Shown: piece after piece, positions 1-64,000 of the stretch | Position numbering within the stretch: the stretch's first letter is position 1 | How the letters are laid out: each line of letters opens with the position of its first letter | IMG/VR virus record: IMGVR_UViG_3300030329_002114 | Location: 1 to 64,000 of that record | Source of the DNA: a virus | Direction: 5' to 3' (one strand) | DNA length: 64,000 nucleotides | Translations under genes and position numbers: made by a program | Notes under the pieces: model-generated | Databases searched by the model: none | What the model was told of the DNA's origin: nothing | What the model saw: the letters and a program-made list of their open reading frames with translations, nothing else

Positions 1-192
1 AATCAGTATCTTGCTATGGCTAATTACAATCAAGACATTGCTAACAGAGATGCTAAGTCAGCTTGGTGGGACAGTGCATTTGGATTGGCGGGGGATATTG
101 GAGCGGCTTTCTTAACGGGAGGTGCCAGTATTCCAGCTTCATTAGCAAGCCGAGCGGTTAATGACTTAAATCTTGAAACTCCAAAAGTATAA
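1..192 (+). CDS. partial (5'-truncated) virion ejection/pilot-type protein, unit A
   Basis: Frame 1 is open to TAA at 190-192; Gly/Ala-rich hydrophobic segment (SAFGLAGDIGAAFLTGGASIP); lies upstream of the giant protein. Confidence 0.5.
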   Translation, partial: NQYLAMANYNQDIANRDAKSAWWDSAFGLAGDIGAAFLTGGASIPASLASRAVNDLNLETPKV

Positions 193-208
193 ATAAAAGG
201 ATTCGATT

Positions 209-1306
209 ATGGCGATGACAGTACCGGGACAACAAAGAAGTAACTTTAGACCAACTTGGGGTCAGAGTGATAGATTTCAAAAAGCAATACAAGCCAGATT
301 GCAACTTCAACAAAATGTTGACAAGTTACAAGCAGATCAAAGGTATCGAGATGAATCTTTAAAACTTCAAGAAAAGAGGCTTGATGAAGATTCTGCCTAC
401 AGAAAGCAAACGACACAATTTGCTCAAGAAGAAAAAACAGCAGCTAGGGAACACAGAGAAAAAATGATAGAGTTTGCCCAAGCTGAAAAAACAGCTAGGC
501 AAGAACACAGAGCAAACGTTTTGGCGCATCAAAAGACTTTGCAAACAGAAGCGATTAATGCAAATATTAGAAATGATAACTTTAGAAAATCGAAACTTGG
601 TATTGAAAGTATTAATACTTATGGCGCTAATATATTTAACGTAGACAAAGAAGGTAATATCACACTTCCGCCTGCAGTTGTAAAAGATAAAAGTGGTAAG
701 TATGTAAGAAATCCAGAATTACCTCCTCAAGTACAAGTAGATATAAAAGATAAAAGATACGTTACCTTGCAAGAGCTTTCTAATCAATTAAAAGTAAATC
801 AAGCGATAAAAGAATTTACGGGGCTAAATACTGTAAAAAGTGTAATTGAAAAGAAAAAAGTGGCAGATGCTTATGTCTTTGACCCTTTTAAATTTAGAGT
901 CACAGAGGAGAAGGGGGGTTTTTGGTTCGGAGGATTTAGCGAAAAAGATGCGCTAAATGAACTTATGAAGAAGTCCCAACATTGGAATGAAATTACCAAT
1001 ATAGTTAGCGTTCTTGAAAAAGACAACCCTAAAAGATTAGCAGTTCTTGCAGCTCTTAAAGAGTTGGCTTATGGAAAAGGTGGTTCTAAAGATGATATAA
1101 AACTCACAGGTTTGGCTGCTATTCCAACAGATAAACAGCTTCAGAGAAAAGATTTGCGGGCTGATGTCCGTTTGGGGTATGGGATGCATCTTGGTCAGCA
1201 ATACAAATATTTTCCAACTTGGGGGCCAAACAGGGACGAGTACAGACTAAAGCAAAAAACACTATCTAATATTCTAAAAGCAAGAATTGCTCAATTAGAA
1301 AAATAA
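209..1306 (+). CDS. putative internal virion/ejection protein
   Basis: 365-aa ORF with coiled-coil Q/E/K-rich N-terminus and an internal repeat (FAQEEKTA/FAQAEKTA); directly precedes the giant protein. Confidence 0.55.
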   Translation: MAMTVPGQQRSNFRPTWGQSDRFQKAIQARLQLQQNVDKLQADQRYRDESLKLQEKRLDEDSAYRKQTTQFAQEEKTAAREHREKMIEFAQAEKTARQEHRANVLAHQKTLQTEAINANIRNDNFRKSKLGIESINTYGANIFNVDKEGNITLPPAVVKDKSGKYVRNPELPPQVQVDIKDKRYVTLQELSNQLKVNQAIKEFTGLNTVKSVIEKKKVADAYVFDPFKFRVTEEKGGFWFGGFSEKDALNELMKKSQHWNEITNIVSVLEKDNPKRLAVLAALKELAYGKGGSKDDIKLTGLAAIPTDKQLQRKDLRADVRLGYGMHLGQQYKYFPTWGPNRDEYRLKQKTLSNILKARIAQLEK

Positions 1307-1312
1307 CAATAT

Positions 1313-4300
1313 ATGAACCAATACGAGTTACAGCGTTATATATCTGTATATAAACAAAATCCGTATATATTTGGTGATGACTTTGTAGATGAGATAGAAA
1401 AATCCTCTAAAGAATTTGATATTCCGTTCCAAAGAAATATAGAGGCTGAAGGTGACAAACAAGACAGTTTAGTTAATCAGTTTTTATCAGGTGTATCTTC
1501 AGGGTTTACTACATTAGGATGGGCTGAAGAGCCTACAAGCTCAGCGGGTCAAATCGCACACAGTATGGGGCATTTAATAGGCTTTGCTCCAGCTATTCTT
1601 TCAGGACCTCTAGGATTTGCGGCTAAAAGTACTGGTGTTAAGGCATTTGGGACTGCTGCAAAGTTCCTTAATAGAAAATCAGTTCCTTTCTATCTTGCTG
1701 AAAAAATAAACAAACCCATATATAAAGGCTTAACCAAAGCTGGTGTAAATGTAGACGAGTATTTAAAAAAGGGTAATGTAATTGCTGATATTGCTACTTC
1801 TGCTCAAGAATTGGGTGTAGCATCTGCAATTAGTAGCGTATGGGGTGGTACTGACGAGGTGATGGATTCCTATGTTCATGGTGCAATATTTGGTGGAGCA
1901 TTTGGATCAATCGGTAACTTTGTTAATATGGGCAAAATGATGAATTCAGCAAATCCTGCAGTTCGCAAAGGTGCTGAAGATTTTATATGGAATAAGGTTG
2001 TTAGAGCTGGACTAGGGTCAGCAGTTCAGGGTGGAATGGCAACTGCTCAAGGCGCACCAACATCTGTTCAGCTTTATGAATATTTATTAGGCGGATTTTT
2101 TGGCTATAAGCACCCAAATGCTAAAGTTAAATCTGGAAGACAATATATAGATTCTTTCTACAATAAAGAAAATCATCTTTACGGAGATAAGCTTTTTGGT
2201 AAAGAGAGAGAAATGGTTTATACAGAAGAATACAAAAACCTCGACCCCATTGCTCAAGAATATGTTACAAATCATTTTCAAAAGAGCATAGGTGAAAGAT
2301 TTAAGTATTACAATCCGCAATTAGAACTGTTTAAAGAAGATGACGCATCTGTTGCATCAGTTTTAATGAAAGCTGAATACTTAAATCATTTTAAAGAAGA
2401 AAACTTTGCAAAGCGTAGAAATGAACTTTTAGAAGAACGTAAAAAGGATAAACTATCTGAAGAGGAAGAAACATTAGCTAAGATTAGAACCTTAGATGAT
2501 ATTGACGCTGAGCACCAAAGATTGCAGATTGGAAATATAGCCGCTGAGATTACAGATAAGATAAATGGCTCTAAGGTAAAGATTTCTAATGCTAGTGATG
2601 TTGTTTATAACAAGTTAACAAAAGAGCAAAGAGAAGAAATAAAGAAAGGCAATGTAAATATCATATATGAGGTAATTAGTGGCGAACAAGATAGGACTAT
2701 GGATTTAAAAGAAGCTCGTGACATTTTAAATTTAGATAGACCAAAATCAGATCAGCTTGAAATTGATGCTCCTGTACATATACGAAATATGCTTACAGAG
2801 ATTGAGTCTAATTTAAAAGTTGATAAACCCCAATTGGATATTCTTAATGATATTATTGGTATTTACAATCAGTCTAGAAAAAACAGAGAATCCTTTAAAG
2901 AGTTCTTTAGTCAAATAGAAGTTTCTTACCCTGAATATGTTGCAACAAATAAAACAAAAAGAGAGTTAAAATCGTTTTTTAATAGGGTGTCTGAAGAAAA
3001 ACTGCATGGTCAAATTTCTTATGACCCCGTAGGTAATAAGATAGTCCAGATTAGAACTCACGACTTGAGTGGTAGAAGAGTAGCTGATAATAAACCACCA
3101 GCACCAGATGAAATCCATTTAAAAAATAAAGATTTAGAAGACCCTTTAAAGCCACCAAAAAAGCCAACAAAAAAAAGATCAAGTGACGATATTGAACAAG
3201 AGTGGCTGAATTGGATTTCAACATCTCAATATTCTCCCGATGCTGGAAAAGATATTATACGAAAAGATATAAAGGGCTTTGATGAGGTTCGTTCAAAAAT
3301 AGAATATGCCAATGCAAAAAATATTACCTACGATGAGGCAACAAATACATTCATAGATTCTAAACCCGGAACATCCCAGAAAAAAGGCAAAAAACCCTCA
3401 CAAAAGACATTACCTCCAAATTATCAGATTCAAGAATTAAAGACAGTAAAGTGGGGTGATAAAATTCTCAATCTTTATGATAAAATTTATGATAGAGTGC
3501 AGAAAAAGTTCACTAGGGTTATGAATCGCAAAAGGTGGTGGAATCTTACTCAAAAAACAAATGAGGTAAATGAGTATTATAAAATACCTAAAAAAGATAA
3601 AGGAGTAGAAAGAAAGTTTCCCTATCACCCTAAAGCAATTGAGTCTAAAAATGTAGGTGGAAAAAGAGCTTGGACTGTTAATCTTGTAGAATGGGAAAAA
3701 ATGATTTCAGAGTTAATGAAAATTGACCCCAGAACTCGTGAATTTATCCAAGCAGATTTTAAAGAATGGAACAAAGAATTTGGAGCAGGGAGCAATGCAA
3801 AAACTAAAACTCTTAAAAAGGCTTATGATATTTATCAAAAAGCTTTATTATCGAACTATCTGTACGAACCTTTTGCTCAATTTAAAAATGCTCAAGATAG
3901 AGTAAAAAGAGAAACTTTAATTGCCGCTACTGGGGTATCTCAAAAAATAATTGATAAGTACCCTAACTTTGAAATGGTTATAGTTGACGACATTCCTAGC
4001 GGTCAGCATAAAACAAATAGTAAAGGCATAGAACACGAGTTTTTTTACACAACAAAGGATGGTAAGACCTTAAGTAAAAAACGCTTATATGAGAGTGAAA
4101 TAGACGGTTATGGAGTACTTCCTACGGAGCTTTATAACGAGATATTGAGTGCAAATGGGTTTGACCCTACTACTTCTAGAATAAAGCCAACTATTGCCGC
4201 TTGGGTTAATGGTCAACTGTTTTTATTTAAAGGCGGTTTTCATCCTTCAAAAGCCGAATATGACGTTGCTTTAAAAAAGCCAAACAGAGCAATTGTAATG

Positions 4301-7300
4301 CTTAGTGCCGCCAAAGCTATGCCAAAAGGAACTCAGATTTATCACGGATTAGCTTCTAAAAACCCAGATGGCTCAGTTAAGTATGAATTCAAAAAACGAG
4401 GCACAAATAAAACTGTTAAAAATCCAAGAGCTATTAAGATTAGAATGGAAGATTTGCGAATAGACTATGGAGTTCGTGAAGATTCTCACTCTATAGAAAC
4501 TCAAACAATTAAAAAACAGTTCCACGTGTTATTAAACTCTCTACAGGTTTCTAGGGAAGGTTTTGACTCGTTAATGAATGAAGCTTTTGCTCCCAACATA
4601 GAGGGGAAAACAGAAGCAAATAGAGTTGTTAGAAGTTTATCTGAAAATCCTGAAAACCCTATTCCTGATAATTTTAGAATAAAAGATATTGGCGATAAAG
4701 AATTTGTTTATCTAGTCAACAATCCCGGTCATCCTCTGTTTAGAAAACTTTTAATGGAGATGATTAAAAAAACAAAATTTAGAGAAGTTTCCGATACTTT
4801 TGGTGAAGAAAATAGTCTTATTGAGCTTAATGATTATGTAAATAGACTTCAAAAATGGGCAAACTATTCTGATTTTAATCCTATTATTACAATGATAGAG
4901 CCTGAACTTTATCAAGATATGATTCTTCGCTACAGAAAAAATAAGTATTTATACCCAGAGTGGAAATATTCAGGTGCAATGTGGGGAGCTGGAGTTGATC
5001 CAGTTACTAAAATAAAACACGGAGCGATTAAAAAAGGCACTTTTAAATTAGGTGAGGATGCTGATATTCCTGTTAGTTGGGGGAAAAATGAGACTTTAAA
5101 AAGTCTGTGGAAAAAATATCAATCTAATTTAGAGAAACTTAAGGACCCCAAGCTTAAAAAGGATAAGAAAAAACTTGAAGCCCTTAAGACACAAACTGAA
5201 ACTATTAAAAATGATTTATTAGACATTGCGGTAATGAGAGTTCCATCTCCAGCAGTTAGTGGCACTCGAATGCTCACATTTGACGGATTTGTTAAAAATA
5301 ATGGTAAAAACAAAGATTATGGAGCTTATTTAAACCCCGAAGATCATTACTATTTAGATGGTATGGACGTAGATGGTGATAAAGTATTTATATATCAAGG
5401 TTTACCCGAAAAGTTTAGAGACACAATTAGAAAAAATAAAGATGAGCTTTCTGTTGATATAAATGGCAAAAAAGCTACTTGGGAAAATAAAGCACCAGAC
5501 TTAAATAAAGATTTTGGAACACGTGAAGCTCCTGATTTTATGAAAAGTAGAGTTAGTCAATACCTTCCCTTTGCTTTAAGAAAATCTGGAATTGCATCTT
5601 ATGATGGCAAACAAGGTATGGGTGCAGTTGTAAATGCAAAAACAGTTTTAAACTTTATGACTGCTGATATTATTGAAAATGGTGGAAAAATAACTCTTGA
5701 TTTGATTTCAAGTAAAGGCAAAAAATATGGAACTGTAACCCTTGTAACAGATGAAGCTACATTAAATGGAGTAAAAGGGTTACGAAGAATGGCGGTAGAA
5801 GCGTCGTCAAGAACTGCTGATAGTTCTGAGTATTGGGAAATGATGGATGCTTTAGAAATGAGAGACGTTCTTTTAAAAAGTGCTTTTAGAATAATCCACG
5901 CCAAAGACCTTAAAGGGAACAAAATAGATTTTAAGTATAACGATATTAAAAATACACAGTATGGTGACCTTTCTGATGTAAATAATAAGCTTTATGGCAG
6001 AGATTGGAGAAGGGATAAGGCTTGGGGTATAGAAGAAGTTCAAAGGTCAGTAGAAAACGCATCTTCTAAAGAATACAAAATGAATTCAATATTGTGGCTT
6101 GCTAATAAAATGGCTGGTAGCAGTATAGATGTTCGCTACATAAAAGGCAATAAAGCATGGAGAGAACTTGTTAAGGCTTATAATGAAGTGTGGAAATCTC
6201 CTGAAATACGTCAGTATTTTGCTAGAAAAAAGTTTAAAATAACTCCGCTTTACTTAGAAACGGATTATGTTGAACTGGAAAAAAGAGTTATGAATCTTAT
6301 CGATTCGGAAGAAAGTAAAATGCGTACTATTGACTCTATTTCTGGGAATAATCTTAGAGCAATGGGTTTAAGAAGAGATAAAAATCTCGACCCTCGTTAT
6401 CAGCAATTATTTGATCAAGCTTGGAAAGATGGAGTAATCAAGGCACATAGTCCATTAAAGGAAGCTAAATTATTAATTAACGATGCTATTGATCTTTATA
6501 GTGCCATTGTTCTTGGTAAGAAAGGTTCAGAAATACGTGATTTAATTATCCAAAGTGGAGGCACAGAAAAACAAGCATTAGACTTTTTAGGCAAGTTAGC
6601 TGAGTTTGCAGTTATTCCAAAAGTTCAATATAGAAACAGAATTCAAAAAATAAAAAAGTCTCACGATCCTATGAAATTTGCTACAGATGATGTAGATAAA
6701 AAGATAGCAGATTTTCAAAGGCAGATAAGCGAAGAAGCTAAAAAATTAAATATAGACAGACAAAAAGCATTGGATTATTTTCATTTTTATATGATAGGGT
6801 CAATATATCCTCAACCATATTCAAGCCAACATTCATTAAAGCTTTATAGGGATGCGATTGCTAAAGAAAAGAATAAGCCTACAGAAGGACCAGATAAAAC
6901 AAAATTGAGAGATGATAATTTTATAGCTTGGGCAGAATCAGTAGAGCAAAATTGGAGTAAGTACTATAACAAAACAAGTTTTACACGATTTCCATTAGAA
7001 TCTAAACAAGTTCCTGAGGGTATTAAAAAAGAGTTTATGAGTGGCTTTGGTAAAATGTGGGATGTTATTCAAAGTGACCAACCCCTTAACAAAATTAATG
7101 AATTCTCAGGAGAGGCACTATACCCTGAAACTGTTAAATCTAATCAATCTGGTTCTAGAACTAGAAAACAAATAGAAACAAAAGTTGTTCTTGAAAGATT
7201 TTTTGATAACGTCTTTAAGGGTAAGAAAATTGAAGAACTCCCTAAAGATGTTATACCTAAAGATATACCACAGGTATTAAAAGATTTAATGACTGACCTT

Positions 7301-10300
7301 AAAAGTATGCCTGAGCCTTTTTCTGTAAGAATCGAAGAATTATTTGCTGGATATACATTAGAAGCATTTGGCAAATCTAAAAAGGTATCTGATGCTACTT
7401 GGGATGATATTAGAAATTTTCAAAGATTTATTCGTAGAGCAAAGGTTTCAGCATCAAATTCGCCTAGAGTTAAAAAACTTTACTATTATTTATTTCCTGA
7501 AAGAGTTGGAGAAAAGCAATTAAAGTATGATGTAAGTCAAGTATACAAAAGAACTGTTCCTTATGAACATAAACCCGGTGATATAGCCTTTATTGATATA
7601 AGACTTCCATTTAGCACAATGCAGTATTTAAGTGAGTCTTTTAATCAGATATATAATTTTGAGAATATAGATAAAGAGTATAATCAAGAATACACACAAA
7701 GATTCTATGGGTGGCGTGATCAAATACTGGGCATGGAAAATGGCACAACAGAGTTTTCACAATTGCATAGAGCTGCGATAGCAAAGATGTTAGCTGAAAG
7801 AGAATCTGTAGGTAAACAAGGAAGTAAAGAGTCTAAAAGAGCCCGTAGAGAATTTTATAATGAGCTATGGGAAGAAAACAAACCTTTTTATGAAAGCCTT
7901 AAAGATAAAATTTATAAAATAACTGAAGGTGGAAAACTTGTAGAAAAAACTGGTGCTGAAGTAATGGAGTGGATTGTAACTAAGCACCAAGATTTTTTTA
8001 ATGGGTTTTATCAAAAATGGATAAGAGCATTAGACAGAGAAGGAAACTCTATTTGGGATAGAGTAGATACTCAAAACAAATATGGTATTATTGATGAGCT
8101 TGTAGAGTTTAATAGCTTTGGTAGAATGAACTTAGAAAAGATAAGAAAAAAGCTATTACAACCCGCATCATTTGGTAAGGGCAGCATTATAGAAAGATTG
8201 ATTAATAGTTCTTCGTTGTCTGTTGATTTGCTAAACAGAATACAATATGAAATAATTTTAGAAAATAGAGTAAAGCAAAAAGGGTATAAACCAAACTCAG
8301 TTCAAGCTAAAAAGTTCAGAGAAAGAGTTAGAAAGCCATTATTATCTAACGGAGAGTACAATCCACAATCGTATACCTCTATTGGATATGTAGATGAATT
8401 CTATTGGCCTCAGATGGATCATATGTCTACAAAGCAAAGTAGAGCAAAGGTAAGAGAGTACATTAACAATCAGATAGGGTTTCTTAGATCTGAAGTTGGT
8501 CGCTATGCAGATGATTTATTAAATGGGGTTGTTGAATCCACAGACAAGTATAGAATTAAAAAGCAATTTATTGCTCAAAACAAACAGAGTGTTGTTGAGT
8601 TATTAGAAGGAAATTTAAGCAAAGAAGAGTTTATTAACCGATTTGTTGCACTTCAGGAACTTGGATTTGAAAGAAGTTTTAATTCAAGTACGCTAGAGGA
8701 TGGAGGGGCTGGAGAATTTGCTTACAAATGGCTTGCAAGTAAAAAGAATAGCAGAAGTTCATTAGATGATATAGGGTTTAATAGTAGACCCGGCAGCGGT
8801 AGAGAAAGGGGTGAGTCTCCTATGCCAGCTTTCAGTTTGGAGTTCGATGTTGTAGAGAACTATTCATCACAATGGATTAGTTCTTTTTATAAGAATTTAA
8901 CTGCACTTGTTTCTCACGATGCTATTAACAGATTTTCACAAAAGAATGTTTTATATAAAAAAGAAGATAGAGAAGATTGGGAAATAATGATGAAACTCTA
9001 TACTCGAAATGCAATGGGGCAGTCATCTATTTTCTCTCCAGATGTTATAGGCTTGGGTAAAGATTCTTTAAAAAGAACTCAAGATTTTGTAGCTAATACA
9101 GAAAAGATATTAAAGAAGGAAGAAATAAGTTCTGAACATAGAAAACAATATGAAGATGCTAAAGAGATTCTTAAAAAGGATAAGCGATTAAAAAAGATAA
9201 GAAAGACTGCATATTTTTGGACTAGCGATCAACAATGGGCAAAGCTTTTAAATAAACTTGTTTCTAATCGAGTTGGAGAAAAGTTATTTCCAGATATACC
9301 AAAATCTCCTGAAGCCCGTCAAAGATATTTAATTGATGCAGTTAAAAACATTGGTGCTTTTGAAGCAAAATGGTCTTTAATATCACTTTTATCACACCCA
9401 AAAACAGCAGTAGGTAATCTTTTAGGTGGTAATGTTAATACTATATCAAATAATGGATTACGTCACTTTTTAAGGACAAAGGATAAACCTTTTCTGTATA
9501 ATATTTTTAAAGGTGGAAAGCTTAAAGATGGCACTGAAATAACCCCTGACAATGTTTCTACTTGGCTAAATAGATTTGCTGAAGAATCAGGCGCATTAGA
9601 GTCTTTTATTGTATCTGAAGCATCTCTTGAAAGAGGGTTTAGAGGTAAAAAGGTAAATAACTTTTTATCTGAGTTTATAGAAGAAGTTAGAAAAGATTAT
9701 TCTATGCCAGATCAATCTTTGTACGACATTGCTAAAAAACACGGTATAAACAAAGCATTCGTAGATGGTGGTGCTTGGTTTATGAGAAAATCTGAAAGAA
9801 TATTAAGACGAGATTCTTTTCTTTCGCATTATTTAGCTAACTATGAAATACTAAAGGACATAGTGCCTAATCTTAAATATGATAACCCCTATCTAATAAG
9901 AATGGCAACAGAAGGTGTTAAAGCAACTCAATTTTTATATCACGCATCAGCTAGACCAGCATTTTCAGCAACATCAACAGGGAAGATTTTAACTAGATTT
10001 ATGCCTTTTGCTTGGAATTCAATAAGATTTAGAAGGCTAGCGTTTCAAAGAGCTGCAACATACGGTTTTGATATGAACACACTTCCGGGTAGAAGACTTC
10101 AAAGAATCTTAACACTTGATATGCTTACTTTTGCATTAGCTAATATATTTACTTCATCAATTTTTGATTCAGCATTACCACCTCCTATGTCTTATTTGCA
10201 AGATACTGCTGATTGGGTATTTGGTGACGAAAAAATGAGAGAAAGGGCTTTCTTTAACCAATGGCCTCATCCTGCACTAGCACCATTATCAACAATAACG

Positions 10301-10549
10301 GGTCCTTCACTAAGGTTGGTTTTAGCACCTACTAAAGCTTTAATAAATAACGATTGGGAACCCTTTTTAAACTATCAAGCTTGGACACTTGCTCCTTTTG
10401 GTAGGTTTGCAAGAAGTTTATATAGAACTGCAGAAGTCCCTGAAATGTGGGTAGAAGAACTGACTGGTTTTCCTATACATAGATTAGCACAGAAAATGAA
10501 AAAGGCACGCAAAGAAACAGAAGAAGAATTAACTGAGGTAGAAATCTAA
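1313..10549 (+). CDS. giant virion protein, putative virion-packaged single-chain two-barrel RNA polymerase (unit A)
   Basis: 3078 aa; EIDGYG, MRVP and DGMDVDGD (DxDGD at nt 5366-5380) motifs in order; Gly-rich N-terminal region; last large gene of the late module; collinear with 49931..59023. Confidence 0.8.
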   Translation: MNQYELQRYISVYKQNPYIFGDDFVDEIEKSSKEFDIPFQRNIEAEGDKQDSLVNQFLSGVSSGFTTLGWAEEPTSSAGQIAHSMGHLIGFAPAILSGPLGFAAKSTGVKAFGTAAKFLNRKSVPFYLAEKINKPIYKGLTKAGVNVDEYLKKGNVIADIATSAQELGVASAISSVWGGTDEVMDSYVHGAIFGGAFGSIGNFVNMGKMMNSANPAVRKGAEDFIWNKVVRAGLGSAVQGGMATAQGAPTSVQLYEYLLGGFFGYKHPNAKVKSGRQYIDSFYNKENHLYGDKLFGKEREMVYTEEYKNLDPIAQEYVTNHFQKSIGERFKYYNPQLELFKEDDASVASVLMKAEYLNHFKEENFAKRRNELLEERKKDKLSEEEETLAKIRTLDDIDAEHQRLQIGNIAAEITDKINGSKVKISNASDVVYNKLTKEQREEIKKGNVNIIYEVISGEQDRTMDLKEARDILNLDRPKSDQLEIDAPVHIRNMLTEIESNLKVDKPQLDILNDIIGIYNQSRKNRESFKEFFSQIEVSYPEYVATNKTKRELKSFFNRVSEEKLHGQISYDPVGNKIVQIRTHDLSGRRVADNKPPAPDEIHLKNKDLEDPLKPPKKPTKKRSSDDIEQEWLNWISTSQYSPDAGKDIIRKDIKGFDEVRSKIEYANAKNITYDEATNTFIDSKPGTSQKKGKKPSQKTLPPNYQIQELKTVKWGDKILNLYDKIYDRVQKKFTRVMNRKRWWNLTQKTNEVNEYYKIPKKDKGVERKFPYHPKAIESKNVGGKRAWTVNLVEWEKMISELMKIDPRTREFIQADFKEWNKEFGAGSNAKTKTLKKAYDIYQKALLSNYLYEPFAQFKNAQDRVKRETLIAATGVSQKIIDKYPNFEMVIVDDIPSGQHKTNSKGIEHEFFYTTKDGKTLSKKRLYESEIDGYGVLPTELYNEILSANGFDPTTSRIKPTIAAWVNGQLFLFKGGFHPSKAEYDVALKKPNRAIVMLSAAKAMPKGTQIYHGLASKNPDGSVKYEFKKRGTNKTVKNPRAIKIRMEDLRIDYGVREDSHSIETQTIKKQFHVLLNSLQVSREGFDSLMNEAFAPNIEGKTEANRVVRSLSENPENPIPDNFRIKDIGDKEFVYLVNNPGHPLFRKLLMEMIKKTKFREVSDTFGEENSLIELNDYVNRLQKWANYSDFNPIITMIEPELYQDMILRYRKNKYLYPEWKYSGAMWGAGVDPVTKIKHGAIKKGTFKLGEDADIPVSWGKNETLKSLWKKYQSNLEKLKDPKLKKDKKKLEALKTQTETIKNDLLDIAVMRVPSPAVSGTRMLTFDGFVKNNGKNKDYGAYLNPEDHYYLDGMDVDGDKVFIYQGLPEKFRDTIRKNKDELSVDINGKKATWENKAPDLNKDFGTREAPDFMKSRVSQYLPFALRKSGIASYDGKQGMGAVVNAKTVLNFMTADIIENGGKITLDLISSKGKKYGTVTLVTDEATLNGVKGLRRMAVEASSRTADSSEYWEMMDALEMRDVLLKSAFRIIHAKDLKGNKIDFKYNDIKNTQYGDLSDVNNKLYGRDWRRDKAWGIEEVQRSVENASSKEYKMNSILWLANKMAGSSIDVRYIKGNKAWRELVKAYNEVWKSPEIRQYFARKKFKITPLYLETDYVELEKRVMNLIDSEESKMRTIDSISGNNLRAMGLRRDKNLDPRYQQLFDQAWKDGVIKAHSPLKEAKLLINDAIDLYSAIVLGKKGSEIRDLIIQSGGTEKQALDFLGKLAEFAVIPKVQYRNRIQKIKKSHDPMKFATDDVDKKIADFQRQISEEAKKLNIDRQKALDYFHFYMIGSIYPQPYSSQHSLKLYRDAIAKEKNKPTEGPDKTKLRDDNFIAWAESVEQNWSKYYNKTSFTRFPLESKQVPEGIKKEFMSGFGKMWDVIQSDQPLNKINEFSGEALYPETVKSNQSGSRTRKQIETKVVLERFFDNVFKGKKIEELPKDVIPKDIPQVLKDLMTDLKSMPEPFSVRIEELFAGYTLEAFGKSKKVSDATWDDIRNFQRFIRRAKVSASNSPRVKKLYYYLFPERVGEKQLKYDVSQVYKRTVPYEHKPGDIAFIDIRLPFSTMQYLSESFNQIYNFENIDKEYNQEYTQRFYGWRDQILGMENGTTEFSQLHRAAIAKMLAERESVGKQGSKESKRARREFYNELWEENKPFYESLKDKIYKITEGGKLVEKTGAEVMEWIVTKHQDFFNGFYQKWIRALDREGNSIWDRVDTQNKYGIIDELVEFNSFGRMNLEKIRKKLLQPASFGKGSIIERLINSSSLSVDLLNRIQYEIILENRVKQKGYKPNSVQAKKFRERVRKPLLSNGEYNPQSYTSIGYVDEFYWPQMDHMSTKQSRAKVREYINNQIGFLRSEVGRYADDLLNGVVESTDKYRIKKQFIAQNKQSVVELLEGNLSKEEFINRFVALQELGFERSFNSSTLEDGGAGEFAYKWLASKKNSRSSLDDIGFNSRPGSGRERGESPMPAFSLEFDVVENYSSQWISSFYKNLTALVSHDAINRFSQKNVLYKKEDREDWEIMMKLYTRNAMGQSSIFSPDVIGLGKDSLKRTQDFVANTEKILKKEEISSEHRKQYEDAKEILKKDKRLKKIRKTAYFWTSDQQWAKLLNKLVSNRVGEKLFPDIPKSPEARQRYLIDAVKNIGAFEAKWSLISLLSHPKTAVGNLLGGNVNTISNNGLRHFLRTKDKPFLYNIFKGGKLKDGTEITPDNVSTWLNRFAEESGALESFIVSEASLERGFRGKKVNNFLSEFIEEVRKDYSMPDQSLYDIAKKHGINKAFVDGGAWFMRKSERILRRDSFLSHYLANYEILKDIVPNLKYDNPYLIRMATEGVKATQFLYHASARPAFSATSTGKILTRFMPFAWNSIRFRRLAFQRAATYGFDMNTLPGRRLQRILTLDMLTFALANIFTSSIFDSALPPPMSYLQDTADWVFGDEKMRERAFFNQWPHPALAPLSTITGPSLRLVLAPTKALINNDWEPFLNYQAWTLAPFGRFARSLYRTAEVPEMWVEELTGFPIHRLAQKMKKARKETEEELTEVEI

Positions 10550-12228
10550 TGAATGCAAGAGAAAGACAAATTTATAATCAATTATTTAAAGCCATAGGTA
10601 TTGATCCCAGTTCTTTTAAAACGCCAACTGCAAAACAAAGTCCATATTTTGATGCTCAAGGTAAAAGAATTCCACAGAAAAGAATTAATCAATATGAAAT
10701 AGTTTATGATAGTAAAGGTGAAGAACTTCCAAATCCAGAAGGAAGAGGATTAATTGAGTTAATACCAGCTAGCCCTAGAGATTTAATAGCTGAAACAGTA
10801 GGGGTAGGTATAGGTGAAGCAGTAAACAATCCTGAATTAGGTGCCGTAGGTGGACTTCTTGCGAGTATACTAACTGGTAGACCAAAACCAAAACAACAAG
10901 TTAGTAATCCTTATAATTCATATAGTTCAAATCCTTACCAATATACAAACTACCCTGTAAGAGTTAAAGATAGAGGAGTTGACAAATACACAACGAAGGC
11001 AATAGACTTAAATCCAAACAACCACCCCCTAAACCCAGAAACCTTTATTACAGAAAACACGAAACTTGTTGAACAATTTAAGGATGACCAAGTAGGTAAG
11101 CTTCCCCTTATGGGGTTGCCTAGACTTGAGTCAGGTGGTACGATAAGAGGTTTAGACGAAGTTGATGTTGATATGATTCTAACGAATAAATATGGAACAG
11201 AATCAATTCCTATATTTCGTCAAGGCGACTATGATCAATTTGGGGAAATTAGAGGCATAGAAAATCTTGAGAATGTACGGGGACAAAAACAAATGATGTT
11301 TGGGAATATTGATCTTCAAATGTCGGATGTTGATATTGAAAACCCTGCGCATTGGAGTAAGTGGATCACAGCTAAAAGTCAAGGAGAAGCTTGGGAGCGA
11401 GCACAGAGGTATGTAAGAGATAATCCAGAAAGACGATTAAGTGTAGATTTAACCCCGGGTGGTATTCGTTTTTATGATACCAGTATGGCTGGAATAACAG
11501 ACAAGATGAAAGGCGAGGCTATCAATAATTATATGAAATTTATGGGGGCATTAAAAACTGATCCAGCATATATGAATTTCGAGTTAAGTAGAATAGCTGA
11601 TCGTTTAAATAAAATTTATAAAGGGGCGCCAAGCAAAGGAAAAGGACAGTTTGGAAAATCTTTATTAGATTTTATATCCCAAAAACCTTATGTTTTAGAT
11701 AAGAGTGGAGCTCCACTTTTTACACAGAAAAACTGGGTTAAGATGTCTGGTCAAAACACAAAACCGGGATATAATCCAGTAATGGAAGATGTTGATTGGG
11801 ATAAGATTAAAGGTATGCCAGAATATGTAAAGAAACGATTTCTTGAAACAGGGGGAATACAAAGTGCAATTCGCTTATCAGCTAAGCCAGAACGAATAAG
11901 CAGATGGGCAAGAAGCAAAGCTGAAGCTCCATATACTTCACAGTGGATAGGAGACATTGTAGGCAAAGAATCTACACAAGCATTATTTCCACAAAGCGCA
12001 ATACGAGACAAGGCTAAGATTATAGATCAGTTAAGATATGTGCAAGGCTTGCAAGACCCTGTAAGAAAAGATTGGGGTGTTGGGTTTGGAGATAGCAATC
12101 TACTTGATCCAGTTTTAAGGTCGTTTGAGAATACAGCACAAGAGACAATCAGAAAAAATTTAAAACTAGGGTTATTACCAGCAATACCTACTTTAAATCA
12201 AGAATTTAACCTAGAGGAGAATAGATAA
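10549..12228 (+). CDS. putative virion-associated protein with a divergent AEP-like catalytic domain
   Basis: 559 aa, start overlaps the giant-gene stop; motifs MSDVD, LTPGGIR, LKTDPAY, RLSAKPER. Confidence 0.4.
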   Translation: MNARERQIYNQLFKAIGIDPSSFKTPTAKQSPYFDAQGKRIPQKRINQYEIVYDSKGEELPNPEGRGLIELIPASPRDLIAETVGVGIGEAVNNPELGAVGGLLASILTGRPKPKQQVSNPYNSYSSNPYQYTNYPVRVKDRGVDKYTTKAIDLNPNNHPLNPETFITENTKLVEQFKDDQVGKLPLMGLPRLESGGTIRGLDEVDVDMILTNKYGTESIPIFRQGDYDQFGEIRGIENLENVRGQKQMMFGNIDLQMSDVDIENPAHWSKWITAKSQGEAWERAQRYVRDNPERRLSVDLTPGGIRFYDTSMAGITDKMKGEAINNYMKFMGALKTDPAYMNFELSRIADRLNKIYKGAPSKGKGQFGKSLLDFISQKPYVLDKSGAPLFTQKNWVKMSGQNTKPGYNPVMEDVDWDKIKGMPEYVKKRFLETGGIQSAIRLSAKPERISRWARSKAEAPYTSQWIGDIVGKESTQALFPQSAIRDKAKIIDQLRYVQGLQDPVRKDWGVGFGDSNLLDPVLRSFENTAQETIRKNLKLGLLPAIPTLNQEFNLEENR

Positions 12229-12323
12229 TGCCACACGGAAAAGGAACTTACGGAAGGAAACGAGGTAGACCCTCAAAAAAGAAATCTAAGTCACGTAAAA
12301 AGAGCAATAAAAAGAAGAAATAA
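12228..12323 (+). CDS. 31-aa highly basic micropeptide (MPHGKGTYGRKRGRPSKKKSKSRKKSNKKKK) with AT-hook-like RGRP
   Basis: ATG overlaps the upstream stop (TAATG), GAGGAG RBS, TAA at 12321-12323; below the ORF-track size cut-off. Confidence 0.7.
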   Translation: MPHGKGTYGRKRGRPSKKKSKSRKKSNKKKK

Positions 12324-12329
12324 CTCCTA

Positions 12330-12601
12330 GGTTGCCAATATGTTGCCAATTTTAGGATAAATAATTTGTAAAAATCAGCTGATAATCTATAATTTTATGT
12401 ATGGGGTTTGTGAAATTTCCTCTTAAGGTTATAGTTTGCGAGAGTAGCTCAGCTGGTAGAGCATCACGTTGCCAACGTGAGGGTCGCGAGTTCGAATCTC
12501 GTCTCTCGCTCATCTGTAACTGTACATAATACTGAACTTATAGGAATCACACTTTCCCCGTACCAGTAGATAAATTTTACTGGTTGCCAAATAATTGCCA
12601 A
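12330..12601. promoter_or_regulatory. putative attP: paired TTGCCAA direct repeats (arm-type sites) on both sides of tRNA-Gly
   Basis: TTGCCAA at 12332 and 12343, and at 12584 and 12595 (11-bp spacing on each side), flanking a tRNA and adjacent to an integrase. Confidence 0.65.
12438..12510 (+). tRNA. tRNA-Gly (GCC)
   Basis: Cloverleaf: acceptor GCGAGAG/CTCTCGC, D arm GCTC/GAGC, anticodon arm TCACG-TTGCCAA-CGTGA, T arm with TTCGAAT; discriminator T; CCA not encoded. Confidence 0.95.
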
Positions 12602-12615
12602 AAAAGGGGGTAAAA

Positions 12616-13503
12616 GTGCTAAAACCTAACCTATATAGGAATGATAATGGCTTTATATACTATCGTAAAATGATAGATAGAAAGCGAGTATCACTTCCAA
12701 CTCACACTAAAGAAGAAAAAGTAGCTAACAAGTTACATAAGGCTTTAGAGTTTCAAGCTTTAAACAATCTTTATAATCCTACTGAAAAAATAGCGTACTA
12801 TACTTTTAGGGAGCTGGTAGAAGAATATTTAGCTCATCCACACGAATGGACTAAAAATAGTAGAAAGATGACAGAAGGCGCTTTAAGACATTTTTTAATA
12901 AAAGGTGTACCTGAAAACAAGAACGCTGCAATCATTGTGAAGGGTAGAGTTAACAGTTGTATCAACTGGGGTGCTAAACAAGGCATACGAACCAATGTAG
13001 TTAAGTTTCAGAAGATAGGATCATCTATACCTAGAACCCGTGTTTTTAATGATGCTGAAATGAAGCTAATCTTAAATGAAACAACACACGATGATTTTAG
13101 AAAGTTTATTCACTTTGCTTATTACACAGGCGCAAGGCGTTCTGAATTAGAAAACCTTCAAGCTTGGGATTTTCAGCCTTTATATTTTAAGGTAGATGGT
13201 AAATCAGGTAGAAGGTTGGTTCGCTTAAACAAACAAGCTAGAATTATTTTATCTGAAAAAGAAGGGATGTGGGAGTATAGCGGTGAGTATATGTCTAAGA
13301 AGTTTAAAAAGAATTTGCGTAGACTGGAGATTAAAGATGGTAGGTTTCACGATTTAAGAAGAACTTTTGGATACAATCTAATTGTAAAGAATGACATCCC
13401 TATATATAAGGTAAGTAAATTATTGGGACATAGTAGCGTACTTACTACAGAACGTCACTATGCCCCTTTACTTGCAACTAATGTTGAGGATTTTATTTTA
13501 TAA
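12616..13503 (+). CDS. int: tyrosine recombinase/phage integrase
   Basis: YTGARRSE, FHDLRR, LLGH, TERHY catalytic motifs; GTG at 12616 after AGGGGG preferred over the track's TTG at 12595. Confidence 0.92.
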   Translation: MLKPNLYRNDNGFIYYRKMIDRKRVSLPTHTKEEKVANKLHKALEFQALNNLYNPTEKIAYYTFRELVEEYLAHPHEWTKNSRKMTEGALRHFLIKGVPENKNAAIIVKGRVNSCINWGAKQGIRTNVVKFQKIGSSIPRTRVFNDAEMKLILNETTHDDFRKFIHFAYYTGARRSELENLQAWDFQPLYFKVDGKSGRRLVRLNKQARIILSEKEGMWEYSGEYMSKKFKKNLRRLEIKDGRFHDLRRTFGYNLIVKNDIPIYKVSKLLGHSSVLTTERHYAPLLATNVEDFIL

Positions 13504-13506
13504 ACC

Positions 13507-13878
13507 TTACTTAACTCCTTTTTCTAATTGCTCTTGTGTTGGGTATCCAAATGTTCCTTGTCGAACCACTTTTATTTTATACTTTTCACCAAACCCTTCC
13601 ATATCTAACAAACCATTTGCAATTACAGATTCAATTAAATCATCATTTTCAAATTTAAACAAATCACTAGGCAATACAGGTGAATACATATATAACCAAT
13701 CTTCATAAAGATCAACTAAATCAGTAGTGTTTACTTGAAACATACTAAATTTGTGAATTCTCCAAAGAATCTCTTCTTTGATTAAAGCATCTTTCATAAA
13801 TGGAGGATTTTTTTCAATGCACCATTTAATAAATTTCTTTTCTTCAACATATAGTATAATTCTTTTATCTTTTGTCAT
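13507..13878 (-). CDS. hypothetical phage protein
   Basis: 123-aa ORF in a tightly packed minus-strand operon. Confidence 0.55.
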   Translation of the reverse strand: MTKDKRIILYVEEKKFIKWCIEKNPPFMKDALIKEEILWRIHKFSMFQVNTTDLVDLYEDWLYMYSPVLPSDLFKFENDDLIESVIANGLLDMEGFGEKYKIKVVRQGTFGYPTQEQLEKGVK

Positions 13879-14261
13879 TACTGATCCTTTTTATTACTTC
13901 TTGTTAAAAATTCAAACACATCAGGTGTTTTATGTCTGTCTTTAATAATTATATTCTTTTTTCGTTTAACCACTTTTTTCATTCTATCGTCATAAGAATA
14001 ATACTCTTTTTTTTTCTGTTCTTTTTTAGTCCTCATCAAATTAAAGTACCCTTGATTAATAAGGCTTTCTCTTTTTTTCTGTTCTTGCAGCCCTACTGTT
14101 TTTAATTCAGGTTTTAACTCCATCCTTAATTCCATTTTATCAACCTTGTCTATTTCGTAGAATGGCTTTTCACAGTAATTACATACTCCGTTTAGATATT
14201 TTCTTGCATCTTGATCAGACATCTGCCAAGGACCAGCACAAGAACATTTAAAAAGTTTCAT
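13878..14261 (-). CDS. hypothetical protein with N-terminal Cys motifs (possible Zn binding)
   Basis: CSC...CNYC; overlaps neighbouring genes. Confidence 0.5.
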   Translation of the reverse strand: MKLFKCSCAGPWQMSDQDARKYLNGVCNYCEKPFYEIDKVDKMELRMELKPELKTVGLQEQKKRESLINQGYFNLMRTKKEQKKKEYYSYDDRMKKVVKRKKNIIIKDRHKTPDVFEFLTRSNKKDQ

Positions 14262-14520
14262 TATGCTGTACTATATCTTTTTCAAATTCCCTTCTTTGGT
14301 TTTGAAGTTCATCTCCCGATAGCCACTCTTTCCAATCCTCTGGTCTTTCTTTCCAAGATTCTATTATATCATTATATAGTATATCAGGTGTCCAAGGTTT
14401 ATCTTCATTTTTACTGTTAGCAATATCTCGCAGTGTTTTAGCTCCTTCATTTTCACTCCAGCCCAGCCAATACCTTACCATATCTAATGTAATTTTTATG
14501 TTTTTAACATTCTGGGTCAT
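14248..14520 (-). CDS. hypothetical phage protein
   Basis: 90-aa ORF in operon. Confidence 0.5.
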   Translation of the reverse strand: MTQNVKNIKITLDMVRYWLGWSENEGAKTLRDIANSKNEDKPWTPDILYNDIIESWKERPEDWKEWLSGDELQNQRREFEKDIVQHNETF

Positions 14521-14854
14521 TTTGTATCCCCTTTGTTTGTTGTTTTTCGTCTGTTATCAATGTTACTAACAACAGTAGGTACTGAATTGCATCTGATATT
14601 CTCCCTTCAATCTTCTCATCAGAATATTCAGTACCTTTATTAACATAGTTAGTAATAGAGTCCATATGCTTTAACAGATAAACCATTATAGCTTTTTTAG
14701 GATCAATATCTAATCTATTGCCTACATTTTTAAAATTAGCGTGAACATCTTTATCACCTTGGCTAATAGTGTATTCTATTCTTTTTTCAGAAGCCATTTT
14801 ATGTGACTCCCCTAAAAAATTTCTTATAGTTTTATTATATCTGTCATTTGTCAT
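14504..14854 (-). CDS. nucleotide-modification-associated (DUF1599/Nmad1-like, MazG-fold) protein
   Basis: KRIEYT...ANF...YLLKH...IEGRISDAIQYL; paralog at 59607..59948. Confidence 0.6.
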   Translation of the reverse strand: MTNDRYNKTIRNFLGESHKMASEKRIEYTISQGDKDVHANFKNVGNRLDIDPKKAIMVYLLKHMDSITNYVNKGTEYSDEKIEGRISDAIQYLLLLVTLITDEKQQTKGIQNDPEC

Positions 14855-15057
14855 TATGCTCTTACCTCTTTCTGTTCTTCTTTAAGTATAAAATCAAAAT
14901 CTTCTTCGATTTTTGTTGGTTGTTCAGAATCTTTAAGATTGTTTTTATCATATATCTGTTCTAATAAAAAGCGGATGTGTTCTTCTTGTTCATCTTTATT
15001 AAACTCGTGAACAATTGAATCCATTACTTTATCTATTTGTTTTTGTATAATGCTCAT
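14854..15057 (-). CDS. hypothetical acidic protein
   Basis: LLEQIYD...IEEDF shared with 61483..61719. Confidence 0.6.
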   Translation of the reverse strand: MSIIQKQIDKVMDSIVHEFNKDEQEEHIRFLLEQIYDKNNLKDSEQPTKIEEDFDFILKEEQKEVRA

Positions 15058-15066
15058 TTCAAATTC

Positions 15067-15393
15067 CTATTTGCTAGCTATATATGGGGTATTTTCAGTA
15101 TAAAATAGCTTGCTAGAGGTCACTTTTTTTACTTTATCGCGTGTTATGTTGCCTAAAGTTCTTTTAGCTTTCTCGAGCGTATTTTTCTTTGAAACGTAAA
15201 CCCATAATCTTGAGTTAAGAGACCATAAGACCAGCTTAAAGTCTTTTCTCTGTCTCATTTTCTTGTGTATATCGGGGTTGTTAGTTTGATAACGATAATG
15301 TTTATCGCCACGAATAAATGGATATTCTCGCCACATATATGTTTTATCCATCACATACCTCGCATATTTTTTTGTCACATGGTATGCCACCAA
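15067..15393 (-). CDS. hypothetical basic protein
   Basis: ORF in operon; true start may be a downstream ATG. Confidence 0.45.
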   Translation of the reverse strand: MVAYHVTKKYARYVMDKTYMWREYPFIRGDKHYRYQTNNPDIHKKMRQRKDFKLVLWSLNSRLWVYVSKKNTLEKAKRTLGNITRDKVKKVTSSKLFYTENTPYIASK

Positions 15394-15652
15394 AGATACT
15401 TCTACTTAAATAATCCACAACTTTTTTCTTGCGAACATTTAGCTTATAGCACCAATATCTATTGCATCCCAAGCAGAGATAAGGCGGATATTCTGTTGGG
15501 TTTTTACCTCGCCAACTTTCAATCGCCTTATCTTCTGCAACTAATTTAAGATCAATCCATTCTTCAGCATCTTTGCCAAAATAGTAGATTAAATCAAGTA
15601 TTCGAGCCTTTCTTTTACCTCTTTCATCAGAAGTTTCCAATCTGGAAGCCAT
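15344..15652 (-). CDS. hypothetical protein with CxxC...CxxC-like motifs
   Basis: CLGC...C...CEVC; GGAG RBS upstream. Confidence 0.55.
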   Translation of the reverse strand: MASRLETSDERGKRKARILDLIYYFGKDAEEWIDLKLVAEDKAIESWRGKNPTEYPPYLCLGCNRYWCYKLNVRKKKVVDYLSRSIFGGIPCDKKICEVCDG

Positions 15653-15851
15653 TTGCGTATCTCCATACTGACTTCCTTACCATCTTCATTAAATCTTTAT
15701 ACTGGGAATTTCCTTTTTAATCTATCATATAGGGTCATAGAGCATACTATTAATGCCAATCCCCCAAATAAAACACCTATCCAAATAAGTAATGCTAAAC
15801 CAAGAACAAGAATATTTGCAATCCATTCAGCAATTGTCCATATTGTAAGCA

Positions 15852-16109
15852 TTAGTTATTACCGTATGTGTTAAGTGTTTTGTTAATTAATTCAGCTACT
15901 TTGTTGAGTCCATAGTCATCGGGTTCAAAAGACTGAACATTGTTTATATCTCGCTTTATTGATTTTAAAGCTTCTTTTAGTTTCGTTATAATATGGTCTG
16001 ATTTCATAAGTTCTCCAGAGAGTTTAGCCAATTCCCCTTCGTAATATGATTCAGGATTTAAGGATTCGAAAGTATCACCCATTTGGATGAGTTCCATCCC
16101 ATATTTCAT
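15852..16109 (-). CDS. hypothetical protein
   Basis: ORF in operon. Confidence 0.45.
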   Translation of the reverse strand: MKYGMELIQMGDTFESLNPESYYEGELAKLSGELMKSDHIITKLKEALKSIKRDINNVQSFEPDDYGLNKVAELINKTLNTYGNN

Positions 16110-16266
16110 CTAACTTATTTTGCATATTGTCTAATTGTTCCTGCCTAAGATGCTCTCTGTAGGTGTTAACAAAAATCCAAATAGCAATCATTAGCATCGT
16201 AATCCATTCCATACTATTGCTTACAAACATATGATAAGCATAAGTAGTCCAACTAACATCATTCAT
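16075..16266 (-). CDS. small membrane protein
   Basis: Single hydrophobic segment WITMLMIAIWIFV. Confidence 0.5.
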   Translation of the reverse strand: MNDVSWTTYAYHMFVSNSMEWITMLMIAIWIFVNTYREHLRQEQLDNMQNKLDEIWDGTHPNG

Positions 16267-16591
16267 TTTTACTCCTTTTGATTATATTTTCTCTTAAAGA
16301 CTTTGGAATATTTTTCCATTTAGCAAAGGTTTCTCTTTTGCCAACTAAGTTTTTATATCTAGTGTGTGCTGCTCCATTTTTCTCTATCAAGCCTTCTTCT
16401 AGCATTTCTTTATACATCCCAATAAGCCCATACAACCCAACCTTAGTGTGGTGTGATTGTATTTGTTTAGTCACAATTTTCACCTTTACAAGCCCCTTGA
16501 TTAGATTCAACCATTTCTTTATCGCTAATAAGGTTTTCTGTATTTGAATCAATCTTATTAACAGCGTCATTGGCTTTTCTATGAAAATCAT
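16259..16591 (-). CDS. hypothetical protein (true start probably further 3')
   Basis: IEKNGAAH motif shared with 59441..59623 (IEKNGAAY). Confidence 0.5.
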   Translation of the reverse strand: MIFIEKPMTLLIRLIQIQKTLLAIKKWLNLIKGLVKVKIVTKQIQSHHTKVGLYGLIGMYKEMLEEGLIEKNGAAHTRYKNLVGKRETFAKWKNIPKSLRENIIKRSKNE

Positions 16592-16733
16592 TCATAAATC
16601 CAGCAAGCTTTCCATCTTTATTGGTTTGATATAGAGATTTTGTAATTTCTTTTATCTCGTCTAATTCGAACCAAATCCCAAATTTGTGAACTTGCTGTGT
16701 TCTTGTTTCTGTTTTTATTGTCATATCGATCAT
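16467..16733 (-). CDS. hypothetical protein
   Basis: 88-aa ORF with AGGAA RBS. Confidence 0.55.
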   Translation of the reverse strand: MIDMTIKTETRTQQVHKFGIWFELDEIKEITKSLYQTNKDGKLAGFMNDFHRKANDAVNKIDSNTENLISDKEMVESNQGACKGENCD

Positions 16734-16859
16734 TTATTTTCCTTTTTCTTTAAAGTTGTTGGGGTTCAACAGCGCCAACCATTTCACTTGTTAAAACTAA
16801 TCCCACAACCAAACACGATTGTTTTTATTAGGTTACTCAAAGTGCGAACCCCAAAGTTG

Positions 16860-17066
16860 TTATTTTTCACAGATTTTGCATATAATTCTGTTTAATCCAT
16901 ATGTGGGCATATCTGTATATCTAATCGCTGACCCACTTAAAGAAATTGACCATACCATTTTACAGCTAGGGCAAAACTTTAATGTCCTTTCAATATGAGC
17001 AAGATTTGCACTGTGCTTAAAAGTTCTTGTAGAGCGTCTAGACATTTTCTTTATGACCCATTCCAT
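16860..17066 (-). CDS. small zinc-ribbon protein
   Basis: CPSC...CKIC. Confidence 0.55.
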   Translation of the reverse strand: MEWVIKKMSRRSTRTFKHSANLAHIERTLKFCPSCKMVWSISLSGSAIRYTDMPTYGLNRIICKICEK

Positions 17067-17068
17067 TA

Positions 17069-17269
17069 TTATTTATCCTTTGCAAATTCCAAAGCAGAAT
17101 TATAATCGGATTCAAGTTTGTGAATCCCATCATTTTTATATGCTTTTTCAATTAAGTGTTTAATCTCTTCAACTGCAGTATCACAATCATATCTTATCCA
17201 TCTTGCTATTTTTGTTATCTTCTTATTACAATCTTCACAAGCAACTGCATCTTTAATTGAATGCACCAT
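17069..17269 (-). CDS. hypothetical protein
   Basis: 66-aa ORF in operon, CEDC motif. Confidence 0.45.
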   Translation of the reverse strand: MVHSIKDAVACEDCNKKITKIARWIRYDCDTAVEEIKHLIEKAYKNDGIHKLESDYNSALEFAKDK

Positions 17270-17273
17270 TACT

Positions 17274-17585
17274 TTATCCCTTGAGTTGTTTTAAAAGATT
17301 AAGAAATTTATCCATTGGCATTAAAGCGTATGTGTCTCCACGATCCTCCCTAAATGCTACTATATCTGTGTGTTCACACTTTAGGTATTTAGGAAGTGTT
17401 TTTCTGCGTTTTGCTTGAACTGTATATTCTTCTATCTTTAGATCAACTTCTTCGTGCAGTCCTAATGATTGACCATTAGATCCCCAAGCGCGTTGGGCTG
17501 AGAAACCCCAGCCCTTAGCGTTGTTGACAAGCTCTCGCTCAAAAGAATTACCTTTACGTTTACTTGGGTTGCTCAAGGTAGCCAC
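17274..17585 (-). CDS. Holliday junction resolvase (Hjc-like PD-(D/E)xK)
   Basis: KRKGNSFERELV...EVDL...VQAK; paralog at 61160..61486. Confidence 0.8.
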   Translation of the reverse strand: MATLSNPSKRKGNSFERELVNNAKGWGFSAQRAWGSNGQSLGLHEEVDLKIEEYTVQAKRRKTLPKYLKCEHTDIVAFREDRGDTYALMPMDKFLNLLKQLKG

Positions 17586-17764
17586 TTAGTCCATCTATGT
17601 AAAGTAAGACTACACTCCATTGGTCCAAAACCGAACCCTAGATTAAAGTGCTCACCATTAACATTGTGAAACCCAATAAACATATTTATTAGAGTAAAAA
17701 GGACAAGCCTAGCTCCAATCCCCTCACTATTATCTAACATTTCTAATTTGAATAAGTATTTCAT
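17573..17764 (-). CDS. small hypothetical protein
   Basis: Overlaps primase stop and resolvase start. Confidence 0.45.
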   Translation of the reverse strand: MKYLFKLEMLDNSEGIGARLVLFTLINMFIGFHNVNGEHFNLGFGFGPMECSLTLHRWTKWLP

Positions 17765-19584
17765 AGTGTTCCTTTACTAAATCCCTGATCGTGCAGAACA
17801 ATGGGAGGGGGTTCTTTAAATATCATGTGTTCTTTATTAAACGTAAACATTATTTTAAGACCCTTTCCATCTCTGTTTTTATCAGAGGTAATTAATCTTT
17901 CACTCTCTATTCTAGTTCCGTTAAGCGTTAATACTTTATCAGCTTCTTGCACCACAGTACTAGAGCCTTTTGCAGAATTAAGATCAACATAACCAGTTTT
18001 AGCTGATTCCTTATTAATGTGATGAACTGCTACTACAACACATTCTTGATTGACAGCTATGTCTTTCAATCTTGTTACAATAGAATTCATTTTATCAAAT
18101 TCGTTATGAACATTTCTCACAATAATTTTATTAGTAGGATCAACCATTACTATATCTGGATTAAACCGAGCAACTTCTTCCTCTAGTTTATCTACATCGG
18201 GACATTTATGAACTGGGTGAATGTGATCAACTGAATCATATAGGGTTGAGGTATCTTTAAGTTCCTTATGGTACTTATTAGATTCATCTTTAGAGTACCC
18301 TAGAGAGATTTGGATAAATCTTCTATAGGTAAGATGCCAAGTATTCTCTAGCGAAAGATATAATATCTTATGCTTTCTTAAGAGAACAGCGAGATTAGAT
18401 AAGTATGTAGACTTACCCATTCCTGTATCACCTAAAAGAATTACAAGTTCACCCGGCATTACCCAAAAGTCAGAGTTCCAAGTGTGGTAAAGGTCTTTAA
18501 AATTAAAAGCACTTTTTGATATACCAGACTCTAAAAACTCTTTATACTTTTCAGCTAATGTACTCATATTTTCAATCGGCATAGAATAATCTTTCCGTTT
18601 GAAATGAATACATTTTGGATCACAGTATTTAGACATTATATAATCATTGCACCAATAATTGTACCCTTTGTCGTAGGCACTATTTGCAGTACTTATAGCC
18701 TCTTCTTTATTGCCAGTCCATCCAATTAAAGTTTGAATCACAGTTTCTTTAGGAATACCTGATCTTCTATACCAAGCAGCAATCCTCATCATAGACTCAT
18801 TTCTCTCTCCCGGAATCGGGGGTTTAGATAAAAGAGTCTGCATACAAGTAACCACTCTAGTGGGATCAATATCAAATGTAGACCTTTGAACAGTAGCGCT
18901 TTTATAGATTTTTTCAGCTTCAAGCTTTAAGTATTTCTTAAGGTAGGGAGTAACATTCTTAAAAGCATACTTCTTTAAATCTATTTTGGTGGGGATTGTA
19001 GAAGCCTTTTCTTTTATTTTATCTAAACTAAAAGTATTCAGTTCTCTTAAAGTTAATGGAACTTTAAATAAACCACTCTTTTTGTTGTAGCTAAAAGGCG
19101 ACCTTATCAATCTTGCCCCATCATAGATTTTATCAGCATCAGGGAAAACATCTTCTAATGTTGCTTTAACTGAAAAAGGTAGAGTAGTAGAAGGAGTGAA
19201 TCCAAACAAATTAGGCAATGTAACGTGAAAACCAGTTCCACTATACCAAATTCGTATATGTTCTTCTTTAATTGATAAATCTTCTATTAAGTCCGTGTTT
19301 ACAAAGAATCTAATTGCCTGAAGTCTTTCACTTTCAGACACTTCTTTATAATCAAGGTCTAGAATAATCTGATCAATATAATAAACGCCTTTAAAGGTGC
19401 TTATAGAATTTCTACCATCTAAATGACTTTGAACCTCTTGGTCAAAAGAATACCAGCTGTGATACAATTCGTGTTTATTTTCAGGAAGCCCAATGAGGCT
19501 AGGCAAATTCTCAATTAAATCTGCCCGACCTCTATTAGCTATATGCCCTGAAGCTATTTCTACGAAATGTGTTGGATTTCCCAA
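17761..19584 (-). CDS. AEP primase(-polymerase) fused to DnaB-like SF4 helicase
   Basis: AEP motifs ILDLD, SGTGFH, DKIYD; Cys-rich linker; Walker A GDTGMGKS, VMVD, HHINK, KGSS...QEAD. Confidence 0.88.
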   Translation of the reverse strand: MGNPTHFVEIASGHIANRGRADLIENLPSLIGLPENKHELYHSWYSFDQEVQSHLDGRNSISTFKGVYYIDQIILDLDYKEVSESERLQAIRFFVNTDLIEDLSIKEEHIRIWYSGTGFHVTLPNLFGFTPSTTLPFSVKATLEDVFPDADKIYDGARLIRSPFSYNKKSGLFKVPLTLRELNTFSLDKIKEKASTIPTKIDLKKYAFKNVTPYLKKYLKLEAEKIYKSATVQRSTFDIDPTRVVTCMQTLLSKPPIPGERNESMMRIAAWYRRSGIPKETVIQTLIGWTGNKEEAISTANSAYDKGYNYWCNDYIMSKYCDPKCIHFKRKDYSMPIENMSTLAEKYKEFLESGISKSAFNFKDLYHTWNSDFWVMPGELVILLGDTGMGKSTYLSNLAVLLRKHKILYLSLENTWHLTYRRFIQISLGYSKDESNKYHKELKDTSTLYDSVDHIHPVHKCPDVDKLEEEVARFNPDIVMVDPTNKIIVRNVHNEFDKMNSIVTRLKDIAVNQECVVVAVHHINKESAKTGYVDLNSAKGSSTVVQEADKVLTLNGTRIESERLITSDKNRDGKGLKIMFTFNKEHMIFKEPPPIVLHDQGFSKGTL

Positions 19585-19874
19585 CTTTTTTCACCTTTAA
19601 ATACCGACACTTCTTTTAAAGAAACACCTGCGTTTTTGAGCATATGAGTTTTTTCATTCTTAATCCCTCTGAACTTTCTCATAAACGTATCGGGATTGAA
19701 TCTTTTCTTATATGTAGTATATGCCCATTGAGGAGCATCTATTTGTATATGATGAGAGCCTATTACTGTACCCTGGGGAAGCTGTTGAAGAAATTCAATA
19801 ATAAGATTTTCAACGCTTAATTTGGGAGCTTTCGAACCAACGCTTTTAGTTGGTCTTGCAAAATTGAAAGCCAT
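19560..19874 (-). CDS. hypothetical protein, possible winged-helix DNA-binding
   Basis: 104-aa ORF coupled to primase; basic helix PDTFMRKFR. Confidence 0.45.
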   Translation of the reverse strand: MAFNFARPTKSVGSKAPKLSVENLIIEFLQQLPQGTVIGSHHIQIDAPQWAYTTYKKRFNPDTFMRKFRGIKNEKTHMLKNAGVSLKEVSVFKGEKSWEIQHIS

Positions 19875-20506
19875 TAGGATAGGTCAGGTATTAGATTATC
19901 TGCTTCACCTTCAACCTTTTTACTGTTCCAGATAGACCCAAGAGAATTGTTTCCACTATACTTTTTAGGTTTATTCTTTAGATTTCTCCACCACCCAAGA
20001 AGAGGTTTTATGCCACCTTCTGAGGTTCCAAATTTGTAAGGAAGAATAACCCTCTTATTATTACCATTTTGGTTTATATCGGTTGTTTCATATTCAATGA
20101 CATAACATTTTCTACCAATACAATCACGAATTGTTTCTTCAGATAATCCATCCTTTTTTTCATTCAGAGTATTTTCATTAATATCGTGACCAAGTACCGT
20201 AAGAAAATCTGCAATATTCTTAGAAGGTCCTCTAACTTTGTTGTCGCCGAATGGAGAACCCCAACCTACGACTTCACCTCTTTCATTCTTTTCGTGATTG
20301 CAGTTCATATACCAATACACACCATACTTTGATTTAGTATCTTCAGGTAGATCAGCATTTACATTAATACAAATATCATTATCATACTGACTTTTTTCAG
20401 TCGTATTTTTTATTTCTGTTATTCTAGCGTATTTAATCCATACACCCTTAGGCCAATCTTCATTAGACCCATTAGAAGATGGATTTACTTTTCCAAAACC
20501 AGTCAT
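19874..20506 (-). CDS. putative single-stranded DNA-binding protein
   Basis: Directly downstream of the recombinase; beta-rich body and acidic C-terminal tail; assignment mainly from context. Confidence 0.45.
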   Translation of the reverse strand: MTGFGKVNPSSNGSNEDWPKGVWIKYARITEIKNTTEKSQYDNDICINVNADLPEDTKSKYGVYWYMNCNHEKNERGEVVGWGSPFGDNKVRGPSKNIADFLTVLGHDINENTLNEKKDGLSEETIRDCIGRKCYVIEYETTDINQNGNNKRVILPYKFGTSEGGIKPLLGWWRNLKNKPKKYSGNNSLGSIWNSKKVEGEADNLIPDLS

Positions 20507-21342
20507 TTCTTCTCCATTTTTGTTAATTGTTGTTCAAATTTGTCAAGAGCTCCATTGGTTAAATTTCCATTTAAAAACTCTATAGCTTTTTTATTCTTTT
20601 CTTTAGAAAGATTTAAAGCCTCAACTGTTTTTATAACCTTGTCTAACCTAGTCTTTGTAGGTGCTTTATTGTTATCTATTCCAACTTTAGTATCTGCTAT
20701 AAGGATTGCTGCTTCGGTTTCAGTAAGTGTTTTAAATCCACTATCTTTCCATTTTTGTATAATAACTTTGCTCTTAGGTGGGCATTGTTTATGAAGCATC
20801 ATTTCATTTAGCTTTCTACTTTGTTCACCAGTTACCATTCCGGGTATAATATCATCGCCAGTGATATGAGTTTCTTTCTTATAGTCAAGCAGTTTAATAT
20901 CCTCACCAGCCCATAGCTCTATACCTAATCCAGTTAGAGTTGATAAACCTTTTGCTAGGCATCTGCGAATAGTATTTTGAACTTGAACAGAATCGGGATT
21001 TTTAACTGATCTATTTGAATTATCAGTTACAGCAAGTTCCATAGTTGTAGTATGAGTGTCACCGTTTCTATCCTCTATTTCAATTTCTACAAACACCAAT
21101 GCACTTGCATCTGGCAATATTGTATAGGGAAGTAAGTACTTATTTCCACCAAGTTCGGTTGGAAATCTTTTTACTTTATAGTCACATCTAGGAAAGAACT
21201 GTTTTACCAGATCCCAAGCTTTTGCCCAAGATAGATAATCAAATCTTCCTTTCTGTTCAGTCATACCTTTTATATCTTCATTACGAAGAACTGCGTACAT
21301 ATCGCACATTTCTTCAAAGTTAGCGTTTTGTGTTTCGCTCAT
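20503..21342 (-). CDS. Sak/Rad52-like single-strand annealing protein (DUF1071-like)
   Basis: YLSWAKAW, RRCLAK, GLGIELWAGED motifs. Confidence 0.82.
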   Translation of the reverse strand: MSETQNANFEEMCDMYAVLRNEDIKGMTEQKGRFDYLSWAKAWDLVKQFFPRCDYKVKRFPTELGGNKYLLPYTILPDASALVFVEIEIEDRNGDTHTTTMELAVTDNSNRSVKNPDSVQVQNTIRRCLAKGLSTLTGLGIELWAGEDIKLLDYKKETHITGDDIIPGMVTGEQSRKLNEMMLHKQCPPKSKVIIQKWKDSGFKTLTETEAAILIADTKVGIDNNKAPTKTRLDKVIKTVEALNLSKEKNKKAIEFLNGNLTNGALDKFEQQLTKMEKK

Positions 21343-21454
21343 TATACTCCTATAGTTAAATTATTAAAAAAGCGAAGGGCTGGAAAACCAAGAAGGTAGG
21401 TAATAGTAGTGTGGTATCTTGGTACAAGGAATATCCAACCCTTCATATATTAAA

Positions 21455-22186
21455 TTATGCCATTGCTCTTTTATGGAGAGCGATATGCTTTTCTATTATT
21501 TTATTAGGCGGGCTTGTTTTTAACGCTTCTGTACAAGCATTATATAAAGACCACATATTACTTTTCTCGAACTCTTCAAAGGGAGGCTTATCCCAGTTTT
21601 TGTAAGCTTCGTTGGATTGATTAGCTGATAATAGCTTATATCCTCTAGCTTTGCCTATAAACTCATAAGCTTCGTCTTTGTTTATAGGTGTATCTTTCAT
21701 TATTCGAGTATCTTCAACAATATCAGTAAAGCTTTTGTTGGCTCTATAAAGAGCATTTACTAACTGATCTTGAAGGTCTTGCAATACATTTTTAGTATGT
21801 TTTCTCATTATGGTGATTTCGCCTACAAAAGCCATATTGTCACAAACAAATATTCTAGCACCAGCACATACACCGTTTGCCATTGATTTGTCATAGCTAG
21901 AGCGCATACCAATCGCTTGGTGCATTTCTTCATTGTCACCTTTATAATAGTGGACTCCGAAGAATTTGTTATAGTTACCATCTTTATCTTTACCAGATAA
22001 AGCATATTGAGAGCTGTCATATTCATAACCCTTAAGTAAGGTATCAGCTACTTCTTTTGTATTGTCTATTATATCTTTGTATGGAACAGGTACATAAGTC
22101 TCTGTTTCCTGAGGAAGTGGAACACTACAAACTTCATTATAGTTTGCATTTATTCCACCACAATGAACCATTAGTTTATTCGTCAT
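21455..22186 (-). CDS. DUF932/DUF945-like phage protein
   Basis: MRSSYDKS, ARIFVCDNM, RKHT, WSLYNACTE motifs. Confidence 0.75.
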   Translation of the reverse strand: MTNKLMVHCGGINANYNEVCSVPLPQETETYVPVPYKDIIDNTKEVADTLLKGYEYDSSQYALSGKDKDGNYNKFFGVHYYKGDNEEMHQAIGMRSSYDKSMANGVCAGARIFVCDNMAFVGEITIMRKHTKNVLQDLQDQLVNALYRANKSFTDIVEDTRIMKDTPINKDEAYEFIGKARGYKLLSANQSNEAYKNWDKPPFEEFEKSNMWSLYNACTEALKTSPPNKIIEKHIALHKRAMA

Positions 22187-22440
22187 AAGGATTTCCTTAA
22201 TAGATTTAATGTTTTCATTCTTTCTTTATGAATAGGATGCGGTTCTTTTAAGTTATCAGCACGAAACTTATCGCAATCTCTAGTCCATCGTTTATATATC
22301 TCTACAGCCAATTCCTTAGTTAGGTCAAACTTGGCTACCAAACCAGATACAGCATTTTCTTCTGATGGAAAACCCAATTTGCTTAAGTAAGGATAAAGGT
22401 TTTCACACATTTCATCTGCTGTTTTTTCTAAATCACTCAT
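22183..22440 (-). CDS. hypothetical protein
   Basis: Probable start at MSDLEK overlapping the upstream gene end (track ORF 22183..22512). Confidence 0.45.
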   Translation of the reverse strand: MSDLEKTADEMCENLYPYLSKLGFPSEENAVSGLVAKFDLTKELAVEIYKRWTRDCDKFRADNLKEPHPIHKERMKTLNLLRKSL

Positions 22441-22666
22441 TAAAAAGTTTTTCCTGATTTTTATTTGCTTTATTTGCATCGGATTGTTTCTTAGCTTCTG
22501 TAAGGAGAGCATCTAATTTCCGAGTTGCAACCATTGCTTTTTGGATACTTTTTCTATCTAACTGTTTAGCAAGTTCAGGGCTTATTTTATTTGCCTTTTC
22601 AACAAAAGAATCAATGCTGTTGAACATTTGTGCCCAACTCTCTCTTAGTTCTGTTAAAACTACCAT
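22433..22666 (-). CDS. hypothetical protein
   Basis: 77-aa helical ORF with AGGA RBS. Confidence 0.5.
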   Translation of the reverse strand: MVVLTELRESWAQMFNSIDSFVEKANKISPELAKQLDRKSIQKAMVATRKLDALLTEAKKQSDANKANKNQEKLFNE

Positions 22667-22848
22667 TTTGTTCCTTTTTTAAAGTTAGTGTTTCATAATA
22701 ATCTGATATATCTATTTCTCGACTGCAAGGTTTACATTCTAATGTGATTTCTGTAATTGTTTCCTTCAATTCAGGATCGTAGGAACTGTACAGATGTCCA
22801 ATTAATTTCGATTTGCAGTAAGGACATTTTCTTGAATTAATTCTCATT
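22611..22848 (-). CDS. small zinc-ribbon protein
   Basis: CPYC...CKPC; start MRINSRK preferred because the track's longer start lies inside a hairpin. Confidence 0.45.
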
Positions 22849-22926
22849 GTAATTATGAGAAGGCTCTCAACGTGTGTATGTGGAAGGGGTAAGGAAGCGG
22901 TAGTCATTGTCAAGAGCCTACCTCAA

Positions 22927-23277
22927 TTATTTACTTAGAAGTAATTTTCTATGATAAGCAAACATATAATTAGATAACATTCTCTTAATATCTTTGCCGA
23001 CATATCTATTGAATTCCCTGCGGTCTTTTATTTTTCTAGCTATCTGAACAGCCTTATTGCTGTTAATCTTTCTAAGGTAAGAAGATAGTTGCCTCTTAGT
23101 CATCATTCTAATTCGCAGAGTTTCCATACTTCTAGAGCTATAGAATTCCTTAAATTCTTTTACCAGATTTTGAGCATTAGAACAGGTGATTAGTGAGGAA
23201 TTTGATTTGTAAGACCTTATTGAATTTGACATCAATAAATGTCTTTTTTTCGAATCTAATCGTTGATTTATTTGCAT
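22927..23277 (-). CDS. basic protein divergent from the repressor (Cro-position gene)
   Basis: AGGAGG RBS; divergent from the HTH gene. Confidence 0.5.
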   Translation of the reverse strand: MQINQRLDSKKRHLLMSNSIRSYKSNSSLITCSNAQNLVKEFKEFYSSRSMETLRIRMMTKRQLSSYLRKINSNKAVQIARKIKDRREFNRYVGKDIKRMLSNYMFAYHRKLLLSK

Positions 23278-23304
23278 TTTACCTCCTTTTAAGATAATAC
23301 AAAA

Positions 23305-23320
23305 TGGACATAATTGTCCA
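23305..23320. promoter_or_regulatory. putative operator palindrome TGGACA-N4-TGTCCA
   Basis: Perfect 6-bp inverted repeat in the divergent gap between 23277 and the repressor. Confidence 0.5.
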
Positions 23321-23391
23321 GTTTTAAGATTAATTATTTATAGATTGTACAATTTTTGTTAAGTTTGGTCTACAATGAAGGGGTTTATAGA

Positions 23392-24192
23392 ATGAATAAA
23401 AATGAAGTATTAAATTGGCTTAAGAAAACCGATTTATCGCTTACTTCTATTTCCAAAAGAACTAATATTAGTCGTTCAACACTATATAATTGGATTGAAG
23501 GGAAAGAAATGAGTGACAGAAGCTTTAATAAAATTTTGTCTATCTACAAAAAAGAAATCAAATTACTAAACACTAAAATAGAGTTGAAAGGAGCCACTCA
23601 CATGATTAGAGATAGAAATGTATCAACAGAAATAGATAGCAGCAGCTATATAGACAAACTGCATAGGATTATTAAATATCAAGAACAAGATATTGAAAGA
23701 TTGAAAAGTAAACCTTCTTCAAAGATGGTTGAAAAAGAACTCTACAATAACATTGCTTCCGAAGTTGTTTTTAAGATTGATTTGCATATAAACTTTAAAA
23801 AAATGATATTCGGAAGAAATATTCAGTCCGTCCAAGGCGTAGATGTTTTTTCTGAAAAATTAGGGTATGACTTGAATACTATAAGAAATGATATTTTTTG
23901 CATAGGTGAGTACTATGGAGACTTAGATGATCACCCTGTAAACAATTACATTACCAAAGATAGTGAAAAAAGTCTAAAACGTCTTACCAAGTCATTTTTG
24001 AGTTCTTTAAGTCTATTTAAAAAGCTTATTACAAATGACAAGGATTACTTTATTGATTTGGATATAACTTATATTGCTAAAGACGGAAGCTTAGTTGAGA
24101 CTAAGTCTTTCAATTGGGTAGAGATAGATTTTAAAGATGGATTGCATCAAGTACACACTAAACTTATATTTTTAGAAGATGCAATTAATTAA
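23392..24192 (+). CDS. XRE-family HTH repressor-like protein with extended C-terminal domain
   Basis: LTSISKRTNISRSTLYNW HTH; only plus-strand gene inside the early region; ATG at 23392 after AGGGG. Confidence 0.72.
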   Translation: MNKNEVLNWLKKTDLSLTSISKRTNISRSTLYNWIEGKEMSDRSFNKILSIYKKEIKLLNTKIELKGATHMIRDRNVSTEIDSSSYIDKLHRIIKYQEQDIERLKSKPSSKMVEKELYNNIASEVVFKIDLHINFKKMIFGRNIQSVQGVDVFSEKLGYDLNTIRNDIFCIGEYYGDLDDHPVNNYITKDSEKSLKRLTKSFLSSLSLFKKLITNDKDYFIDLDITYIAKDGSLVETKSFNWVEIDFKDGLHQVHTKLIFLEDAIN

Positions 24193-24200
24193 GTATTTAG

Positions 24201-24234
24201 GGGGTGGTCTCAGGGGTGGTCTCTAGGGTGGTTT
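24201..24234. repeat. three 12-bp-period direct repeats (G)GGGTGGT(C/T)T
   Basis: Copies start at 24201, 24213 and 24225. Confidence 0.8.
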
Positions 24235-24238
24235 TTAT

Positions 24239-24270
24239 AAGGGGGGCGCAATGCGAACACCCCCCTTTTT
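24239..24270. terminator. bidirectional intrinsic terminator-like hairpin
   Basis: AAGGGGGG...CCCCCCTTTTT between converging repressor and ParB genes. Confidence 0.65.
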
Positions 24271-24279
24271 AACCGAAGC

Positions 24280-25977
24280 TTACATAATAGGTTTATAGAT
24301 AAGCTTCTTATCGAGGTAAGCTGATTTCACTTCGATTTCCTTCCAATTTGCTTCTTTACTGGTAAAAATATCTCTAAACGGAAACTTAACATCCGATTTA
24401 CTTGTGATATATTTAACAATATCTTTCTTTGAACCAGTTTGCTTAAAAGCATTTCTTAAGTTCGTTGTTGAGATGGCAAGAAGCATACCTTCTTTAATGT
24501 CCTCTACTTCCCAACATTTTAAGCACCATTCTTTGTAAGAAATTGCACCTTTAACTAGCTTTGCAAACTTATCAAGCTCTTTTATATTGCAACGAAATAC
24601 ATATTCGTGAATTAAAGCTTGAAGTATATGAAAAGAAAGAGTTGCGGGATTGCTTCCAGACAGTTTGTGGATTCTTTCTAAATTATATCCAGCTTGATGA
24701 CTTCCAACAGATATATCCTTTAAAGATAAGTTCCAAGTATCTTTCATTACAAGCTTGACTTGTTCTTCAGTTATTGAACTCTTTGCCCAGGTCTTATATA
24801 AGTAATCTACATACGAAGGAACTGTAGCTTTTCCAAACTTCTTTGTTTGAAGGTAGTATTTTGTTCTTTCAACTTTTTCCTTAGTTCCGCCTTTTTTCTG
24901 TGATTTTATCTTTATAGCTACTCTGCCACTTCCCAAATTAGACCTTCCTACAACACTTTCAATTGCCTTTGGAGCTTTGCGTAGGCTTATCATAAGTTCA
25001 CATAAAGAACCAGCTTGTTTCACATTATCATTCCAGCCATATTCTAAATCTGGAACTTGTTTAACTTCTGTTAACTTTTTGTATAAGTCAGCCATTGTTT
25101 CATCAGAAGTATTTACTAAGGCATACTTAACAAATCCTATAGTACCATCATAATCATCTGTAAACTCCTCAAATAACTGCATTGATTTTTGTCGTTTAGT
25201 TTGATAAGTAGACTGCAAATCTTTAAACTCATCTTCTCCACCACAAAGTTCAATTAAAGTATCCTTATCTTCTTTGATTCCAACCAAGTTTTCAAAACGG
25301 AGAAAACTATGATTCCAAGCAACGCTATCTTCTTCAAAGTGACTTTTTACATATTTTGCAATAGTTTTTGATTTAGAGTTTTTAACTGCCCAAGTCAATG
25401 CTTCTTTTTGCACTTGCTGAGTGTTACTAGCAAAATCTTTCATTGCTTTTTTATCAAATGAATCAGAATTAAACACAAAGGGCTTCAAAAGATCAGGCAC
25501 TAAATTAGAGTATCGTAATCTTTCTTTTACATAATTAGGCGAATGTCCAAACTTTTCAGAAATGCTCTTAATAGTACTATCTTTATCAATCATACCTTTA
25601 AAAGCTAAAACTTCTTCTAAGAAAGATAAATCCTCTCTTAATAGGTTTTCTTCTAACTGAAGAGTAGACAAGTCACCATTAGGGACTGGTGAAACAATTA
25701 CTGGAACTTCTGAAGTAATATTGTACTCATTTTCTAATTCCTGAATTGCTTTCAGCCTTCTGTGTCCTGCAATAAGATAATATTTGCCATCTGTAGGGTC
25801 TTTATACACATTTAAAGCACTTCTTAAACCATTATTATTAATACTGGTTTTTAAGTTTTTAAATGATTCTGATTTAGTATCAACGCCTTTACGAACATTT
25901 GATACAATTTTTATATTTTTACTTAATAAGAGTAAAGACTCTTCTGTTTTAGTTACTGTTTTAGTTATGTTTTTCAA
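24280..25977 (-). CDS. parB: ParB/Srx-domain protein with HTH and long C-terminal region
   Basis: LKTSINNNGL, IAGHRRLKA, QLEENLLREDL, then HTH (IKSISEKFGHSPNYVKERL). Confidence 0.82.
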   Translation of the reverse strand: MKNITKTVTKTEESLLLLSKNIKIVSNVRKGVDTKSESFKNLKTSINNNGLRSALNVYKDPTDGKYYLIAGHRRLKAIQELENEYNITSEVPVIVSPVPNGDLSTLQLEENLLREDLSFLEEVLAFKGMIDKDSTIKSISEKFGHSPNYVKERLRYSNLVPDLLKPFVFNSDSFDKKAMKDFASNTQQVQKEALTWAVKNSKSKTIAKYVKSHFEEDSVAWNHSFLRFENLVGIKEDKDTLIELCGGEDEFKDLQSTYQTKRQKSMQLFEEFTDDYDGTIGFVKYALVNTSDETMADLYKKLTEVKQVPDLEYGWNDNVKQAGSLCELMISLRKAPKAIESVVGRSNLGSGRVAIKIKSQKKGGTKEKVERTKYYLQTKKFGKATVPSYVDYLYKTWAKSSITEEQVKLVMKDTWNLSLKDISVGSHQAGYNLERIHKLSGSNPATLSFHILQALIHEYVFRCNIKELDKFAKLVKGAISYKEWCLKCWEVEDIKEGMLLAISTTNLRNAFKQTGSKKDIVKYITSKSDVKFPFRDIFTSKEANWKEIEVKSAYLDKKLIYKPIM

Positions 25978-26215
25978 CTACAACTCCTTTTGTTATGGGT
26001 TTACAATACCAACATTCACAATTAACTTCGTAGAGATGTCCATTTTCATCTGCAATGACATCGTATCCTAGACAAGGTGTATAATTGTGCAGTTGTTTAA
26101 TTCGTTTTTTAATTAATTCATCATCAGTTACAACAATACCGTATCCGTCAAAATATTCGATTAGATTTTCTATTGTAAGATCAGACAAAGTAATGTTTAG
26201 CTCATTTATTGTCAT
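25961..26215 (-). CDS. hypothetical protein
   Basis: 84-aa ORF with AGGAA RBS, overlaps parB start. Confidence 0.5.
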   Translation of the reverse strand: MTINELNITLSDLTIENLIEYFDGYGIVVTDDELIKKRIKQLHNYTPCLGYDVIADENGHLYEVNCECWYCKPITKGVVVEKHN

Positions 26216-26247
26216 AAGCTGTTCCTTTTTAATTATACAAAAATTTA

Positions 26248-26396
26248 TTAACTATGCGTACACGATTAGTGCTTTTCAGCCTAATCCACCACAACCTAAA
26301 TAAAGAAGTGTGCTTCCCAAAACTTCAGCAATTCGGACACTCAGTCACTTTATTTATCCACTAATCTGGTTTACCCAGCTCCCTCCGCATAGTTAA
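26248..26396 (-). ncRNA. candidate multi-branch structured RNA
   Basis: 11-bp closing stem TTAACTATGCG/CGCATAGTTAA with nested GATTAGTG/CACTAATC and TAAATAAAG/CTTTATTTA; intergenic. Confidence 0.45.
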
Positions 26397-26673
26397 TTAA
26401 TATTTGAAGTGTTTGAATTGTAGCGATATATGGGGTGTTTTAAGACCTTAATCGCTTTAATATGGAGATGTTTAGGGGCAACTGATACATTACCCCTAGT
26501 TTGTTATTTAACGCTTGTTAACGCCTTTTTTACAATCTGTTTTATATTAAGCAAACTGCATCCTAGATTCTGTTCAATCTTACTGTAATAAGCTTCAATA
26601 TTTCCCATATACCTATAAGTAATAGGATGGTCAGCTCGGTAATAAGTTTTACCTTTATATTTTAATTTATACA

Positions 26674-27207
26674 TTAATATTCTTCTGAATTATAATCAAG
26701 CTCAGGCATTTCTCCACTTTTTATACCTTTATGTTTTTTTACTATTGATTTTATTACAACAGAAGGAACATAATGATAAACTTGTTCGTGTGTCCACTTG
26801 TCACTACTTCTTCTTGCTAACTCAGGTTCAATCATAGGGCTATCTGCATAAGGTATAAGTAATTCTTCTTTTTCATTTGGAAAACCTACTTCAACATATC
26901 TATACTTGGTAAATAAGCCATTTATTTTTGGATCACACGAGTGGCTAGCAGATGCTTGAACTGACACAGAAAAACCGTCATTAAAAACAACCTTTTTTCT
27001 TAAATCCTGTATTGGCGCTTTTAACCACCGATACTTTTTAATTACCTCATCTCTACTCATATACTCACTATTTCTTGAGTGAGGCATAAGAAAACCTTCA
27101 TCATTATACACTTTACCTATGTACCAGCCAGCATTTGATTCAATAGGAGTTAATTCCGATACGTTGTTAACAAATTTAATATCTTTAATGTCTTTTAATG
27201 TTTTCAT
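26674..27207 (-). CDS. hypothetical early phage protein
   Basis: 177 aa; SNAGWYIG and DGFSVSVQAS...EVGFP motifs typical of small phage proteins; AGGAG RBS. Confidence 0.6.
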   Translation of the reverse strand: MKTLKDIKDIKFVNNVSELTPIESNAGWYIGKVYNDEGFLMPHSRNSEYMSRDEVIKKYRWLKAPIQDLRKKVVFNDGFSVSVQASASHSCDPKINGLFTKYRYVEVGFPNEKEELLIPYADSPMIEPELARRSSDKWTHEQVYHYVPSVVIKSIVKKHKGIKSGEMPELDYNSEEY

Positions 27208-27419
27208 TTACTCTCCTTAATAAGTTTTTATGTTGTATTTTAAATAATACCACATTCTTTTTAATTGATACCCTAGATAAGTTTCCTTATTCCTTAATGA
27301 ATGCCATTTATCTATTATTATAAATTCTTCTAGGTCTTTACCTTTAAGCTGAATTGTTGTAGTACTTTTGTTATCGTCCATTTTTTATCCTTTTTTTTGT
27401 TAATTATTGTAAATTTTTA

Positions 27420-27521
27420 GGGGCAAAGGCATAACTGCCAACCAACAACACAAAGATATTGTGTTAACTTTTATTTAGTGTCGTTGTTTTTTTCCTATTG
27501 ATTTTTATTTTTATGCCCCAA
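27420..27521. repeat. 102-bp element, copy 1 (3 mismatches to 59971..60072)
   Basis: Direct base-by-base comparison; bounded by GGGGCA/TGCCCC. Confidence 0.92.
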
Positions 27522-27529
27522 GTGTAAAA

Positions 27530-27570
27530 TAGGGAGAGTGTAACTGAGATAACAGTCACAACTCCCCCTA
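27530..27570 (-). terminator. long hairpin, terminator-like on minus strand
   Basis: TAGGGGGAG...TGTGACTG-loop-CAGTTACA...CTCTCCCTA followed by TTTT. Confidence 0.5.
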
Positions 27571-27792
27571 GGCAATGGAAAGTGCAGGTTTCACTTCCCA
27601 AAAACACGTTTCCTAGCCTCTGCCAAGGCTCTAAGAACATTCGGAAAGTTTTTCTTTGGTATTGAAACCACAGTTACATTTCCTGTTGGTAAAAAGTGAT
27701 GAAAAAGACTATTCTTCGATTGGTTTATTAAATAACGCATTGTATGTGTTCCTTTTTGTTTTAAAAATTTTAAGTATTGTGCCATAAAATAA

Positions 27793-27912
27793 TGAGGGAG
27801 CAAGGATAGGAATCCAATTACAGGGTGTTTTCCCAGTTTATTGGAGCATCCCTATACATAGACAAGAGCTTACAGCTGTGTCTAGGCGGGCAGATGCGCA
27901 CCTACTCCCTCA
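27793..27912 (-). ncRNA. candidate multi-way-junction structured RNA
   Basis: Closing stem TGAGGGAG/CTCCCTCA enclosing TAGACA/TGTCTA and ATAGG...TCCAAT/ATTGGA...CCTAT hairpins; GC-rich island in AT-rich DNA. Confidence 0.45.
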
Positions 27913-27922
27913 AATTACTCGA

Positions 27923-28285
27923 TTAAGAATTTCTTTTATTTTCATCTATCATTTTAAGGGTATCACTCATCTTTTGTTCAATTTCGTCTATTACTCTATT
28001 TATCCGTTGTTGTGGATGTAAATGCTCAGTACCTGCATTTATATGTCTTTGACTCAATTTTAAAAGATGAAACATTTCAGGTGCAAAAGATATTAAAATA
28101 GCATTTGCCATACCTTCTTTTGCAACTTCAGAAAATTCATCTTTATCGTGAGGGGTATGAACAAGAGCAACTGTTTTTTCTCCTGTCCTTGTTCTGTTAG
28201 CTTTATTTATTTTTATATAACCAGCGTCAATAATATTGTTATAAAATTCTAAATCTATATACCAAGGCTCTTGATAATATTCCAT
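27923..28285 (-). CDS. hypothetical early protein
   Basis: ANAILISFAPEMFHLL resembles the common phage ANARLIAAAPEL motif; AGGAG RBS. Confidence 0.6.
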   Translation of the reverse strand: MEYYQEPWYIDLEFYNNIIDAGYIKINKANRTRTGEKTVALVHTPHDKDEFSEVAKEGMANAILISFAPEMFHLLKLSQRHINAGTEHLHPQQRINRVIDEIEQKMSDTLKMIDENKRNS

Positions 28286-28350
28286 TCTTTACTCCTTATA
28301 TCCTTTTTTTATTGCTTTTTATTTAAAGCGATTTTTATTTGCAGGGATTA

Positions 28351-28382
28351 AAAAAGGGACAGTACAATGACTGCCCCTTTTC
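28351..28382 (-). terminator. intrinsic terminator
   Basis: Minus strand AAAAGGGGCAGT-CATTGT-ACTGTCCCTTTTT after the 28396..28776 gene. Confidence 0.6.
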
Positions 28383-28395
28383 TGGGTTATGGAAC

Positions 28396-28776
28396 CTATC
28401 GTACCAGCTTAGCGATACGCTTGCTGAAAGCACCCAAAGACGGGTTACGAGGGGGTTCTTTGGTAAACCCGATTCTATAGCCAACGACCTCCTCACCAGA
28501 ACGCTTATCAACATAAGCTGACGGACTATCTTTGACCTCACCACGCCACTTAAGATTATCACGCAAGGTTTGCATCTGGGCAACGATAGCTGGAATCTCA
28601 GCTTTATCCTCATCACCGATGAATACTGAGATAGACCCAGCATTGTTAACGATGTTGGTAAGCTCCTCATCAGATAAATCCTCAATAGGCTTATCAGGAA
28701 TTACCTTTACCCAAGGTTCACTTTGGAGAGCATCATAGCGTGTAAAACGCATTGTTAGGTTAGTTACTAGACTCAT
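28396..28776 (-). CDS. first gene of the leftward early region, hypothetical
   Basis: 126 aa; AAGGA RBS; higher GC than surroundings; own terminator. Confidence 0.65.
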   Translation of the reverse strand: MSLVTNLTMRFTRYDALQSEPWVKVIPDKPIEDLSDEELTNIVNNAGSISVFIGDEDKAEIPAIVAQMQTLRDNLKWRGEVKDSPSAYVDKRSGEEVVGYRIGFTKEPPRNPSLGAFSKRIAKLVR

Positions 28777-29002
28777 TGTACATCCTTTTTGTTATGTTAA
28801 AGAAAATATTTCCTAGAAGAACTAGGGGACGCTCAACAAGGGCTGAGGTACAGGCTAGACACCTTTTCTCAACGAAAAGTATAGGGTATAGCCCTGTACC
28901 GAAGGGGGGTCGGGGTACTGTATATCTCCCACACACATTCTACACTAAATTTTTGAGATTGGGGCGTAGAGAATCCCCCATAGTCATCTATACTTTCAGT
29001 CT

Positions 29003-29200
29003 ATGAAAACTGATAAAATGGCTCCATTAGAGAAAATGAACCCTCAAACGGGTAAATTTGAGAAAGTATACGAATTAACAGAAGATGCCATACGGATATT
29101 GAACATATTTGATGCTGAACAGAGGATAATGGAGCGTATATTTCAGATACAGGATTGGAGATACGGACTTAAAGGAGTACAGCATATAGAATACGACTGA
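29003..29200 (+). CDS. hypothetical protein
   Basis: 65-aa ORF ahead of the terminase genes. Confidence 0.5.
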   Translation: MKTDKMAPLEKMNPQTGKFEKVYELTEDAIRILNIFDAEQRIMERIFQIQDWRYGLKGVQHIEYD

Positions 29201-29210
29201 ATGCAGGGAT

Positions 29211-29293
29211 TACTATACTGTATAATATTATGCTGTATAATAGTCTGTATAGTTACTATACAGTAAAATATACTATTACAGTACAGTTGTCAA
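29211..29293. promoter_or_regulatory. CTGTATA-repeat region with a possible leftward sigma70 promoter
   Basis: CTGTATA at 29218, 29233, 29245 and inverted at 29257; minus-strand TTGACA (29293-29288), 17 bp, TATTTT (29270-29265). Confidence 0.4.
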
Positions 29294-29316
29294 GTCAGTA
29301 TATATATTTATACTAG

Positions 29317-30093
29317 ATGGATTTTATAACTAGAAAATTTAAAAAGAATGAATACAGAAATGTCACTTACCCTGTGTACTCTAAAGAAGAAGCAAGTAAT
29401 AGAGAAATAGAGTATAAGTCTTGGAAGGAGTGCAAGGAGGGTGACTATGGTATTAGTGATGATGGATATATTGCTGAATGTATCTATCGAAAGCAGTATA
29501 AGGACGTAGATCAAGTTACATTTCCTTACGGGAGACAATGGGTGAATAAGTCCAGATTGGAGTATCTGCCTCATAGAAGTGCGGGGCAGTACTCTCAGGT
29601 AGGTGTTAGACCTTGGCACGAGCAAGAAGCTAAGAAAACTCGTACTAAGAATGTTGTAAAAGCTTATGCTGCAATGATGTTGGGTGGGAATAAGATAGAT
29701 TGGAACTTACTTGGTAAAATATACAGAAAAGATCAAGAAAGACCCGATTTAACTGCTCGCAGATTATTTAAAACAGAGAGGATTCAGAAAATGCTGGATG
29801 ATGAGATACAAAAAGCCTTAAAAGATAGAGATATTGCTCAAGGGGATGTCCTAGATATGCTATTAGGGGCTATAGAAATAGCTAAAGAGAACAAAGACCC
29901 TTCAAATATGTTAAGAGGTGCTGAACAATTTGTTAAAATACTTGATATGCTACCTAAAAAGAGTATGACTACGGATACAGTACAAATAGATATGTCCAAT
30001 ACCATACTGGATCAGATTGCAACAGAAGAAAAAAAGAGCCTAAAAATGTCTCAAAAGAAGGAACTTCCCTATGAAAAGCCACAAGAAGCTTAA
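29317..30093 (+). CDS. terS: putative terminase small subunit
   Basis: Upstream of terL; helical C-terminal half (TARRLFK..IQKML..., GAEQFVKILDM). Confidence 0.6.
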   Translation: MDFITRKFKKNEYRNVTYPVYSKEEASNREIEYKSWKECKEGDYGISDDGYIAECIYRKQYKDVDQVTFPYGRQWVNKSRLEYLPHRSAGQYSQVGVRPWHEQEAKKTRTKNVVKAYAAMMLGGNKIDWNLLGKIYRKDQERPDLTARRLFKTERIQKMLDDEIQKALKDRDIAQGDVLDMLLGAIEIAKENKDPSNMLRGAEQFVKILDMLPKKSMTTDTVQIDMSNTILDQIATEEKKSLKMSQKKELPYEKPQEA

Positions 30094-30235
30094 AAAGACT
30101 GTAATCATTAAGGCGAGTGACAAAAATAAAGAGAAATTATCTTCATTTATGAATGTGCTAAAGGCAGTAGCTGAAGATATGGGCTTAGAAGTCGCTGACG
30201 CTGATGTAAATACCCTAGTTGGCTCCGATTATTAG
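30071..30235 (+). CDS. 54-aa hypothetical protein (MKSHKKLKKTVII...)
   Basis: Fills the terS-terL gap; TAG overlaps the terL GTG; not in the track. Confidence 0.55.
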   Translation: MKSHKKLKKTVIIKASDKNKEKLSSFMNVLKAVAEDMGLEVADADVNTLVGSDY

Positions 30236-31725
30236 TGTCTGATAAGAAAAGAATAGAAATAGCCTCTAAATTGAGGCACGATATGGTCTTATTTGGCAAA
30301 ATATGTATGTCAAATATGTTTGCGGTCAATTCTCCCAAGTTTCATTATGAGATTGCTGAACAGCTACTCAATCCCGATAAAAAACAAATCAATATTGTAG
30401 CACCCAGAGGACACGCTAAGTCTTCTATAGTAGGTGGTATATTCCCCTTACACCATTTAATGTATGGAGAAGGACAGAAATTGGTTGTATTGGTGTCTAG
30501 GACTCAAGATCATGCAGTTAAGCTCTTAGGTCTTCTAAAGGATACAATGGATTACTCTGAAGCGTTTCGCTCCATATTTGGCTACTGGGGGCAACATAGT
30601 GCTAGAAGCTGGTCTAAGTCCGAAATTGAATTAAAAGACGGTTCTATGGTTATCTGTAAGGGTACAGGGCAACAATTGAGAGGTATTAAGGTTGGGAATC
30701 AAAGACCTACACTAATTATAGTAGATGATCCTGAAGATGAAAATAATACCAAAACAGCTGAAGCTATGGAAAATAACCTGAGATGGCTTCTTCAAAGCGC
30801 AGTTCCCTCATTAGACCCTATGAAGGGTAGAATTGTCATAATTGGTACACCTCAGCATCAAAGATGTATGGTAGAAACCTTAAAAGGGATGCACGGATGG
30901 AAAAACTTAACCTTTAAGCCCGATTTCGATAAAAATATTGCTCTTTGGGAAGACTGGTGGAGCATTGAAAAGCTTCTTGAAAAGAAAAAAGAATTAGAAT
31001 CTATTAATAGGCTATCTGTATTCTATAGAGAATATGCTTGTGAAATTGTAGGGGATGAGGACCAACTTTTTAAAGCAGATGACTTTAGGTATTACGATGG
31101 TGACTTTATTCGTAAAAAAGGCAAGAGTTATTTAAGGATTACCTCGTTAGATGGTGAAAAATGCGATAAAATGGTTCCTGTAAATGTATTTACGGGGGTC
31201 GATCCCGCTTCAAGTGTAAAAAGAGGAGCAGATTATTCCGTTATTTACAATTTAGCAGTTGATGACGAAGATAATCGGTATTCCTTACCTTATTACAGAA
31301 AACACGCTACTCCACTTACTTTAGCAGAAGCAATTGTAAACAATTTTAGACGATACCGCTCTGAGAAAACAAGGATAGAGTCTGTAGGGTATCAGGAAAT
31401 GTTAAGAGAATATGTCTTAAAAAGATCTAGAGATGAAAATTTATTCATACCTGGGCTGAATATTAAAGAAAACCCTAGAACCTCTAAAAGCAACCGCCTA
31501 GAGTCTCTTCAGCCCATATTTGCTAACCATAAGATGTTTTTAAAGGAAGATCAGCAAGATTTGATCAATGAGTTGTTACTTTTCCCTAGAGGTAAGCACG
31601 ATGACCTTCTAGATGGTTTATTTTATGCTAATAAAGGTTCTTACATACCTCATCATAAGTATGAAGATGCTCCACTTGTAACCAAAGGCATACGAAATAT
31701 ATTTAGTGATTGGCAATTAGTTTAA
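30235..31725 (+). CDS. terL: terminase large subunit
   Basis: APRGHAKS Walker A, IIVDD Walker B, IGTP, GVDPA and HDDLLD nuclease motifs. Confidence 0.93.
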   Translation: MSDKKRIEIASKLRHDMVLFGKICMSNMFAVNSPKFHYEIAEQLLNPDKKQINIVAPRGHAKSSIVGGIFPLHHLMYGEGQKLVVLVSRTQDHAVKLLGLLKDTMDYSEAFRSIFGYWGQHSARSWSKSEIELKDGSMVICKGTGQQLRGIKVGNQRPTLIIVDDPEDENNTKTAEAMENNLRWLLQSAVPSLDPMKGRIVIIGTPQHQRCMVETLKGMHGWKNLTFKPDFDKNIALWEDWWSIEKLLEKKKELESINRLSVFYREYACEIVGDEDQLFKADDFRYYDGDFIRKKGKSYLRITSLDGEKCDKMVPVNVFTGVDPASSVKRGADYSVIYNLAVDDEDNRYSLPYYRKHATPLTLAEAIVNNFRRYRSEKTRIESVGYQEMLREYVLKRSRDENLFIPGLNIKENPRTSKSNRLESLQPIFANHKMFLKEDQQDLINELLLFPRGKHDDLLDGLFYANKGSYIPHHKYEDAPLVTKGIRNIFSDWQLV

Positions 31726-31789
31726 AATAGGGCGTTGAGGATCGGAAATTATTCTCGATAATATTACCGCCGTAATTACTTAGTAATAT

Positions 31790-33964
31790 ATGGCACACGA
31801 GAGACACCCCGAAGTAACCAAGTCAGAAAAGTTGCTTGACAACTATCACGAAGGCAGAGCCATGTGGGCAACTCAAGCAATGGAAGATGATGAATTCCGT
31901 AATAATCAGCAATGGAAGAGTGAACATAAGAGAGTTTTAGCTGATCGTTCACAAGTCCCTATTGTTGATAATATAATATATCCCGCAGTAGAACAAGCCA
32001 AAGCACTTCTTACAGCTAATAAACCAAAATTTCAGTCTGCAGGCAGAGATGATTCCGACAATAAAGTTGGTCGTCTGTTTTCAGATATTATGGCATATAT
32101 ATGGGATATTTCTAATGGGAATGTTGAGTTAAAACAAGTTGTTGATGATTACTATGTAAAAGGTATGGGGGTCATGCAGACCTATGTAGATGGGATGGCT
32201 GATTTTGGTCGGGGTGAGATCAAGATAAAAAGCATCGATCCCCTTGACCTATATCTAGACCCAAATGCAAAAGACCCATTTGCTAGGGACTCAGCTTGTA
32301 TGATTGTTTCAAAGCGCATCACAGATGAGCAAATAAAAACAATGTATCCATCTATGGCAGATCAGTTGGATGATATGATGACATCATCTTCTAATAATAG
32401 ATACCCAAGCACAACAAGAGAAGGGTCAGAAGATCAAAAGATAGGACCAACTGAGGACGATGATGGATACTATCGCCATTATGAAGTCATAGATCGCTAT
32501 GAAAAAGTTAAACTTCCTTATTTCCACTTGTTAGATACTTTAACAGGTGAAGAGAATATAATGAATGAAGAAGGCTTTAGTGAATTTGCTCAAGAACCTG
32601 CAGTCTTTATGGAAAATGCTCAAGGGGTTCAACCCGTAACTGAGCAAAAAGCAGTTTCAGAATTGTTACAAATTTATGAGGCTACAGGTGGTGTTTATCA
32701 TATGATGCCTGATCCAGTTACAGGTCAGCCTTCTATAATGCCGGGCGAAGAACACGAGGGAGCTATACCGAATTCAACGACAAGAATTACCCCTGTAACA
32801 AAAAAAGAAATGATTGAAGAAGGTGTAATTGTTCTTAATCAGGTAATGACAGACAGAATTGAAAGGGTTCTTTCTGTTGGGGGAATCTTATTAGATCATA
32901 GCATTATGGATATTAACGAATATCCAATTGTGCCACTTATGAATAGGCACAACAGAAACCCATATCCAATGAGCGATGTGAGGTTTGTAAAGCCTATTCA
33001 AGAGTACATAAACAAATTAACATCTTTAATTATTGCTCACGCATCCAGTTCTACAAATACAAAGCTTCTGATTCCTAGAGGGTCAATGGACAGAAAGCAA
33101 TTAGAGCAAGAATGGTCAAGAGCGGGTACAGGGGTCATTGAATACGACCCTGAATTAGGACAGCCTATAGTAGCGGGTCCTATACCTCTCCCTAATGAGC
33201 TTTATAAAAATAAAGAAGATGCAAAGTCAAGCATTTATCATATTCTAGGGATTCATCCTTTATCACAAGGTGATCCAAGCGCTGCTCCACAAACATATAA
33301 AGGAACAGTAGCTATTGATGAGTATGCCCAACGCAGAATCAAGTCTAAGTTAGATGATATTGATGAGATGTTAAATCAGATCGGTAAAGTGGTGGTACAG
33401 ATGGTACAGCAGACATATACAGACGAAAAAATCGTTAGACTAATGAAGCCAGATGGTAGAACAAGTGTGGCAGTTCTAAATAGACCAGTATACGATGATT
33501 TTACTGGTGAGATTGTAGGTCGTGTCAATGATGTCACTATAGGTAAGTACGATCTAATTGTGGTAAGTGGTTCTACGCTACCATCTAATCGTTGGGCAAG
33601 ATTTGATTACTATATGCAACTATATCAAGCAGGTATTATAGACCAAGTTGAAATATTAGAACAAACTGAAGTTGCAGACACGGAAGGCGTACTTGAAAGA
33701 ACATCTATTATCCAGCAACAGCAGTCAATGATTCAGCAACTTCAAGAAGAATTAAAGAAGATTAAAGGCGATCTTCAAACGACAGAACGTGAAAGTGTTC
33801 ACGACAAGAAACGTGTCGAAATAGAAAAATTTAAACGTCAGTTAGGTAGAGCTAGTGACAAAACAGCTAAAGCAGTTGAATTGTATGAGGCTCGATTGAA
33901 TGACCTACTGAAAACGGAACGGGAAGAAGAAGCAGAAACTCAAACCCCGGTTGCTGTCGGATAG
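31790..33964 (+). CDS. portal protein (P22-like)
   Basis: 724 aa after terL; NNQQW, NIIYPAVE, IDPLDLYLDP, YPIVP motifs; C-terminal coiled coil. Confidence 0.85.
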   Translation: MAHERHPEVTKSEKLLDNYHEGRAMWATQAMEDDEFRNNQQWKSEHKRVLADRSQVPIVDNIIYPAVEQAKALLTANKPKFQSAGRDDSDNKVGRLFSDIMAYIWDISNGNVELKQVVDDYYVKGMGVMQTYVDGMADFGRGEIKIKSIDPLDLYLDPNAKDPFARDSACMIVSKRITDEQIKTMYPSMADQLDDMMTSSSNNRYPSTTREGSEDQKIGPTEDDDGYYRHYEVIDRYEKVKLPYFHLLDTLTGEENIMNEEGFSEFAQEPAVFMENAQGVQPVTEQKAVSELLQIYEATGGVYHMMPDPVTGQPSIMPGEEHEGAIPNSTTRITPVTKKEMIEEGVIVLNQVMTDRIERVLSVGGILLDHSIMDINEYPIVPLMNRHNRNPYPMSDVRFVKPIQEYINKLTSLIIAHASSSTNTKLLIPRGSMDRKQLEQEWSRAGTGVIEYDPELGQPIVAGPIPLPNELYKNKEDAKSSIYHILGIHPLSQGDPSAAPQTYKGTVAIDEYAQRRIKSKLDDIDEMLNQIGKVVVQMVQQTYTDEKIVRLMKPDGRTSVAVLNRPVYDDFTGEIVGRVNDVTIGKYDLIVVSGSTLPSNRWARFDYYMQLYQAGIIDQVEILEQTEVADTEGVLERTSIIQQQQSMIQQLQEELKKIKGDLQTTERESVHDKKRVEIEKFKRQLGRASDKTAKAVELYEARLNDLLKTEREEEAETQTPVAVG

Positions 33965-33982
33965 ACAAATCGGAAGGAGAAG

Positions 33983-34900
33983 ATGATAATGGAAGATCAA
34001 GTACAAGATGTCGTTGCTGAGGAAACTACAAACGACAACGCAGGTAACGAGAACGTAACTGACGTTCTAGAACCGTTTAGCCCAGATTTCAATCCTGAAA
34101 CGGGGCGATATACGGGAGAGCAAAAGGTTGAAACTGAGCAACCTGTAGCAGAGCAAGAGGCTGAACCTCAAGAGCAACGCTACGAATATTGGCAAAGTAA
34201 ATATGATCAGAAGGCGAGTGAGTACAACAGAATGGAAGAAAGGATAAAAGAACTTGAAACTGTGGAGCCTATAGCAAAGCACATCAAGGACAATCCTTGG
34301 ATTCTTGATAATGTTGCATCATCACTCTCTGGTAATTCCCCTAAGGTTGCCGGGCAACCCGAATCTCAGGGCTTACCAAAGAAACCCGAAAGACCTAGTA
34401 AGCCAAGCAATTATGATCCATCAGAAGCATATATGGATCCTGAATCAGCCAGCTTTAAATATCGTGATGCACTCGATAATTACCGTGAAGACTTGGTTAG
34501 CTACCAAGAGAATATGGAAATACATCGAAATCAAGAAGCTGAAAAGCAATATCAATTGCAACAACAACAGCAACAACAAGCTATGGCAGTTCAGCAACGA
34601 GAAGCTATGCAGAGAAACTTAATGGAGAACTATAATTACACCCCCGAAAGAGCGGGTGAGTTTATTAAATATTATTCTTCTCCCGATAGTATATCTCTAG
34701 AGAATCTAGTTGCTTTAGACAGAATCAGGAATGCTCCAAGTACCGCTGAGGTGGATACGAGACAGAAGGCTGAGATGATGAAGAATCGTCAAAATCGGGT
34801 AAATATTCCTCCCCCTCCAAGTGTTGGTGGTGGAGAGAATCAACCTCAATACACAGACGAAGACTTATTTAATCTTAGCTTGATGCAAAAAAAAAGATAG
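33983..34900 (+). CDS. capsid scaffolding protein
   Basis: Acidic N-terminus, YWQSKYD coiled coil; between portal and capsid genes. Confidence 0.7.
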   Translation: MIMEDQVQDVVAEETTNDNAGNENVTDVLEPFSPDFNPETGRYTGEQKVETEQPVAEQEAEPQEQRYEYWQSKYDQKASEYNRMEERIKELETVEPIAKHIKDNPWILDNVASSLSGNSPKVAGQPESQGLPKKPERPSKPSNYDPSEAYMDPESASFKYRDALDNYREDLVSYQENMEIHRNQEAEKQYQLQQQQQQQAMAVQQREAMQRNLMENYNYTPERAGEFIKYYSSPDSISLENLVALDRIRNAPSTAEVDTRQKAEMMKNRQNRVNIPPPPSVGGGENQPQYTDEDLFNLSLMQKKR

Positions 34901-34977
34901 ATGGTTTAACGAAATAATCTAGAGCAACTCGATACAATTGAATTTGAGTTCTTCTAGGTTTAGGAGGATATAATAAT

Positions 34978-36285
34978 ATGGCAAGTAATGCCAAAGTAAT
35001 GACTCATACGGGTGTCTTATATAGTGATCGTAGAGATTTTTATATACGCCCTAATGTAGTTAAGGAACTGTGGACCGATGTTGCGCCTTTCACAACTGTG
35101 ATTGCAAATCAAAACACTATGACTGGAATGGCTGATCCGCAGTTTAAAATGTTTGAACACCGCAACCCCTGGGCAAAGCAATACGCTCAAGTTCATTCAG
35201 ATGCAAATAATCAAGCGTTTGATGCAGATAATGCTGAAGATGATCTAGAAATAAAGGCTGGTTCTATTGTAGGGATGGAAGGTGAAGGTACTAGAACTTC
35301 TTATGACAGTCATATAGGCTTAATGCTTGAAGTGTGGGATTCAACCAAGACAACCAAAAGAGGAGTTCTTCTTATCACCGATAAAGGCACAAACAAGTGG
35401 GTTTGTAAAAATATGGGTGATGCAACAGTTACTACTTCAACAGATGATTATTTATTTGTAGTTGGAAACGCTTATGGTGAAGGAACTAATGCTGGAACTG
35501 CATGGAGCGATGAGCTAGCTGTAGTTTATAATCAATGTCAGATATTTAAAACACCACTGCAAATCACAGGTACTCTTTTAGAGGCTTCTTTGCGTGGAGA
35601 ATCATCTGAATTGGCTAGACTTCGTGAGCAAAAATCACAAGAGCATAAGGTTCAAAAAGAAAGAGCTTTCTTATTTGGTCGCTCACCAATTAATACAAGC
35701 GGCGGGTTTAATGATAACTCTTTAAGTGACACAAATGGTAATGTTGTTCGATCAACAATGGGTATTATCCCAGCAATTGAGAAGCACGGTGCTTCTTCAG
35801 GTGACGATCAGAATATATTCGAAATTTCTGAGGCTAGTTATAGCTATGGAAGTTTTGTAGATGATATGGAAAAAGTTTTCCAATATGTTCCTGAAGCTGG
35901 TATAAAACGTGCTTTCTGCGGAATGGGTGCTATGAGTTACTGGTCAAAAATGGCGGGTAGTTCAGGTTTGGCTGGAAACTCTGGTTGGACAGTAAATCTT
36001 GCAGATATGAAACGCGATTCATTGGGATTTAATTACAGAACCTTAGAGACACCTCACGGGGCGTTGCAGTTGATTCCAACTCCAGTCCTTAGAGATGCTT
36101 ACAACAAAACAATGCTTGTTGTTTCTGATGATAATCTCTTTCACGCTCAATACAGAGCGCCAAAGTTCCAAGCGAATATCTTAACGGATGATGCTTACGA
36201 TGGCGTAAAAGATCAATATTTTTCTGATGAAGGTATTGGTGTAAGTCTGATTGAAAGTCATAAGAAATTTTCCATCGTAGCATAA
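34978..36285 (+). CDS. major capsid protein (HK97 fold, DUF5309/SU10-like)
   Basis: APFTT, GNAYGEG, NQCQIFK, ERAFLFG, ETPHG motifs; strong AGGAGG RBS. Confidence 0.85.
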   Translation: MASNAKVMTHTGVLYSDRRDFYIRPNVVKELWTDVAPFTTVIANQNTMTGMADPQFKMFEHRNPWAKQYAQVHSDANNQAFDADNAEDDLEIKAGSIVGMEGEGTRTSYDSHIGLMLEVWDSTKTTKRGVLLITDKGTNKWVCKNMGDATVTTSTDDYLFVVGNAYGEGTNAGTAWSDELAVVYNQCQIFKTPLQITGTLLEASLRGESSELARLREQKSQEHKVQKERAFLFGRSPINTSGGFNDNSLSDTNGNVVRSTMGIIPAIEKHGASSGDDQNIFEISEASYSYGSFVDDMEKVFQYVPEAGIKRAFCGMGAMSYWSKMAGSSGLAGNSGWTVNLADMKRDSLGFNYRTLETPHGALQLIPTPVLRDAYNKTMLVVSDDNLFHAQYRAPKFQANILTDDAYDGVKDQYFSDEGIGVSLIESHKKFSIVA

Positions 36286-36297
36286 GGGAGGTTATTT

Positions 36298-36708
36298 ATG
36301 GCTAGACCTTATTTAGGTGGTTCGAATGCAGGTATAAAAGCGGTAAGTGCTGATGTGACATTACAACCTGCAGATTCTGGTAAAAAAATAGTTGTTGATG
36401 CAAGCGCAGCAGCAAACTTTACAATTACTTTACCAGCAACTGCATCCAGCAAAGGTTTTGAGTACGATATAGTTCTTGGAGTGGCAAGCAATGCTGCTGC
36501 AGAAGTGTTGGTTACTTCAGATACAAATATTGTTGGAGGGGTAATACTAAATGGCACGGGGGCAGTTACTGCAATAACATCTGGTGCAAGCAGAGGATTT
36601 GGAGATGCTTCAGACGCTGGTTCGCGTATGCACATAGTTTGCGATGGTTCACAATGGATTATCTTAAATGCAAATAGCGATGTAGCATTTGTTACTGCAT
36701 TCTCTTAA
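36298..36708 (+). CDS. putative capsid decoration protein
   Basis: Ala/Gly-rich beta protein after the capsid gene; TLQPADSGK, ITLPA, CDGSQW. Confidence 0.55.
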   Translation: MARPYLGGSNAGIKAVSADVTLQPADSGKKIVVDASAAANFTITLPATASSKGFEYDIVLGVASNAAAEVLVTSDTNIVGGVILNGTGAVTAITSGASRGFGDASDAGSRMHIVCDGSQWIILNANSDVAFVTAFS

Positions 36709-36730
36709 TCGAGATAACTAAACAAAACGT

Positions 36731-36757
36731 GTTGGGGGGGCTTAATGCCCCTCCAAT
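36731..36757 (+). terminator. hairpin after the capsid genes
   Basis: TTGGGGGGGC-TTAAT-GCCCCTCCAA; U-tract weak. Confidence 0.45.
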
Positions 36758-36769
36758 ATCGGAGATAAT

Positions 36770-37111
36770 ATGACACAAAAACAGATGATAGAATTGGTTC
36801 AGCAACATCATCCCGATATGGGGCAAACTGAAGCACGGATTCATTTAGGTCACGCATTAAGAGATTTTTGTGCAAAATCTAGAATATTGAAAAAAACATA
36901 CAGATTAACAGTAGCAACTAATAGTACAACGGGAAATGCTAATACTTATTATCCTTTTACAGGTTTAGCTGATCTTGCGGATACGTCTACTACAGACGGA
37001 GAAAGAATTTTAGAAATTGAAAGAGTAGATTATGATGGATATGAAATACCAAGGATTATTGATGGTCATGAAAAATTTATTCCAGATGGTGAGGCTGTAG
37101 GTAATTTCTAA
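36770..37111 (+). CDS. putative head-tail adaptor protein
   Basis: Position; ALRDFCAKSRIL motif. Confidence 0.5.
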   Translation: MTQKQMIELVQQHHPDMGQTEARIHLGHALRDFCAKSRILKKTYRLTVATNSTTGNANTYYPFTGLADLADTSTTDGERILEIERVDYDGYEIPRIIDGHEKFIPDGEAVGNF

Positions 37112-37524
37112 TGAGTGATAAAAAAAATGCAGAAAAAAAAGTATGGTGGATTCATAACAATAAAAGTATAGGACTCGCTCAAAGAACTGAAAATACTGAT
37201 GGTTCAAAGTATTCTGCTATAGCATCATCTGACGTTGGTAAGTATGCGTACATCCAAGCGATTGTAATGGATGAGGGATTTGGAAAAGTAGATACACCTG
37301 ATGGTTCAATAGGTATGTTAGAATCTCCAAATATACCCGAGGAATTCCACGAAGCTTTAACCTATTATGTTATTGCCAAGGGGTATGAAAAAACACCTGA
37401 AGGAAAGGGCTTAAATCAAGCTATGTACTTTAGAAGGCTTTATAAAGAATTGGTTAACGAAGCTAAGAAAAATTCAAACAGAGAAAAATCGGGTGTTTAC
37501 TCGGTGAAAGGGTATGATTTTTAA
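37111..37524 (+). CDS. putative head-tail adaptor protein
   Basis: PNIPEEFHEALTYYVIAKGY motif typical of adaptor C-termini. Confidence 0.55.
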   Translation: MSDKKNAEKKVWWIHNNKSIGLAQRTENTDGSKYSAIASSDVGKYAYIQAIVMDEGFGKVDTPDGSIGMLESPNIPEEFHEALTYYVIAKGYEKTPEGKGLNQAMYFRRLYKELVNEAKKNSNREKSGVYSVKGYDF

Positions 37525-38249
37525 TGTCGTATTCACTTTCAATAAGTTTTAAAACTGGAATAGAAGATTTAATAGGAGCTGTTGGTGATGATGATTTAAT
37601 AACTCAAGCTATTAGACAAGCTGGTGCTGATGTAATTAATGCTATGCCACATCAGTCATTAGCTAGATACACTAGAACAGCAGCAATTACTACAGGGTCA
37701 GATGGAATTAGTATTAGAGATTACCACGTAATTTCTGTTGATAAAGACAATCATCAAGCAAAACAAATTCCCGTATCTGATAAAGCAAAATACAACGATG
37801 TAAATTCTATATACGGGGCAGTTAACACTGATCCTGTGTACTACATAAAAAATGAAACTTTGTATGTTATAGGAAATGCGGGGTCAAGTGAAACAACTGC
37901 AAATGTAAACTACATACCTATTATGCCAGTATCGGATGTTAGTATGAATACATCTTTAGAACACGGTTCTACTCAAGATTTCAATTTTCCGCAAGAATGC
38001 GATCATTTATTAATAATAGGTGGTGCTATGTACTGTTTAAATAGGTTGATTTCAGATGCAGTTACTCAAATGAAAACTTATGTCAATACAGATGAAGATG
38101 TTGAACTGGCAAATGCTCAACAAGGAATTATTGACAGATATACTGCTTTAAAGCAGTCTTTAACTCAAGATTATAATTTAAAATTACAAATATTTTTAAA
38201 CCAAGACACCCATGAGAGGAGTCAAGCTCGGGAAGGTGTCGTAGCTTAG
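37524..38249 (+). CDS. putative tail ring/adaptor protein
   Basis: DPVYYI and FPQECDHLLIIG motifs; position. Confidence 0.5.
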   Translation: MSYSLSISFKTGIEDLIGAVGDDDLITQAIRQAGADVINAMPHQSLARYTRTAAITTGSDGISIRDYHVISVDKDNHQAKQIPVSDKAKYNDVNSIYGAVNTDPVYYIKNETLYVIGNAGSSETTANVNYIPIMPVSDVSMNTSLEHGSTQDFNFPQECDHLLIIGGAMYCLNRLISDAVTQMKTYVNTDEDVELANAQQGIIDRYTALKQSLTQDYNLKLQIFLNQDTHERSQAREGVVA

Positions 38250-38259
38250 GAGAAACAAG

Positions 38260-38535
38260 ATGGCTGAATTACAAAAATATTCCGTAAAGGAATCACTAAA
38301 TCAATTATTATACGATAGCGCAGTAGCAGTCTCCCCTGATAATGACAATGATGTAACTGGAGCTCCATACAAAGCATTATATGTAGGTGTCGGAGGAGAT
38401 GTTGCGTTAGACTTAAATAATAGCGGTGAGGCTATTGTATTTAAAAATCTAGCAAGTGGTCAGGTATTACCCGTTGTTTTTGATAGGGTAGACGCTACAG
38501 GAACAACTGCAACCAATTTAATAGCGTTGAAATAA
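38260..38535 (+). CDS. spike-base protein (RcGTA Rcc01079-like)
   Basis: ALYVGVGGDV...FKNLASGQVLPV...RVDATGTTATNLIAL pattern. Confidence 0.65.
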   Translation: MAELQKYSVKESLNQLLYDSAVAVSPDNDNDVTGAPYKALYVGVGGDVALDLNNSGEAIVFKNLASGQVLPVVFDRVDATGTTATNLIALK

Positions 38536-38666
38536 TGCTAGGGGCAATCAGACAAGTAGCTGTGAACTTTGTTCAGACAATATTAGATGCTGGATGGGGT
38601 GGGGCAGAAGCAATTATGCTTAAATGGGAGGAAACAAAAACCAATTGGGAAGATTTAACGGGATAA
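38535..38666 (+). CDS. 43-aa Trp-containing structural peptide
   Basis: ATG overlaps the upstream stop; ends WEETKTNWEDLTG; not in the track. Confidence 0.5.
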   Translation: MLGAIRQVAVNFVQTILDAGWGGAEAIMLKWEETKTNWEDLTG

Positions 38667-38670
38667 TATT

Positions 38671-40428
38671 ATGGCAACTTTAACAGGTAAAAAAGTAAGC
38701 GAGAGTTACAAAGACTTACTACAAGTTTCAAATTCAAATAGTGGTGTAGATGCTACACTCAGAACAGTAGAAGATGGCGAAGGAACTTCTGCTGGTGTCC
38801 AGTTATCAACAACGGATACAAGTTTTAATGGTAATCATATTTTAAACGAGCAAGGCAGACAAAATCATGTAGTAAGTACAATGCCCTCTCCATATTATCA
38901 TTTTGATGGCACAAATGATTATATAAGTCTAGCAGATGATGACAGACTTTCCTTCAGTCCAAAATTAAGCATTTCTATCTGGTTTAAATGCAAAGAAAGT
39001 ACAATTAGTGGTGGTGAGGTTTTAATTAATAAATATAACGGAACTGGTAGTAATCGAGAATATACATTATATTTTGGTACAGACGAAAAATTAAATATTG
39101 GTATTAGTCCAACTGGTGGAGATGATGCTGTTGGAAGAGCAACTCCAGTACTTTCTAATTTAGACAAATGGAATCACGCTGTAGTTGTTTGGGATAGCGA
39201 TTATTCAACTGGAACAATAAAGATATACATAAATGGTATTGACCAAGGAACATTAACTGGTTCAGGCACTATTCCTACAGTTATGGCTAATAAAACTTCT
39301 ATTCTTACTATTGGGGCTAATGCTTCTGGTGCTGATAACTTTACTGGTGATATTGGACAAGTACAATTATGGAATATAGCACTTAGTGCATCTCAAGTTA
39401 AAGATTTGTATTCTGGAAAAAGCGTAGAGTACAAATATCAAGGTTCGCCCAATACAGAACTTATTACAAATGGCACAATGGAAGCCGACAGTAACTGGGC
39501 AGATAGAGGCTCTGTTACAACTAGTCGTTCATCAGAACAAGCAAAAACTGGAACATACTCTCGAAAAGTCGTTGCATCTGGCAGTGCTAGTGGTTGGGGG
39601 ATAGACTCAGATACTTTTACTACAGTTGCTGGTAAGCAATATAGATTATCTCTTTGGGTTTATCCAGACGATTCTACTCATATGAGGATTTTATTACACG
39701 ATGGTGGTGGTGGTGTTATTTACAGTAATGATGGCACAGGAATACTTGATAATTTAACACAAGACGCTTGGAATCATATTGAATATGACTTTGTTTCGGT
39801 AACTGGTGGCTCATCAGCACAGGTTAAATTAATGTATAAAGATGGCGAGGATGGCACTATATACTTTGATGATGTTTCTGTAAAGCAACTAGGCTGTACT
39901 CTAGAATTAGATGGTTCAGGTGTTGCATCTGATAAATGGTTAGATAAATCAGGAAACGATTTACATGGAACTCTTGGAGATGGAAGTGATGCTACAAAAA
40001 ATCCAGCTTTAGCTAATGCCCCTTCAGGTGATGATGGTTTAGTTTATGAAGAAGGCGATTTTACTCCTGCAATAAAATTTGGCAGTGGCACAACTGGGAT
40101 TACATACCATGCAAATACAGTTGGTAAATACTACAGAATTGGAAATACAGTTTTTATTACTGCAAATATTAAACTAACCAGCAAAGGTTCTTCTAGTGGT
40201 AATGCAAGAGTAACTGGGTTGCCTTATTCAGTCAATAGTGGGGCTGAACTCTCTGGGTTTGTTATGCCATATTGGACATTTACAAGTGGAAGTCATACAG
40301 GATTACAGGGGTCTGGTACTGAAATCGCTCTTTATGATAAAGCAGATGCTGGGTCAGTTGATTATATCACTGATGGAGATTTTGCAGATACTACAGAGTT
40401 TGGATTTTCAGGAACTTTCAATATATAA
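38671..40428 (+). CDS. fibre/spike protein with LamG (concanavalin-like) and carbohydrate-binding domains
   Basis: FDGTNDYI...WNHAVVVWD...IYING...GDIGQVQLWN (LamG); ELITNGTME...YFDDVSVK (CBM-like); EEGDFTP...YYRIGNTV C-terminus. Confidence 0.8.
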   Translation: MATLTGKKVSESYKDLLQVSNSNSGVDATLRTVEDGEGTSAGVQLSTTDTSFNGNHILNEQGRQNHVVSTMPSPYYHFDGTNDYISLADDDRLSFSPKLSISIWFKCKESTISGGEVLINKYNGTGSNREYTLYFGTDEKLNIGISPTGGDDAVGRATPVLSNLDKWNHAVVVWDSDYSTGTIKIYINGIDQGTLTGSGTIPTVMANKTSILTIGANASGADNFTGDIGQVQLWNIALSASQVKDLYSGKSVEYKYQGSPNTELITNGTMEADSNWADRGSVTTSRSSEQAKTGTYSRKVVASGSASGWGIDSDTFTTVAGKQYRLSLWVYPDDSTHMRILLHDGGGGVIYSNDGTGILDNLTQDAWNHIEYDFVSVTGGSSAQVKLMYKDGEDGTIYFDDVSVKQLGCTLELDGSGVASDKWLDKSGNDLHGTLGDGSDATKNPALANAPSGDDGLVYEEGDFTPAIKFGSGTTGITYHANTVGKYYRIGNTVFITANIKLTSKGSSSGNARVTGLPYSVNSGAELSGFVMPYWTFTSGSHTGLQGSGTEIALYDKADAGSVDYITDGDFADTTEFGFSGTFNI

Positions 40429-40461
40429 ATTTTTTAATTGGATAATTAAAAGGAGTCAGTA

Positions 40462-40839
40462 ATGGCATTAGAAAAAGTGGTCGAAGTAGACCAAGTTGAA
40501 GTAAAAGGTGATTACTCAATACAAGTAAGAACTGCGACAAAAGTAATGGATGGTGGCAGTCAGATTGGTAGCACAAGTTATCATCGTCATGTGGTTCATC
40601 CAGATTCTGTACTTACATCAGAAGATGCAAAGGTAAAAAAGATTGCTGAAGCATTATGGGGCGATACAGAAAAAGAAGAATACTTTGTTTCTCAAAATGG
40701 ACACCCAAGTGGTGAACCAGCAAATAGTTGGACAGCAGTTCAGCTTAAAACTTATTTAAAAAACAATGGAATTTCTTATACAGAATCAGAAGCAAAATCT
40801 AGCTTACTTACAAAGGCAAAAGATAAGTATAACGAATAA
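40462..40839 (+). CDS. fibre-associated protein with C-terminal SAP/HeH-like motif
   Basis: QVRTAT...YHRHV; WTAVQLKTYLKNNGISY...KSSLL. Confidence 0.55.
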   Translation: MALEKVVEVDQVEVKGDYSIQVRTATKVMDGGSQIGSTSYHRHVVHPDSVLTSEDAKVKKIAEALWGDTEKEEYFVSQNGHPSGEPANSWTAVQLKTYLKNNGISYTESEAKSSLLTKAKDKYNE

Positions 40840-41132
40840 TGACTAATAAGTCCTTGAATAATAAGAGCCTAATTAAGAAAGTTCAAATAAGTTTAGGTAT
40901 TTATATCTCTTCAATCCTCGTGCTTTTAATAATTGCATATGGAATGGGTTGCAGGGATACTTATATAGCTGGATATTCTTTAAACCCAGATACGACAACA
41001 CATAATTCAACTATCTTTAATGAAATTGTTGATGCTGATAGCTCTGTTCATTGGTATGTGAAGTTGTACGATGGTGAGTTATGGTGCTACTTCCACAATC
41101 GCTATGAAATGGTAAAACGTGTCAGAAGATAG
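40839..41132 (+). CDS. membrane/lipoprotein-like protein
   Basis: Hydrophobic stretch ending AYGMGC. Confidence 0.4.
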   Translation: MTNKSLNNKSLIKKVQISLGIYISSILVLLIIAYGMGCRDTYIAGYSLNPDTTTHNSTIFNEIVDADSSVHWYVKLYDGELWCYFHNRYEMVKRVRR

Positions 41133-41192
41133 CGAAATACATTTTTGGATAGGCGTAACTGGATTTATTTGGGTCTTTATATTGATTGTTAG

Positions 41193-41531
41193 ATGGCTAA
41201 TAGGTCTGTAGATGGAAAACCTAAAACCGCTAGAAGTATACGAGGCGATGTCATTGATGACAATCTCGCCCTCAATATTAATATTAAGTGGTTGGGTCAG
41301 CTTTTGGTGCTTGTTGGCGGACTTTTTTATGGAGCTTGGCGTATTGAAAATCGTATCACAGTACTGGAACAAAGGATGGCTGAAGCTAATGAACAAATAT
41401 CCGAGCTTGTTTCAAAACATATATCTGAAGAACGTATTAGATATGAAAAGATGGAGGAAGAACTTCAATGGTATCAAAAAGAGCTCAACCTAAATCCCCT
41501 AAGTTGGCGAAAAAAGAAAAAAAGAAAGTAA
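41193..41531 (+). CDS. membrane protein with coiled coil (lysis region)
   Basis: One TM segment followed by coiled coil. Confidence 0.5.
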   Translation: MANRSVDGKPKTARSIRGDVIDDNLALNINIKWLGQLLVLVGGLFYGAWRIENRITVLEQRMAEANEQISELVSKHISEERIRYEKMEEELQWYQKELNLNPLSWRKKKKRK

Positions 41532-41592
41532 TTGGGTTTATGGAAGTTTGTGCAAAGGTAGAGTCTATAATAAGAGGCAATGGAAATAATTA

Positions 41593-41913
41593 ATGGAAGA
41601 ATTTTTAGCATTATACTCCGAAGCAGGAATGATCGGTGTTGTAGGGGCAATGTTTGTCTTTATGGTATATCAAAATGCTAAAAGAGCAGAACAGCAAGGT
41701 GAAGCTATACAAGAATTAAAAATAGAAAATAAAGGTCAGTCTGAGACTTTAGAAAACTTAGAAAGCATTGTATTAAAAATGTTAGATAGGTGGAACAAGT
41801 CTGATGAAACATCTTTAAGGCATCGAGAAGATATAACTAAAGAATTAAATGAGCTGTCAGATAAAGTTTCTTATATGTCTGGTAGAATTAATGGAGGCAA
41901 TAGCAATAGATAA
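41593..41913 (+). CDS. holin-like membrane protein
   Basis: N-terminal TM plus coiled coil; lysis-region context. Confidence 0.5.
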   Translation: MEEFLALYSEAGMIGVVGAMFVFMVYQNAKRAEQQGEAIQELKIENKGQSETLENLESIVLKMLDRWNKSDETSLRHREDITKELNELSDKVSYMSGRINGGNSNR

Positions 41914-42128
41914 TGGACTATGAACCTATAGACGTTTATCGTAATGATGTTAAAGAACGCCTTACGAGAATTGAAACAATTCTTAATAGAGAGCTGCCAG
42001 ATATTAAAGATCAATTAAAAGCTTTAAATGGCAGAACTAGCTCTTTAGAAAATTGGCGTAGTTATATGCTAGGTGGCATAGCTATATTAACAGTAATAAT
42101 AACTTGGAGTAATAAATGGATTGGATGA
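41913..42128 (+). CDS. XhlA-like small membrane protein
   Basis: Coiled coil, NGRTSSLENW, C-terminal TM. Confidence 0.5.
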   Translation: MDYEPIDVYRNDVKERLTRIETILNRELPDIKDQLKALNGRTSSLENWRSYMLGGIAILTVIITWSNKWIG

Positions 42129-42349
42129 ACTGGACTAATTTTGCATATGCTATGGTTTTGGTATTTACGATTATGGGCACGATGGTTGCTCAAAAGTACC
42201 GTATCGTAGTAAAGGAGTTAAAGGATGTGGCTCAGAAGTACAAAGAAGCGTCTAAGGATGGTAAAATTTCAGAAAAAGAAAAAGAACAACTGGCTAAAGA
42301 GTGTATGGATGTTATCATGGCTCTTGTTAAGCTCGTGTGGAGATTCTAA
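42116..42349 (+). CDS. holin-like small membrane protein
   Basis: TM plus DGKISEKE motif, just before the endolysin. Confidence 0.5.
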   Translation: MDWMNWTNFAYAMVLVFTIMGTMVAQKYRIVVKELKDVAQKYKEASKDGKISEKEKEQLAKECMDVIMALVKLVWRF

Positions 42350-42350
42350 T

Positions 42351-42827
42351 TTGTTAAATTCTAAACAAATAAAAGAAATTATCTCTGATACTTTAAAGGA
42401 TATAGATTTACATAGCGATGAAGCTGTCAGTCTTATCTATAATACTGGATTAGTTGAAAGCAGATATGAATACCTTAAACAAATCAAAGGGCCAGCGAAA
42501 GGTCTCTGGCAGTGTGAAAGTTGGGTGGCTGTAGATATATGTAAGAATTATTTAAAGTATAGAGAGCCTTTGATGAAAAAAGTAGCGAAGGCTTGTAAGT
42601 TAGAATGGAAGTATTTTTTAGACCCAAAAGAATCAGAGTGGGAAAATATACTTACTACTAATATATCAGCTCAAATAGCTATGTGTAGATTGCATTATAG
42701 GAGAGTCCCAAAACCTCTACCTAAAACAATTGAAGAGCAAGCGTCACAATGGAAAGTCTATTATAATACATCAAAGGGTAAAGGTACTGTAGAAAAGTTT
42801 CTACAAATAGTTAAACAATACGGATGA
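42351..42827 (+). CDS. putative endolysin (lysozyme-like/transglycosylase fold)
   Basis: TGLVES...YLKQ..GPAKGLWQCE, AMCRLHY, WKVYYNT..GKG; TTG start at 42351 preferred. Confidence 0.7.
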   Translation: MLNSKQIKEIISDTLKDIDLHSDEAVSLIYNTGLVESRYEYLKQIKGPAKGLWQCESWVAVDICKNYLKYREPLMKKVAKACKLEWKYFLDPKESEWENILTTNISAQIAMCRLHYRRVPKPLPKTIEEQASQWKVYYNTSKGKGTVEKFLQIVKQYG

Positions 42828-43585
42828 AAATAAAAGAGACAGTAGTTGTGTTCCCAGATATACATTTTCCAAATCATGACGAAAAAGCATTTAATTGTGC
42901 TTTAAACATTATTAAGAAAGTCAAGCCTACTGGTTTTCTATGTTTAGGAGATTTTGCAGATGGTGAGTCTGTAAGCCATTGGCAATGGAGAAAAAAGAAA
43001 AGACCACCTACAGAATATCAATTACCTATGATATATAAAGAAATAGATGAAGTTAATGAAGGGTTGGATCAAATTGATTCTGCGTTAAAATCCGTAAAGT
43101 GTAAAAAGAAAATTATGGTACAAGGTAATCATGAACTTTGGTTCGATAACTTTGTTGAAGAAAATCCATACTTAGATCACTTAGGTTCTAGAAAGGCTTT
43201 TAAGATAGACTCTAGAGGCTATAAATGGTACCCATATGGAAAGATCTTTAAAGTTTTAGGGTCTAAGCTATATGCTTATCATGGCGGCCATTACGGAGGT
43301 ATTGCACATGCAAGAACCCATGCTTTGCAATTTGGTTGTAACATTATTTATGGACACACACATGACAGTCAAAAGGCAACTGTTCAACATATTGATGGAG
43401 CACACATGGCTCATTCTTTAGGGTGCCTTACAGACATGACAAAAGATTATTTAAAAGGCAGACCTACTAACTGGAGCCATAATGTAGGAGTTGTGGATAT
43501 ATTTACAAACGGCAATTTTAATTTAGTTGTACTGGAGATAGTCAATGGATATACGAGTTATTGTGGAGAAATAATAAGTGCCTAA
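42824..43585 (+). CDS. calcineurin-like metallophosphoesterase
   Basis: PDIH, LGDFAD, GNHE, YHG, GHTH motifs. Confidence 0.88.
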   Translation: MKIKETVVVFPDIHFPNHDEKAFNCALNIIKKVKPTGFLCLGDFADGESVSHWQWRKKKRPPTEYQLPMIYKEIDEVNEGLDQIDSALKSVKCKKKIMVQGNHELWFDNFVEENPYLDHLGSRKAFKIDSRGYKWYPYGKIFKVLGSKLYAYHGGHYGGIAHARTHALQFGCNIIYGHTHDSQKATVQHIDGAHMAHSLGCLTDMTKDYLKGRPTNWSHNVGVVDIFTNGNFNLVVLEIVNGYTSYCGEIISA

Positions 43586-46052
43586 ACAGATATATCAATT
43601 AAAAGATTTTAGTGGCGGTATAAATACATTGCAAGATCCAGCTGACATTCAAGATAATCAATTTGAATCATCTAGAGGCTTTATGTTCAATACTCAGGGT
43701 TCTATTTCTCCCTCTTATGTAATGAATGTTGCAGCTAATAAAGTTACAGCTTTTGCTAATACAAATATCACTACAGTGGAATCAGGCTTTGGTCTGGGTT
43801 ATTTTGAAACAGATAGAAATAGAGACGCTGTAACGGTTGCAGTGACAAGCTCTATTACAGGCGATGATGACAATGAAGGATCTGCAACTGGTTTTATAGC
43901 TAGGCTAAATGGCGGTATTAGGCGAGAGTTAGAACGTAAAAGTGGAGGAACTCAACAAAACTTAGCTGCTTCTTTTCCAGTTGGGACTAGAATACTTATA
44001 ACATCTAGTGATTTTAGTGCTGATGGGTTTGATCCAAAAGGACAGGGCATTTATGATGTTGTTGAGCATAATGGAAACAATATTGTTTTAGATAGAGCAA
44101 TACCTATTATTATTGAAACTCCGCCTCAAGATTTTTGGGGAGCTACAATAACAGGAGTTACAGGAACAGATTTCTTGCTTCTTATAGCAAACCCAGCTAC
44201 ACACAAAATAGATGTTTACTCAACTAATACAGCTGGAACTAATTGGGAAAGTAACGCTATTACATTAAGGTCTTCTGCTAGCGGTGTAGCATCTCAAGTT
44301 TTATATTATAGCATTAATGAAGCTATAAGGTGTTGTGATACAGCAATTGGATCTAGCTCTAAAATTCAATGGTATGGCTTCATACAAAGAAGACATTTTG
44401 ATGAAGCAAATTCTAGTACAGATGCTAATGCTTATTTAGATTTTTATGCGAAAGATAATACACTATCTCCTCCTTCTGAAAATGGTCTAACATCAGCATC
44501 TACAGCTTCCCCTGCAAATTTTACAACTTATCCAGCTGTAGCTGGAACTGGTTTTGAAGTTAATATAATTACAGATCAAGATGAAAATGGTGCAATACCT
44601 GCTGCAACATATGAATTAGCTTCTACCTTTATATATGATGGCAATCAAGAGTCCCTTCCATTCGCTTATTCTAATACACATACTGTTGCAGATGCTTATG
44701 ATTTGAAGTCTTTATCTTTAAATGTAACTGCTTTAGGCCCATATGATCCTAGAATATCTGGTGGTAGAATCTACATAAGAGAACAAGGCATAGACGCAGA
44801 ATATACTATGTTAATTGACATTGACTTAACCAAAGGTTGTAGAACTAAATTTTCAGATGATTTTACAGAATGGCACGATGCAGGTAGCAGTCAATATAAT
44901 TGTCCAACTGCAACAGCTTCTGCTAATTTTGTTGTTAAAGAATTTGGATTAGTCACATATGAAGTTATTAATGGTTTTTCTTCTAGTATATTTAGCAATG
45001 CAATAGGAGATGATGGTGAGAACTGGAAAGATTCTGTTGTTGCAAATAATAGAGCTTTTGTTTGTAATTTAAATATTAAAGATGATATGACTGGCAAGTC
45101 TAAAGCATTAGCTAGTGTTGGAAATTTTGGTGATAGAATTATGTATTCAATGCCTAATCGTTTTGATACATTTCCATATCATAATTACATAGAAGCAGCT
45201 AAAGGTGATAATGATGAGTATGTTGCTATAGATTCTTTTGCTGATAGATTATTAGCTTTTAAAAGATTTAGTTTAGATATAATCAACATAGCATCCCCTG
45301 ATGACGCTGGTTGGTTTTTAGAAGATAGTAAACGCTATATGGGTATAAGAAACACTCAGCTTGTTAAAAAAACTCAATATGGTTTAGTGTTTGCTAACCC
45401 TAATGGATTATTTTTATATAATGGAAATAATATTGTTAATCTTTCAGAGAATTTAATAAGTGATTCAGATTGGTCTTCTCATATAACTACAGATAGTTGC
45501 ATTATATATGATGAACAAGAGTCCCAAGTTTATGTGATAAAGCAAATGGATGGCGATGGTCAGGCATATATGTGCGATTTAAAGAAAAATGTTTTTACTA
45601 GAATTAAAGATTTTACCCCAGATGGCAATGATGGAATTACCAATTCAGTAGATACAGATCAAAATGTATATGTAGGTTATGATGCAGGTTCTCAAATTGA
45701 TGTTCATCAGCTTGTTAGAACTTCAACAAAACAAACTGGAGGTAGGCTGTATTTTAAAGATTTGGATTTTGGCGATCCTTCTGCAATTAAAAAAATATAT
45801 GCAGTATATGTTACATATAAATCAGATGAAGCCTTAACTGGTCTATTTCATATTAGAAGAGATGGAAGTAATATTGATTTAGATGGAACTATTCCTATTT
45901 CATCAGGTTGGAATACTGTAAAGATTGCACCCAGTTCTCCTATTACATGTACAAAAGCTCAGTTTAGATTAGATCTTGATACAGCTGATCCTAATGTATA
46001 TATTAATGATGTTAGTATAGAGTATAGAATAATTAAAAAGAAAGCATCGTGA
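43578..46052 (+). CDS. tail nozzle/stabilisation protein (T7 gp12/P22 gp10-like)
   Basis: N-terminal DFSGGIN, beta-propeller-like body, C-terminal DFGDP..IKK. Confidence 0.65.
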   Translation: MPKQIYQLKDFSGGINTLQDPADIQDNQFESSRGFMFNTQGSISPSYVMNVAANKVTAFANTNITTVESGFGLGYFETDRNRDAVTVAVTSSITGDDDNEGSATGFIARLNGGIRRELERKSGGTQQNLAASFPVGTRILITSSDFSADGFDPKGQGIYDVVEHNGNNIVLDRAIPIIIETPPQDFWGATITGVTGTDFLLLIANPATHKIDVYSTNTAGTNWESNAITLRSSASGVASQVLYYSINEAIRCCDTAIGSSSKIQWYGFIQRRHFDEANSSTDANAYLDFYAKDNTLSPPSENGLTSASTASPANFTTYPAVAGTGFEVNIITDQDENGAIPAATYELASTFIYDGNQESLPFAYSNTHTVADAYDLKSLSLNVTALGPYDPRISGGRIYIREQGIDAEYTMLIDIDLTKGCRTKFSDDFTEWHDAGSSQYNCPTATASANFVVKEFGLVTYEVINGFSSSIFSNAIGDDGENWKDSVVANNRAFVCNLNIKDDMTGKSKALASVGNFGDRIMYSMPNRFDTFPYHNYIEAAKGDNDEYVAIDSFADRLLAFKRFSLDIINIASPDDAGWFLEDSKRYMGIRNTQLVKKTQYGLVFANPNGLFLYNGNNIVNLSENLISDSDWSSHITTDSCIIYDEQESQVYVIKQMDGDGQAYMCDLKKNVFTRIKDFTPDGNDGITNSVDTDQNVYVGYDAGSQIDVHQLVRTSTKQTGGRLYFKDLDFGDPSAIKKIYAVYVTYKSDEALTGLFHIRRDGSNIDLDGTIPISSGWNTVKIAPSSPITCTKAQFRLDLDTADPNVYINDVSIEYRIIKKKAS

Positions 46053-46477
46053 TGGATAGAATTTCTAGGTATATTAATAACAGAAAGCAAGACAAAATTC
46101 GCATGTCTAATAGCAGACCCTCATTACAAAGCTTACGTGAGGGTGAAGAGGTTCTCTATATTAATAAAGATAATAAGCTTTGTAGATATAGAAAAGAAAA
46201 AGGCATTCTATGGAAGTCTGAAATGAGTCACGATGGAAATCATATTGTAGAAAAAGATTTAAAGATTAGAAAGAATTTATCAGTCTCAAAAGATATTCAT
46301 CTTGATGGAACTATAAAATTTGATAATGGAGTTGATATTACCACTAAAGCAACAAGTGGTAATGAAACATTAAGCATAACAACGGAAGAAACTGTTGGGA
46401 GTTCTGTAACTCCTGACGGTAGTTTAAAAGTATATATAAATGGTACTTTGTACCAAATCCCAGTAAAAGAGGTTTAA
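46049..46477 (+). CDS. putative tail needle/fibre-like protein
   Basis: Follows the nozzle gene; beta-spiral-like stretch, ends VYINGTLYQIP. Confidence 0.45.
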   Translation: MMDRISRYINNRKQDKIRMSNSRPSLQSLREGEEVLYINKDNKLCRYRKEKGILWKSEMSHDGNHIVEKDLKIRKNLSVSKDIHLDGTIKFDNGVDITTKATSGNETLSITTEETVGSSVTPDGSLKVYINGTLYQIPVKEV

Positions 46478-46478
46478 T

Positions 46479-47408
46479 ATGTCATTAAGTAGTTTATTAT
46501 TGCAACAACAAATGAGCGAGACTGAAGCAAATCTGCAAGATGTGTATGACGCAGAAGACAGAAGGCGTCAAAAATCTGGAAAATGGGCAGGGCTTGGAAA
46601 TTTTGGTGGGGGTCTTCTTGGCTTGGGTGCTGCTGCAGCTCTTGGCGTTACTGCTCCTTGGGCTGTTGGTTTAATAGCAGGTGCAGGTTCGCTTGGTGGT
46701 GGTAAGCTAGCAGAACAATGGGCTGGGGGTAGTACAGATCAAAGAACTTCTTTAGGTCAAAATGTTGATACAATAACTGGAGGCAAAAAAGAATTTTCAC
46801 AAAAAGTTAAAGATAGGTATAAAAAGAATGTTGATAGATTTCAGAAAGAGCAAAATTCAAGAATATTTAATAAAGCAGTGAGTACTGGAATTAAAGCTGG
46901 TATGTTTGCTTGGCAAGATCCTTCTAATCAATTTACAAGAGGATCTAACTATTTGCGTAGTAAGCTTGGATTATCTCAAGCTGGAGGGCCAGTTATCCCT
47001 GATACCACTGACGCTATTAATACGATGCAAGCTTATGATCCATTTGGTAGTCCACCAAGTCAATTTGGTGCAACTCCAAATCCTACTGGTGTAATGTCTG
47101 GGCCTATGGCTGCTCAAGTAGCTGCTGACCCTACAATTGGACAAGGAGTGCTTTCTTATGATAATTGGATGGATCAACAAACGGCTCCAGTTACACAAAA
47201 TATTATGGGAGGTTGGTCTGATATTTCTAATTGGAATCCATTGGAACAAGCAATGAATAGAGGTTCTGCTATGAAATCAATTGGATTACCCACACCACCT
47301 ATGAACATGGGGATCCCTAGGCGAATTGGGTATGATCAGTATCCAAGTGGTTTTATTGGAGCTCCTAATCCGTATTTACAAGGTAATACTTATACAAACA
47401 AACCTTAG
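46479..47408 (+). CDS. putative ejection (pilot) protein
   Basis: Gly/Ala TM-like hairpin GLLGLGAAAALGVTAPWAVGLIAG; low-complexity tail. Confidence 0.55.
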   Translation: MSLSSLLLQQQMSETEANLQDVYDAEDRRRQKSGKWAGLGNFGGGLLGLGAAAALGVTAPWAVGLIAGAGSLGGGKLAEQWAGGSTDQRTSLGQNVDTITGGKKEFSQKVKDRYKKNVDRFQKEQNSRIFNKAVSTGIKAGMFAWQDPSNQFTRGSNYLRSKLGLSQAGGPVIPDTTDAINTMQAYDPFGSPPSQFGATPNPTGVMSGPMAAQVAADPTIGQGVLSYDNWMDQQTAPVTQNIMGGWSDISNWNPLEQAMNRGSAMKSIGLPTPPMNMGIPRRIGYDQYPSGFIGAPNPYLQGNTYTNKP

Positions 47409-47420
47409 GGAGTAAGATTT

Positions 47421-48677
47421 ATGCACATACCAAATCATATAGACACAGACCCTTCATCAATGACATTTAGTGGCTCTGGTGGAGGAACAAACCCAGCTCA
47501 TTCTAATCCATTACCAGCTGCGTCCTCTGCTCCATATAGTGCTGCTTATGGCCAGACTTTAGGTGCTAATTGGGGAGGAAACATGTCGGGACTTCAGAGT
47601 GCTTGGAATAATCAATTTGGCAATACAGCTGGTACCAATCCAACAAATCCTAATCCATATGATTTTAATTGGTCTTCCAGTACAATAAATCCATATTTAC
47701 AAGGAGCAAATGTTAATAACCCAACTGGAATGGATCAACTTCAATGGCTCAGTGGTCAAGGTATAGATGTTACTGGGCTATCAGATGAGGAGCTTGCTTT
47801 CTTACCATCTATGGATAAGTTAAATACAGCTTGGAATAGAATGAATACTAATGTGGGAATGGCAAGAACAGGTCTTGGTTTTGGAATGGATGCGTCTCAA
47901 CTAGCTGGTACACAAAATTTATTAGGAATGAGTGGAGGTCAAGGTCTTTCTAGCATTGGAGGTGGGTTTGGCAAAACAGCTGCAAATATGTTTAGCAATT
48001 TAAGATCACAAGGTCAACAATATAGAACAGATTTAAATCAACAACTTGCAGGTTTTCAATCCGATGTACTTGGAATGCGTTATGACTTTGAAGATGCAGA
48101 AAGCAATTATCAAGATAGTTTAACAACAGCATTAGGAAATATTATGGCTTCTGGCGAAACAGATTTAGCTGTATCTGCAACAGCTGGGCCTTTTAATCCC
48201 CCTCAAGGTGCTTCAATTGGAACTAATTACCAATGGGGATCGAATACATATACATTAGCAGCTGATGGTCAATGGAAAAGACTAGGAGGCGAAGGTGGGG
48301 TTGCAGGTGCTCAAGAAGACGCATTTGGAGCAAATAATTATGTAGATGCTGGTTTTAATGCTGCATCAGGTATAGACCCAAGTAATCCATTACAGGGAGT
48401 ACTTACTCCAAATACAACTACGGATGAACAAGGTAATCAAACTACTACAACATATAGTTTCTTATCAGACAATAGACTTAAAAAAGATATTAACTATTTA
48501 TTTACTATGAATAATAAAGTTCCTATTTATTCATTTAAGTATAAAGGGTACAATGAAACTCATATAGGTACTATGGCTCAAGACATAGAAGATATGATAC
48601 CAGATGCTGTATCTGAAGTCAATGGATATAAAATGGTTGATTATGAGAAAGTATTTAACTTTAAAGGAGGTCAGTAA
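47421..48677 (+). CDS. putative ejection protein with C-terminal intramolecular chaperone (peptidase S74-like) domain
   Basis: Low-complexity G/N/S body; SDNRLKKDI...YSFKY...GTMAQD...PDAV...VDY. Confidence 0.7.
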   Translation: MHIPNHIDTDPSSMTFSGSGGGTNPAHSNPLPAASSAPYSAAYGQTLGANWGGNMSGLQSAWNNQFGNTAGTNPTNPNPYDFNWSSSTINPYLQGANVNNPTGMDQLQWLSGQGIDVTGLSDEELAFLPSMDKLNTAWNRMNTNVGMARTGLGFGMDASQLAGTQNLLGMSGGQGLSSIGGGFGKTAANMFSNLRSQGQQYRTDLNQQLAGFQSDVLGMRYDFEDAESNYQDSLTTALGNIMASGETDLAVSATAGPFNPPQGASIGTNYQWGSNTYTLAADGQWKRLGGEGGVAGAQEDAFGANNYVDAGFNAASGIDPSNPLQGVLTPNTTTDEQGNQTTTTYSFLSDNRLKKDINYLFTMNNKVPIYSFKYKGYNETHIGTMAQDIEDMIPDAVSEVNGYKMVDYEKVFNFKGGQ

Positions 48678-48678
48678 T

Positions 48679-49200
48679 ATGGCAATGGATAGATATACAT
48701 CAGGCTTTGATATAGCCGATACCTTAGAAGATACCTTATTAAATTGGGTTATGTCTAATAGGAAATTACAAGAAAACGCTAGGCAGTTTAATAGAGACCT
48801 AGAAGAAAGAAAAAGGCAGTATGATGCAACTTTTGGAGAAGGCAAAAGGAGATATGATATAACTGATCAGCTTGGTAGAGATATGCGTTTAGGTGATAAA
48901 AAAATGGCTCAACAAATATTAGGTAGGGAAAGCGTAAAAGAACAAATAGAAAAATGGGATAGAGCTAGGAAAGCCTATACAAATGCTCAAGAAAAAAAGT
49001 TTTTTGGTATTGGTTTTGATGAACAACGTTCTATAGAGAAATTTGAAAAAGAAGTTGGCCCTCGACCTGAATTAAGACCAATGACTTTACCAGATTATCC
49101 TTTTATGCCTAGTTATGGAATGGATCAAAGTATTATTAGTCAAGCTCCTTCTCAAAGAAGAACAAATTTTTTAAATGAACTTATGCTAGGAGGTATGTAG
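48679..49200 (+). CDS. putative ejection protein
   Basis: ATG 48679 after AGGAGG; coiled coil ENARQF...KRQYD. Confidence 0.55.
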   Translation: MAMDRYTSGFDIADTLEDTLLNWVMSNRKLQENARQFNRDLEERKRQYDATFGEGKRRYDITDQLGRDMRLGDKKMAQQILGRESVKEQIEKWDRARKAYTNAQEKKFFGIGFDEQRSIEKFEKEVGPRPELRPMTLPDYPFMPSYGMDQSIISQAPSQRRTNFLNELMLGGM

Positions 49201-49931
49201 TGAATGGCATAGATCCTTATCAGGTAAGAGAACTGATAGAAGATTATAATAGTAACCCACAGAGATACTCAGATGGGGAGGCAGAAACTATAGCTGTATT
49301 AGCGCAAGCTATAGGTGCTCGTTTTCAAAGAGATGGTAAGCCTTTTCAAAAGGGTTTATTTGATGTATTAGATACTGCTACCTTTGATCTGCTTCCAAAT
49401 GAATTGAGACCAACTTCACGTGGAGAATCTGTCTTTGGAGAAACTGATGCAGAACAATTAGCTAGTGCTTTGGGTATTGGAGCTGGTGTTGTAGGTGGTA
49501 TTGGTGGGGCTTATAAAGGCGGCAGGGGTCTTTTTAATTATTTTAAAAAGAAAAAAGGTCGCAAAGGTGGTAGTGATCCAATATCAAATGTAAGAGAACA
49601 AACTAAATCAAATGTAAGAGAACAAACTAAACTTCTTGGAGAACCTCAACGTTTATTGTCTGGGCAAACTTCTAGACAAACTAGACGCAATAGGTTTCCA
49701 TTAGATTCTAGAAGTGGAAATCCTATTCCTATGACAAGTAGAGCTGGAGATCCAATTCCTATGGGAGGAGATACTCTTAGTAAAATACGTGAGTTTGAAT
49801 ATAATATGGGAATTGGCGATAGTTATTTTGATACGCAAAAATTAATAAACTATGCTGGTTTAAATATTAAACCAAATCAATTAACTAGAAGTCAAAGAAA
49901 TGAAATTATTCAAAGACTTATGGATAGTTAA
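49200..49931 (+). CDS. putative ejection protein sharing its N-terminal module with the giant proteins
   Basis: Y..LI..Y..NP...F.R...TFDL.P pattern; Gly-rich TM-like segment; SNVREQTK duplicated. Confidence 0.6.
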   Translation: MNGIDPYQVRELIEDYNSNPQRYSDGEAETIAVLAQAIGARFQRDGKPFQKGLFDVLDTATFDLLPNELRPTSRGESVFGETDAEQLASALGIGAGVVGGIGGAYKGGRGLFNYFKKKKGRKGGSDPISNVREQTKSNVREQTKLLGEPQRLLSGQTSRQTRRNRFPLDSRSGNPIPMTSRAGDPIPMGGDTLSKIREFEYNMGIGDSYFDTQKLINYAGLNIKPNQLTRSQRNEIIQRLMDS

Positions 49932-52900
49932 TGGCATCACCTTATGAGGCGATAAAAGTTCAAAATTTAATAAGGACTTACAAGACCAATCCAACTATGT
50001 TTAATGACGACCAGCTTGATGAGCTGGAACGTCTTGCTGAAAACAATGAAATAGAATTTAAGAGAAGACAAAGCGAATTTTCTTTAAGGCGTGGTCTTCA
50101 ACAGGCACAGGCTGGTTTCATTGAAGGGCTTACTACCTTTGATCTTATTCCTAAGGAACCTCGTAATACAGGTGAAGCTATATTTAGACAACTCGGTCAC
50201 CTTGCTGGTTTTGCTCCTGCAATATTAAAAGCTCCAGTGATGGGAGTTGTTCAGGTTGCTTCTAAAGTTACTGGAAAAGAAGTTGCAGATATAGCTAAGC
50301 AACCTTTTACAAGTGCTGTTTTAGATGGCATTAACGCATTAGATGCGATTGCTGTTCCTATGATAGGATCTAGATTAACTAAAAAAGGATTCGATGCTGC
50401 TCTTACTAAAACTGGAGCAGAATCCCTAGAGTTTTTAAAACGAGGTTCACGAACTAGAGCAATCACAGAAGAAGCCTTAGGGCTTGCATCAGCTAGTGCT
50501 ATTAGCAATATATGGAAGGGTAAAGATGCTATTGTTGATTCTTATATTGGAGGTGCCATCGCAGGTGGAGCCTTTGGTGGTATTGGTAATTTTGTTTCTT
50601 TAGGTAATTTATATAAAGGCACACCTCAACAAGTAGAACAAGCCAATAAGCTTTTGCGTGCAGGTGTAGCCAGTATGTTTATGGGTCTTCCTTCTACCCT
50701 TAGAAACGATCCAACTGAAATGCAGATATATGAATATCTATTAGGTGGTTTCTTTGGATACAATACAAGACCAGCTAAAGAGGTTGAGGCTGGTAAATGG
50801 ATAAATGAAAATAGGGCTAGAGAAGAAATATTTAGACCAGAAACATCTAAAGATTGGAATAAAGTAAATAAGAATGCTCAAGAATTTATTATTCGAGAGC
50901 ATCCTATGACTAAAGAATTAAACTCAGAAGGTCACGGTGGCAGTACTGGTGCTGCTTTGGGTTATTTAGAAAGAAGATTTCCAAATGCTAAATGGAGAGA
51001 AGGAGCATTAAATAATCTTAAGAAAAATAATAAAGAAGCAACAGAATCCAACATACAAGATTTTTACAGAAAGAAAGCTTATGAAGCTTACAGAATAGAA
51101 AAGAAAGTTTTTGAGAATGCTGTATTAGCAAACTCATCTATTATTAATGATGAGAGACTCGATGCTATGGATCAGGCTCAACGTGACCAATTTAAGATTG
51201 AAGATATATCAGACTCTATAAGTAAATCTTCAGATAAATATGGCGACAGAAAAAGCGTTGGAGAAACTATTATTGAAGTAGCTGAAAATTCTTCAGTAAA
51301 TAACGTTCCTAATCGTGAATTGTTTATAAGAGAACTTAGTAATAGGTTTGATTCTAAGACTATAAAAAAATTAGATTCTAAACTTAGGGGTTGGTTTAAT
51401 AACTATAGTCAAAGATTTGTAGAACAAGATATTGTCAATATAGATGGACAGGAATACAGAATTATTACTAAGGAGAAAATAGGCGAAGTAGATGTAGGTG
51501 AAAAGGTAGATGTATTGCCAGCAACATATTTAGTTCCTGAAGGTGAGTTTCGTTTAATGACTCATTTTATAAGGGAAGTCCCAAGTGAAAATGGTCAAGT
51601 AAAGCAAGAAGCAATTAAGATAATGAAGACGGATCTTGTATTTGATTATGGCGTTCCCACTGTTAAAAATAGATTAGATGGCAATGCATATATTAGATTG
51701 CAAAATTTATTAGAAGAGAATGGCAGATACATAGTTAGTGGCATTAAAGATAAAGACTATGTAATGACTGGTCGATTTAGAGATGAGAACTTAACTCTTG
51801 ATAATGTGTTTGATATTTTATCTAATAAACAAGCTGGTATTATAACAAGAAAACAAGTAGAAGACGCTTATAATAGATCGTTAGAAAAAGAAAGAGAATT
51901 ATCTGAGTTTGTGCGTGCAGGTGAATATGAAGCATTAGAAAAACTTCATGAGCGTAAATGGATTTCCAATTTCGTTAACTTAGCCGAAATGAACAATTTA
52001 AAGCTAGAAGATGCTTGGGCTATTATAGACCCAGCTCAAAATTTTGGTAAGAGTGTGGCTGACTTAAATAAGCGTATGTCACTTGTTACTAATAGAATGA
52101 CTCCAATGGTTAAAGAAAGCTTTGAGAATGTAGCAGGGATGAATAAAGGTGAAAAGTTTAATGTAATTCAAATAGAAGATAATTTAGGAATTGGAACTGG
52201 AGTATCAGATACAGATGGATACATGGCTTTTAGACATGATATATTTGATGCAACTACTAAATCATTTGGAAGAGATGTTAAAAACACTGGCCAGAATAAA
52301 CCTGTTATTGCTGCTAAAACACCATATGGATTTTTTGCAACTAAGAGTAATGGTCAAAGGGCTCATGAATCTCTTAATGAATGGATGATGAAGAACGATG
52401 TTCATGCTGTTATATATACAAGTGGATCTAAATTAAAGGGTAATAATCCTATTTCTACTTTAAAGTATGAAAAAGGTAATTATGTTTCTGATAATATTAA
52501 TCGAATAGAAATACCCATAGATAAATTACAAGTAAGCTCTGGTACTTATGAGAATACTAAAAAAGATGTTAGAGGCGCTAGTACGCCTATGCAAAAATTT
52601 GGTCAGGCAAACGAAGAACAAGCATTCGGCTTTGCTGACAAATGGATTGATACTGTAGTAAAACCATCTCTTGAGGGATCTGAAAGAGGTCGGAAAATTT
52701 TAGAGAATTATCAAAAGACTAATGATTTAACAGAAATGTCTAAGGCTTTTGAAAATAAAGATATTAAATTGGAAGAACTTCCTTTTAGATTTGTTATTGA
52801 TACTCTTTTAAAAAATCCTGATTCTAAATTAGGAAGATTTCTTTCTGATAGGTTAATGCGTTTAGAAGTTGAGGGTGAATTAGATAAGACAGTATTTGAA

Positions 52901-55900
52901 GATTCATTTTCACCTGATTCGGACACTGCATTTAGAGAGTATCATAGAACTAATGACTTGTTAGCTGAAGCGTTAAGGGGTTCTTTTGTAGCTAAACACG
53001 CAATGCCTTTTAATAAAAAGAATTATTTCAATGCCTTAAGAAAGTTTGTATTAAAACGATTTGCTAATCCACATATAGAAACTGCAGGTAAGTCTTGGTT
53101 AAAAGGCTATACTCCTGAGATGCTTAATTTTTTTGACATAGATCCTTATTCTACTACTCAAGCTACTATAGTAAAGCCTGATTCAGCAAATTCTATAAAT
53201 ATAATGAGGGGCTCTAAGTATGGAAACCCTTTTATCATGCCTTCTGTTTACGATAAGAGTCCATCCTATTATAAAAATAAAGGATTTATAAGAGCTGGGA
53301 GCACGAAAGAAGCTACAGAAAGATACGAAAGCTGGTTAAGGGGTAAAACTGACAAAGGATATATGCCAGATAAAAGAGATGGAATATTAAACGATATTAG
53401 ATCTGGAAAATTATCTGGTAAATCCCTAGGTTATTTTAAACCTGAAGCAAAAGATAGCCATGCAGTTCGATTAGTTAAGCTTATTAATGAATGGTCTCCA
53501 AGAACTTTGAAAGAAGGAGAAATATACCTTGATAACGGTTTTCAACAAATGCCTGTGGTATTGCTCGGTAAACAATACACTCTTGGCGAAGTTTGGGATA
53601 TGTATACTGGGCGAAAAACCATGCCTGATGGTGTTAAAAAACCAACTAAAGAGGAGTGGAATGATGCTTTTACTTTTCTTGCTATACGTACCCCTGCTGA
53701 TTCAATGTCTGGTACACGTAAGCTACGATTTAGAGGCTTTACTGGGCAAAGAGGAGCAGGTTCCATTACGCACCATAAAGACAACAAGTATCTTGGTGGT
53801 GCAGATAAAGACGGAGACAGTATTAAAATCTTTCAAAACATGAACAAAGATTTAATTAAATACTTTGAAAATGTAAAAGACGAAAGAGGGCATTGGGCTG
53901 ATTTTCTCAATGTTAAAAAAGATTTTATAGTAGATCTTGAAGGTGCTGAAGTTGAGTATTATAAAAATATAGTATCAACTAATTACAAGCAACTTGATTC
54001 AGAAATTAATTGGGTTCGAGGTGGTAAAAGTGGTAAGCGCCCTATTTTTACTCAATATTATGGAGATAAAAATACGGAATATTCTTATACTGAATCAGGG
54101 AAGCGTGGCGACTGGACTCCCCTAGAATGGACTCCAGAGTTGATTAAATTAAAACGTGAAGTAGAAAGAATAACTGGTTATAAATTCAATAGTGCTGTTG
54201 TAAATAAGTATAAGGATGGTAAAGATAGTATAGGTTTCCATAGAGACAATGAACCAGAGTTAATGAGGTCTGACAATAGAGGGCCTGTTATAGCTTCTAT
54301 TAGTTTTGGAAGTAAAAGAAATTTTATATTAAAAGATAATACTGGTAAAAAAACTTCATTTGCCTTGGAGAATGGTGATTTGTTTTTAATGAAAGGCGAT
54401 ACTCAAAAAAATTATACTCATGGAATAGCTAAAGAAAATACAACATCCCCTAGAATAAATATTACATTTAGAAGAACTAATTATGGAAGAAGGGATCCAA
54501 GAAAAAATCCTCAACCATTCAGAACAAAAACAAAAACATACGAAGAAGCATTAGACGAATTGTTTAAGGGTGATGTATCTCAACAAGTTGTAGATGATTT
54601 TAATAAAAATAAAATTATGATGTTTTCCCCATCTTTTAGATTTGAAGTTGCAAGAAATGCTAGTATGGGCAAGGGTGGTTTAGGTTTTGGTTTAACTGCT
54701 AAGATTGATCTTCAGAATATGTATGATTATGTTAAAGCAAAAGGTGGGTCTATTAAACTTAAAAACCCCAAGGGTGAAGTTTTTACATTGGAAATAAAAC
54801 ATAATTCACCGTATGAAGGAGTTAGTGCTCATAGATTTTTCTTAGACTTAGGAACTAAGGTAGTAAATGTATCAGCAGATGCAAGCAACGATCCTAACTT
54901 AAGACCTTATAGTGAGTATAGAGATATGCTTTCTTCTTCTATATTTAAAATAAACAATAAAGATGCAAAATTTGGTCAGATTAAAAATCTTGTTAAAGGT
55001 ACGCCATTAGAAGGTATTATGATGTCCAATAGAAATATTAAACCACATCAAAAATATCTAAATGAAAAAACTAATGAGCGTGAAGCTCCAGATGTTTTTC
55101 AAGTGCTTGATAATATTAATAAAGCTAATGAGTTAATGTTTTCAGATCTTGATGATAGTTTTTTTGTACGCACAGTAAATCCTAAATTAAATCAATTACT
55201 ACAAGAATCTGGATTTAAGGTTGGTAATTATTTATTTCCAGAGTTACAAAGGGCTCATAAAATTTTATATGATTCTTTTATAACAAGTGAAGTTGAAGGT
55301 ATCCCAAAAAACCCAGATGCATTATACAAGTGGGAGGTTGTAGATAAAAAAGTTACAGGTAGGTTGATAATAAACAATAATAAAACTTCAAAGCAGTTAG
55401 AAGGATTCTATAAAATACTTGCAAAGGAGTTATCTTTTACAAGTCCTAATCGTATGAAAAATCTTTTATCAGAAAAAAGTCGAAATTTTAACCCAGATCA
55501 AGCCTTAGATTTTTTAGGTAAGGATATGGGTCAGTATGCTTTAATGGAACTATTAACTGGGCAATACGTAGCTGTGCAGAATGCATTTGCAAAACAAGGT
55601 AGGAATGTGAATACAGTTATTGAACTCCTTCCTGAAATAAAAAAGAATGCATATGAAATAAAAAGACTAGCTGACACAATCTCCAGAAGAAGAGACGGTG
55701 GTGACAATGTTAGGAATGTTGATTTAGATGCATTGATATACAAACATAAGACTAGACTAGCTAACCTTGAAAGAGCTCAAGGACTAGAAGAGGGTATGTT
55801 ACAAAACTATTTACATTATTGGCTATTAAGTCCTATAAGAGCGCTTGTAAAAGGTCAAAATAAACCTCAGTATTATAAAGCAATACATGGGTCTCAAATG

Positions 55901-58900
55901 ATACCAATGTCTGTTAAAAGAAATTTTTACAATCGCATGGATAAAATATATAAACGTGCTCAAAGCTCTGATATGTTAAGTATAAAACAAGCAGATTTTA
56001 AGACAGCTTTAAATAAATTAGAGTCTACTCAAAAATTATCTACTACAATAAATGAAGCTATTAAAAGTAAATCATTAGAGAACCTTGCTTTATTTGAATC
56101 TGATTTAAAAGAAGTTAGAAAGTTTCAAGAGTCTGTAAAGAATAACTCATTAATGGATAGAGACTTTAATGAGTGGTATACAGCTTTTACAAAGAACATG
56201 GTAGATGGCCCCACTAAAGATGCTACAACTATAACAATGCAAGATATTAAACTTGTCAATAGGTATCTAGATAGTTTAAATACAAGTAAAAACATGGAGT
56301 TAAAATTAGCTCAGTTTTATCAACATCCCTTAACTGTAGATGAGATAATGCAGTCAAAGGGCTTATTTGGTGGATATACAAAGACTATTAATGAACCAGT
56401 CTTAACAAGTAAGGGTTTAACAAAACGTAATGTTAAAGTTATTATGTCTCCTGTTGGTAATATAGCTAATTATTTTAAAAAATCAGAAGCTGGTATTAAT
56501 TTATATGAAGGTCGCATGAAATTAGAAACTACTGCTATAGATAAAATATTAAATAAGTTAACTCCCAATCAAAGAAGGCAATACGCAGAAGCTCTATTTG
56601 CTTATCGTGAAGGTATTGATAAGGATGGAAAACCATATTCATTAAAAAATGTTCCTAAAGAAATCAATATGACAAAGTTTAAAAAACTTGATACGGAGCT
56701 TACTAAATTTTGGAAGCAAATGGAAAACAGTTGGATAACTACGAAAGATATTAACGGCAAGCGTTTTAATTGGTCTAGGGTAGATAAAGAAAAAAGATAT
56801 GGTAAGGTCAATGAATATATTGAATACGATTCTAATGGTAAGTTTAACTTTAAAAAGTTTCATGATAAAGTTATAAACGCTAGAAATCAATCTAAAGATA
56901 TTATTAGAAATGTTGGCATTGAGGGTGTCTTAAGATATAGAATGGAAGAATCTATTGAAAAAGAAATCTTATCAGATAAGTCAATTAAGAATAAGAAAGC
57001 TTATAGAGAGATGAGAAGATCTGAATTATCAAGACCTTATCAAAATAGATCTTATGAAAATTATGTTCATCATTCTTTTAATAATGCATCAGAAGGTTTA
57101 TTAAAAGAGCAAGCTGAATACGTTGCATCTATTAAAGACCCTGCAGAAAGATCAAGGATTGCGAGACTGCTACAAACAGAAAATCCTTTTATTAACGTAA
57201 ACGATATTTTAGAAATATCTATAGAAGGTAAGACAAAAGATTTTAATAAGTACGCAGTCTACAGTGAAGTTCTTGAAAAGCAAGGAGACATTCCCTATAA
57301 ACGATCCTTTGATTCTCTTCAAGATTATCAAAATAAGGCTATAAATGGATATTTTAGAAATCTAATGAAGCTAAAAGCTCAAAATGAATTAGATCTTATG
57401 GTTAAAAACACTAAAGATTATAAGCCCTCTAAGCATGAGCAAAAAGAATTTGAAAAATTATACAGAGGTAGTAAACTACCAAAAGAACTTCGTTATAATA
57501 GCCATGTAGATGTTTGGGCTGATTATGTCAGGCTTTATGCTAGAGATTCTTTAGGCAACCAATCGTTCTTAAGTGACAGAATGGTAACTCCTCAAGGTAA
57601 AAAATTATTACATTTAAACAAGAAAAATTTATGGTATGGAACTTCAGATGAAGCAATTATCAATAAGATGGAAAAGCTATACAAAAGTAAGCTAGGTAAG
57701 GAAAGAAATATTCCATTTTTTAATAAAGATGCGATACCAAAAGATCCTGTTGCAAGAAAAGAATACTTTAGTCGTGTGATTCATAACTTAGGTAGAATGG
57801 AAGCTCAGTATGAGTTATTAACATTATTAGCTAATACTGGTACATGGACAACCAATATATTTGGTGGAGCTACTATGACCATTGGTAGTGCTGGTGCAAA
57901 GAACTATGCAAATTCATTTAACAACAAAAGAGTTTATGATACATTGTTAAGTGATGCCAATGGTAATCCTGTATTAAAACTACTAGATGGAACAAGCGTT
58001 AGAAATAGAAAACAATTACTAACATTTTTAGAAGAGCGTGGTGTTATAGATAACTTTATTAAAAATGAATTTGAATATAATGATAGGCTTAAGATAGGTT
58101 TAAAGAAAGCTGGTGTTAGCATAAAAGACTTTCAACGGGATTTAATTAAAGCTGCAAAGAGTAAAAAAGGCAATCGTGATGAGAGTGTTATGGAGGTTGT
58201 TAAAAGATATGGCGTTACAGATTTAATGCTTGAGGCTGGTGGTTTCTTAATGAAACAATCTGAACGTGTTAATCGACTTAATGCTTTTATAGCTCATGGT
58301 TTGCAGGCTGTTGAAGGCTTTAAAGAAGCTGGTAAAGAATTATCTTTAGCTGATCAATATGTTTTTGAAAAAGCAGAGCGTGGAATTGAAATGACTCAAT
58401 TCTTATATCAAAATGCTCATAGACCAGCGTTTATGAGAACTTCAATGGGTAAAGTTCTCGGTAGATTTAAGCTATTTGTTTTTAATAGTGTTCGTATGCG
58501 TAAAGAATTTTATAAACAAGCTAAACTTAATGGCTTTAAACAAGGATCTGAATCTTATGAAAGATTTAAAGATACCTTTGCTATTGACATGATGATGTAT
58601 GCATTAGGCAGTGCATTCATGTTCAGCTTGTTTGATACTACATTGCCACCGCCTTGGGACTGGGTGCAAGCTTTGGCTGATTACACTTTTGGTGATAAAC
58701 GTGAACGTGAAATGGCATTTTTCGGTTCAAAGCTTGGCCCTCTTAATGTATTAAAACCTCCTATAGCTAGAGTTCCTGAAGCCTTTGGAGAGCTATTAAC
58801 TGGGCAATACGAGGATTTTACTAATTATACTGTCTATACCATGTTTCCATTTGGAAGAGGAATCAGGCAGATAAAACAGCTAACAGATGATAGACCGTTT

Positions 58901-59023
58901 CGTGGAATAGAGAGAGCACCTGAAATACTTTTTAGGATACCAAGAACTCAAGTTATGAGTAGAATAAAAAGAATGCAATCAGAGAATGAAAAAAGACGTG
59001 CCATTGAAGAGCTGTTAAATTAA
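49931..59023 (+). CDS. giant virion protein, putative virion RNA polymerase with inserted DUF4326-like and AlkB domains (unit B)
   Basis: 3030 aa; DTDGY, IRTP, GGADKDGD (DxDGD at 53804-53818); RGSKYGNPF insert; FHRD...THGI...RINITFR AlkB insert. Confidence 0.82.
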   Translation: MASPYEAIKVQNLIRTYKTNPTMFNDDQLDELERLAENNEIEFKRRQSEFSLRRGLQQAQAGFIEGLTTFDLIPKEPRNTGEAIFRQLGHLAGFAPAILKAPVMGVVQVASKVTGKEVADIAKQPFTSAVLDGINALDAIAVPMIGSRLTKKGFDAALTKTGAESLEFLKRGSRTRAITEEALGLASASAISNIWKGKDAIVDSYIGGAIAGGAFGGIGNFVSLGNLYKGTPQQVEQANKLLRAGVASMFMGLPSTLRNDPTEMQIYEYLLGGFFGYNTRPAKEVEAGKWINENRAREEIFRPETSKDWNKVNKNAQEFIIREHPMTKELNSEGHGGSTGAALGYLERRFPNAKWREGALNNLKKNNKEATESNIQDFYRKKAYEAYRIEKKVFENAVLANSSIINDERLDAMDQAQRDQFKIEDISDSISKSSDKYGDRKSVGETIIEVAENSSVNNVPNRELFIRELSNRFDSKTIKKLDSKLRGWFNNYSQRFVEQDIVNIDGQEYRIITKEKIGEVDVGEKVDVLPATYLVPEGEFRLMTHFIREVPSENGQVKQEAIKIMKTDLVFDYGVPTVKNRLDGNAYIRLQNLLEENGRYIVSGIKDKDYVMTGRFRDENLTLDNVFDILSNKQAGIITRKQVEDAYNRSLEKERELSEFVRAGEYEALEKLHERKWISNFVNLAEMNNLKLEDAWAIIDPAQNFGKSVADLNKRMSLVTNRMTPMVKESFENVAGMNKGEKFNVIQIEDNLGIGTGVSDTDGYMAFRHDIFDATTKSFGRDVKNTGQNKPVIAAKTPYGFFATKSNGQRAHESLNEWMMKNDVHAVIYTSGSKLKGNNPISTLKYEKGNYVSDNINRIEIPIDKLQVSSGTYENTKKDVRGASTPMQKFGQANEEQAFGFADKWIDTVVKPSLEGSERGRKILENYQKTNDLTEMSKAFENKDIKLEELPFRFVIDTLLKNPDSKLGRFLSDRLMRLEVEGELDKTVFEDSFSPDSDTAFREYHRTNDLLAEALRGSFVAKHAMPFNKKNYFNALRKFVLKRFANPHIETAGKSWLKGYTPEMLNFFDIDPYSTTQATIVKPDSANSINIMRGSKYGNPFIMPSVYDKSPSYYKNKGFIRAGSTKEATERYESWLRGKTDKGYMPDKRDGILNDIRSGKLSGKSLGYFKPEAKDSHAVRLVKLINEWSPRTLKEGEIYLDNGFQQMPVVLLGKQYTLGEVWDMYTGRKTMPDGVKKPTKEEWNDAFTFLAIRTPADSMSGTRKLRFRGFTGQRGAGSITHHKDNKYLGGADKDGDSIKIFQNMNKDLIKYFENVKDERGHWADFLNVKKDFIVDLEGAEVEYYKNIVSTNYKQLDSEINWVRGGKSGKRPIFTQYYGDKNTEYSYTESGKRGDWTPLEWTPELIKLKREVERITGYKFNSAVVNKYKDGKDSIGFHRDNEPELMRSDNRGPVIASISFGSKRNFILKDNTGKKTSFALENGDLFLMKGDTQKNYTHGIAKENTTSPRINITFRRTNYGRRDPRKNPQPFRTKTKTYEEALDELFKGDVSQQVVDDFNKNKIMMFSPSFRFEVARNASMGKGGLGFGLTAKIDLQNMYDYVKAKGGSIKLKNPKGEVFTLEIKHNSPYEGVSAHRFFLDLGTKVVNVSADASNDPNLRPYSEYRDMLSSSIFKINNKDAKFGQIKNLVKGTPLEGIMMSNRNIKPHQKYLNEKTNEREAPDVFQVLDNINKANELMFSDLDDSFFVRTVNPKLNQLLQESGFKVGNYLFPELQRAHKILYDSFITSEVEGIPKNPDALYKWEVVDKKVTGRLIINNNKTSKQLEGFYKILAKELSFTSPNRMKNLLSEKSRNFNPDQALDFLGKDMGQYALMELLTGQYVAVQNAFAKQGRNVNTVIELLPEIKKNAYEIKRLADTISRRRDGGDNVRNVDLDALIYKHKTRLANLERAQGLEEGMLQNYLHYWLLSPIRALVKGQNKPQYYKAIHGSQMIPMSVKRNFYNRMDKIYKRAQSSDMLSIKQADFKTALNKLESTQKLSTTINEAIKSKSLENLALFESDLKEVRKFQESVKNNSLMDRDFNEWYTAFTKNMVDGPTKDATTITMQDIKLVNRYLDSLNTSKNMELKLAQFYQHPLTVDEIMQSKGLFGGYTKTINEPVLTSKGLTKRNVKVIMSPVGNIANYFKKSEAGINLYEGRMKLETTAIDKILNKLTPNQRRQYAEALFAYREGIDKDGKPYSLKNVPKEINMTKFKKLDTELTKFWKQMENSWITTKDINGKRFNWSRVDKEKRYGKVNEYIEYDSNGKFNFKKFHDKVINARNQSKDIIRNVGIEGVLRYRMEESIEKEILSDKSIKNKKAYREMRRSELSRPYQNRSYENYVHHSFNNASEGLLKEQAEYVASIKDPAERSRIARLLQTENPFINVNDILEISIEGKTKDFNKYAVYSEVLEKQGDIPYKRSFDSLQDYQNKAINGYFRNLMKLKAQNELDLMVKNTKDYKPSKHEQKEFEKLYRGSKLPKELRYNSHVDVWADYVRLYARDSLGNQSFLSDRMVTPQGKKLLHLNKKNLWYGTSDEAIINKMEKLYKSKLGKERNIPFFNKDAIPKDPVARKEYFSRVIHNLGRMEAQYELLTLLANTGTWTTNIFGGATMTIGSAGAKNYANSFNNKRVYDTLLSDANGNPVLKLLDGTSVRNRKQLLTFLEERGVIDNFIKNEFEYNDRLKIGLKKAGVSIKDFQRDLIKAAKSKKGNRDESVMEVVKRYGVTDLMLEAGGFLMKQSERVNRLNAFIAHGLQAVEGFKEAGKELSLADQYVFEKAERGIEMTQFLYQNAHRPAFMRTSMGKVLGRFKLFVFNSVRMRKEFYKQAKLNGFKQGSESYERFKDTFAIDMMMYALGSAFMFSLFDTTLPPPWDWVQALADYTFGDKREREMAFFGSKLGPLNVLKPPIARVPEAFGELLTGQYEDFTNYTVYTMFPFGRGIRQIKQLTDDRPFRGIERAPEILFRIPRTQVMSRIKRMQSENEKRRAIEELLN

Positions 59024-59054
59024 ATAGGGGACACGAAAAGCTCGCATCCCCTAT
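59024..59054. terminator. bidirectional terminator-like hairpin
   Basis: ATAGGGGA...TCCCCTAT at the convergence of late and replication transcription. Confidence 0.6.
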
Positions 59055-59059
59055 ATTAA

Positions 59060-59251
59060 TTATTCTTCATACTTCCTATAACCAACTCTTTCCATTTCTT
59101 CCTTATGTACTTTCTCAGCCTTTTCTATTCTAGTTAGAATTTCATTAGAGCTTGCATCATTAACTATATTAAGATATTTTTTACAAGCACTTAATAATTT
59201 TACAAGACTTGATGAAGTTTTGGTTCTTATTATTGTAGGATCTAATTGCAT
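59060..59251 (-). CDS. hypothetical protein
   Basis: 63-aa ORF with AAGGGA RBS. Confidence 0.5.
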   Translation of the reverse strand: MQLDPTIIRTKTSSSLVKLLSACKKYLNIVNDASSNEILTRIEKAEKVHKEEMERVGYRKYEE

Positions 59252-59440
59252 ATAATATCCCTTAAAGTTTATTTAATTTAGACTCTATTCTATCCATTTG
59301 ATCCCTATCTTTTTTTGTAGTCCATGTTCTGGCTATTGCATAAATAGCAAATATCCACATAGTAAGATAAGACATGTTATTTTCAACGAACATATGATAA
59401 GCTATTGTTATCCAGCTTGGTTCATTCATATTAACCCCTT

Positions 59441-59623
59441 CTATTTAGTTTGTATTTTAGACTTAAAATTTATCATTCTATGGTAAGCAGCACCATTTTT
59501 TTCAATACTATCACTTTCGTATAATTTTTTATATATTTTATACAATGATTTAAAAGTTAGTCTTTTTGGAAGTACATTTTTGTACATACTTTTATCTTTT
59601 TCTTCTTTAACATTCGATGTCAT
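59441..59623 (-). CDS. hypothetical protein
   Basis: IEKNGAAY motif shared with 16259..16591. Confidence 0.55.
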   Translation of the reverse strand: MTSNVKEEKDKSMYKNVLPKRLTFKSLYKIYKKLYESDSIEKNGAAYHRMINFKSKIQTK

Positions 59624-59948
59624 GTTGTATCCCTTTCTTTTTGTATTTATGTAGCATTGCTACCATTAATAATAAATAGTTAATAATATCGCTTATACGG
59701 CCTTCAATTGGCTCTGAGTATACCTTACCACTCTTTAGGTAATTCATGAGGCTAGAGATGTGTTTATGGAGGTATATTGACAATACCTGCATTGGTTTTA
59801 AATCAATAGACTCTGCAATGTTTTCAAAATTCCAAAGTACGTTTTCTTTATGGTTTCCTTCGGTGTATTCGATTCTTTTAGCGTCTGATAACGCAAGTGT
59901 TTCTTTTAAGAACTTATCTCTTAGTTCTTTGTACTCTTCTGATGTCAT
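59607..59948 (-). CDS. nucleotide-modification-associated (DUF1599/Nmad1-like) protein
   Basis: KRIEYT...NF...YLHKH...IEGRISDIINYL; paralog of 14504..14854. Confidence 0.62.
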   Translation of the reverse strand: MTSEEYKELRDKFLKETLALSDAKRIEYTEGNHKENVLWNFENIAESIDLKPMQVLSIYLHKHISSLMNYLKSGKVYSEPIEGRISDIINYLLLMVAMLHKYKKKGIQHDIEC

Positions 59949-59970
59949 TATATTCTCCTATTATAATATT

Positions 59971-60072
59971 GGGGCAATGGCATAACTGCCAATCAACAAC
60001 ACAAAGATATTGTGCTAACTTTTATTTAGTGTCGTTGTTTTTTTCCTATTGATTTTTATTTTTATGCCCCAA
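59971..60072. repeat. 102-bp element, copy 2
   Basis: 99/102 identical to 27420..27521, same orientation. Confidence 0.92.
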
Positions 60073-60407
60073 ATTATTTTATTAAATGGTTTTAAATACC
60101 ACTTTGATTTAACGTCTTTTATTTGCTTTCTTAATTTTTTAGTTACTGACGTTTGATAATACCAGCTACTCCTAGTTGCTTTTAAAGTCTTTTCTAAATT
60201 TTCGTTTTTTTCTTCAAGTTTTAGTATAAGTAGTTTATTTTCTTCTAACAACTTTAAACTTTTATTTAGCATTTCTAGTGTATCTTGATATTTTTCATGA
60301 GGTAGCCTAGGAACTCCGTAATGATCAAATACGTATTGAAAACCTTTTCTGTACATAGGGTTTTCCATATTTTTTTCATGTTCAAAAAAATCTTTCATTA
60401 TATTCAA
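60015..60407 (-). CDS. hypothetical coiled-coil protein
   Basis: 130-aa ORF whose last ~18 codons and stop lie inside the 102-bp element. Confidence 0.5.
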   Translation of the reverse strand: MNIMKDFFEHEKNMENPMYRKGFQYVFDHYGVPRLPHEKYQDTLEMLNKSLKLLEENKLLILKLEEKNENLEKTLKATRSSWYYQTSVTKKLRKQIKDVKSKWYLKPFNKIIWGIKIKINRKKTTTLNKS

Positions 60408-60486
60408 ATCCCCTTAAACGTCAGCAGAAGAGGTCAAGGGGGTTAACGTGCCCTTTACTGTCTTCTGCGTCAGTCTACTTAAGTTA

Positions 60487-60681
60487 TTATAAATTATAGT
60501 TTCCAAGAGCACACCACATTAAATCAGGTGTAAGTCTTTTAACTTTATTTTCCTTGCACCTTTGTGCCATTTTTGAAATACTTGTTAATATTTCTCTATT
60601 AATACTTTCCATTGTATCTGCACTTAGCTGCACTCCATTAGCATTAAATATTTTCTTTACTTTTGTTTTTTGTATTATCAT
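60487..60681 (-). CDS. histone-fold protein (bacterial Bd0055-like)
   Basis: 64 aa; IIQKTKVKKIF...SADTMESI...RCKENKVKRLTPDLM matches the three-helix histone-fold pattern. Confidence 0.65.
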   Translation of the reverse strand: MIIQKTKVKKIFNANGVQLSADTMESINREILTSISKMAQRCKENKVKRLTPDLMWCALGNYNL

Positions 60682-60854
60682 TATTTATCGCTTTCATTTT
60701 TATGATAAAAACTAATTTTTAAAGTATTGTCGCTGCCTTGCATTACATTAACAACAGCATAGCTGTTTTCTGGAGTTATGTTGTTAGCTTTAAGTAATGA
60801 AAGTGGGAATGTTATTCTTCCTCTTTTATCTAATTTTAATTTGGCTATATTCAT
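60681..60854 (-). CDS. AbrB/MraZ-like DNA-binding protein (57 aa)
   Basis: MNIAKLKLDKRGRITFPLSLL; stop overlaps the histone-like ATG; not in the track. Confidence 0.6.
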   Translation of the reverse strand: MNIAKLKLDKRGRITFPLSLLKANNITPENSYAVVNVMQGSDNTLKISFYHKNESDK

Positions 60855-60856
60855 AA

Positions 60857-61054
60857 TTAATAGTCCTTTCCGTAAATGTTAATTTGTTTAAACTCTTTTT
60901 TTATATCGATTAAAAGATTCATTATTTCCTTGATATAATCCTGATACAATTTATTTATAGATTTTTCTCCAGTATGATTACTGTGTTGTATTGTTGTAGA
61001 ATGTATATTATTTAATATATCTTTTATTTTTGAAATCTTTTTATCTATGTTCAT
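60857..61054 (-). CDS. hypothetical protein
   Basis: 65-aa ORF with AAGGA RBS. Confidence 0.45.
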   Translation of the reverse strand: MNIDKKISKIKDILNNIHSTTIQHSNHTGEKSINKLYQDYIKEIMNLLIDIKKEFKQINIYGKDY

Positions 61055-61159
61055 TTAAAATCCTTTTAATAGGGGACTAACGCCAACCAGTCCCCTATTT
61101 TTCACTTATTACTAATTTTATCCCAATGTTTTACCAAACATTAGTTTAAGTTATTAGTA

Positions 61160-61486
61160 TTATCCTGTTAAACTCTTTAAGAGTTCTAACAAGTCTTTGT
61201 ATCGTATAGTTACCAATGGTTCTTTACGATCTTCTTTGAGAATTTGTCCATAAACTTCTTCACAAGGTTTAAGATAATCAGCTATAGACTTCCTACCTTT
61301 TACTTGAAACTTAAATAGTTTTTTTATTTTAGGTATGTCTATAGTCATATCTACTTCTTCGTGCCAGCCTAGGGATCTACCATCAGATCCCCAAGCTCTA
61401 CGGGACTCAAACCCATACCCTTTGGCAAGGTTGACGCACTCTCGTTCAATTCTATTTCCTTTTTGTTTAGGGGCTTTACCACTCAT
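61160..61486 (-). CDS. Holliday junction resolvase (Hjc-like)
   Basis: KQKGNRIERE...RAWGSDG.SLG.HEEVD...FQVK; paralog of 17274..17585. Confidence 0.8.
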   Translation of the reverse strand: MSGKAPKQKGNRIERECVNLAKGYGFESRRAWGSDGRSLGWHEEVDMTIDIPKIKKLFKFQVKGRKSIADYLKPCEEVYGQILKEDRKEPLVTIRYKDLLELLKSLTG

Positions 61487-61719
61487 ATAAGCTCCTTGTG
61501 CGTATTATGTGCATTAGGATTACCTCTATGTTCTGAATGGTATGGTGAATCAGCCCTAAATAAAGCTTCGTAATCTTCTTCTATATTTAAATCACATTCA
61601 TCTTTTGGATCTTCATATACTTGTTCAAGCAGATGTTTTATTTCTTCAAAACGATCTTTTTCAGTTGTTTCGTAAGTTAAATGATCTGCTACTATTTCTA
61701 TTTTTTCATGTAGTTTCAT
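61483..61719 (-). CDS. hypothetical acidic protein
   Basis: LLEQVYE...IEEDY; paralog of 14854..15057. Confidence 0.6.
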   Translation of the reverse strand: MKLHEKIEIVADHLTYETTEKDRFEEIKHLLEQVYEDPKDECDLNIEEDYEALFRADSPYHSEHRGNPNAHNTHKELI

Positions 61720-61922
61720 TTATTAATTCCATTTTTGTTTTTCATTTTTTTTAATTCAGCATTAGTTGGCTGACCTAATAATTTCCATATTTTATCAAAT
61801 TGTTTCTTACCTGCGTTACTCATTTTATCATACTCTGCATTTTCTAATTGTTGCAGTAAGTGAATTAATTTTTGAGTCATAGCTGTAGCTATGTTTGATA
61901 CTGGTTTTTTCATATAAACCAT
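61716..61922 (-). CDS. hypothetical protein
   Basis: ORF in operon. Confidence 0.45.
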   Translation of the reverse strand: MVYMKKPVSNIATAMTQKLIHLLQQLENAEYDKMSNAGKKQFDKIWKLLGQPTNAELKKMKNKNGINK

Positions 61923-62131
61923 CCTTTTCTTATTGTAAATGATGTGAATAATTCCAGTCTAGTTATTCCAAGCACAACTTGAATACTATCTCCAGCAAGT
62001 GTTGAGTATCCTATGCCTACCATAAATGTTTTAAATATTATCACTCTGCTCATCACCATTTCCTGATACTTCGTCTTCGTTATTGTGATTATAGGAAGAC
62101 CCAGAAGTGTCAGTGATTGTCCATGTTTCAT
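61910..62131 (-). CDS. small hypothetical protein
   Basis: Similar position and hydrophobic beta character to 17573..17764. Confidence 0.4.
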   Translation of the reverse strand: MKHGQSLTLLGLPIITITKTKYQEMVMSRVIIFKTFMVGIGYSTLAGDSIQVVLGITRLELFTSFTIRKGWFI

Positions 62132-62264
62132 ATATATCCGCCTTTGTTTTAAATATCATTGTTGTTGTTTTATTAATATCATGATCATATATATACACAT
62201 ATGCATCATGCCCTTCAATTTTTTCTATTTCATTATTTTTAATATGTATTTCTATAGAAGCCAT
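62031..62264 (-). CDS. hypothetical protein
   Basis: AAGGAG RBS; acidic tail. Confidence 0.5.
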   Translation of the reverse strand: MASIEIHIKNNEIEKIEGHDAYVYIYDHDINKTTTMIFKTKADIYETWTITDTSGSSYNHNNEDEVSGNGDEQSDNI

Positions 62265-62320
62265 ATTGTCTCCTTTGTATGTGGATAGGGCACAAATAAA
62301 GGAATCTGTGCCCCATTTTA

Positions 62321-64000
62321 TTAATTACGCTTGTCAAAAGTAAACGTTTCCCAGTTGTAGTCCAAGATAATTTCAAAGGTTGATTCGTCTCTTGCTTTAA
62401 GAGACCTTACTAATCTTTTCTTTGTCATTGCCCTTCCCTCAAATGATATATATTGGTCTGATTTTTGTTCTATGGCACTATTGCCTTTACCACTATGTAC
62501 ATTTAAAGAATTTGTCTCTTGATAGCTATAAGATGCTGATTTAGAAATATGATGTACTGCTAATACCATTACATCTTCATTCATTGCCAAGTCTTTTAAT
62601 CCATTAGCAATTATTTCCTGTCTAGCAAAATCATCTTTTCCAGCATACTTTGCCTTTACTCTATCAATAGTGTCTACAACAACTATTTTTGCACCTGATT
62701 CAGAAACTACACTTGGTAAATCTTCAATGTCTGGTGACATTGTCATCAATTTAATATGTTTAATTGATTCCATCCCCAAATCTATTATTTCTGAGTTCTT
62801 ATTTGCAAACGCACTTAAAACCTCATGTTTCTTCATTAGCAATGTAGCTTGAAGAAATCTTCTTATCATTGTTATATCATCTACCTCTAAAGATAAGAAT
62901 AAAGTATTAATATTCTTTAGTTTTGTGATTATATATTGATAGAAAGCTGTTTTTCCAAGTCCAGTATCGCCTATTAAGGTAATTAATTGTCCTGTGGTAA
63001 ACAGGTGAGGTTTTGATATAAATGGAAATATATCCTTTAAGTCAAAAGACTTATCTGTAAAATCAGTAGTTAAATAATCAACAAGACGAGATGTCATGTC
63101 TTCAGCATTTAACATTTCAGATTCTTCATCTAGATTTTTCCATTTATATAACATGCATTTAGTATCGCAATAAGGCTGTAATACAGGATGATTACAACCA
63201 TAGTTATAGTCATTTTTAAAAGCATCACTAACAATCTTACTTGTTTCAACAGCTGGTAATGGATTATCCATTTTTTCCATATATGCTCTTGCTAAATGGT
63301 CACATGCTATTTTATCAAAAGCATATTTTTTACGCCATATACTAACAAGTGCTAATAGATGTTTATGTCTATTATTAGGAACATATCCAGCATTATAAAT
63401 ATGTTGAACGCATGTAATGTATCTAGTGCTTAACCCACCAGCATTATCAAATACTTTACGAACCTCGGCTATGTTTTTTCTGCTCATATCCATAGGCTCT
63501 AGTCCTTCAACTACTTCTTTTATTATATGGCTTGGTTTATAATCTGATCTTATTTCTTTAGCCATATCTAAAATATCGTAATATTCTAGATTTTCAAGTT
63601 CATCATAACTAATTGGTATTTTAAATAGTCCAGAACCTTTATGGTAAGAGAAACCAGCTCGTATTAATCTTCGACTGTCATAGATAATGTCTATTAAGTT
63701 TCCAAAATCACGTTGCATTGTTGCTCTTACTTGTTTGGCTATCTGATTAGAGTCTTTAAATCCGTATACATTTCCAACATGTATATGGAATCCTTTTCCA
63801 GAAAACCAAATATTATAATGCTCTGGTTTAATTGATAGCTGTGACATTTTATTTATAACATCTATAACTTTTGCTTTTGTTTGATTGCCTTCATTATTAT
63901 CATTTTTAATATAGTCAATATCTATAACAAGTTTATCAACGCTCTGGATTCCATTAAATCCAGTAACTGTATTATTTTCTGCTACAAAATCAACTATATC
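62321..64000 (-). CDS. AEP primase-DnaB-like helicase fusion, unit B (5' end beyond window)
   Basis: Frame stays open past the track start at 63847 to the window edge and includes VIDID; SGKGFH, GDTGLGKT, VVVD, HHISK; paralog of 17761..19584. Confidence 0.88.
   Translation of the reverse strand, partial: DIVDFVAENNTVTGFNGIQSVDKLVIDIDYIKNDNNEGNQTKAKVIDVINKMSQLSIKPEHYNIWFSGKGFHIHVGNVYGFKDSNQIAKQVRATMQRDFGNLIDIIYDSRRLIRAGFSYHKGSGLFKIPISYDELENLEYYDILDMAKEIRSDYKPSHIIKEVVEGLEPMDMSRKNIAEVRKVFDNAGGLSTRYITCVQHIYNAGYVPNNRHKHLLALVSIWRKKYAFDKIACDHLARAYMEKMDNPLPAVETSKIVSDAFKNDYNYGCNHPVLQPYCDTKCMLYKWKNLDEESEMLNAEDMTSRLVDYLTTDFTDKSFDLKDIFPFISKPHLFTTGQLITLIGDTGLGKTAFYQYIITKLKNINTLFLSLEVDDITMIRRFLQATLLMKKHEVLSAFANKNSEIIDLGMESIKHIKLMTMSPDIEDLPSVVSESGAKIVVVDTIDRVKAKYAGKDDFARQEIIANGLKDLAMNEDVMVLAVHHISKSASYSYQETNSLNVHSGKGNSAIEQKSDQYISFEGRAMTKKRLVRSLKARDESTFEIILDYNWETFTFDKRN

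What the first reader, a model, noticed from the sequence alone, without database searches (positions are those of the whole stretch)
53160..54480. Virion RNA polymerase with AlkB and DUF4326-like domains inserted around its catalytic site
Seen: in the 3030-aa protein, about 35 residues after the DxDGD motif, there is a complete ALKBH2/3-like 2OG-Fe(II) dioxygenase (~53920-54480: YGD..YSY, FNSAVVNKYKDGKDSIGFHRD, IASISFG, LENGDLFLM, YTHGI, RINITFR; HxD, H and R intact). About 100 residues before the motif is a DUF4326-like domain (~53190-53500). The collinear unit A paralog has neither; its flanking sequence runs straight through. Known: AlkB enzymes reverse m1A/m3C lesions in single-stranded nucleic acids, and AlkB fusions occur in replicases of some plant RNA viruses. 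Inference: a capsid-delivered polymerase that repairs or de-modifies its template or transcript during early transcription, either as built-in transcription-coupled repair or as a counter to host base-modifying defences. Best candidate for an undescribed system here.
Basis: partly seen in the sequence, partly recalled or inferred. Interest (0 to 1): 0.9.

Follow-up and report, generated by a model that had tools for sequence, protein, structure and literature searches.

The report
Enzyme cassettes inside phage virion polymerase
A giant protein of an uncultured marine phage is predicted to be an injected RNA polymerase, and it carries two optional, swappable enzyme modules (an AlkB base-demethylase and a DUF4326 domain) spliced into loops of its core, probably so that these enzymes enter the host together with the phage DNA.

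Summary
The 3030-aa protein (49931-59023) carries a complete ALKBH2/3-like AlkB domain (Pfam 1.5e-25; HxD, H and RxNxTFR intact) starting 27-33 residues after its DKDGD motif. A borderline DUF4326 domain ends 98 residues before the motif. The unit A paralog has neither.

An AlphaFold model of residues 640-1830 matches only single-chain two-barrel RNA polymerases at the top: phi14:2 gp66 (Foldseek E 2e-6) and QDE-1 (Z about 13-14). The polymerase reading is therefore supported on a predicted fold.

The placement "around the catalytic site" is not a conserved design:
- A near-identical strain in other seawater runs lacks both inserts.
- Among relatives, AlkB sits in at least seven different places and DUF4326 in three.
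- Two 93%-identical relatives carry AlkB or DUF4326 in the same region.
- The AlkB cassette is 87% identical between backbones that are far more diverged, with dN/dS of about 0.09.

I read both as functional, mobile payload cassettes on an injected polymerase, that is, a polyvalent virion protein. The substrate is untested. My searches found no paper describing this. The scan has noted AlkB cassettes on crAss-like virion polymerases in other genomes, mostly near the C-terminus.

The parts
49931..59023 (+). Giant 3030-aa gene (P0001), the last gene of the + strand structural block. It is the predicted virion-delivered two-barrel RNA polymerase that carries the payload cassettes.
   Evidence: ORF. 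Upstream lie the terminase (30235), portal (31790), major head protein (34978) and a tail-fibre-like gene (47421). 176 giant homologs of 1868-3222 aa, the best 120 listed.
51848..55420 (+). Modelled polymerase core, residues 640-1830.
   Evidence: AlphaFold2 on alignment A2 (53 sequences) gave pLDDT 72.5 and pTM 0.71. The Foldseek PDB top hit is 6vr4_A, phi14:2 gp66, at E 2e-6, the only hit at E<=0.001. VIA-align gives Z 13.9-11.3 for QDE-1, P74 gp62, RDR2, gp66 (572 aligned residues) and P32 gp64; multisubunit RNAP largest subunits score about 9.
52205..52441 (+). Invariant residues of the first beta-rich block, the candidate first barrel: D762, G763, K790, S831, K834.
   Evidence: These columns are invariant in A1 (54 sequences) and A2 (53 sequences). 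Strands are predicted at fragment residues 103-230. Their assignment to the first barrel is inferred, not superposed.
53147..53512 (+). DUF4326-like cassette, residues 1073-1194, lying in a predicted loop.
   Evidence: The empty-site joint 53146->53513 replaces 366 nt with 30 nt in contigs of runs X9 and X14. The flanks are coil in the model.
53684..53818 (+). Second-barrel signature RxP...GGADKDGD, with the catalytic Asp triad D1292/D1294/D1296 at 53804-53818.
   Evidence: R1253, P1255, D1292 and D1294 are invariant; D1296 is invariant in A2 and at least 90% conserved in A1.
53897..54550 (+). AlkB (ALKBH2/3-like) cassette, residues 1323-1540. It lies between the catalytic barrel and the long helix that I take to be the bridge helix.
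   Evidence: The empty-site joint 53897->54550 replaces 652 nt with 37 nt. Homology to the cassette in other backbones spans 53915-54538/54544. dN 0.07 and dS 0.78 against L004.
54239..54472 (+). AlkB catalytic residues: H1437-x-D1439, H1497 and R1508...R1514.
   Evidence: Aligned to the corresponding ALKBH3 stretches. The same residues are kept in 18 of 18 giant-borne cassettes. Positions.
54629..54739 (+). Long 37-residue helix (residues 1567-1603), the candidate bridge helix.
   Evidence: Helix at fragment residues 928-964, pLDDT about 90. gp66 has its bridge helix downstream of its DFDID motif. The equivalence is inferred; I could not see the coordinates.
1313..10549 (+). Paralogous giant gene of the second phage unit (P0002, 3078 aa), which has neither cassette.
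   Evidence: No Pfam or PHROG family hit. Similar to P0001 at the N-terminus (37%), the C-terminus (28%) and around the motif. It runs through both sites in the alignment.

Best explanation
P0001 is a single-chain two-barrel RNA polymerase of the crAss gp66 / QDE-1 type, embedded in a roughly 3000-aa protein of an uncultured marine phage of about 45 kb. The protein is most likely packed in the virion and ejected with the DNA; this step is inferred.

Two self-contained enzyme cassettes are spliced in frame into loops of the polymerase core. A DUF4326 domain occupies residues 1073-1194 and an AlkB dioxygenase occupies residues 1323-1540. They are optional payloads, not parts of the polymerase mechanism. 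Related phages gain, lose and swap them at many loops, and selection keeps them enzymatically intact.

Because they ride on the injected polymerase, they would be in the cell before any phage gene is expressed. AlkB would then use Fe(II) and 2-oxoglutarate to remove 1-methyladenine/3-methylcytosine-type alkyl groups. The likeliest targets are the incoming phage DNA where it is single-stranded, or the first transcripts. The DUF4326 domain would deal with an ADP-ribose-derived molecule, as Iyer et al. predict.

What matters is the tether to the polymerase, not the exact site. Shown here: the domain identities, the predicted fold, cassette mobility and purifying selection. Inferred: packaging, timing, substrate.
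For: Fold:
- Foldseek's only hit at E<=0.001 is the phi14:2 virion RNAP.
- The top 13 VIA rows are all single-chain two-barrel RNAPs, Z 13.9-11.3.
- The Asp triad and the RxP signature are conserved.

Context: the gene is the last of the terminase-portal-head-fibre block.

AlkB is intact, and 18 of 18 giant-borne cassettes keep HxD, H and RxNxTFR. dN/dS is about 0.09 against L004.

Optional:
- One 5973-nt contig of run X9 joins across both sites at about 98% identity. Run X14 shows both joints too.
- P0004, 98% identical, lacks both cassettes.

Mobile:
- AlkB is present in 13 of 121 P-numbered giants (12 by phmmer, plus P0098 by Pfam) and in 5 of 60 locus ORFs.
- It starts 33-35, 69, 120, 203, about 494 and about 610-640 residues after D1292, at about P0001-equivalent residue 2290 (P0098), and about 1000 residues upstream in P0149.
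- DUF4326 is present in 8 of 121 giants and 5 of 60 locus ORFs, at three sites.
- P0069 and P0070, 93% identical over 1886 aa, carry AlkB or DUF4326 in the same region.
- The cassette is 87% identical in amino acids (85% in nucleotides) between the window and L004, while the best-conserved backbone block is 57% (dN 0.07 against 0.40).
- A second AlkB-bearing backbone occurs in the same runs.

The four mapped insertion points lie in coil between predicted secondary-structure elements.

Precedents:
- N4-type virion RNAPs are fused to effector domains (PMC5512222, passages).
- gp66 is injected and transcribes single-stranded or denatured DNA (bioRxiv 10.1101/2020.03.07.982082, passages).
- Plant-virus replicase AlkB domains repair RNA (PMC2553587, abstract start only).
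Against: - No virion proteomics or transcription data exist for this uncultured family. Packaging rests on gene position and analogy.
- The fold match is to a predicted model. The tool notes that Z of about 13 can occur by chance for helix-rich models, and sequence profiles do not reach any RNAP in PDB.
- Both cassettes have low confidence inside the large model (fragment residues 437-540 and 687-894), and I could not read the coordinates. The position of AlkB relative to the nucleic-acid channels is therefore unknown.
- The AlkB substrate is untested. ALKBH2 and ALKBH3 score nearly alike, so a DNA-versus-RNA preference cannot be read from the sequence.
- The window's own DUF4326 score is just under Pfam's cut-off, and no solved fold matched (best Z 2.7).
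- The sporadic, strain-level distribution fits an arms-race gene at least as well as a repair gene.
Confidence: 0.55

Rival explanations
1. Counter-defence or host take-over payload. The injected AlkB erases methyl groups placed by the host, either a defence that alkylates or methylates invading nucleic acid, or the host's own marks on DNA, tRNA or rRNA. DUF4326 destroys ADP-ribose-derived defence signals. The two cassettes together would be an anti-immunity kit.
For: - Sporadic distribution: 13 of 121 giants carry AlkB.
- Presence or absence differs between near-identical strains.
- Cassettes are swapped in one region of a 93%-identical pair.
- Iyer et al. predict that DUF4326 processes ADP-ribose-linked phosphates in virus-host conflicts (PMC9503650, one passage).
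- They argue that sporadic phage AlkB more likely resets methyl marks than repairs DNA (PMC7824862, passages).
- Polyvalent virion proteins are typically conflict effectors (PMC5512222).
Against: - I know of no defence that writes AlkB-type lesions (recalled, not searched).
- The domain groups by sequence with the repair enzymes ALKBH2/3.
- No host target is known, because the host is unknown.
Confidence: 0.25
2. AlkB is positioned next to the catalytic centre so that it scans the template strand or the nascent RNA as it passes, making this a polymerase with built-in transcription-coupled direct reversal.
For: In this protein and in P0007, P0008, P0044 and L004, the cassette sits in the loop between the catalytic barrel and the candidate bridge helix. 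gp66-type enzymes use single-stranded templates, which are also the preferred AlkB substrate class (recalled).
Against: - Only 5 of the 19 AlkB-bearing giants seen here use this loop: P0001, P0007, P0008, P0044 and L004.
- The others carry AlkB about 120 to 990 residues downstream or about 1000 residues upstream.
- The geometry could not be modelled because the cassette has low pLDDT in the large model.
Confidence: 0.12
3. The giant protein is a structural or ejection protein that only descends from a polymerase, and the cassettes are neutral hitch-hiking domains.
For: There is no sequence-level link to any RNAP and no expression or proteome data.
Against: - The Asp triad and other core residues are invariant across highly diverged members.
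- Cassette dN/dS is about 0.09, and catalytic residues are kept in 18 of 18 cassettes.
Confidence: 0.05
4. Assembly artefact: AlkB is a separate gene fused by mis-assembly.
For: The 89-kb contig is itself a join of two phage genomes.
Against: - Contigs from two runs of two studies tile both junctions with 0 differences.
- The identical protein is on record from a 47,292-bp contig with 19 cluster members.
- P0007, P0008, P0044 and L004 show the same in-frame architecture.
- The insert adds exactly 205 codons net, and the DUF4326 insert adds 112.
Confidence: 0.01

Closest known systems
Virion-packaged RNA polymerase gp66 of crAss-like Cellulophaga phage phi14:2 (PDB 6VR4)
   Same: Both are single-chain two-barrel polymerases inside a giant protein encoded with the structural genes. 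Both have a DxDxD motif with a non-glycine allowed at position 4. gp66 is the best Foldseek match (E 2e-6), with VIA Z 13.2 over 572 residues.
   Different: No detectable sequence similarity. The genome here is about 45 kb rather than about 100 kb. The motif is DKDxD, not DFDID. No enzyme cassettes are reported inside the gp66 core in the passages I read. Injection and activity are shown for gp66 and only inferred here.
Polyvalent proteins of phages and conjugative elements (Iyer, Burroughs, Anand, de Souza, Aravind 2017, PMC5512222), including N4-like virion RNAPs fused to metallopeptidase, ART, lysozyme and PBECR domains
   Same: Several unrelated enzyme domains sit in one virion-associated polypeptide encoded beside late genes. 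They are thought to act at or just after DNA entry. The domain content varies between relatives.
   Different: The polymerase there is the T7-like N4 type, not a two-barrel enzyme. AlkB, dioxygenase and DUF4326 occur 0 times in that paper's main text. Here the domains are inserted inside loops of the polymerase core rather than strung at its ends.
Human ALKBH3/ALKBH2 and E. coli AlkB direct-reversal dioxygenases
   Same: Sequence match at E 1.8e-19 to 1e-17. The Fe(II) triad and the 2-oxoglutarate arginines are conserved.
   Different: Those are free-standing proteins of about 200-290 aa. Here the domain is embedded in a 3030-aa protein. The nearest stand-alone relatives are 36-49% identical.
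AlkB domains in replicase polyproteins of plant RNA viruses (Flexiviridae; PMC2553587, PMC544882)
   Same: AlkB is fused in frame to a viral polymerase-containing protein, occurs sporadically among relatives, and is proposed to clean the virus's own nucleic acid (abstract starts only).
   Different: Those are RNA viruses of eukaryotes with an RNA-dependent replicase made after entry, not a virion-delivered DNA-dependent enzyme of a phage.

Membership tests
AlkB family (Pfam PF13532, 2OG-Fe(II) dioxygenase, ALKBH2/3-like) | Profile match above the curated cut-off | tested here: met
   91 bits against a cut-off of 31.2, E 1.5e-25. PDB ALKBH3 at E 1.8e-19.
AlkB family (Pfam PF13532, 2OG-Fe(II) dioxygenase, ALKBH2/3-like) | Fe(II) triad HxD...H and the 2-oxoglutarate-binding RxNxTFR arginines | tested here: met
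   H1437, D1439, H1497, R1508 and R1514. The same residues are kept in 18 of 18 giant-borne cassettes.
AlkB family (Pfam PF13532, 2OG-Fe(II) dioxygenase, ALKBH2/3-like) | Oxidative demethylation of m1A/m3C | not testable with these tools
   Needs an enzyme assay.
DUF4326 (Pfam PF14216) | Profile match above the curated cut-off of 25 bits | tested here: inconclusive
   The window segment scores 24.7 bits (21.3 inside the whole protein). 3 of 6 homologous segments pass (25.8, 26.3, 27.3), and it is the only family hit in all 6. 30 of 30 Atlas hits are DUF4326 clusters. The BFVD top hit is a DUF4326 phage protein at E 0.028.
DUF4326 (Pfam PF14216) | Rhodanese-phosphatase-like fold and activity on ADP-ribose-linked phosphates (predicted by Iyer et al., PMC9503650) | tested here: inconclusive
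   The model of the domain has pLDDT 73. The best PDB Z is 2.7 with nothing clear, and there is no PDB sequence hit.
Single-chain two-barrel RNA polymerases (crAss gp66 / QDE-1 / RDR type) | Two double-psi beta-barrel core fold | tested here: met
   Tested on a predicted model only. Foldseek 6vr4_A at E 2e-6. VIA Z 13.9-11.3 for 13 two-barrel RNAP entries ahead of everything else.
Single-chain two-barrel RNA polymerases (crAss gp66 / QDE-1 / RDR type) | Metal-binding DxDxD motif in the second barrel | tested here: met
   GGADKDxD. The first two Asp are in 121 of 121 rows; the third is Asp in 120 and Glu in 1. Invariant in A2.
Single-chain two-barrel RNA polymerases (crAss gp66 / QDE-1 / RDR type) | Bridge helix and trigger loop downstream of the motif | tested here: inconclusive
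   A confident 37-residue helix at residues 1567-1603 fits a bridge helix, but I could not inspect the superposition.
Single-chain two-barrel RNA polymerases (crAss gp66 / QDE-1 / RDR type) | Template-dependent RNA synthesis; packaging and injection | not testable with these tools
   No cultured member. Only the gene position at the end of the structural block.
Polyvalent proteins (Iyer et al. 2017) | Two or more disparate enzymatic domains in one polypeptide encoded next to virion genes | tested here: met
   Polymerase core plus AlkB plus a DUF4326-like domain. The neighbours are head and tail genes.
Polyvalent proteins (Iyer et al. 2017) | Zincin-like metallopeptidase for processing the polyprotein (a common theme, not obligatory) | tested here: inconclusive
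   No such Pfam hit in P0001. Some relatives carry an HExxH-bearing insert without any Pfam match.

The most novel reading that the evidence does not exclude
The loops of an injected two-barrel RNA polymerase act as an in-frame display rack for exchangeable enzymes. In this phage the AlkB, held between the catalytic barrel and the bridge helix, removes m1A/m3C from the single-stranded template or the nascent RNA while the enzyme transcribes the incoming genome. That would be an RNA polymerase with built-in direct base repair, the first of its kind.
Probability: 0.13. Interest if true: 0.85.

Novelty: new variant of a known kind. Interest (0 to 1): 0.62.

Why it matters
If the reading holds, it extends the polyvalent injected-protein idea in three ways:
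- from N4-type to crAss/QDE-1-type polymerases;
- from terminal fusions to insertions inside the catalytic core;
- to a new payload, a direct-reversal DNA/RNA demethylase.

Nature has already supplied the controls. Near-identical filled and empty alleles coexist in seawater, and sister phages carry AlkB or DUF4326 in the same region. One can therefore ask directly what an enzyme delivered in the first seconds of infection is worth to a phage.

It also shows that a polymerase core tolerates 120-220-residue domains in at least four mapped loops, which is useful for protein engineering. Finally, it points to a large uncultured marine phage family of about 45 kb with a two-barrel virion polymerase that has no BLAST-level relative in the GenBank phage collection searched.

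Tried and rejected
Sequence links to a polymerase:
- phmmer of P0001 against PDB found only AlkB chains.
- A 2706-position profile of 54 giants found no polymerase in PDB (best E 0.2, designed helical proteins).
- PHROGs gave no polymerase family.
- tblastn against 50,697 GenBank phage records matched only the AlkB part, in 6 records.
The polymerase reading therefore rests on the predicted fold and the motifs.

DUF4326 fold:
- The PDB profile search gave 0 hits.
- The PDB-wide structural search gave a best Z of 2.7. This shows nothing either way.

Other inserts of relatives: of the 9 segments sent, one is a divergent AlkB (P0098) and 8 have no Pfam family at E<=0.01.

Conserved DNA or peptide joints at cassette borders, a lead from earlier scan notes on other genomes: I compared the flanks of 6 AlkB and 6 DUF4326 cassettes at protein level and ran blastn of the window against 8 loci. 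I saw no shared linker or letter-identical joint. This was a small test and is not proof of absence. No target-site duplication is visible at the two window junctions.

Host: the scan of 185,579 species genomes gave one locus. It is a 46,061-bp contig of a Prochlorococcus single-cell assembly with a 25%-identical relative. That is too distant to name a host for this phage.

The 102-bp repeat has no Rfam match.

Literature: searches found no paper describing AlkB within a virion RNA polymerase. Residue-level equivalences to gp66 are therefore not checked.

Parts of the stretch without cover in runs X9 and X14 are used only where a contig joins across them.
Full report
WHAT IS THERE

The window is the first 64 kb of a single 88,986-bp contig. 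That contig consists of two collinear, diverged phage genomes of about 44.5 kb each. Unit B runs from 29317 to about 73500. Unit A runs from 73808 to the contig end and continues from 1 to about 29000. Twenty protein pairs between the units are 27-91% identical. The finding lies in unit B's giant gene, 49931-59023 (3030 aa, P0001). This is the last gene of a + strand block holding the large terminase (PHROG 38, E 3.9e-78), the portal (E 7.8e-71), the major head protein and a tail-fibre-like protein. Unit A has a paralog, P0002 (1313-10549, 3078 aa). It resembles P0001 at the N-terminus (37% over 289 aa), at the C-terminus (28% over 546 aa) and in a 79-residue block around the acidic motif.

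THE OBSERVATION

AlkB is certain. Pfam 2OG-FeII_Oxy_2 scores 91 bits against a cut-off of 31.2 (E 1.5e-25, residues 1380-1514). PHROG 21963 'alkylated DNA repair' gives E 1.1e-21. Human ALKBH3 and ALKBH2 are the best solved relatives (E 1.8e-19 to 1e-17). H1437-x-D1439, H1497 and R1508/R1514 are in place.

DUF4326 is borderline but consistent:
- The isolated segment scores 24.7 bits against a cut-off of 25.
- 3 of 6 homologous segments pass the cut-off, and no other family is hit.
- 30 of 30 ESM Atlas neighbours are DUF4326 clusters.
- A model of the domain (pLDDT 73) has phage DUF4326 proteins as its best, weak matches in the viral fold library (E 0.028). It has nothing clear in PDB (best Z 2.7).

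P0002 has neither domain. The AlkB cassette begins 27-33 residues after D1296, and the DUF4326 cassette ends 98 residues before D1292.

One correction concerns the motif. The Gly of 'DxDGD' is not a family feature. Across 121 giants the motif is GGADKDxD with G, A, S or I at x. The first two Asp are in all 121 rows; the third is Asp in 120 and Glu in one. This parallels crAss-like gp66, whose motif is DFDID.

IS IT A POLYMERASE?

Sequence methods do not reach any polymerase. I therefore modelled residues 640-1830 with an alignment of 53 sub-regions taken from the window and from IMG/VR loci. The model has pLDDT 72.5 and pTM 0.71. The core is confident, with most blocks above 85. Both inserts have low confidence because few rows contain them.

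Foldseek against PDB gives one hit at E<=0.001: 6vr4_A, the virion-packaged RNA polymerase of crAss-like phage phi14:2 (E 2e-6). QDE-1 entries follow (about 2e-3), then the largest subunits of cellular RNA polymerases. VIA-align's second look puts 13 entries of single-chain two-barrel polymerases on top: QDE-1, P74 gp62, RDR2, gp66 with 572 aligned residues, and P32 gp64, at Z 13.9-11.3. Multisubunit enzymes follow at about 9.

Together with the invariant RxP...GGADKDxD block and invariant Lys/Ser/Asp residues in the upstream beta-rich block, this supports a two-barrel RNA polymerase. The caveat is that the fold is predicted and that Z near 13 is not decisive by itself for a partly helical model.

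A confident 37-residue helix (residues 1567-1603) follows the AlkB insert and is the natural bridge-helix candidate. In gp66 the bridge helix also lies downstream of the motif. I could not see coordinates, so I cannot say where AlkB sits relative to the channels.

THE INSERTS ARE OPTIONAL CASSETTES

Logan contigs of two 2014 marine runs from two studies tile the filled form across both AlkB junctions with no differences. One of these runs may be the window's own source.

Runs from 2025 and 2023 (X9, X14) hold the empty form. One 5973-nt contig, about 98% identical on the flanks, joins 53146 to 53513 with 30 other letters in place of 366. It also joins 53897 to 54550 with 37 other letters in place of 652. 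These are in-frame differences of 112 and 205 codons. The 37 letters encode the linker seen in P0004, a protein 98% identical to P0001 that lacks both domains.

In the same 2014 runs a second contig carries the AlkB cassette at about 85% identity (53915-54538) and then continues into a different, P0044-like backbone.

THE CASSETTES MOVE

Of the 121 P-numbered giants, 13 carry AlkB: 12 by phmmer plus P0098 by Pfam. Of 60 giant ORFs read from IMG/VR loci, 5 do. One more, P0149 (3331 aa, same family, motif GGADLDGD), came from the search of 1.84 billion representatives.

Relative to the first Asp of the motif, the AlkB envelope begins:
- 33-35 residues downstream in P0001, P0007 and P0008;
- 69 residues downstream in P0044 and L004, which is the same loop with a longer linker;
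- 120 residues downstream in P0028;
- 203 residues downstream in P0049;
- about 494 residues downstream in P0087 and P0088;
- about 610-640 residues downstream in P0046, P0082, P0089, P0069, L018, L026 and L034, and 737 in L028, which also has a DUF4326 insert in between;
- at about P0001-equivalent residue 2290 in P0098;
- about 1000 residues upstream in P0149.

DUF4326 occurs in 8 of 121 giants and 5 of 60 locus ORFs. It lies about 230 residues upstream of the motif, about 190-200 downstream, or about 650 downstream. P0069 and P0070, 93% identical over 1886 residues, carry AlkB and DUF4326 respectively in the same region.

In a tree of 38 AlkB domains, the giant-borne domains fall into three well-supported groups apart from a clade of 15 of the 17 free-standing AlkBs. 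Four of the 42 domains were dropped before the tree because they were shorter than 150 aa. The window's cassette is 87% identical to that of L004/P0044 (85% in nucleotides). The best-conserved backbone block around the motif is 57% identical (dN 0.07 against 0.40). The cassette therefore has a younger common ancestor than the proteins that carry it.

THE CASSETTES ARE FUNCTIONAL

dN/dS between the window and L004 cassettes is about 0.09 (dN 0.07, dS 0.78). All 18 giant-borne cassettes aligned keep HxD, the distal His and RxNxTFR. The four insertion points that I could map fall in coil between predicted secondary-structure elements.

HOW IT MOST LIKELY WORKS

The pattern is that of a polyvalent virion protein. 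Iyer et al. describe N4-type virion polymerases fused to metallopeptidase, ADP-ribosyltransferase, lysozyme and RNase domains. They argue that such proteins deliver activities needed at the moment of invasion (PMC5512222, passages).

Here the carrier is a two-barrel polymerase and the payloads sit inside its core loops. I infer, but have not shown, that the protein is packed and ejected as gp66 is. AlkB and DUF4326 would then be in the cell before any phage gene is expressed.

For AlkB the family's known chemistry is oxidative removal of m1A/m3C-type alkyl groups from single-stranded DNA and RNA. gp66-type enzymes transcribe single-stranded or denatured DNA. A tether to the polymerase would therefore keep AlkB near melted template and nascent RNA. 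Because the site varies so widely, the tether rather than a fixed geometry is what is conserved.

A repair role is plausible for DNA that has sat unrepaired in a virion.

The main rival is counter-defence or mark erasure. The strain-level presence and absence fits it. So does the published prediction that DUF4326 processes ADP-ribose-derived molecules in virus-host conflicts (PMC9503650, one passage), and the view that sporadic phage AlkBs reset methyl marks (PMC7824862, passages). I put repair or cleaning of the phage's own nucleic acid ahead of this, but not by much.

COMPARISON AND NOVELTY

The closest known systems are:
- gp66 of phi14:2: same fold class, no sequence similarity, no reported internal enzyme inserts;
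- polyvalent proteins: same logic, different polymerase type, and no AlkB or DUF4326 in that paper's text;
- ALKBH2/3 and E. coli AlkB: same enzyme family, but free-standing;
- the AlkB domains of plant-virus replicases: same idea of a polymerase-linked AlkB, but in RNA viruses and made after entry (PMC2553587 and PMC544882, abstract starts only).

My searches found no paper describing AlkB in a virion polymerase.

Earlier notes of this scan report AlkB cassettes as swappable add-ons, mostly near the C-terminus, of crAss-like virion polymerases in other genomes. I did not test those. New here relative to those notes are the small phage family of about 45 kb, the insertion inside the catalytic core, the number of sites, and the filled and empty alleles seen directly in seawater runs. 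I rate this a new variant of a known kind.

LIMITS

- Supplements were closed.
- There is no cultured host. The only genome hit is a 25%-identical relative on a Prochlorococcus single-cell contig.

Noticed in passing
whole contig: window 1-64000 plus 64001-88986 of G000: The 88,986-bp contig is two collinear, diverged phage genomes of about 44.5 kb joined head to tail (20 protein pairs, 27-91% identical). An 84%-identical 776-nt stretch (40854-41620 against 88211-88986) ends exactly at the contig end. The identical giant protein is on record from a 47,292-bp contig. The join may therefore be an assembly product at a shared region rather than a real 89-kb genome.
   Followed up: partly
window 27420-27521 and 59971-60072: A 102-bp element is 97% identical between the two units, in non-equivalent gene contexts. 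It is neither a tRNA nor an Rfam family.
   Followed up: partly
window 12438-13503: Unit A has a tRNA-Gly(GCC) gene directly upstream of a tyrosine-integrase-like ORF (Pfam Phage_integrase, E 6e-12). This suggests that unit A's phage is temperate and integrates at a tRNA gene. I saw no integrase counterpart among the unit B pairs.
   Followed up: no
relatives P0103 (residues 1911-2057), P0047 (1832-1981), P0011 (1278-1366): A third recurrent insert of about 70-150 residues occurs at different sites. It has an HExxH motif in P0103 and P0047 (zincin-like by eye) and no Pfam match. It may be a further payload type or a processing peptidase.
   Followed up: partly
relatives P0069 and P0070: Two giants 93% identical over 1886 residues carry AlkB (1811-2012) or DUF4326 (1825-1957) in the same region. 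This is a natural cassette swap.
   Followed up: partly
window 49200-49931: The 243-aa ORF just upstream of the giant gene resembles the giant protein's own N-terminus (29% over 105 aa). It may be a duplicated ejection or packaging module.
   Followed up: no
L075 (= L050), a 46,061-bp contig of a Prochlorococcus single-cell assembly: It was the only hit in the scan of the 185,579 species genomes. It is a whole phage-sized contig with a 25%-identical giant protein in a Prochlorococcus SAG. This is a possible host clue for a distant branch of the family.
   Followed up: no
window 17761-25977, minus strand: Unit A's replication block encodes a DnaB-like helicase fusion (607 aa), a Sak-type single-strand annealing protein, a DUF932 protein and a ParB-N-like protein. 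None of the ten ORFs scanned there was a DNA polymerase or a second RNA polymerase.
   Followed up: partly
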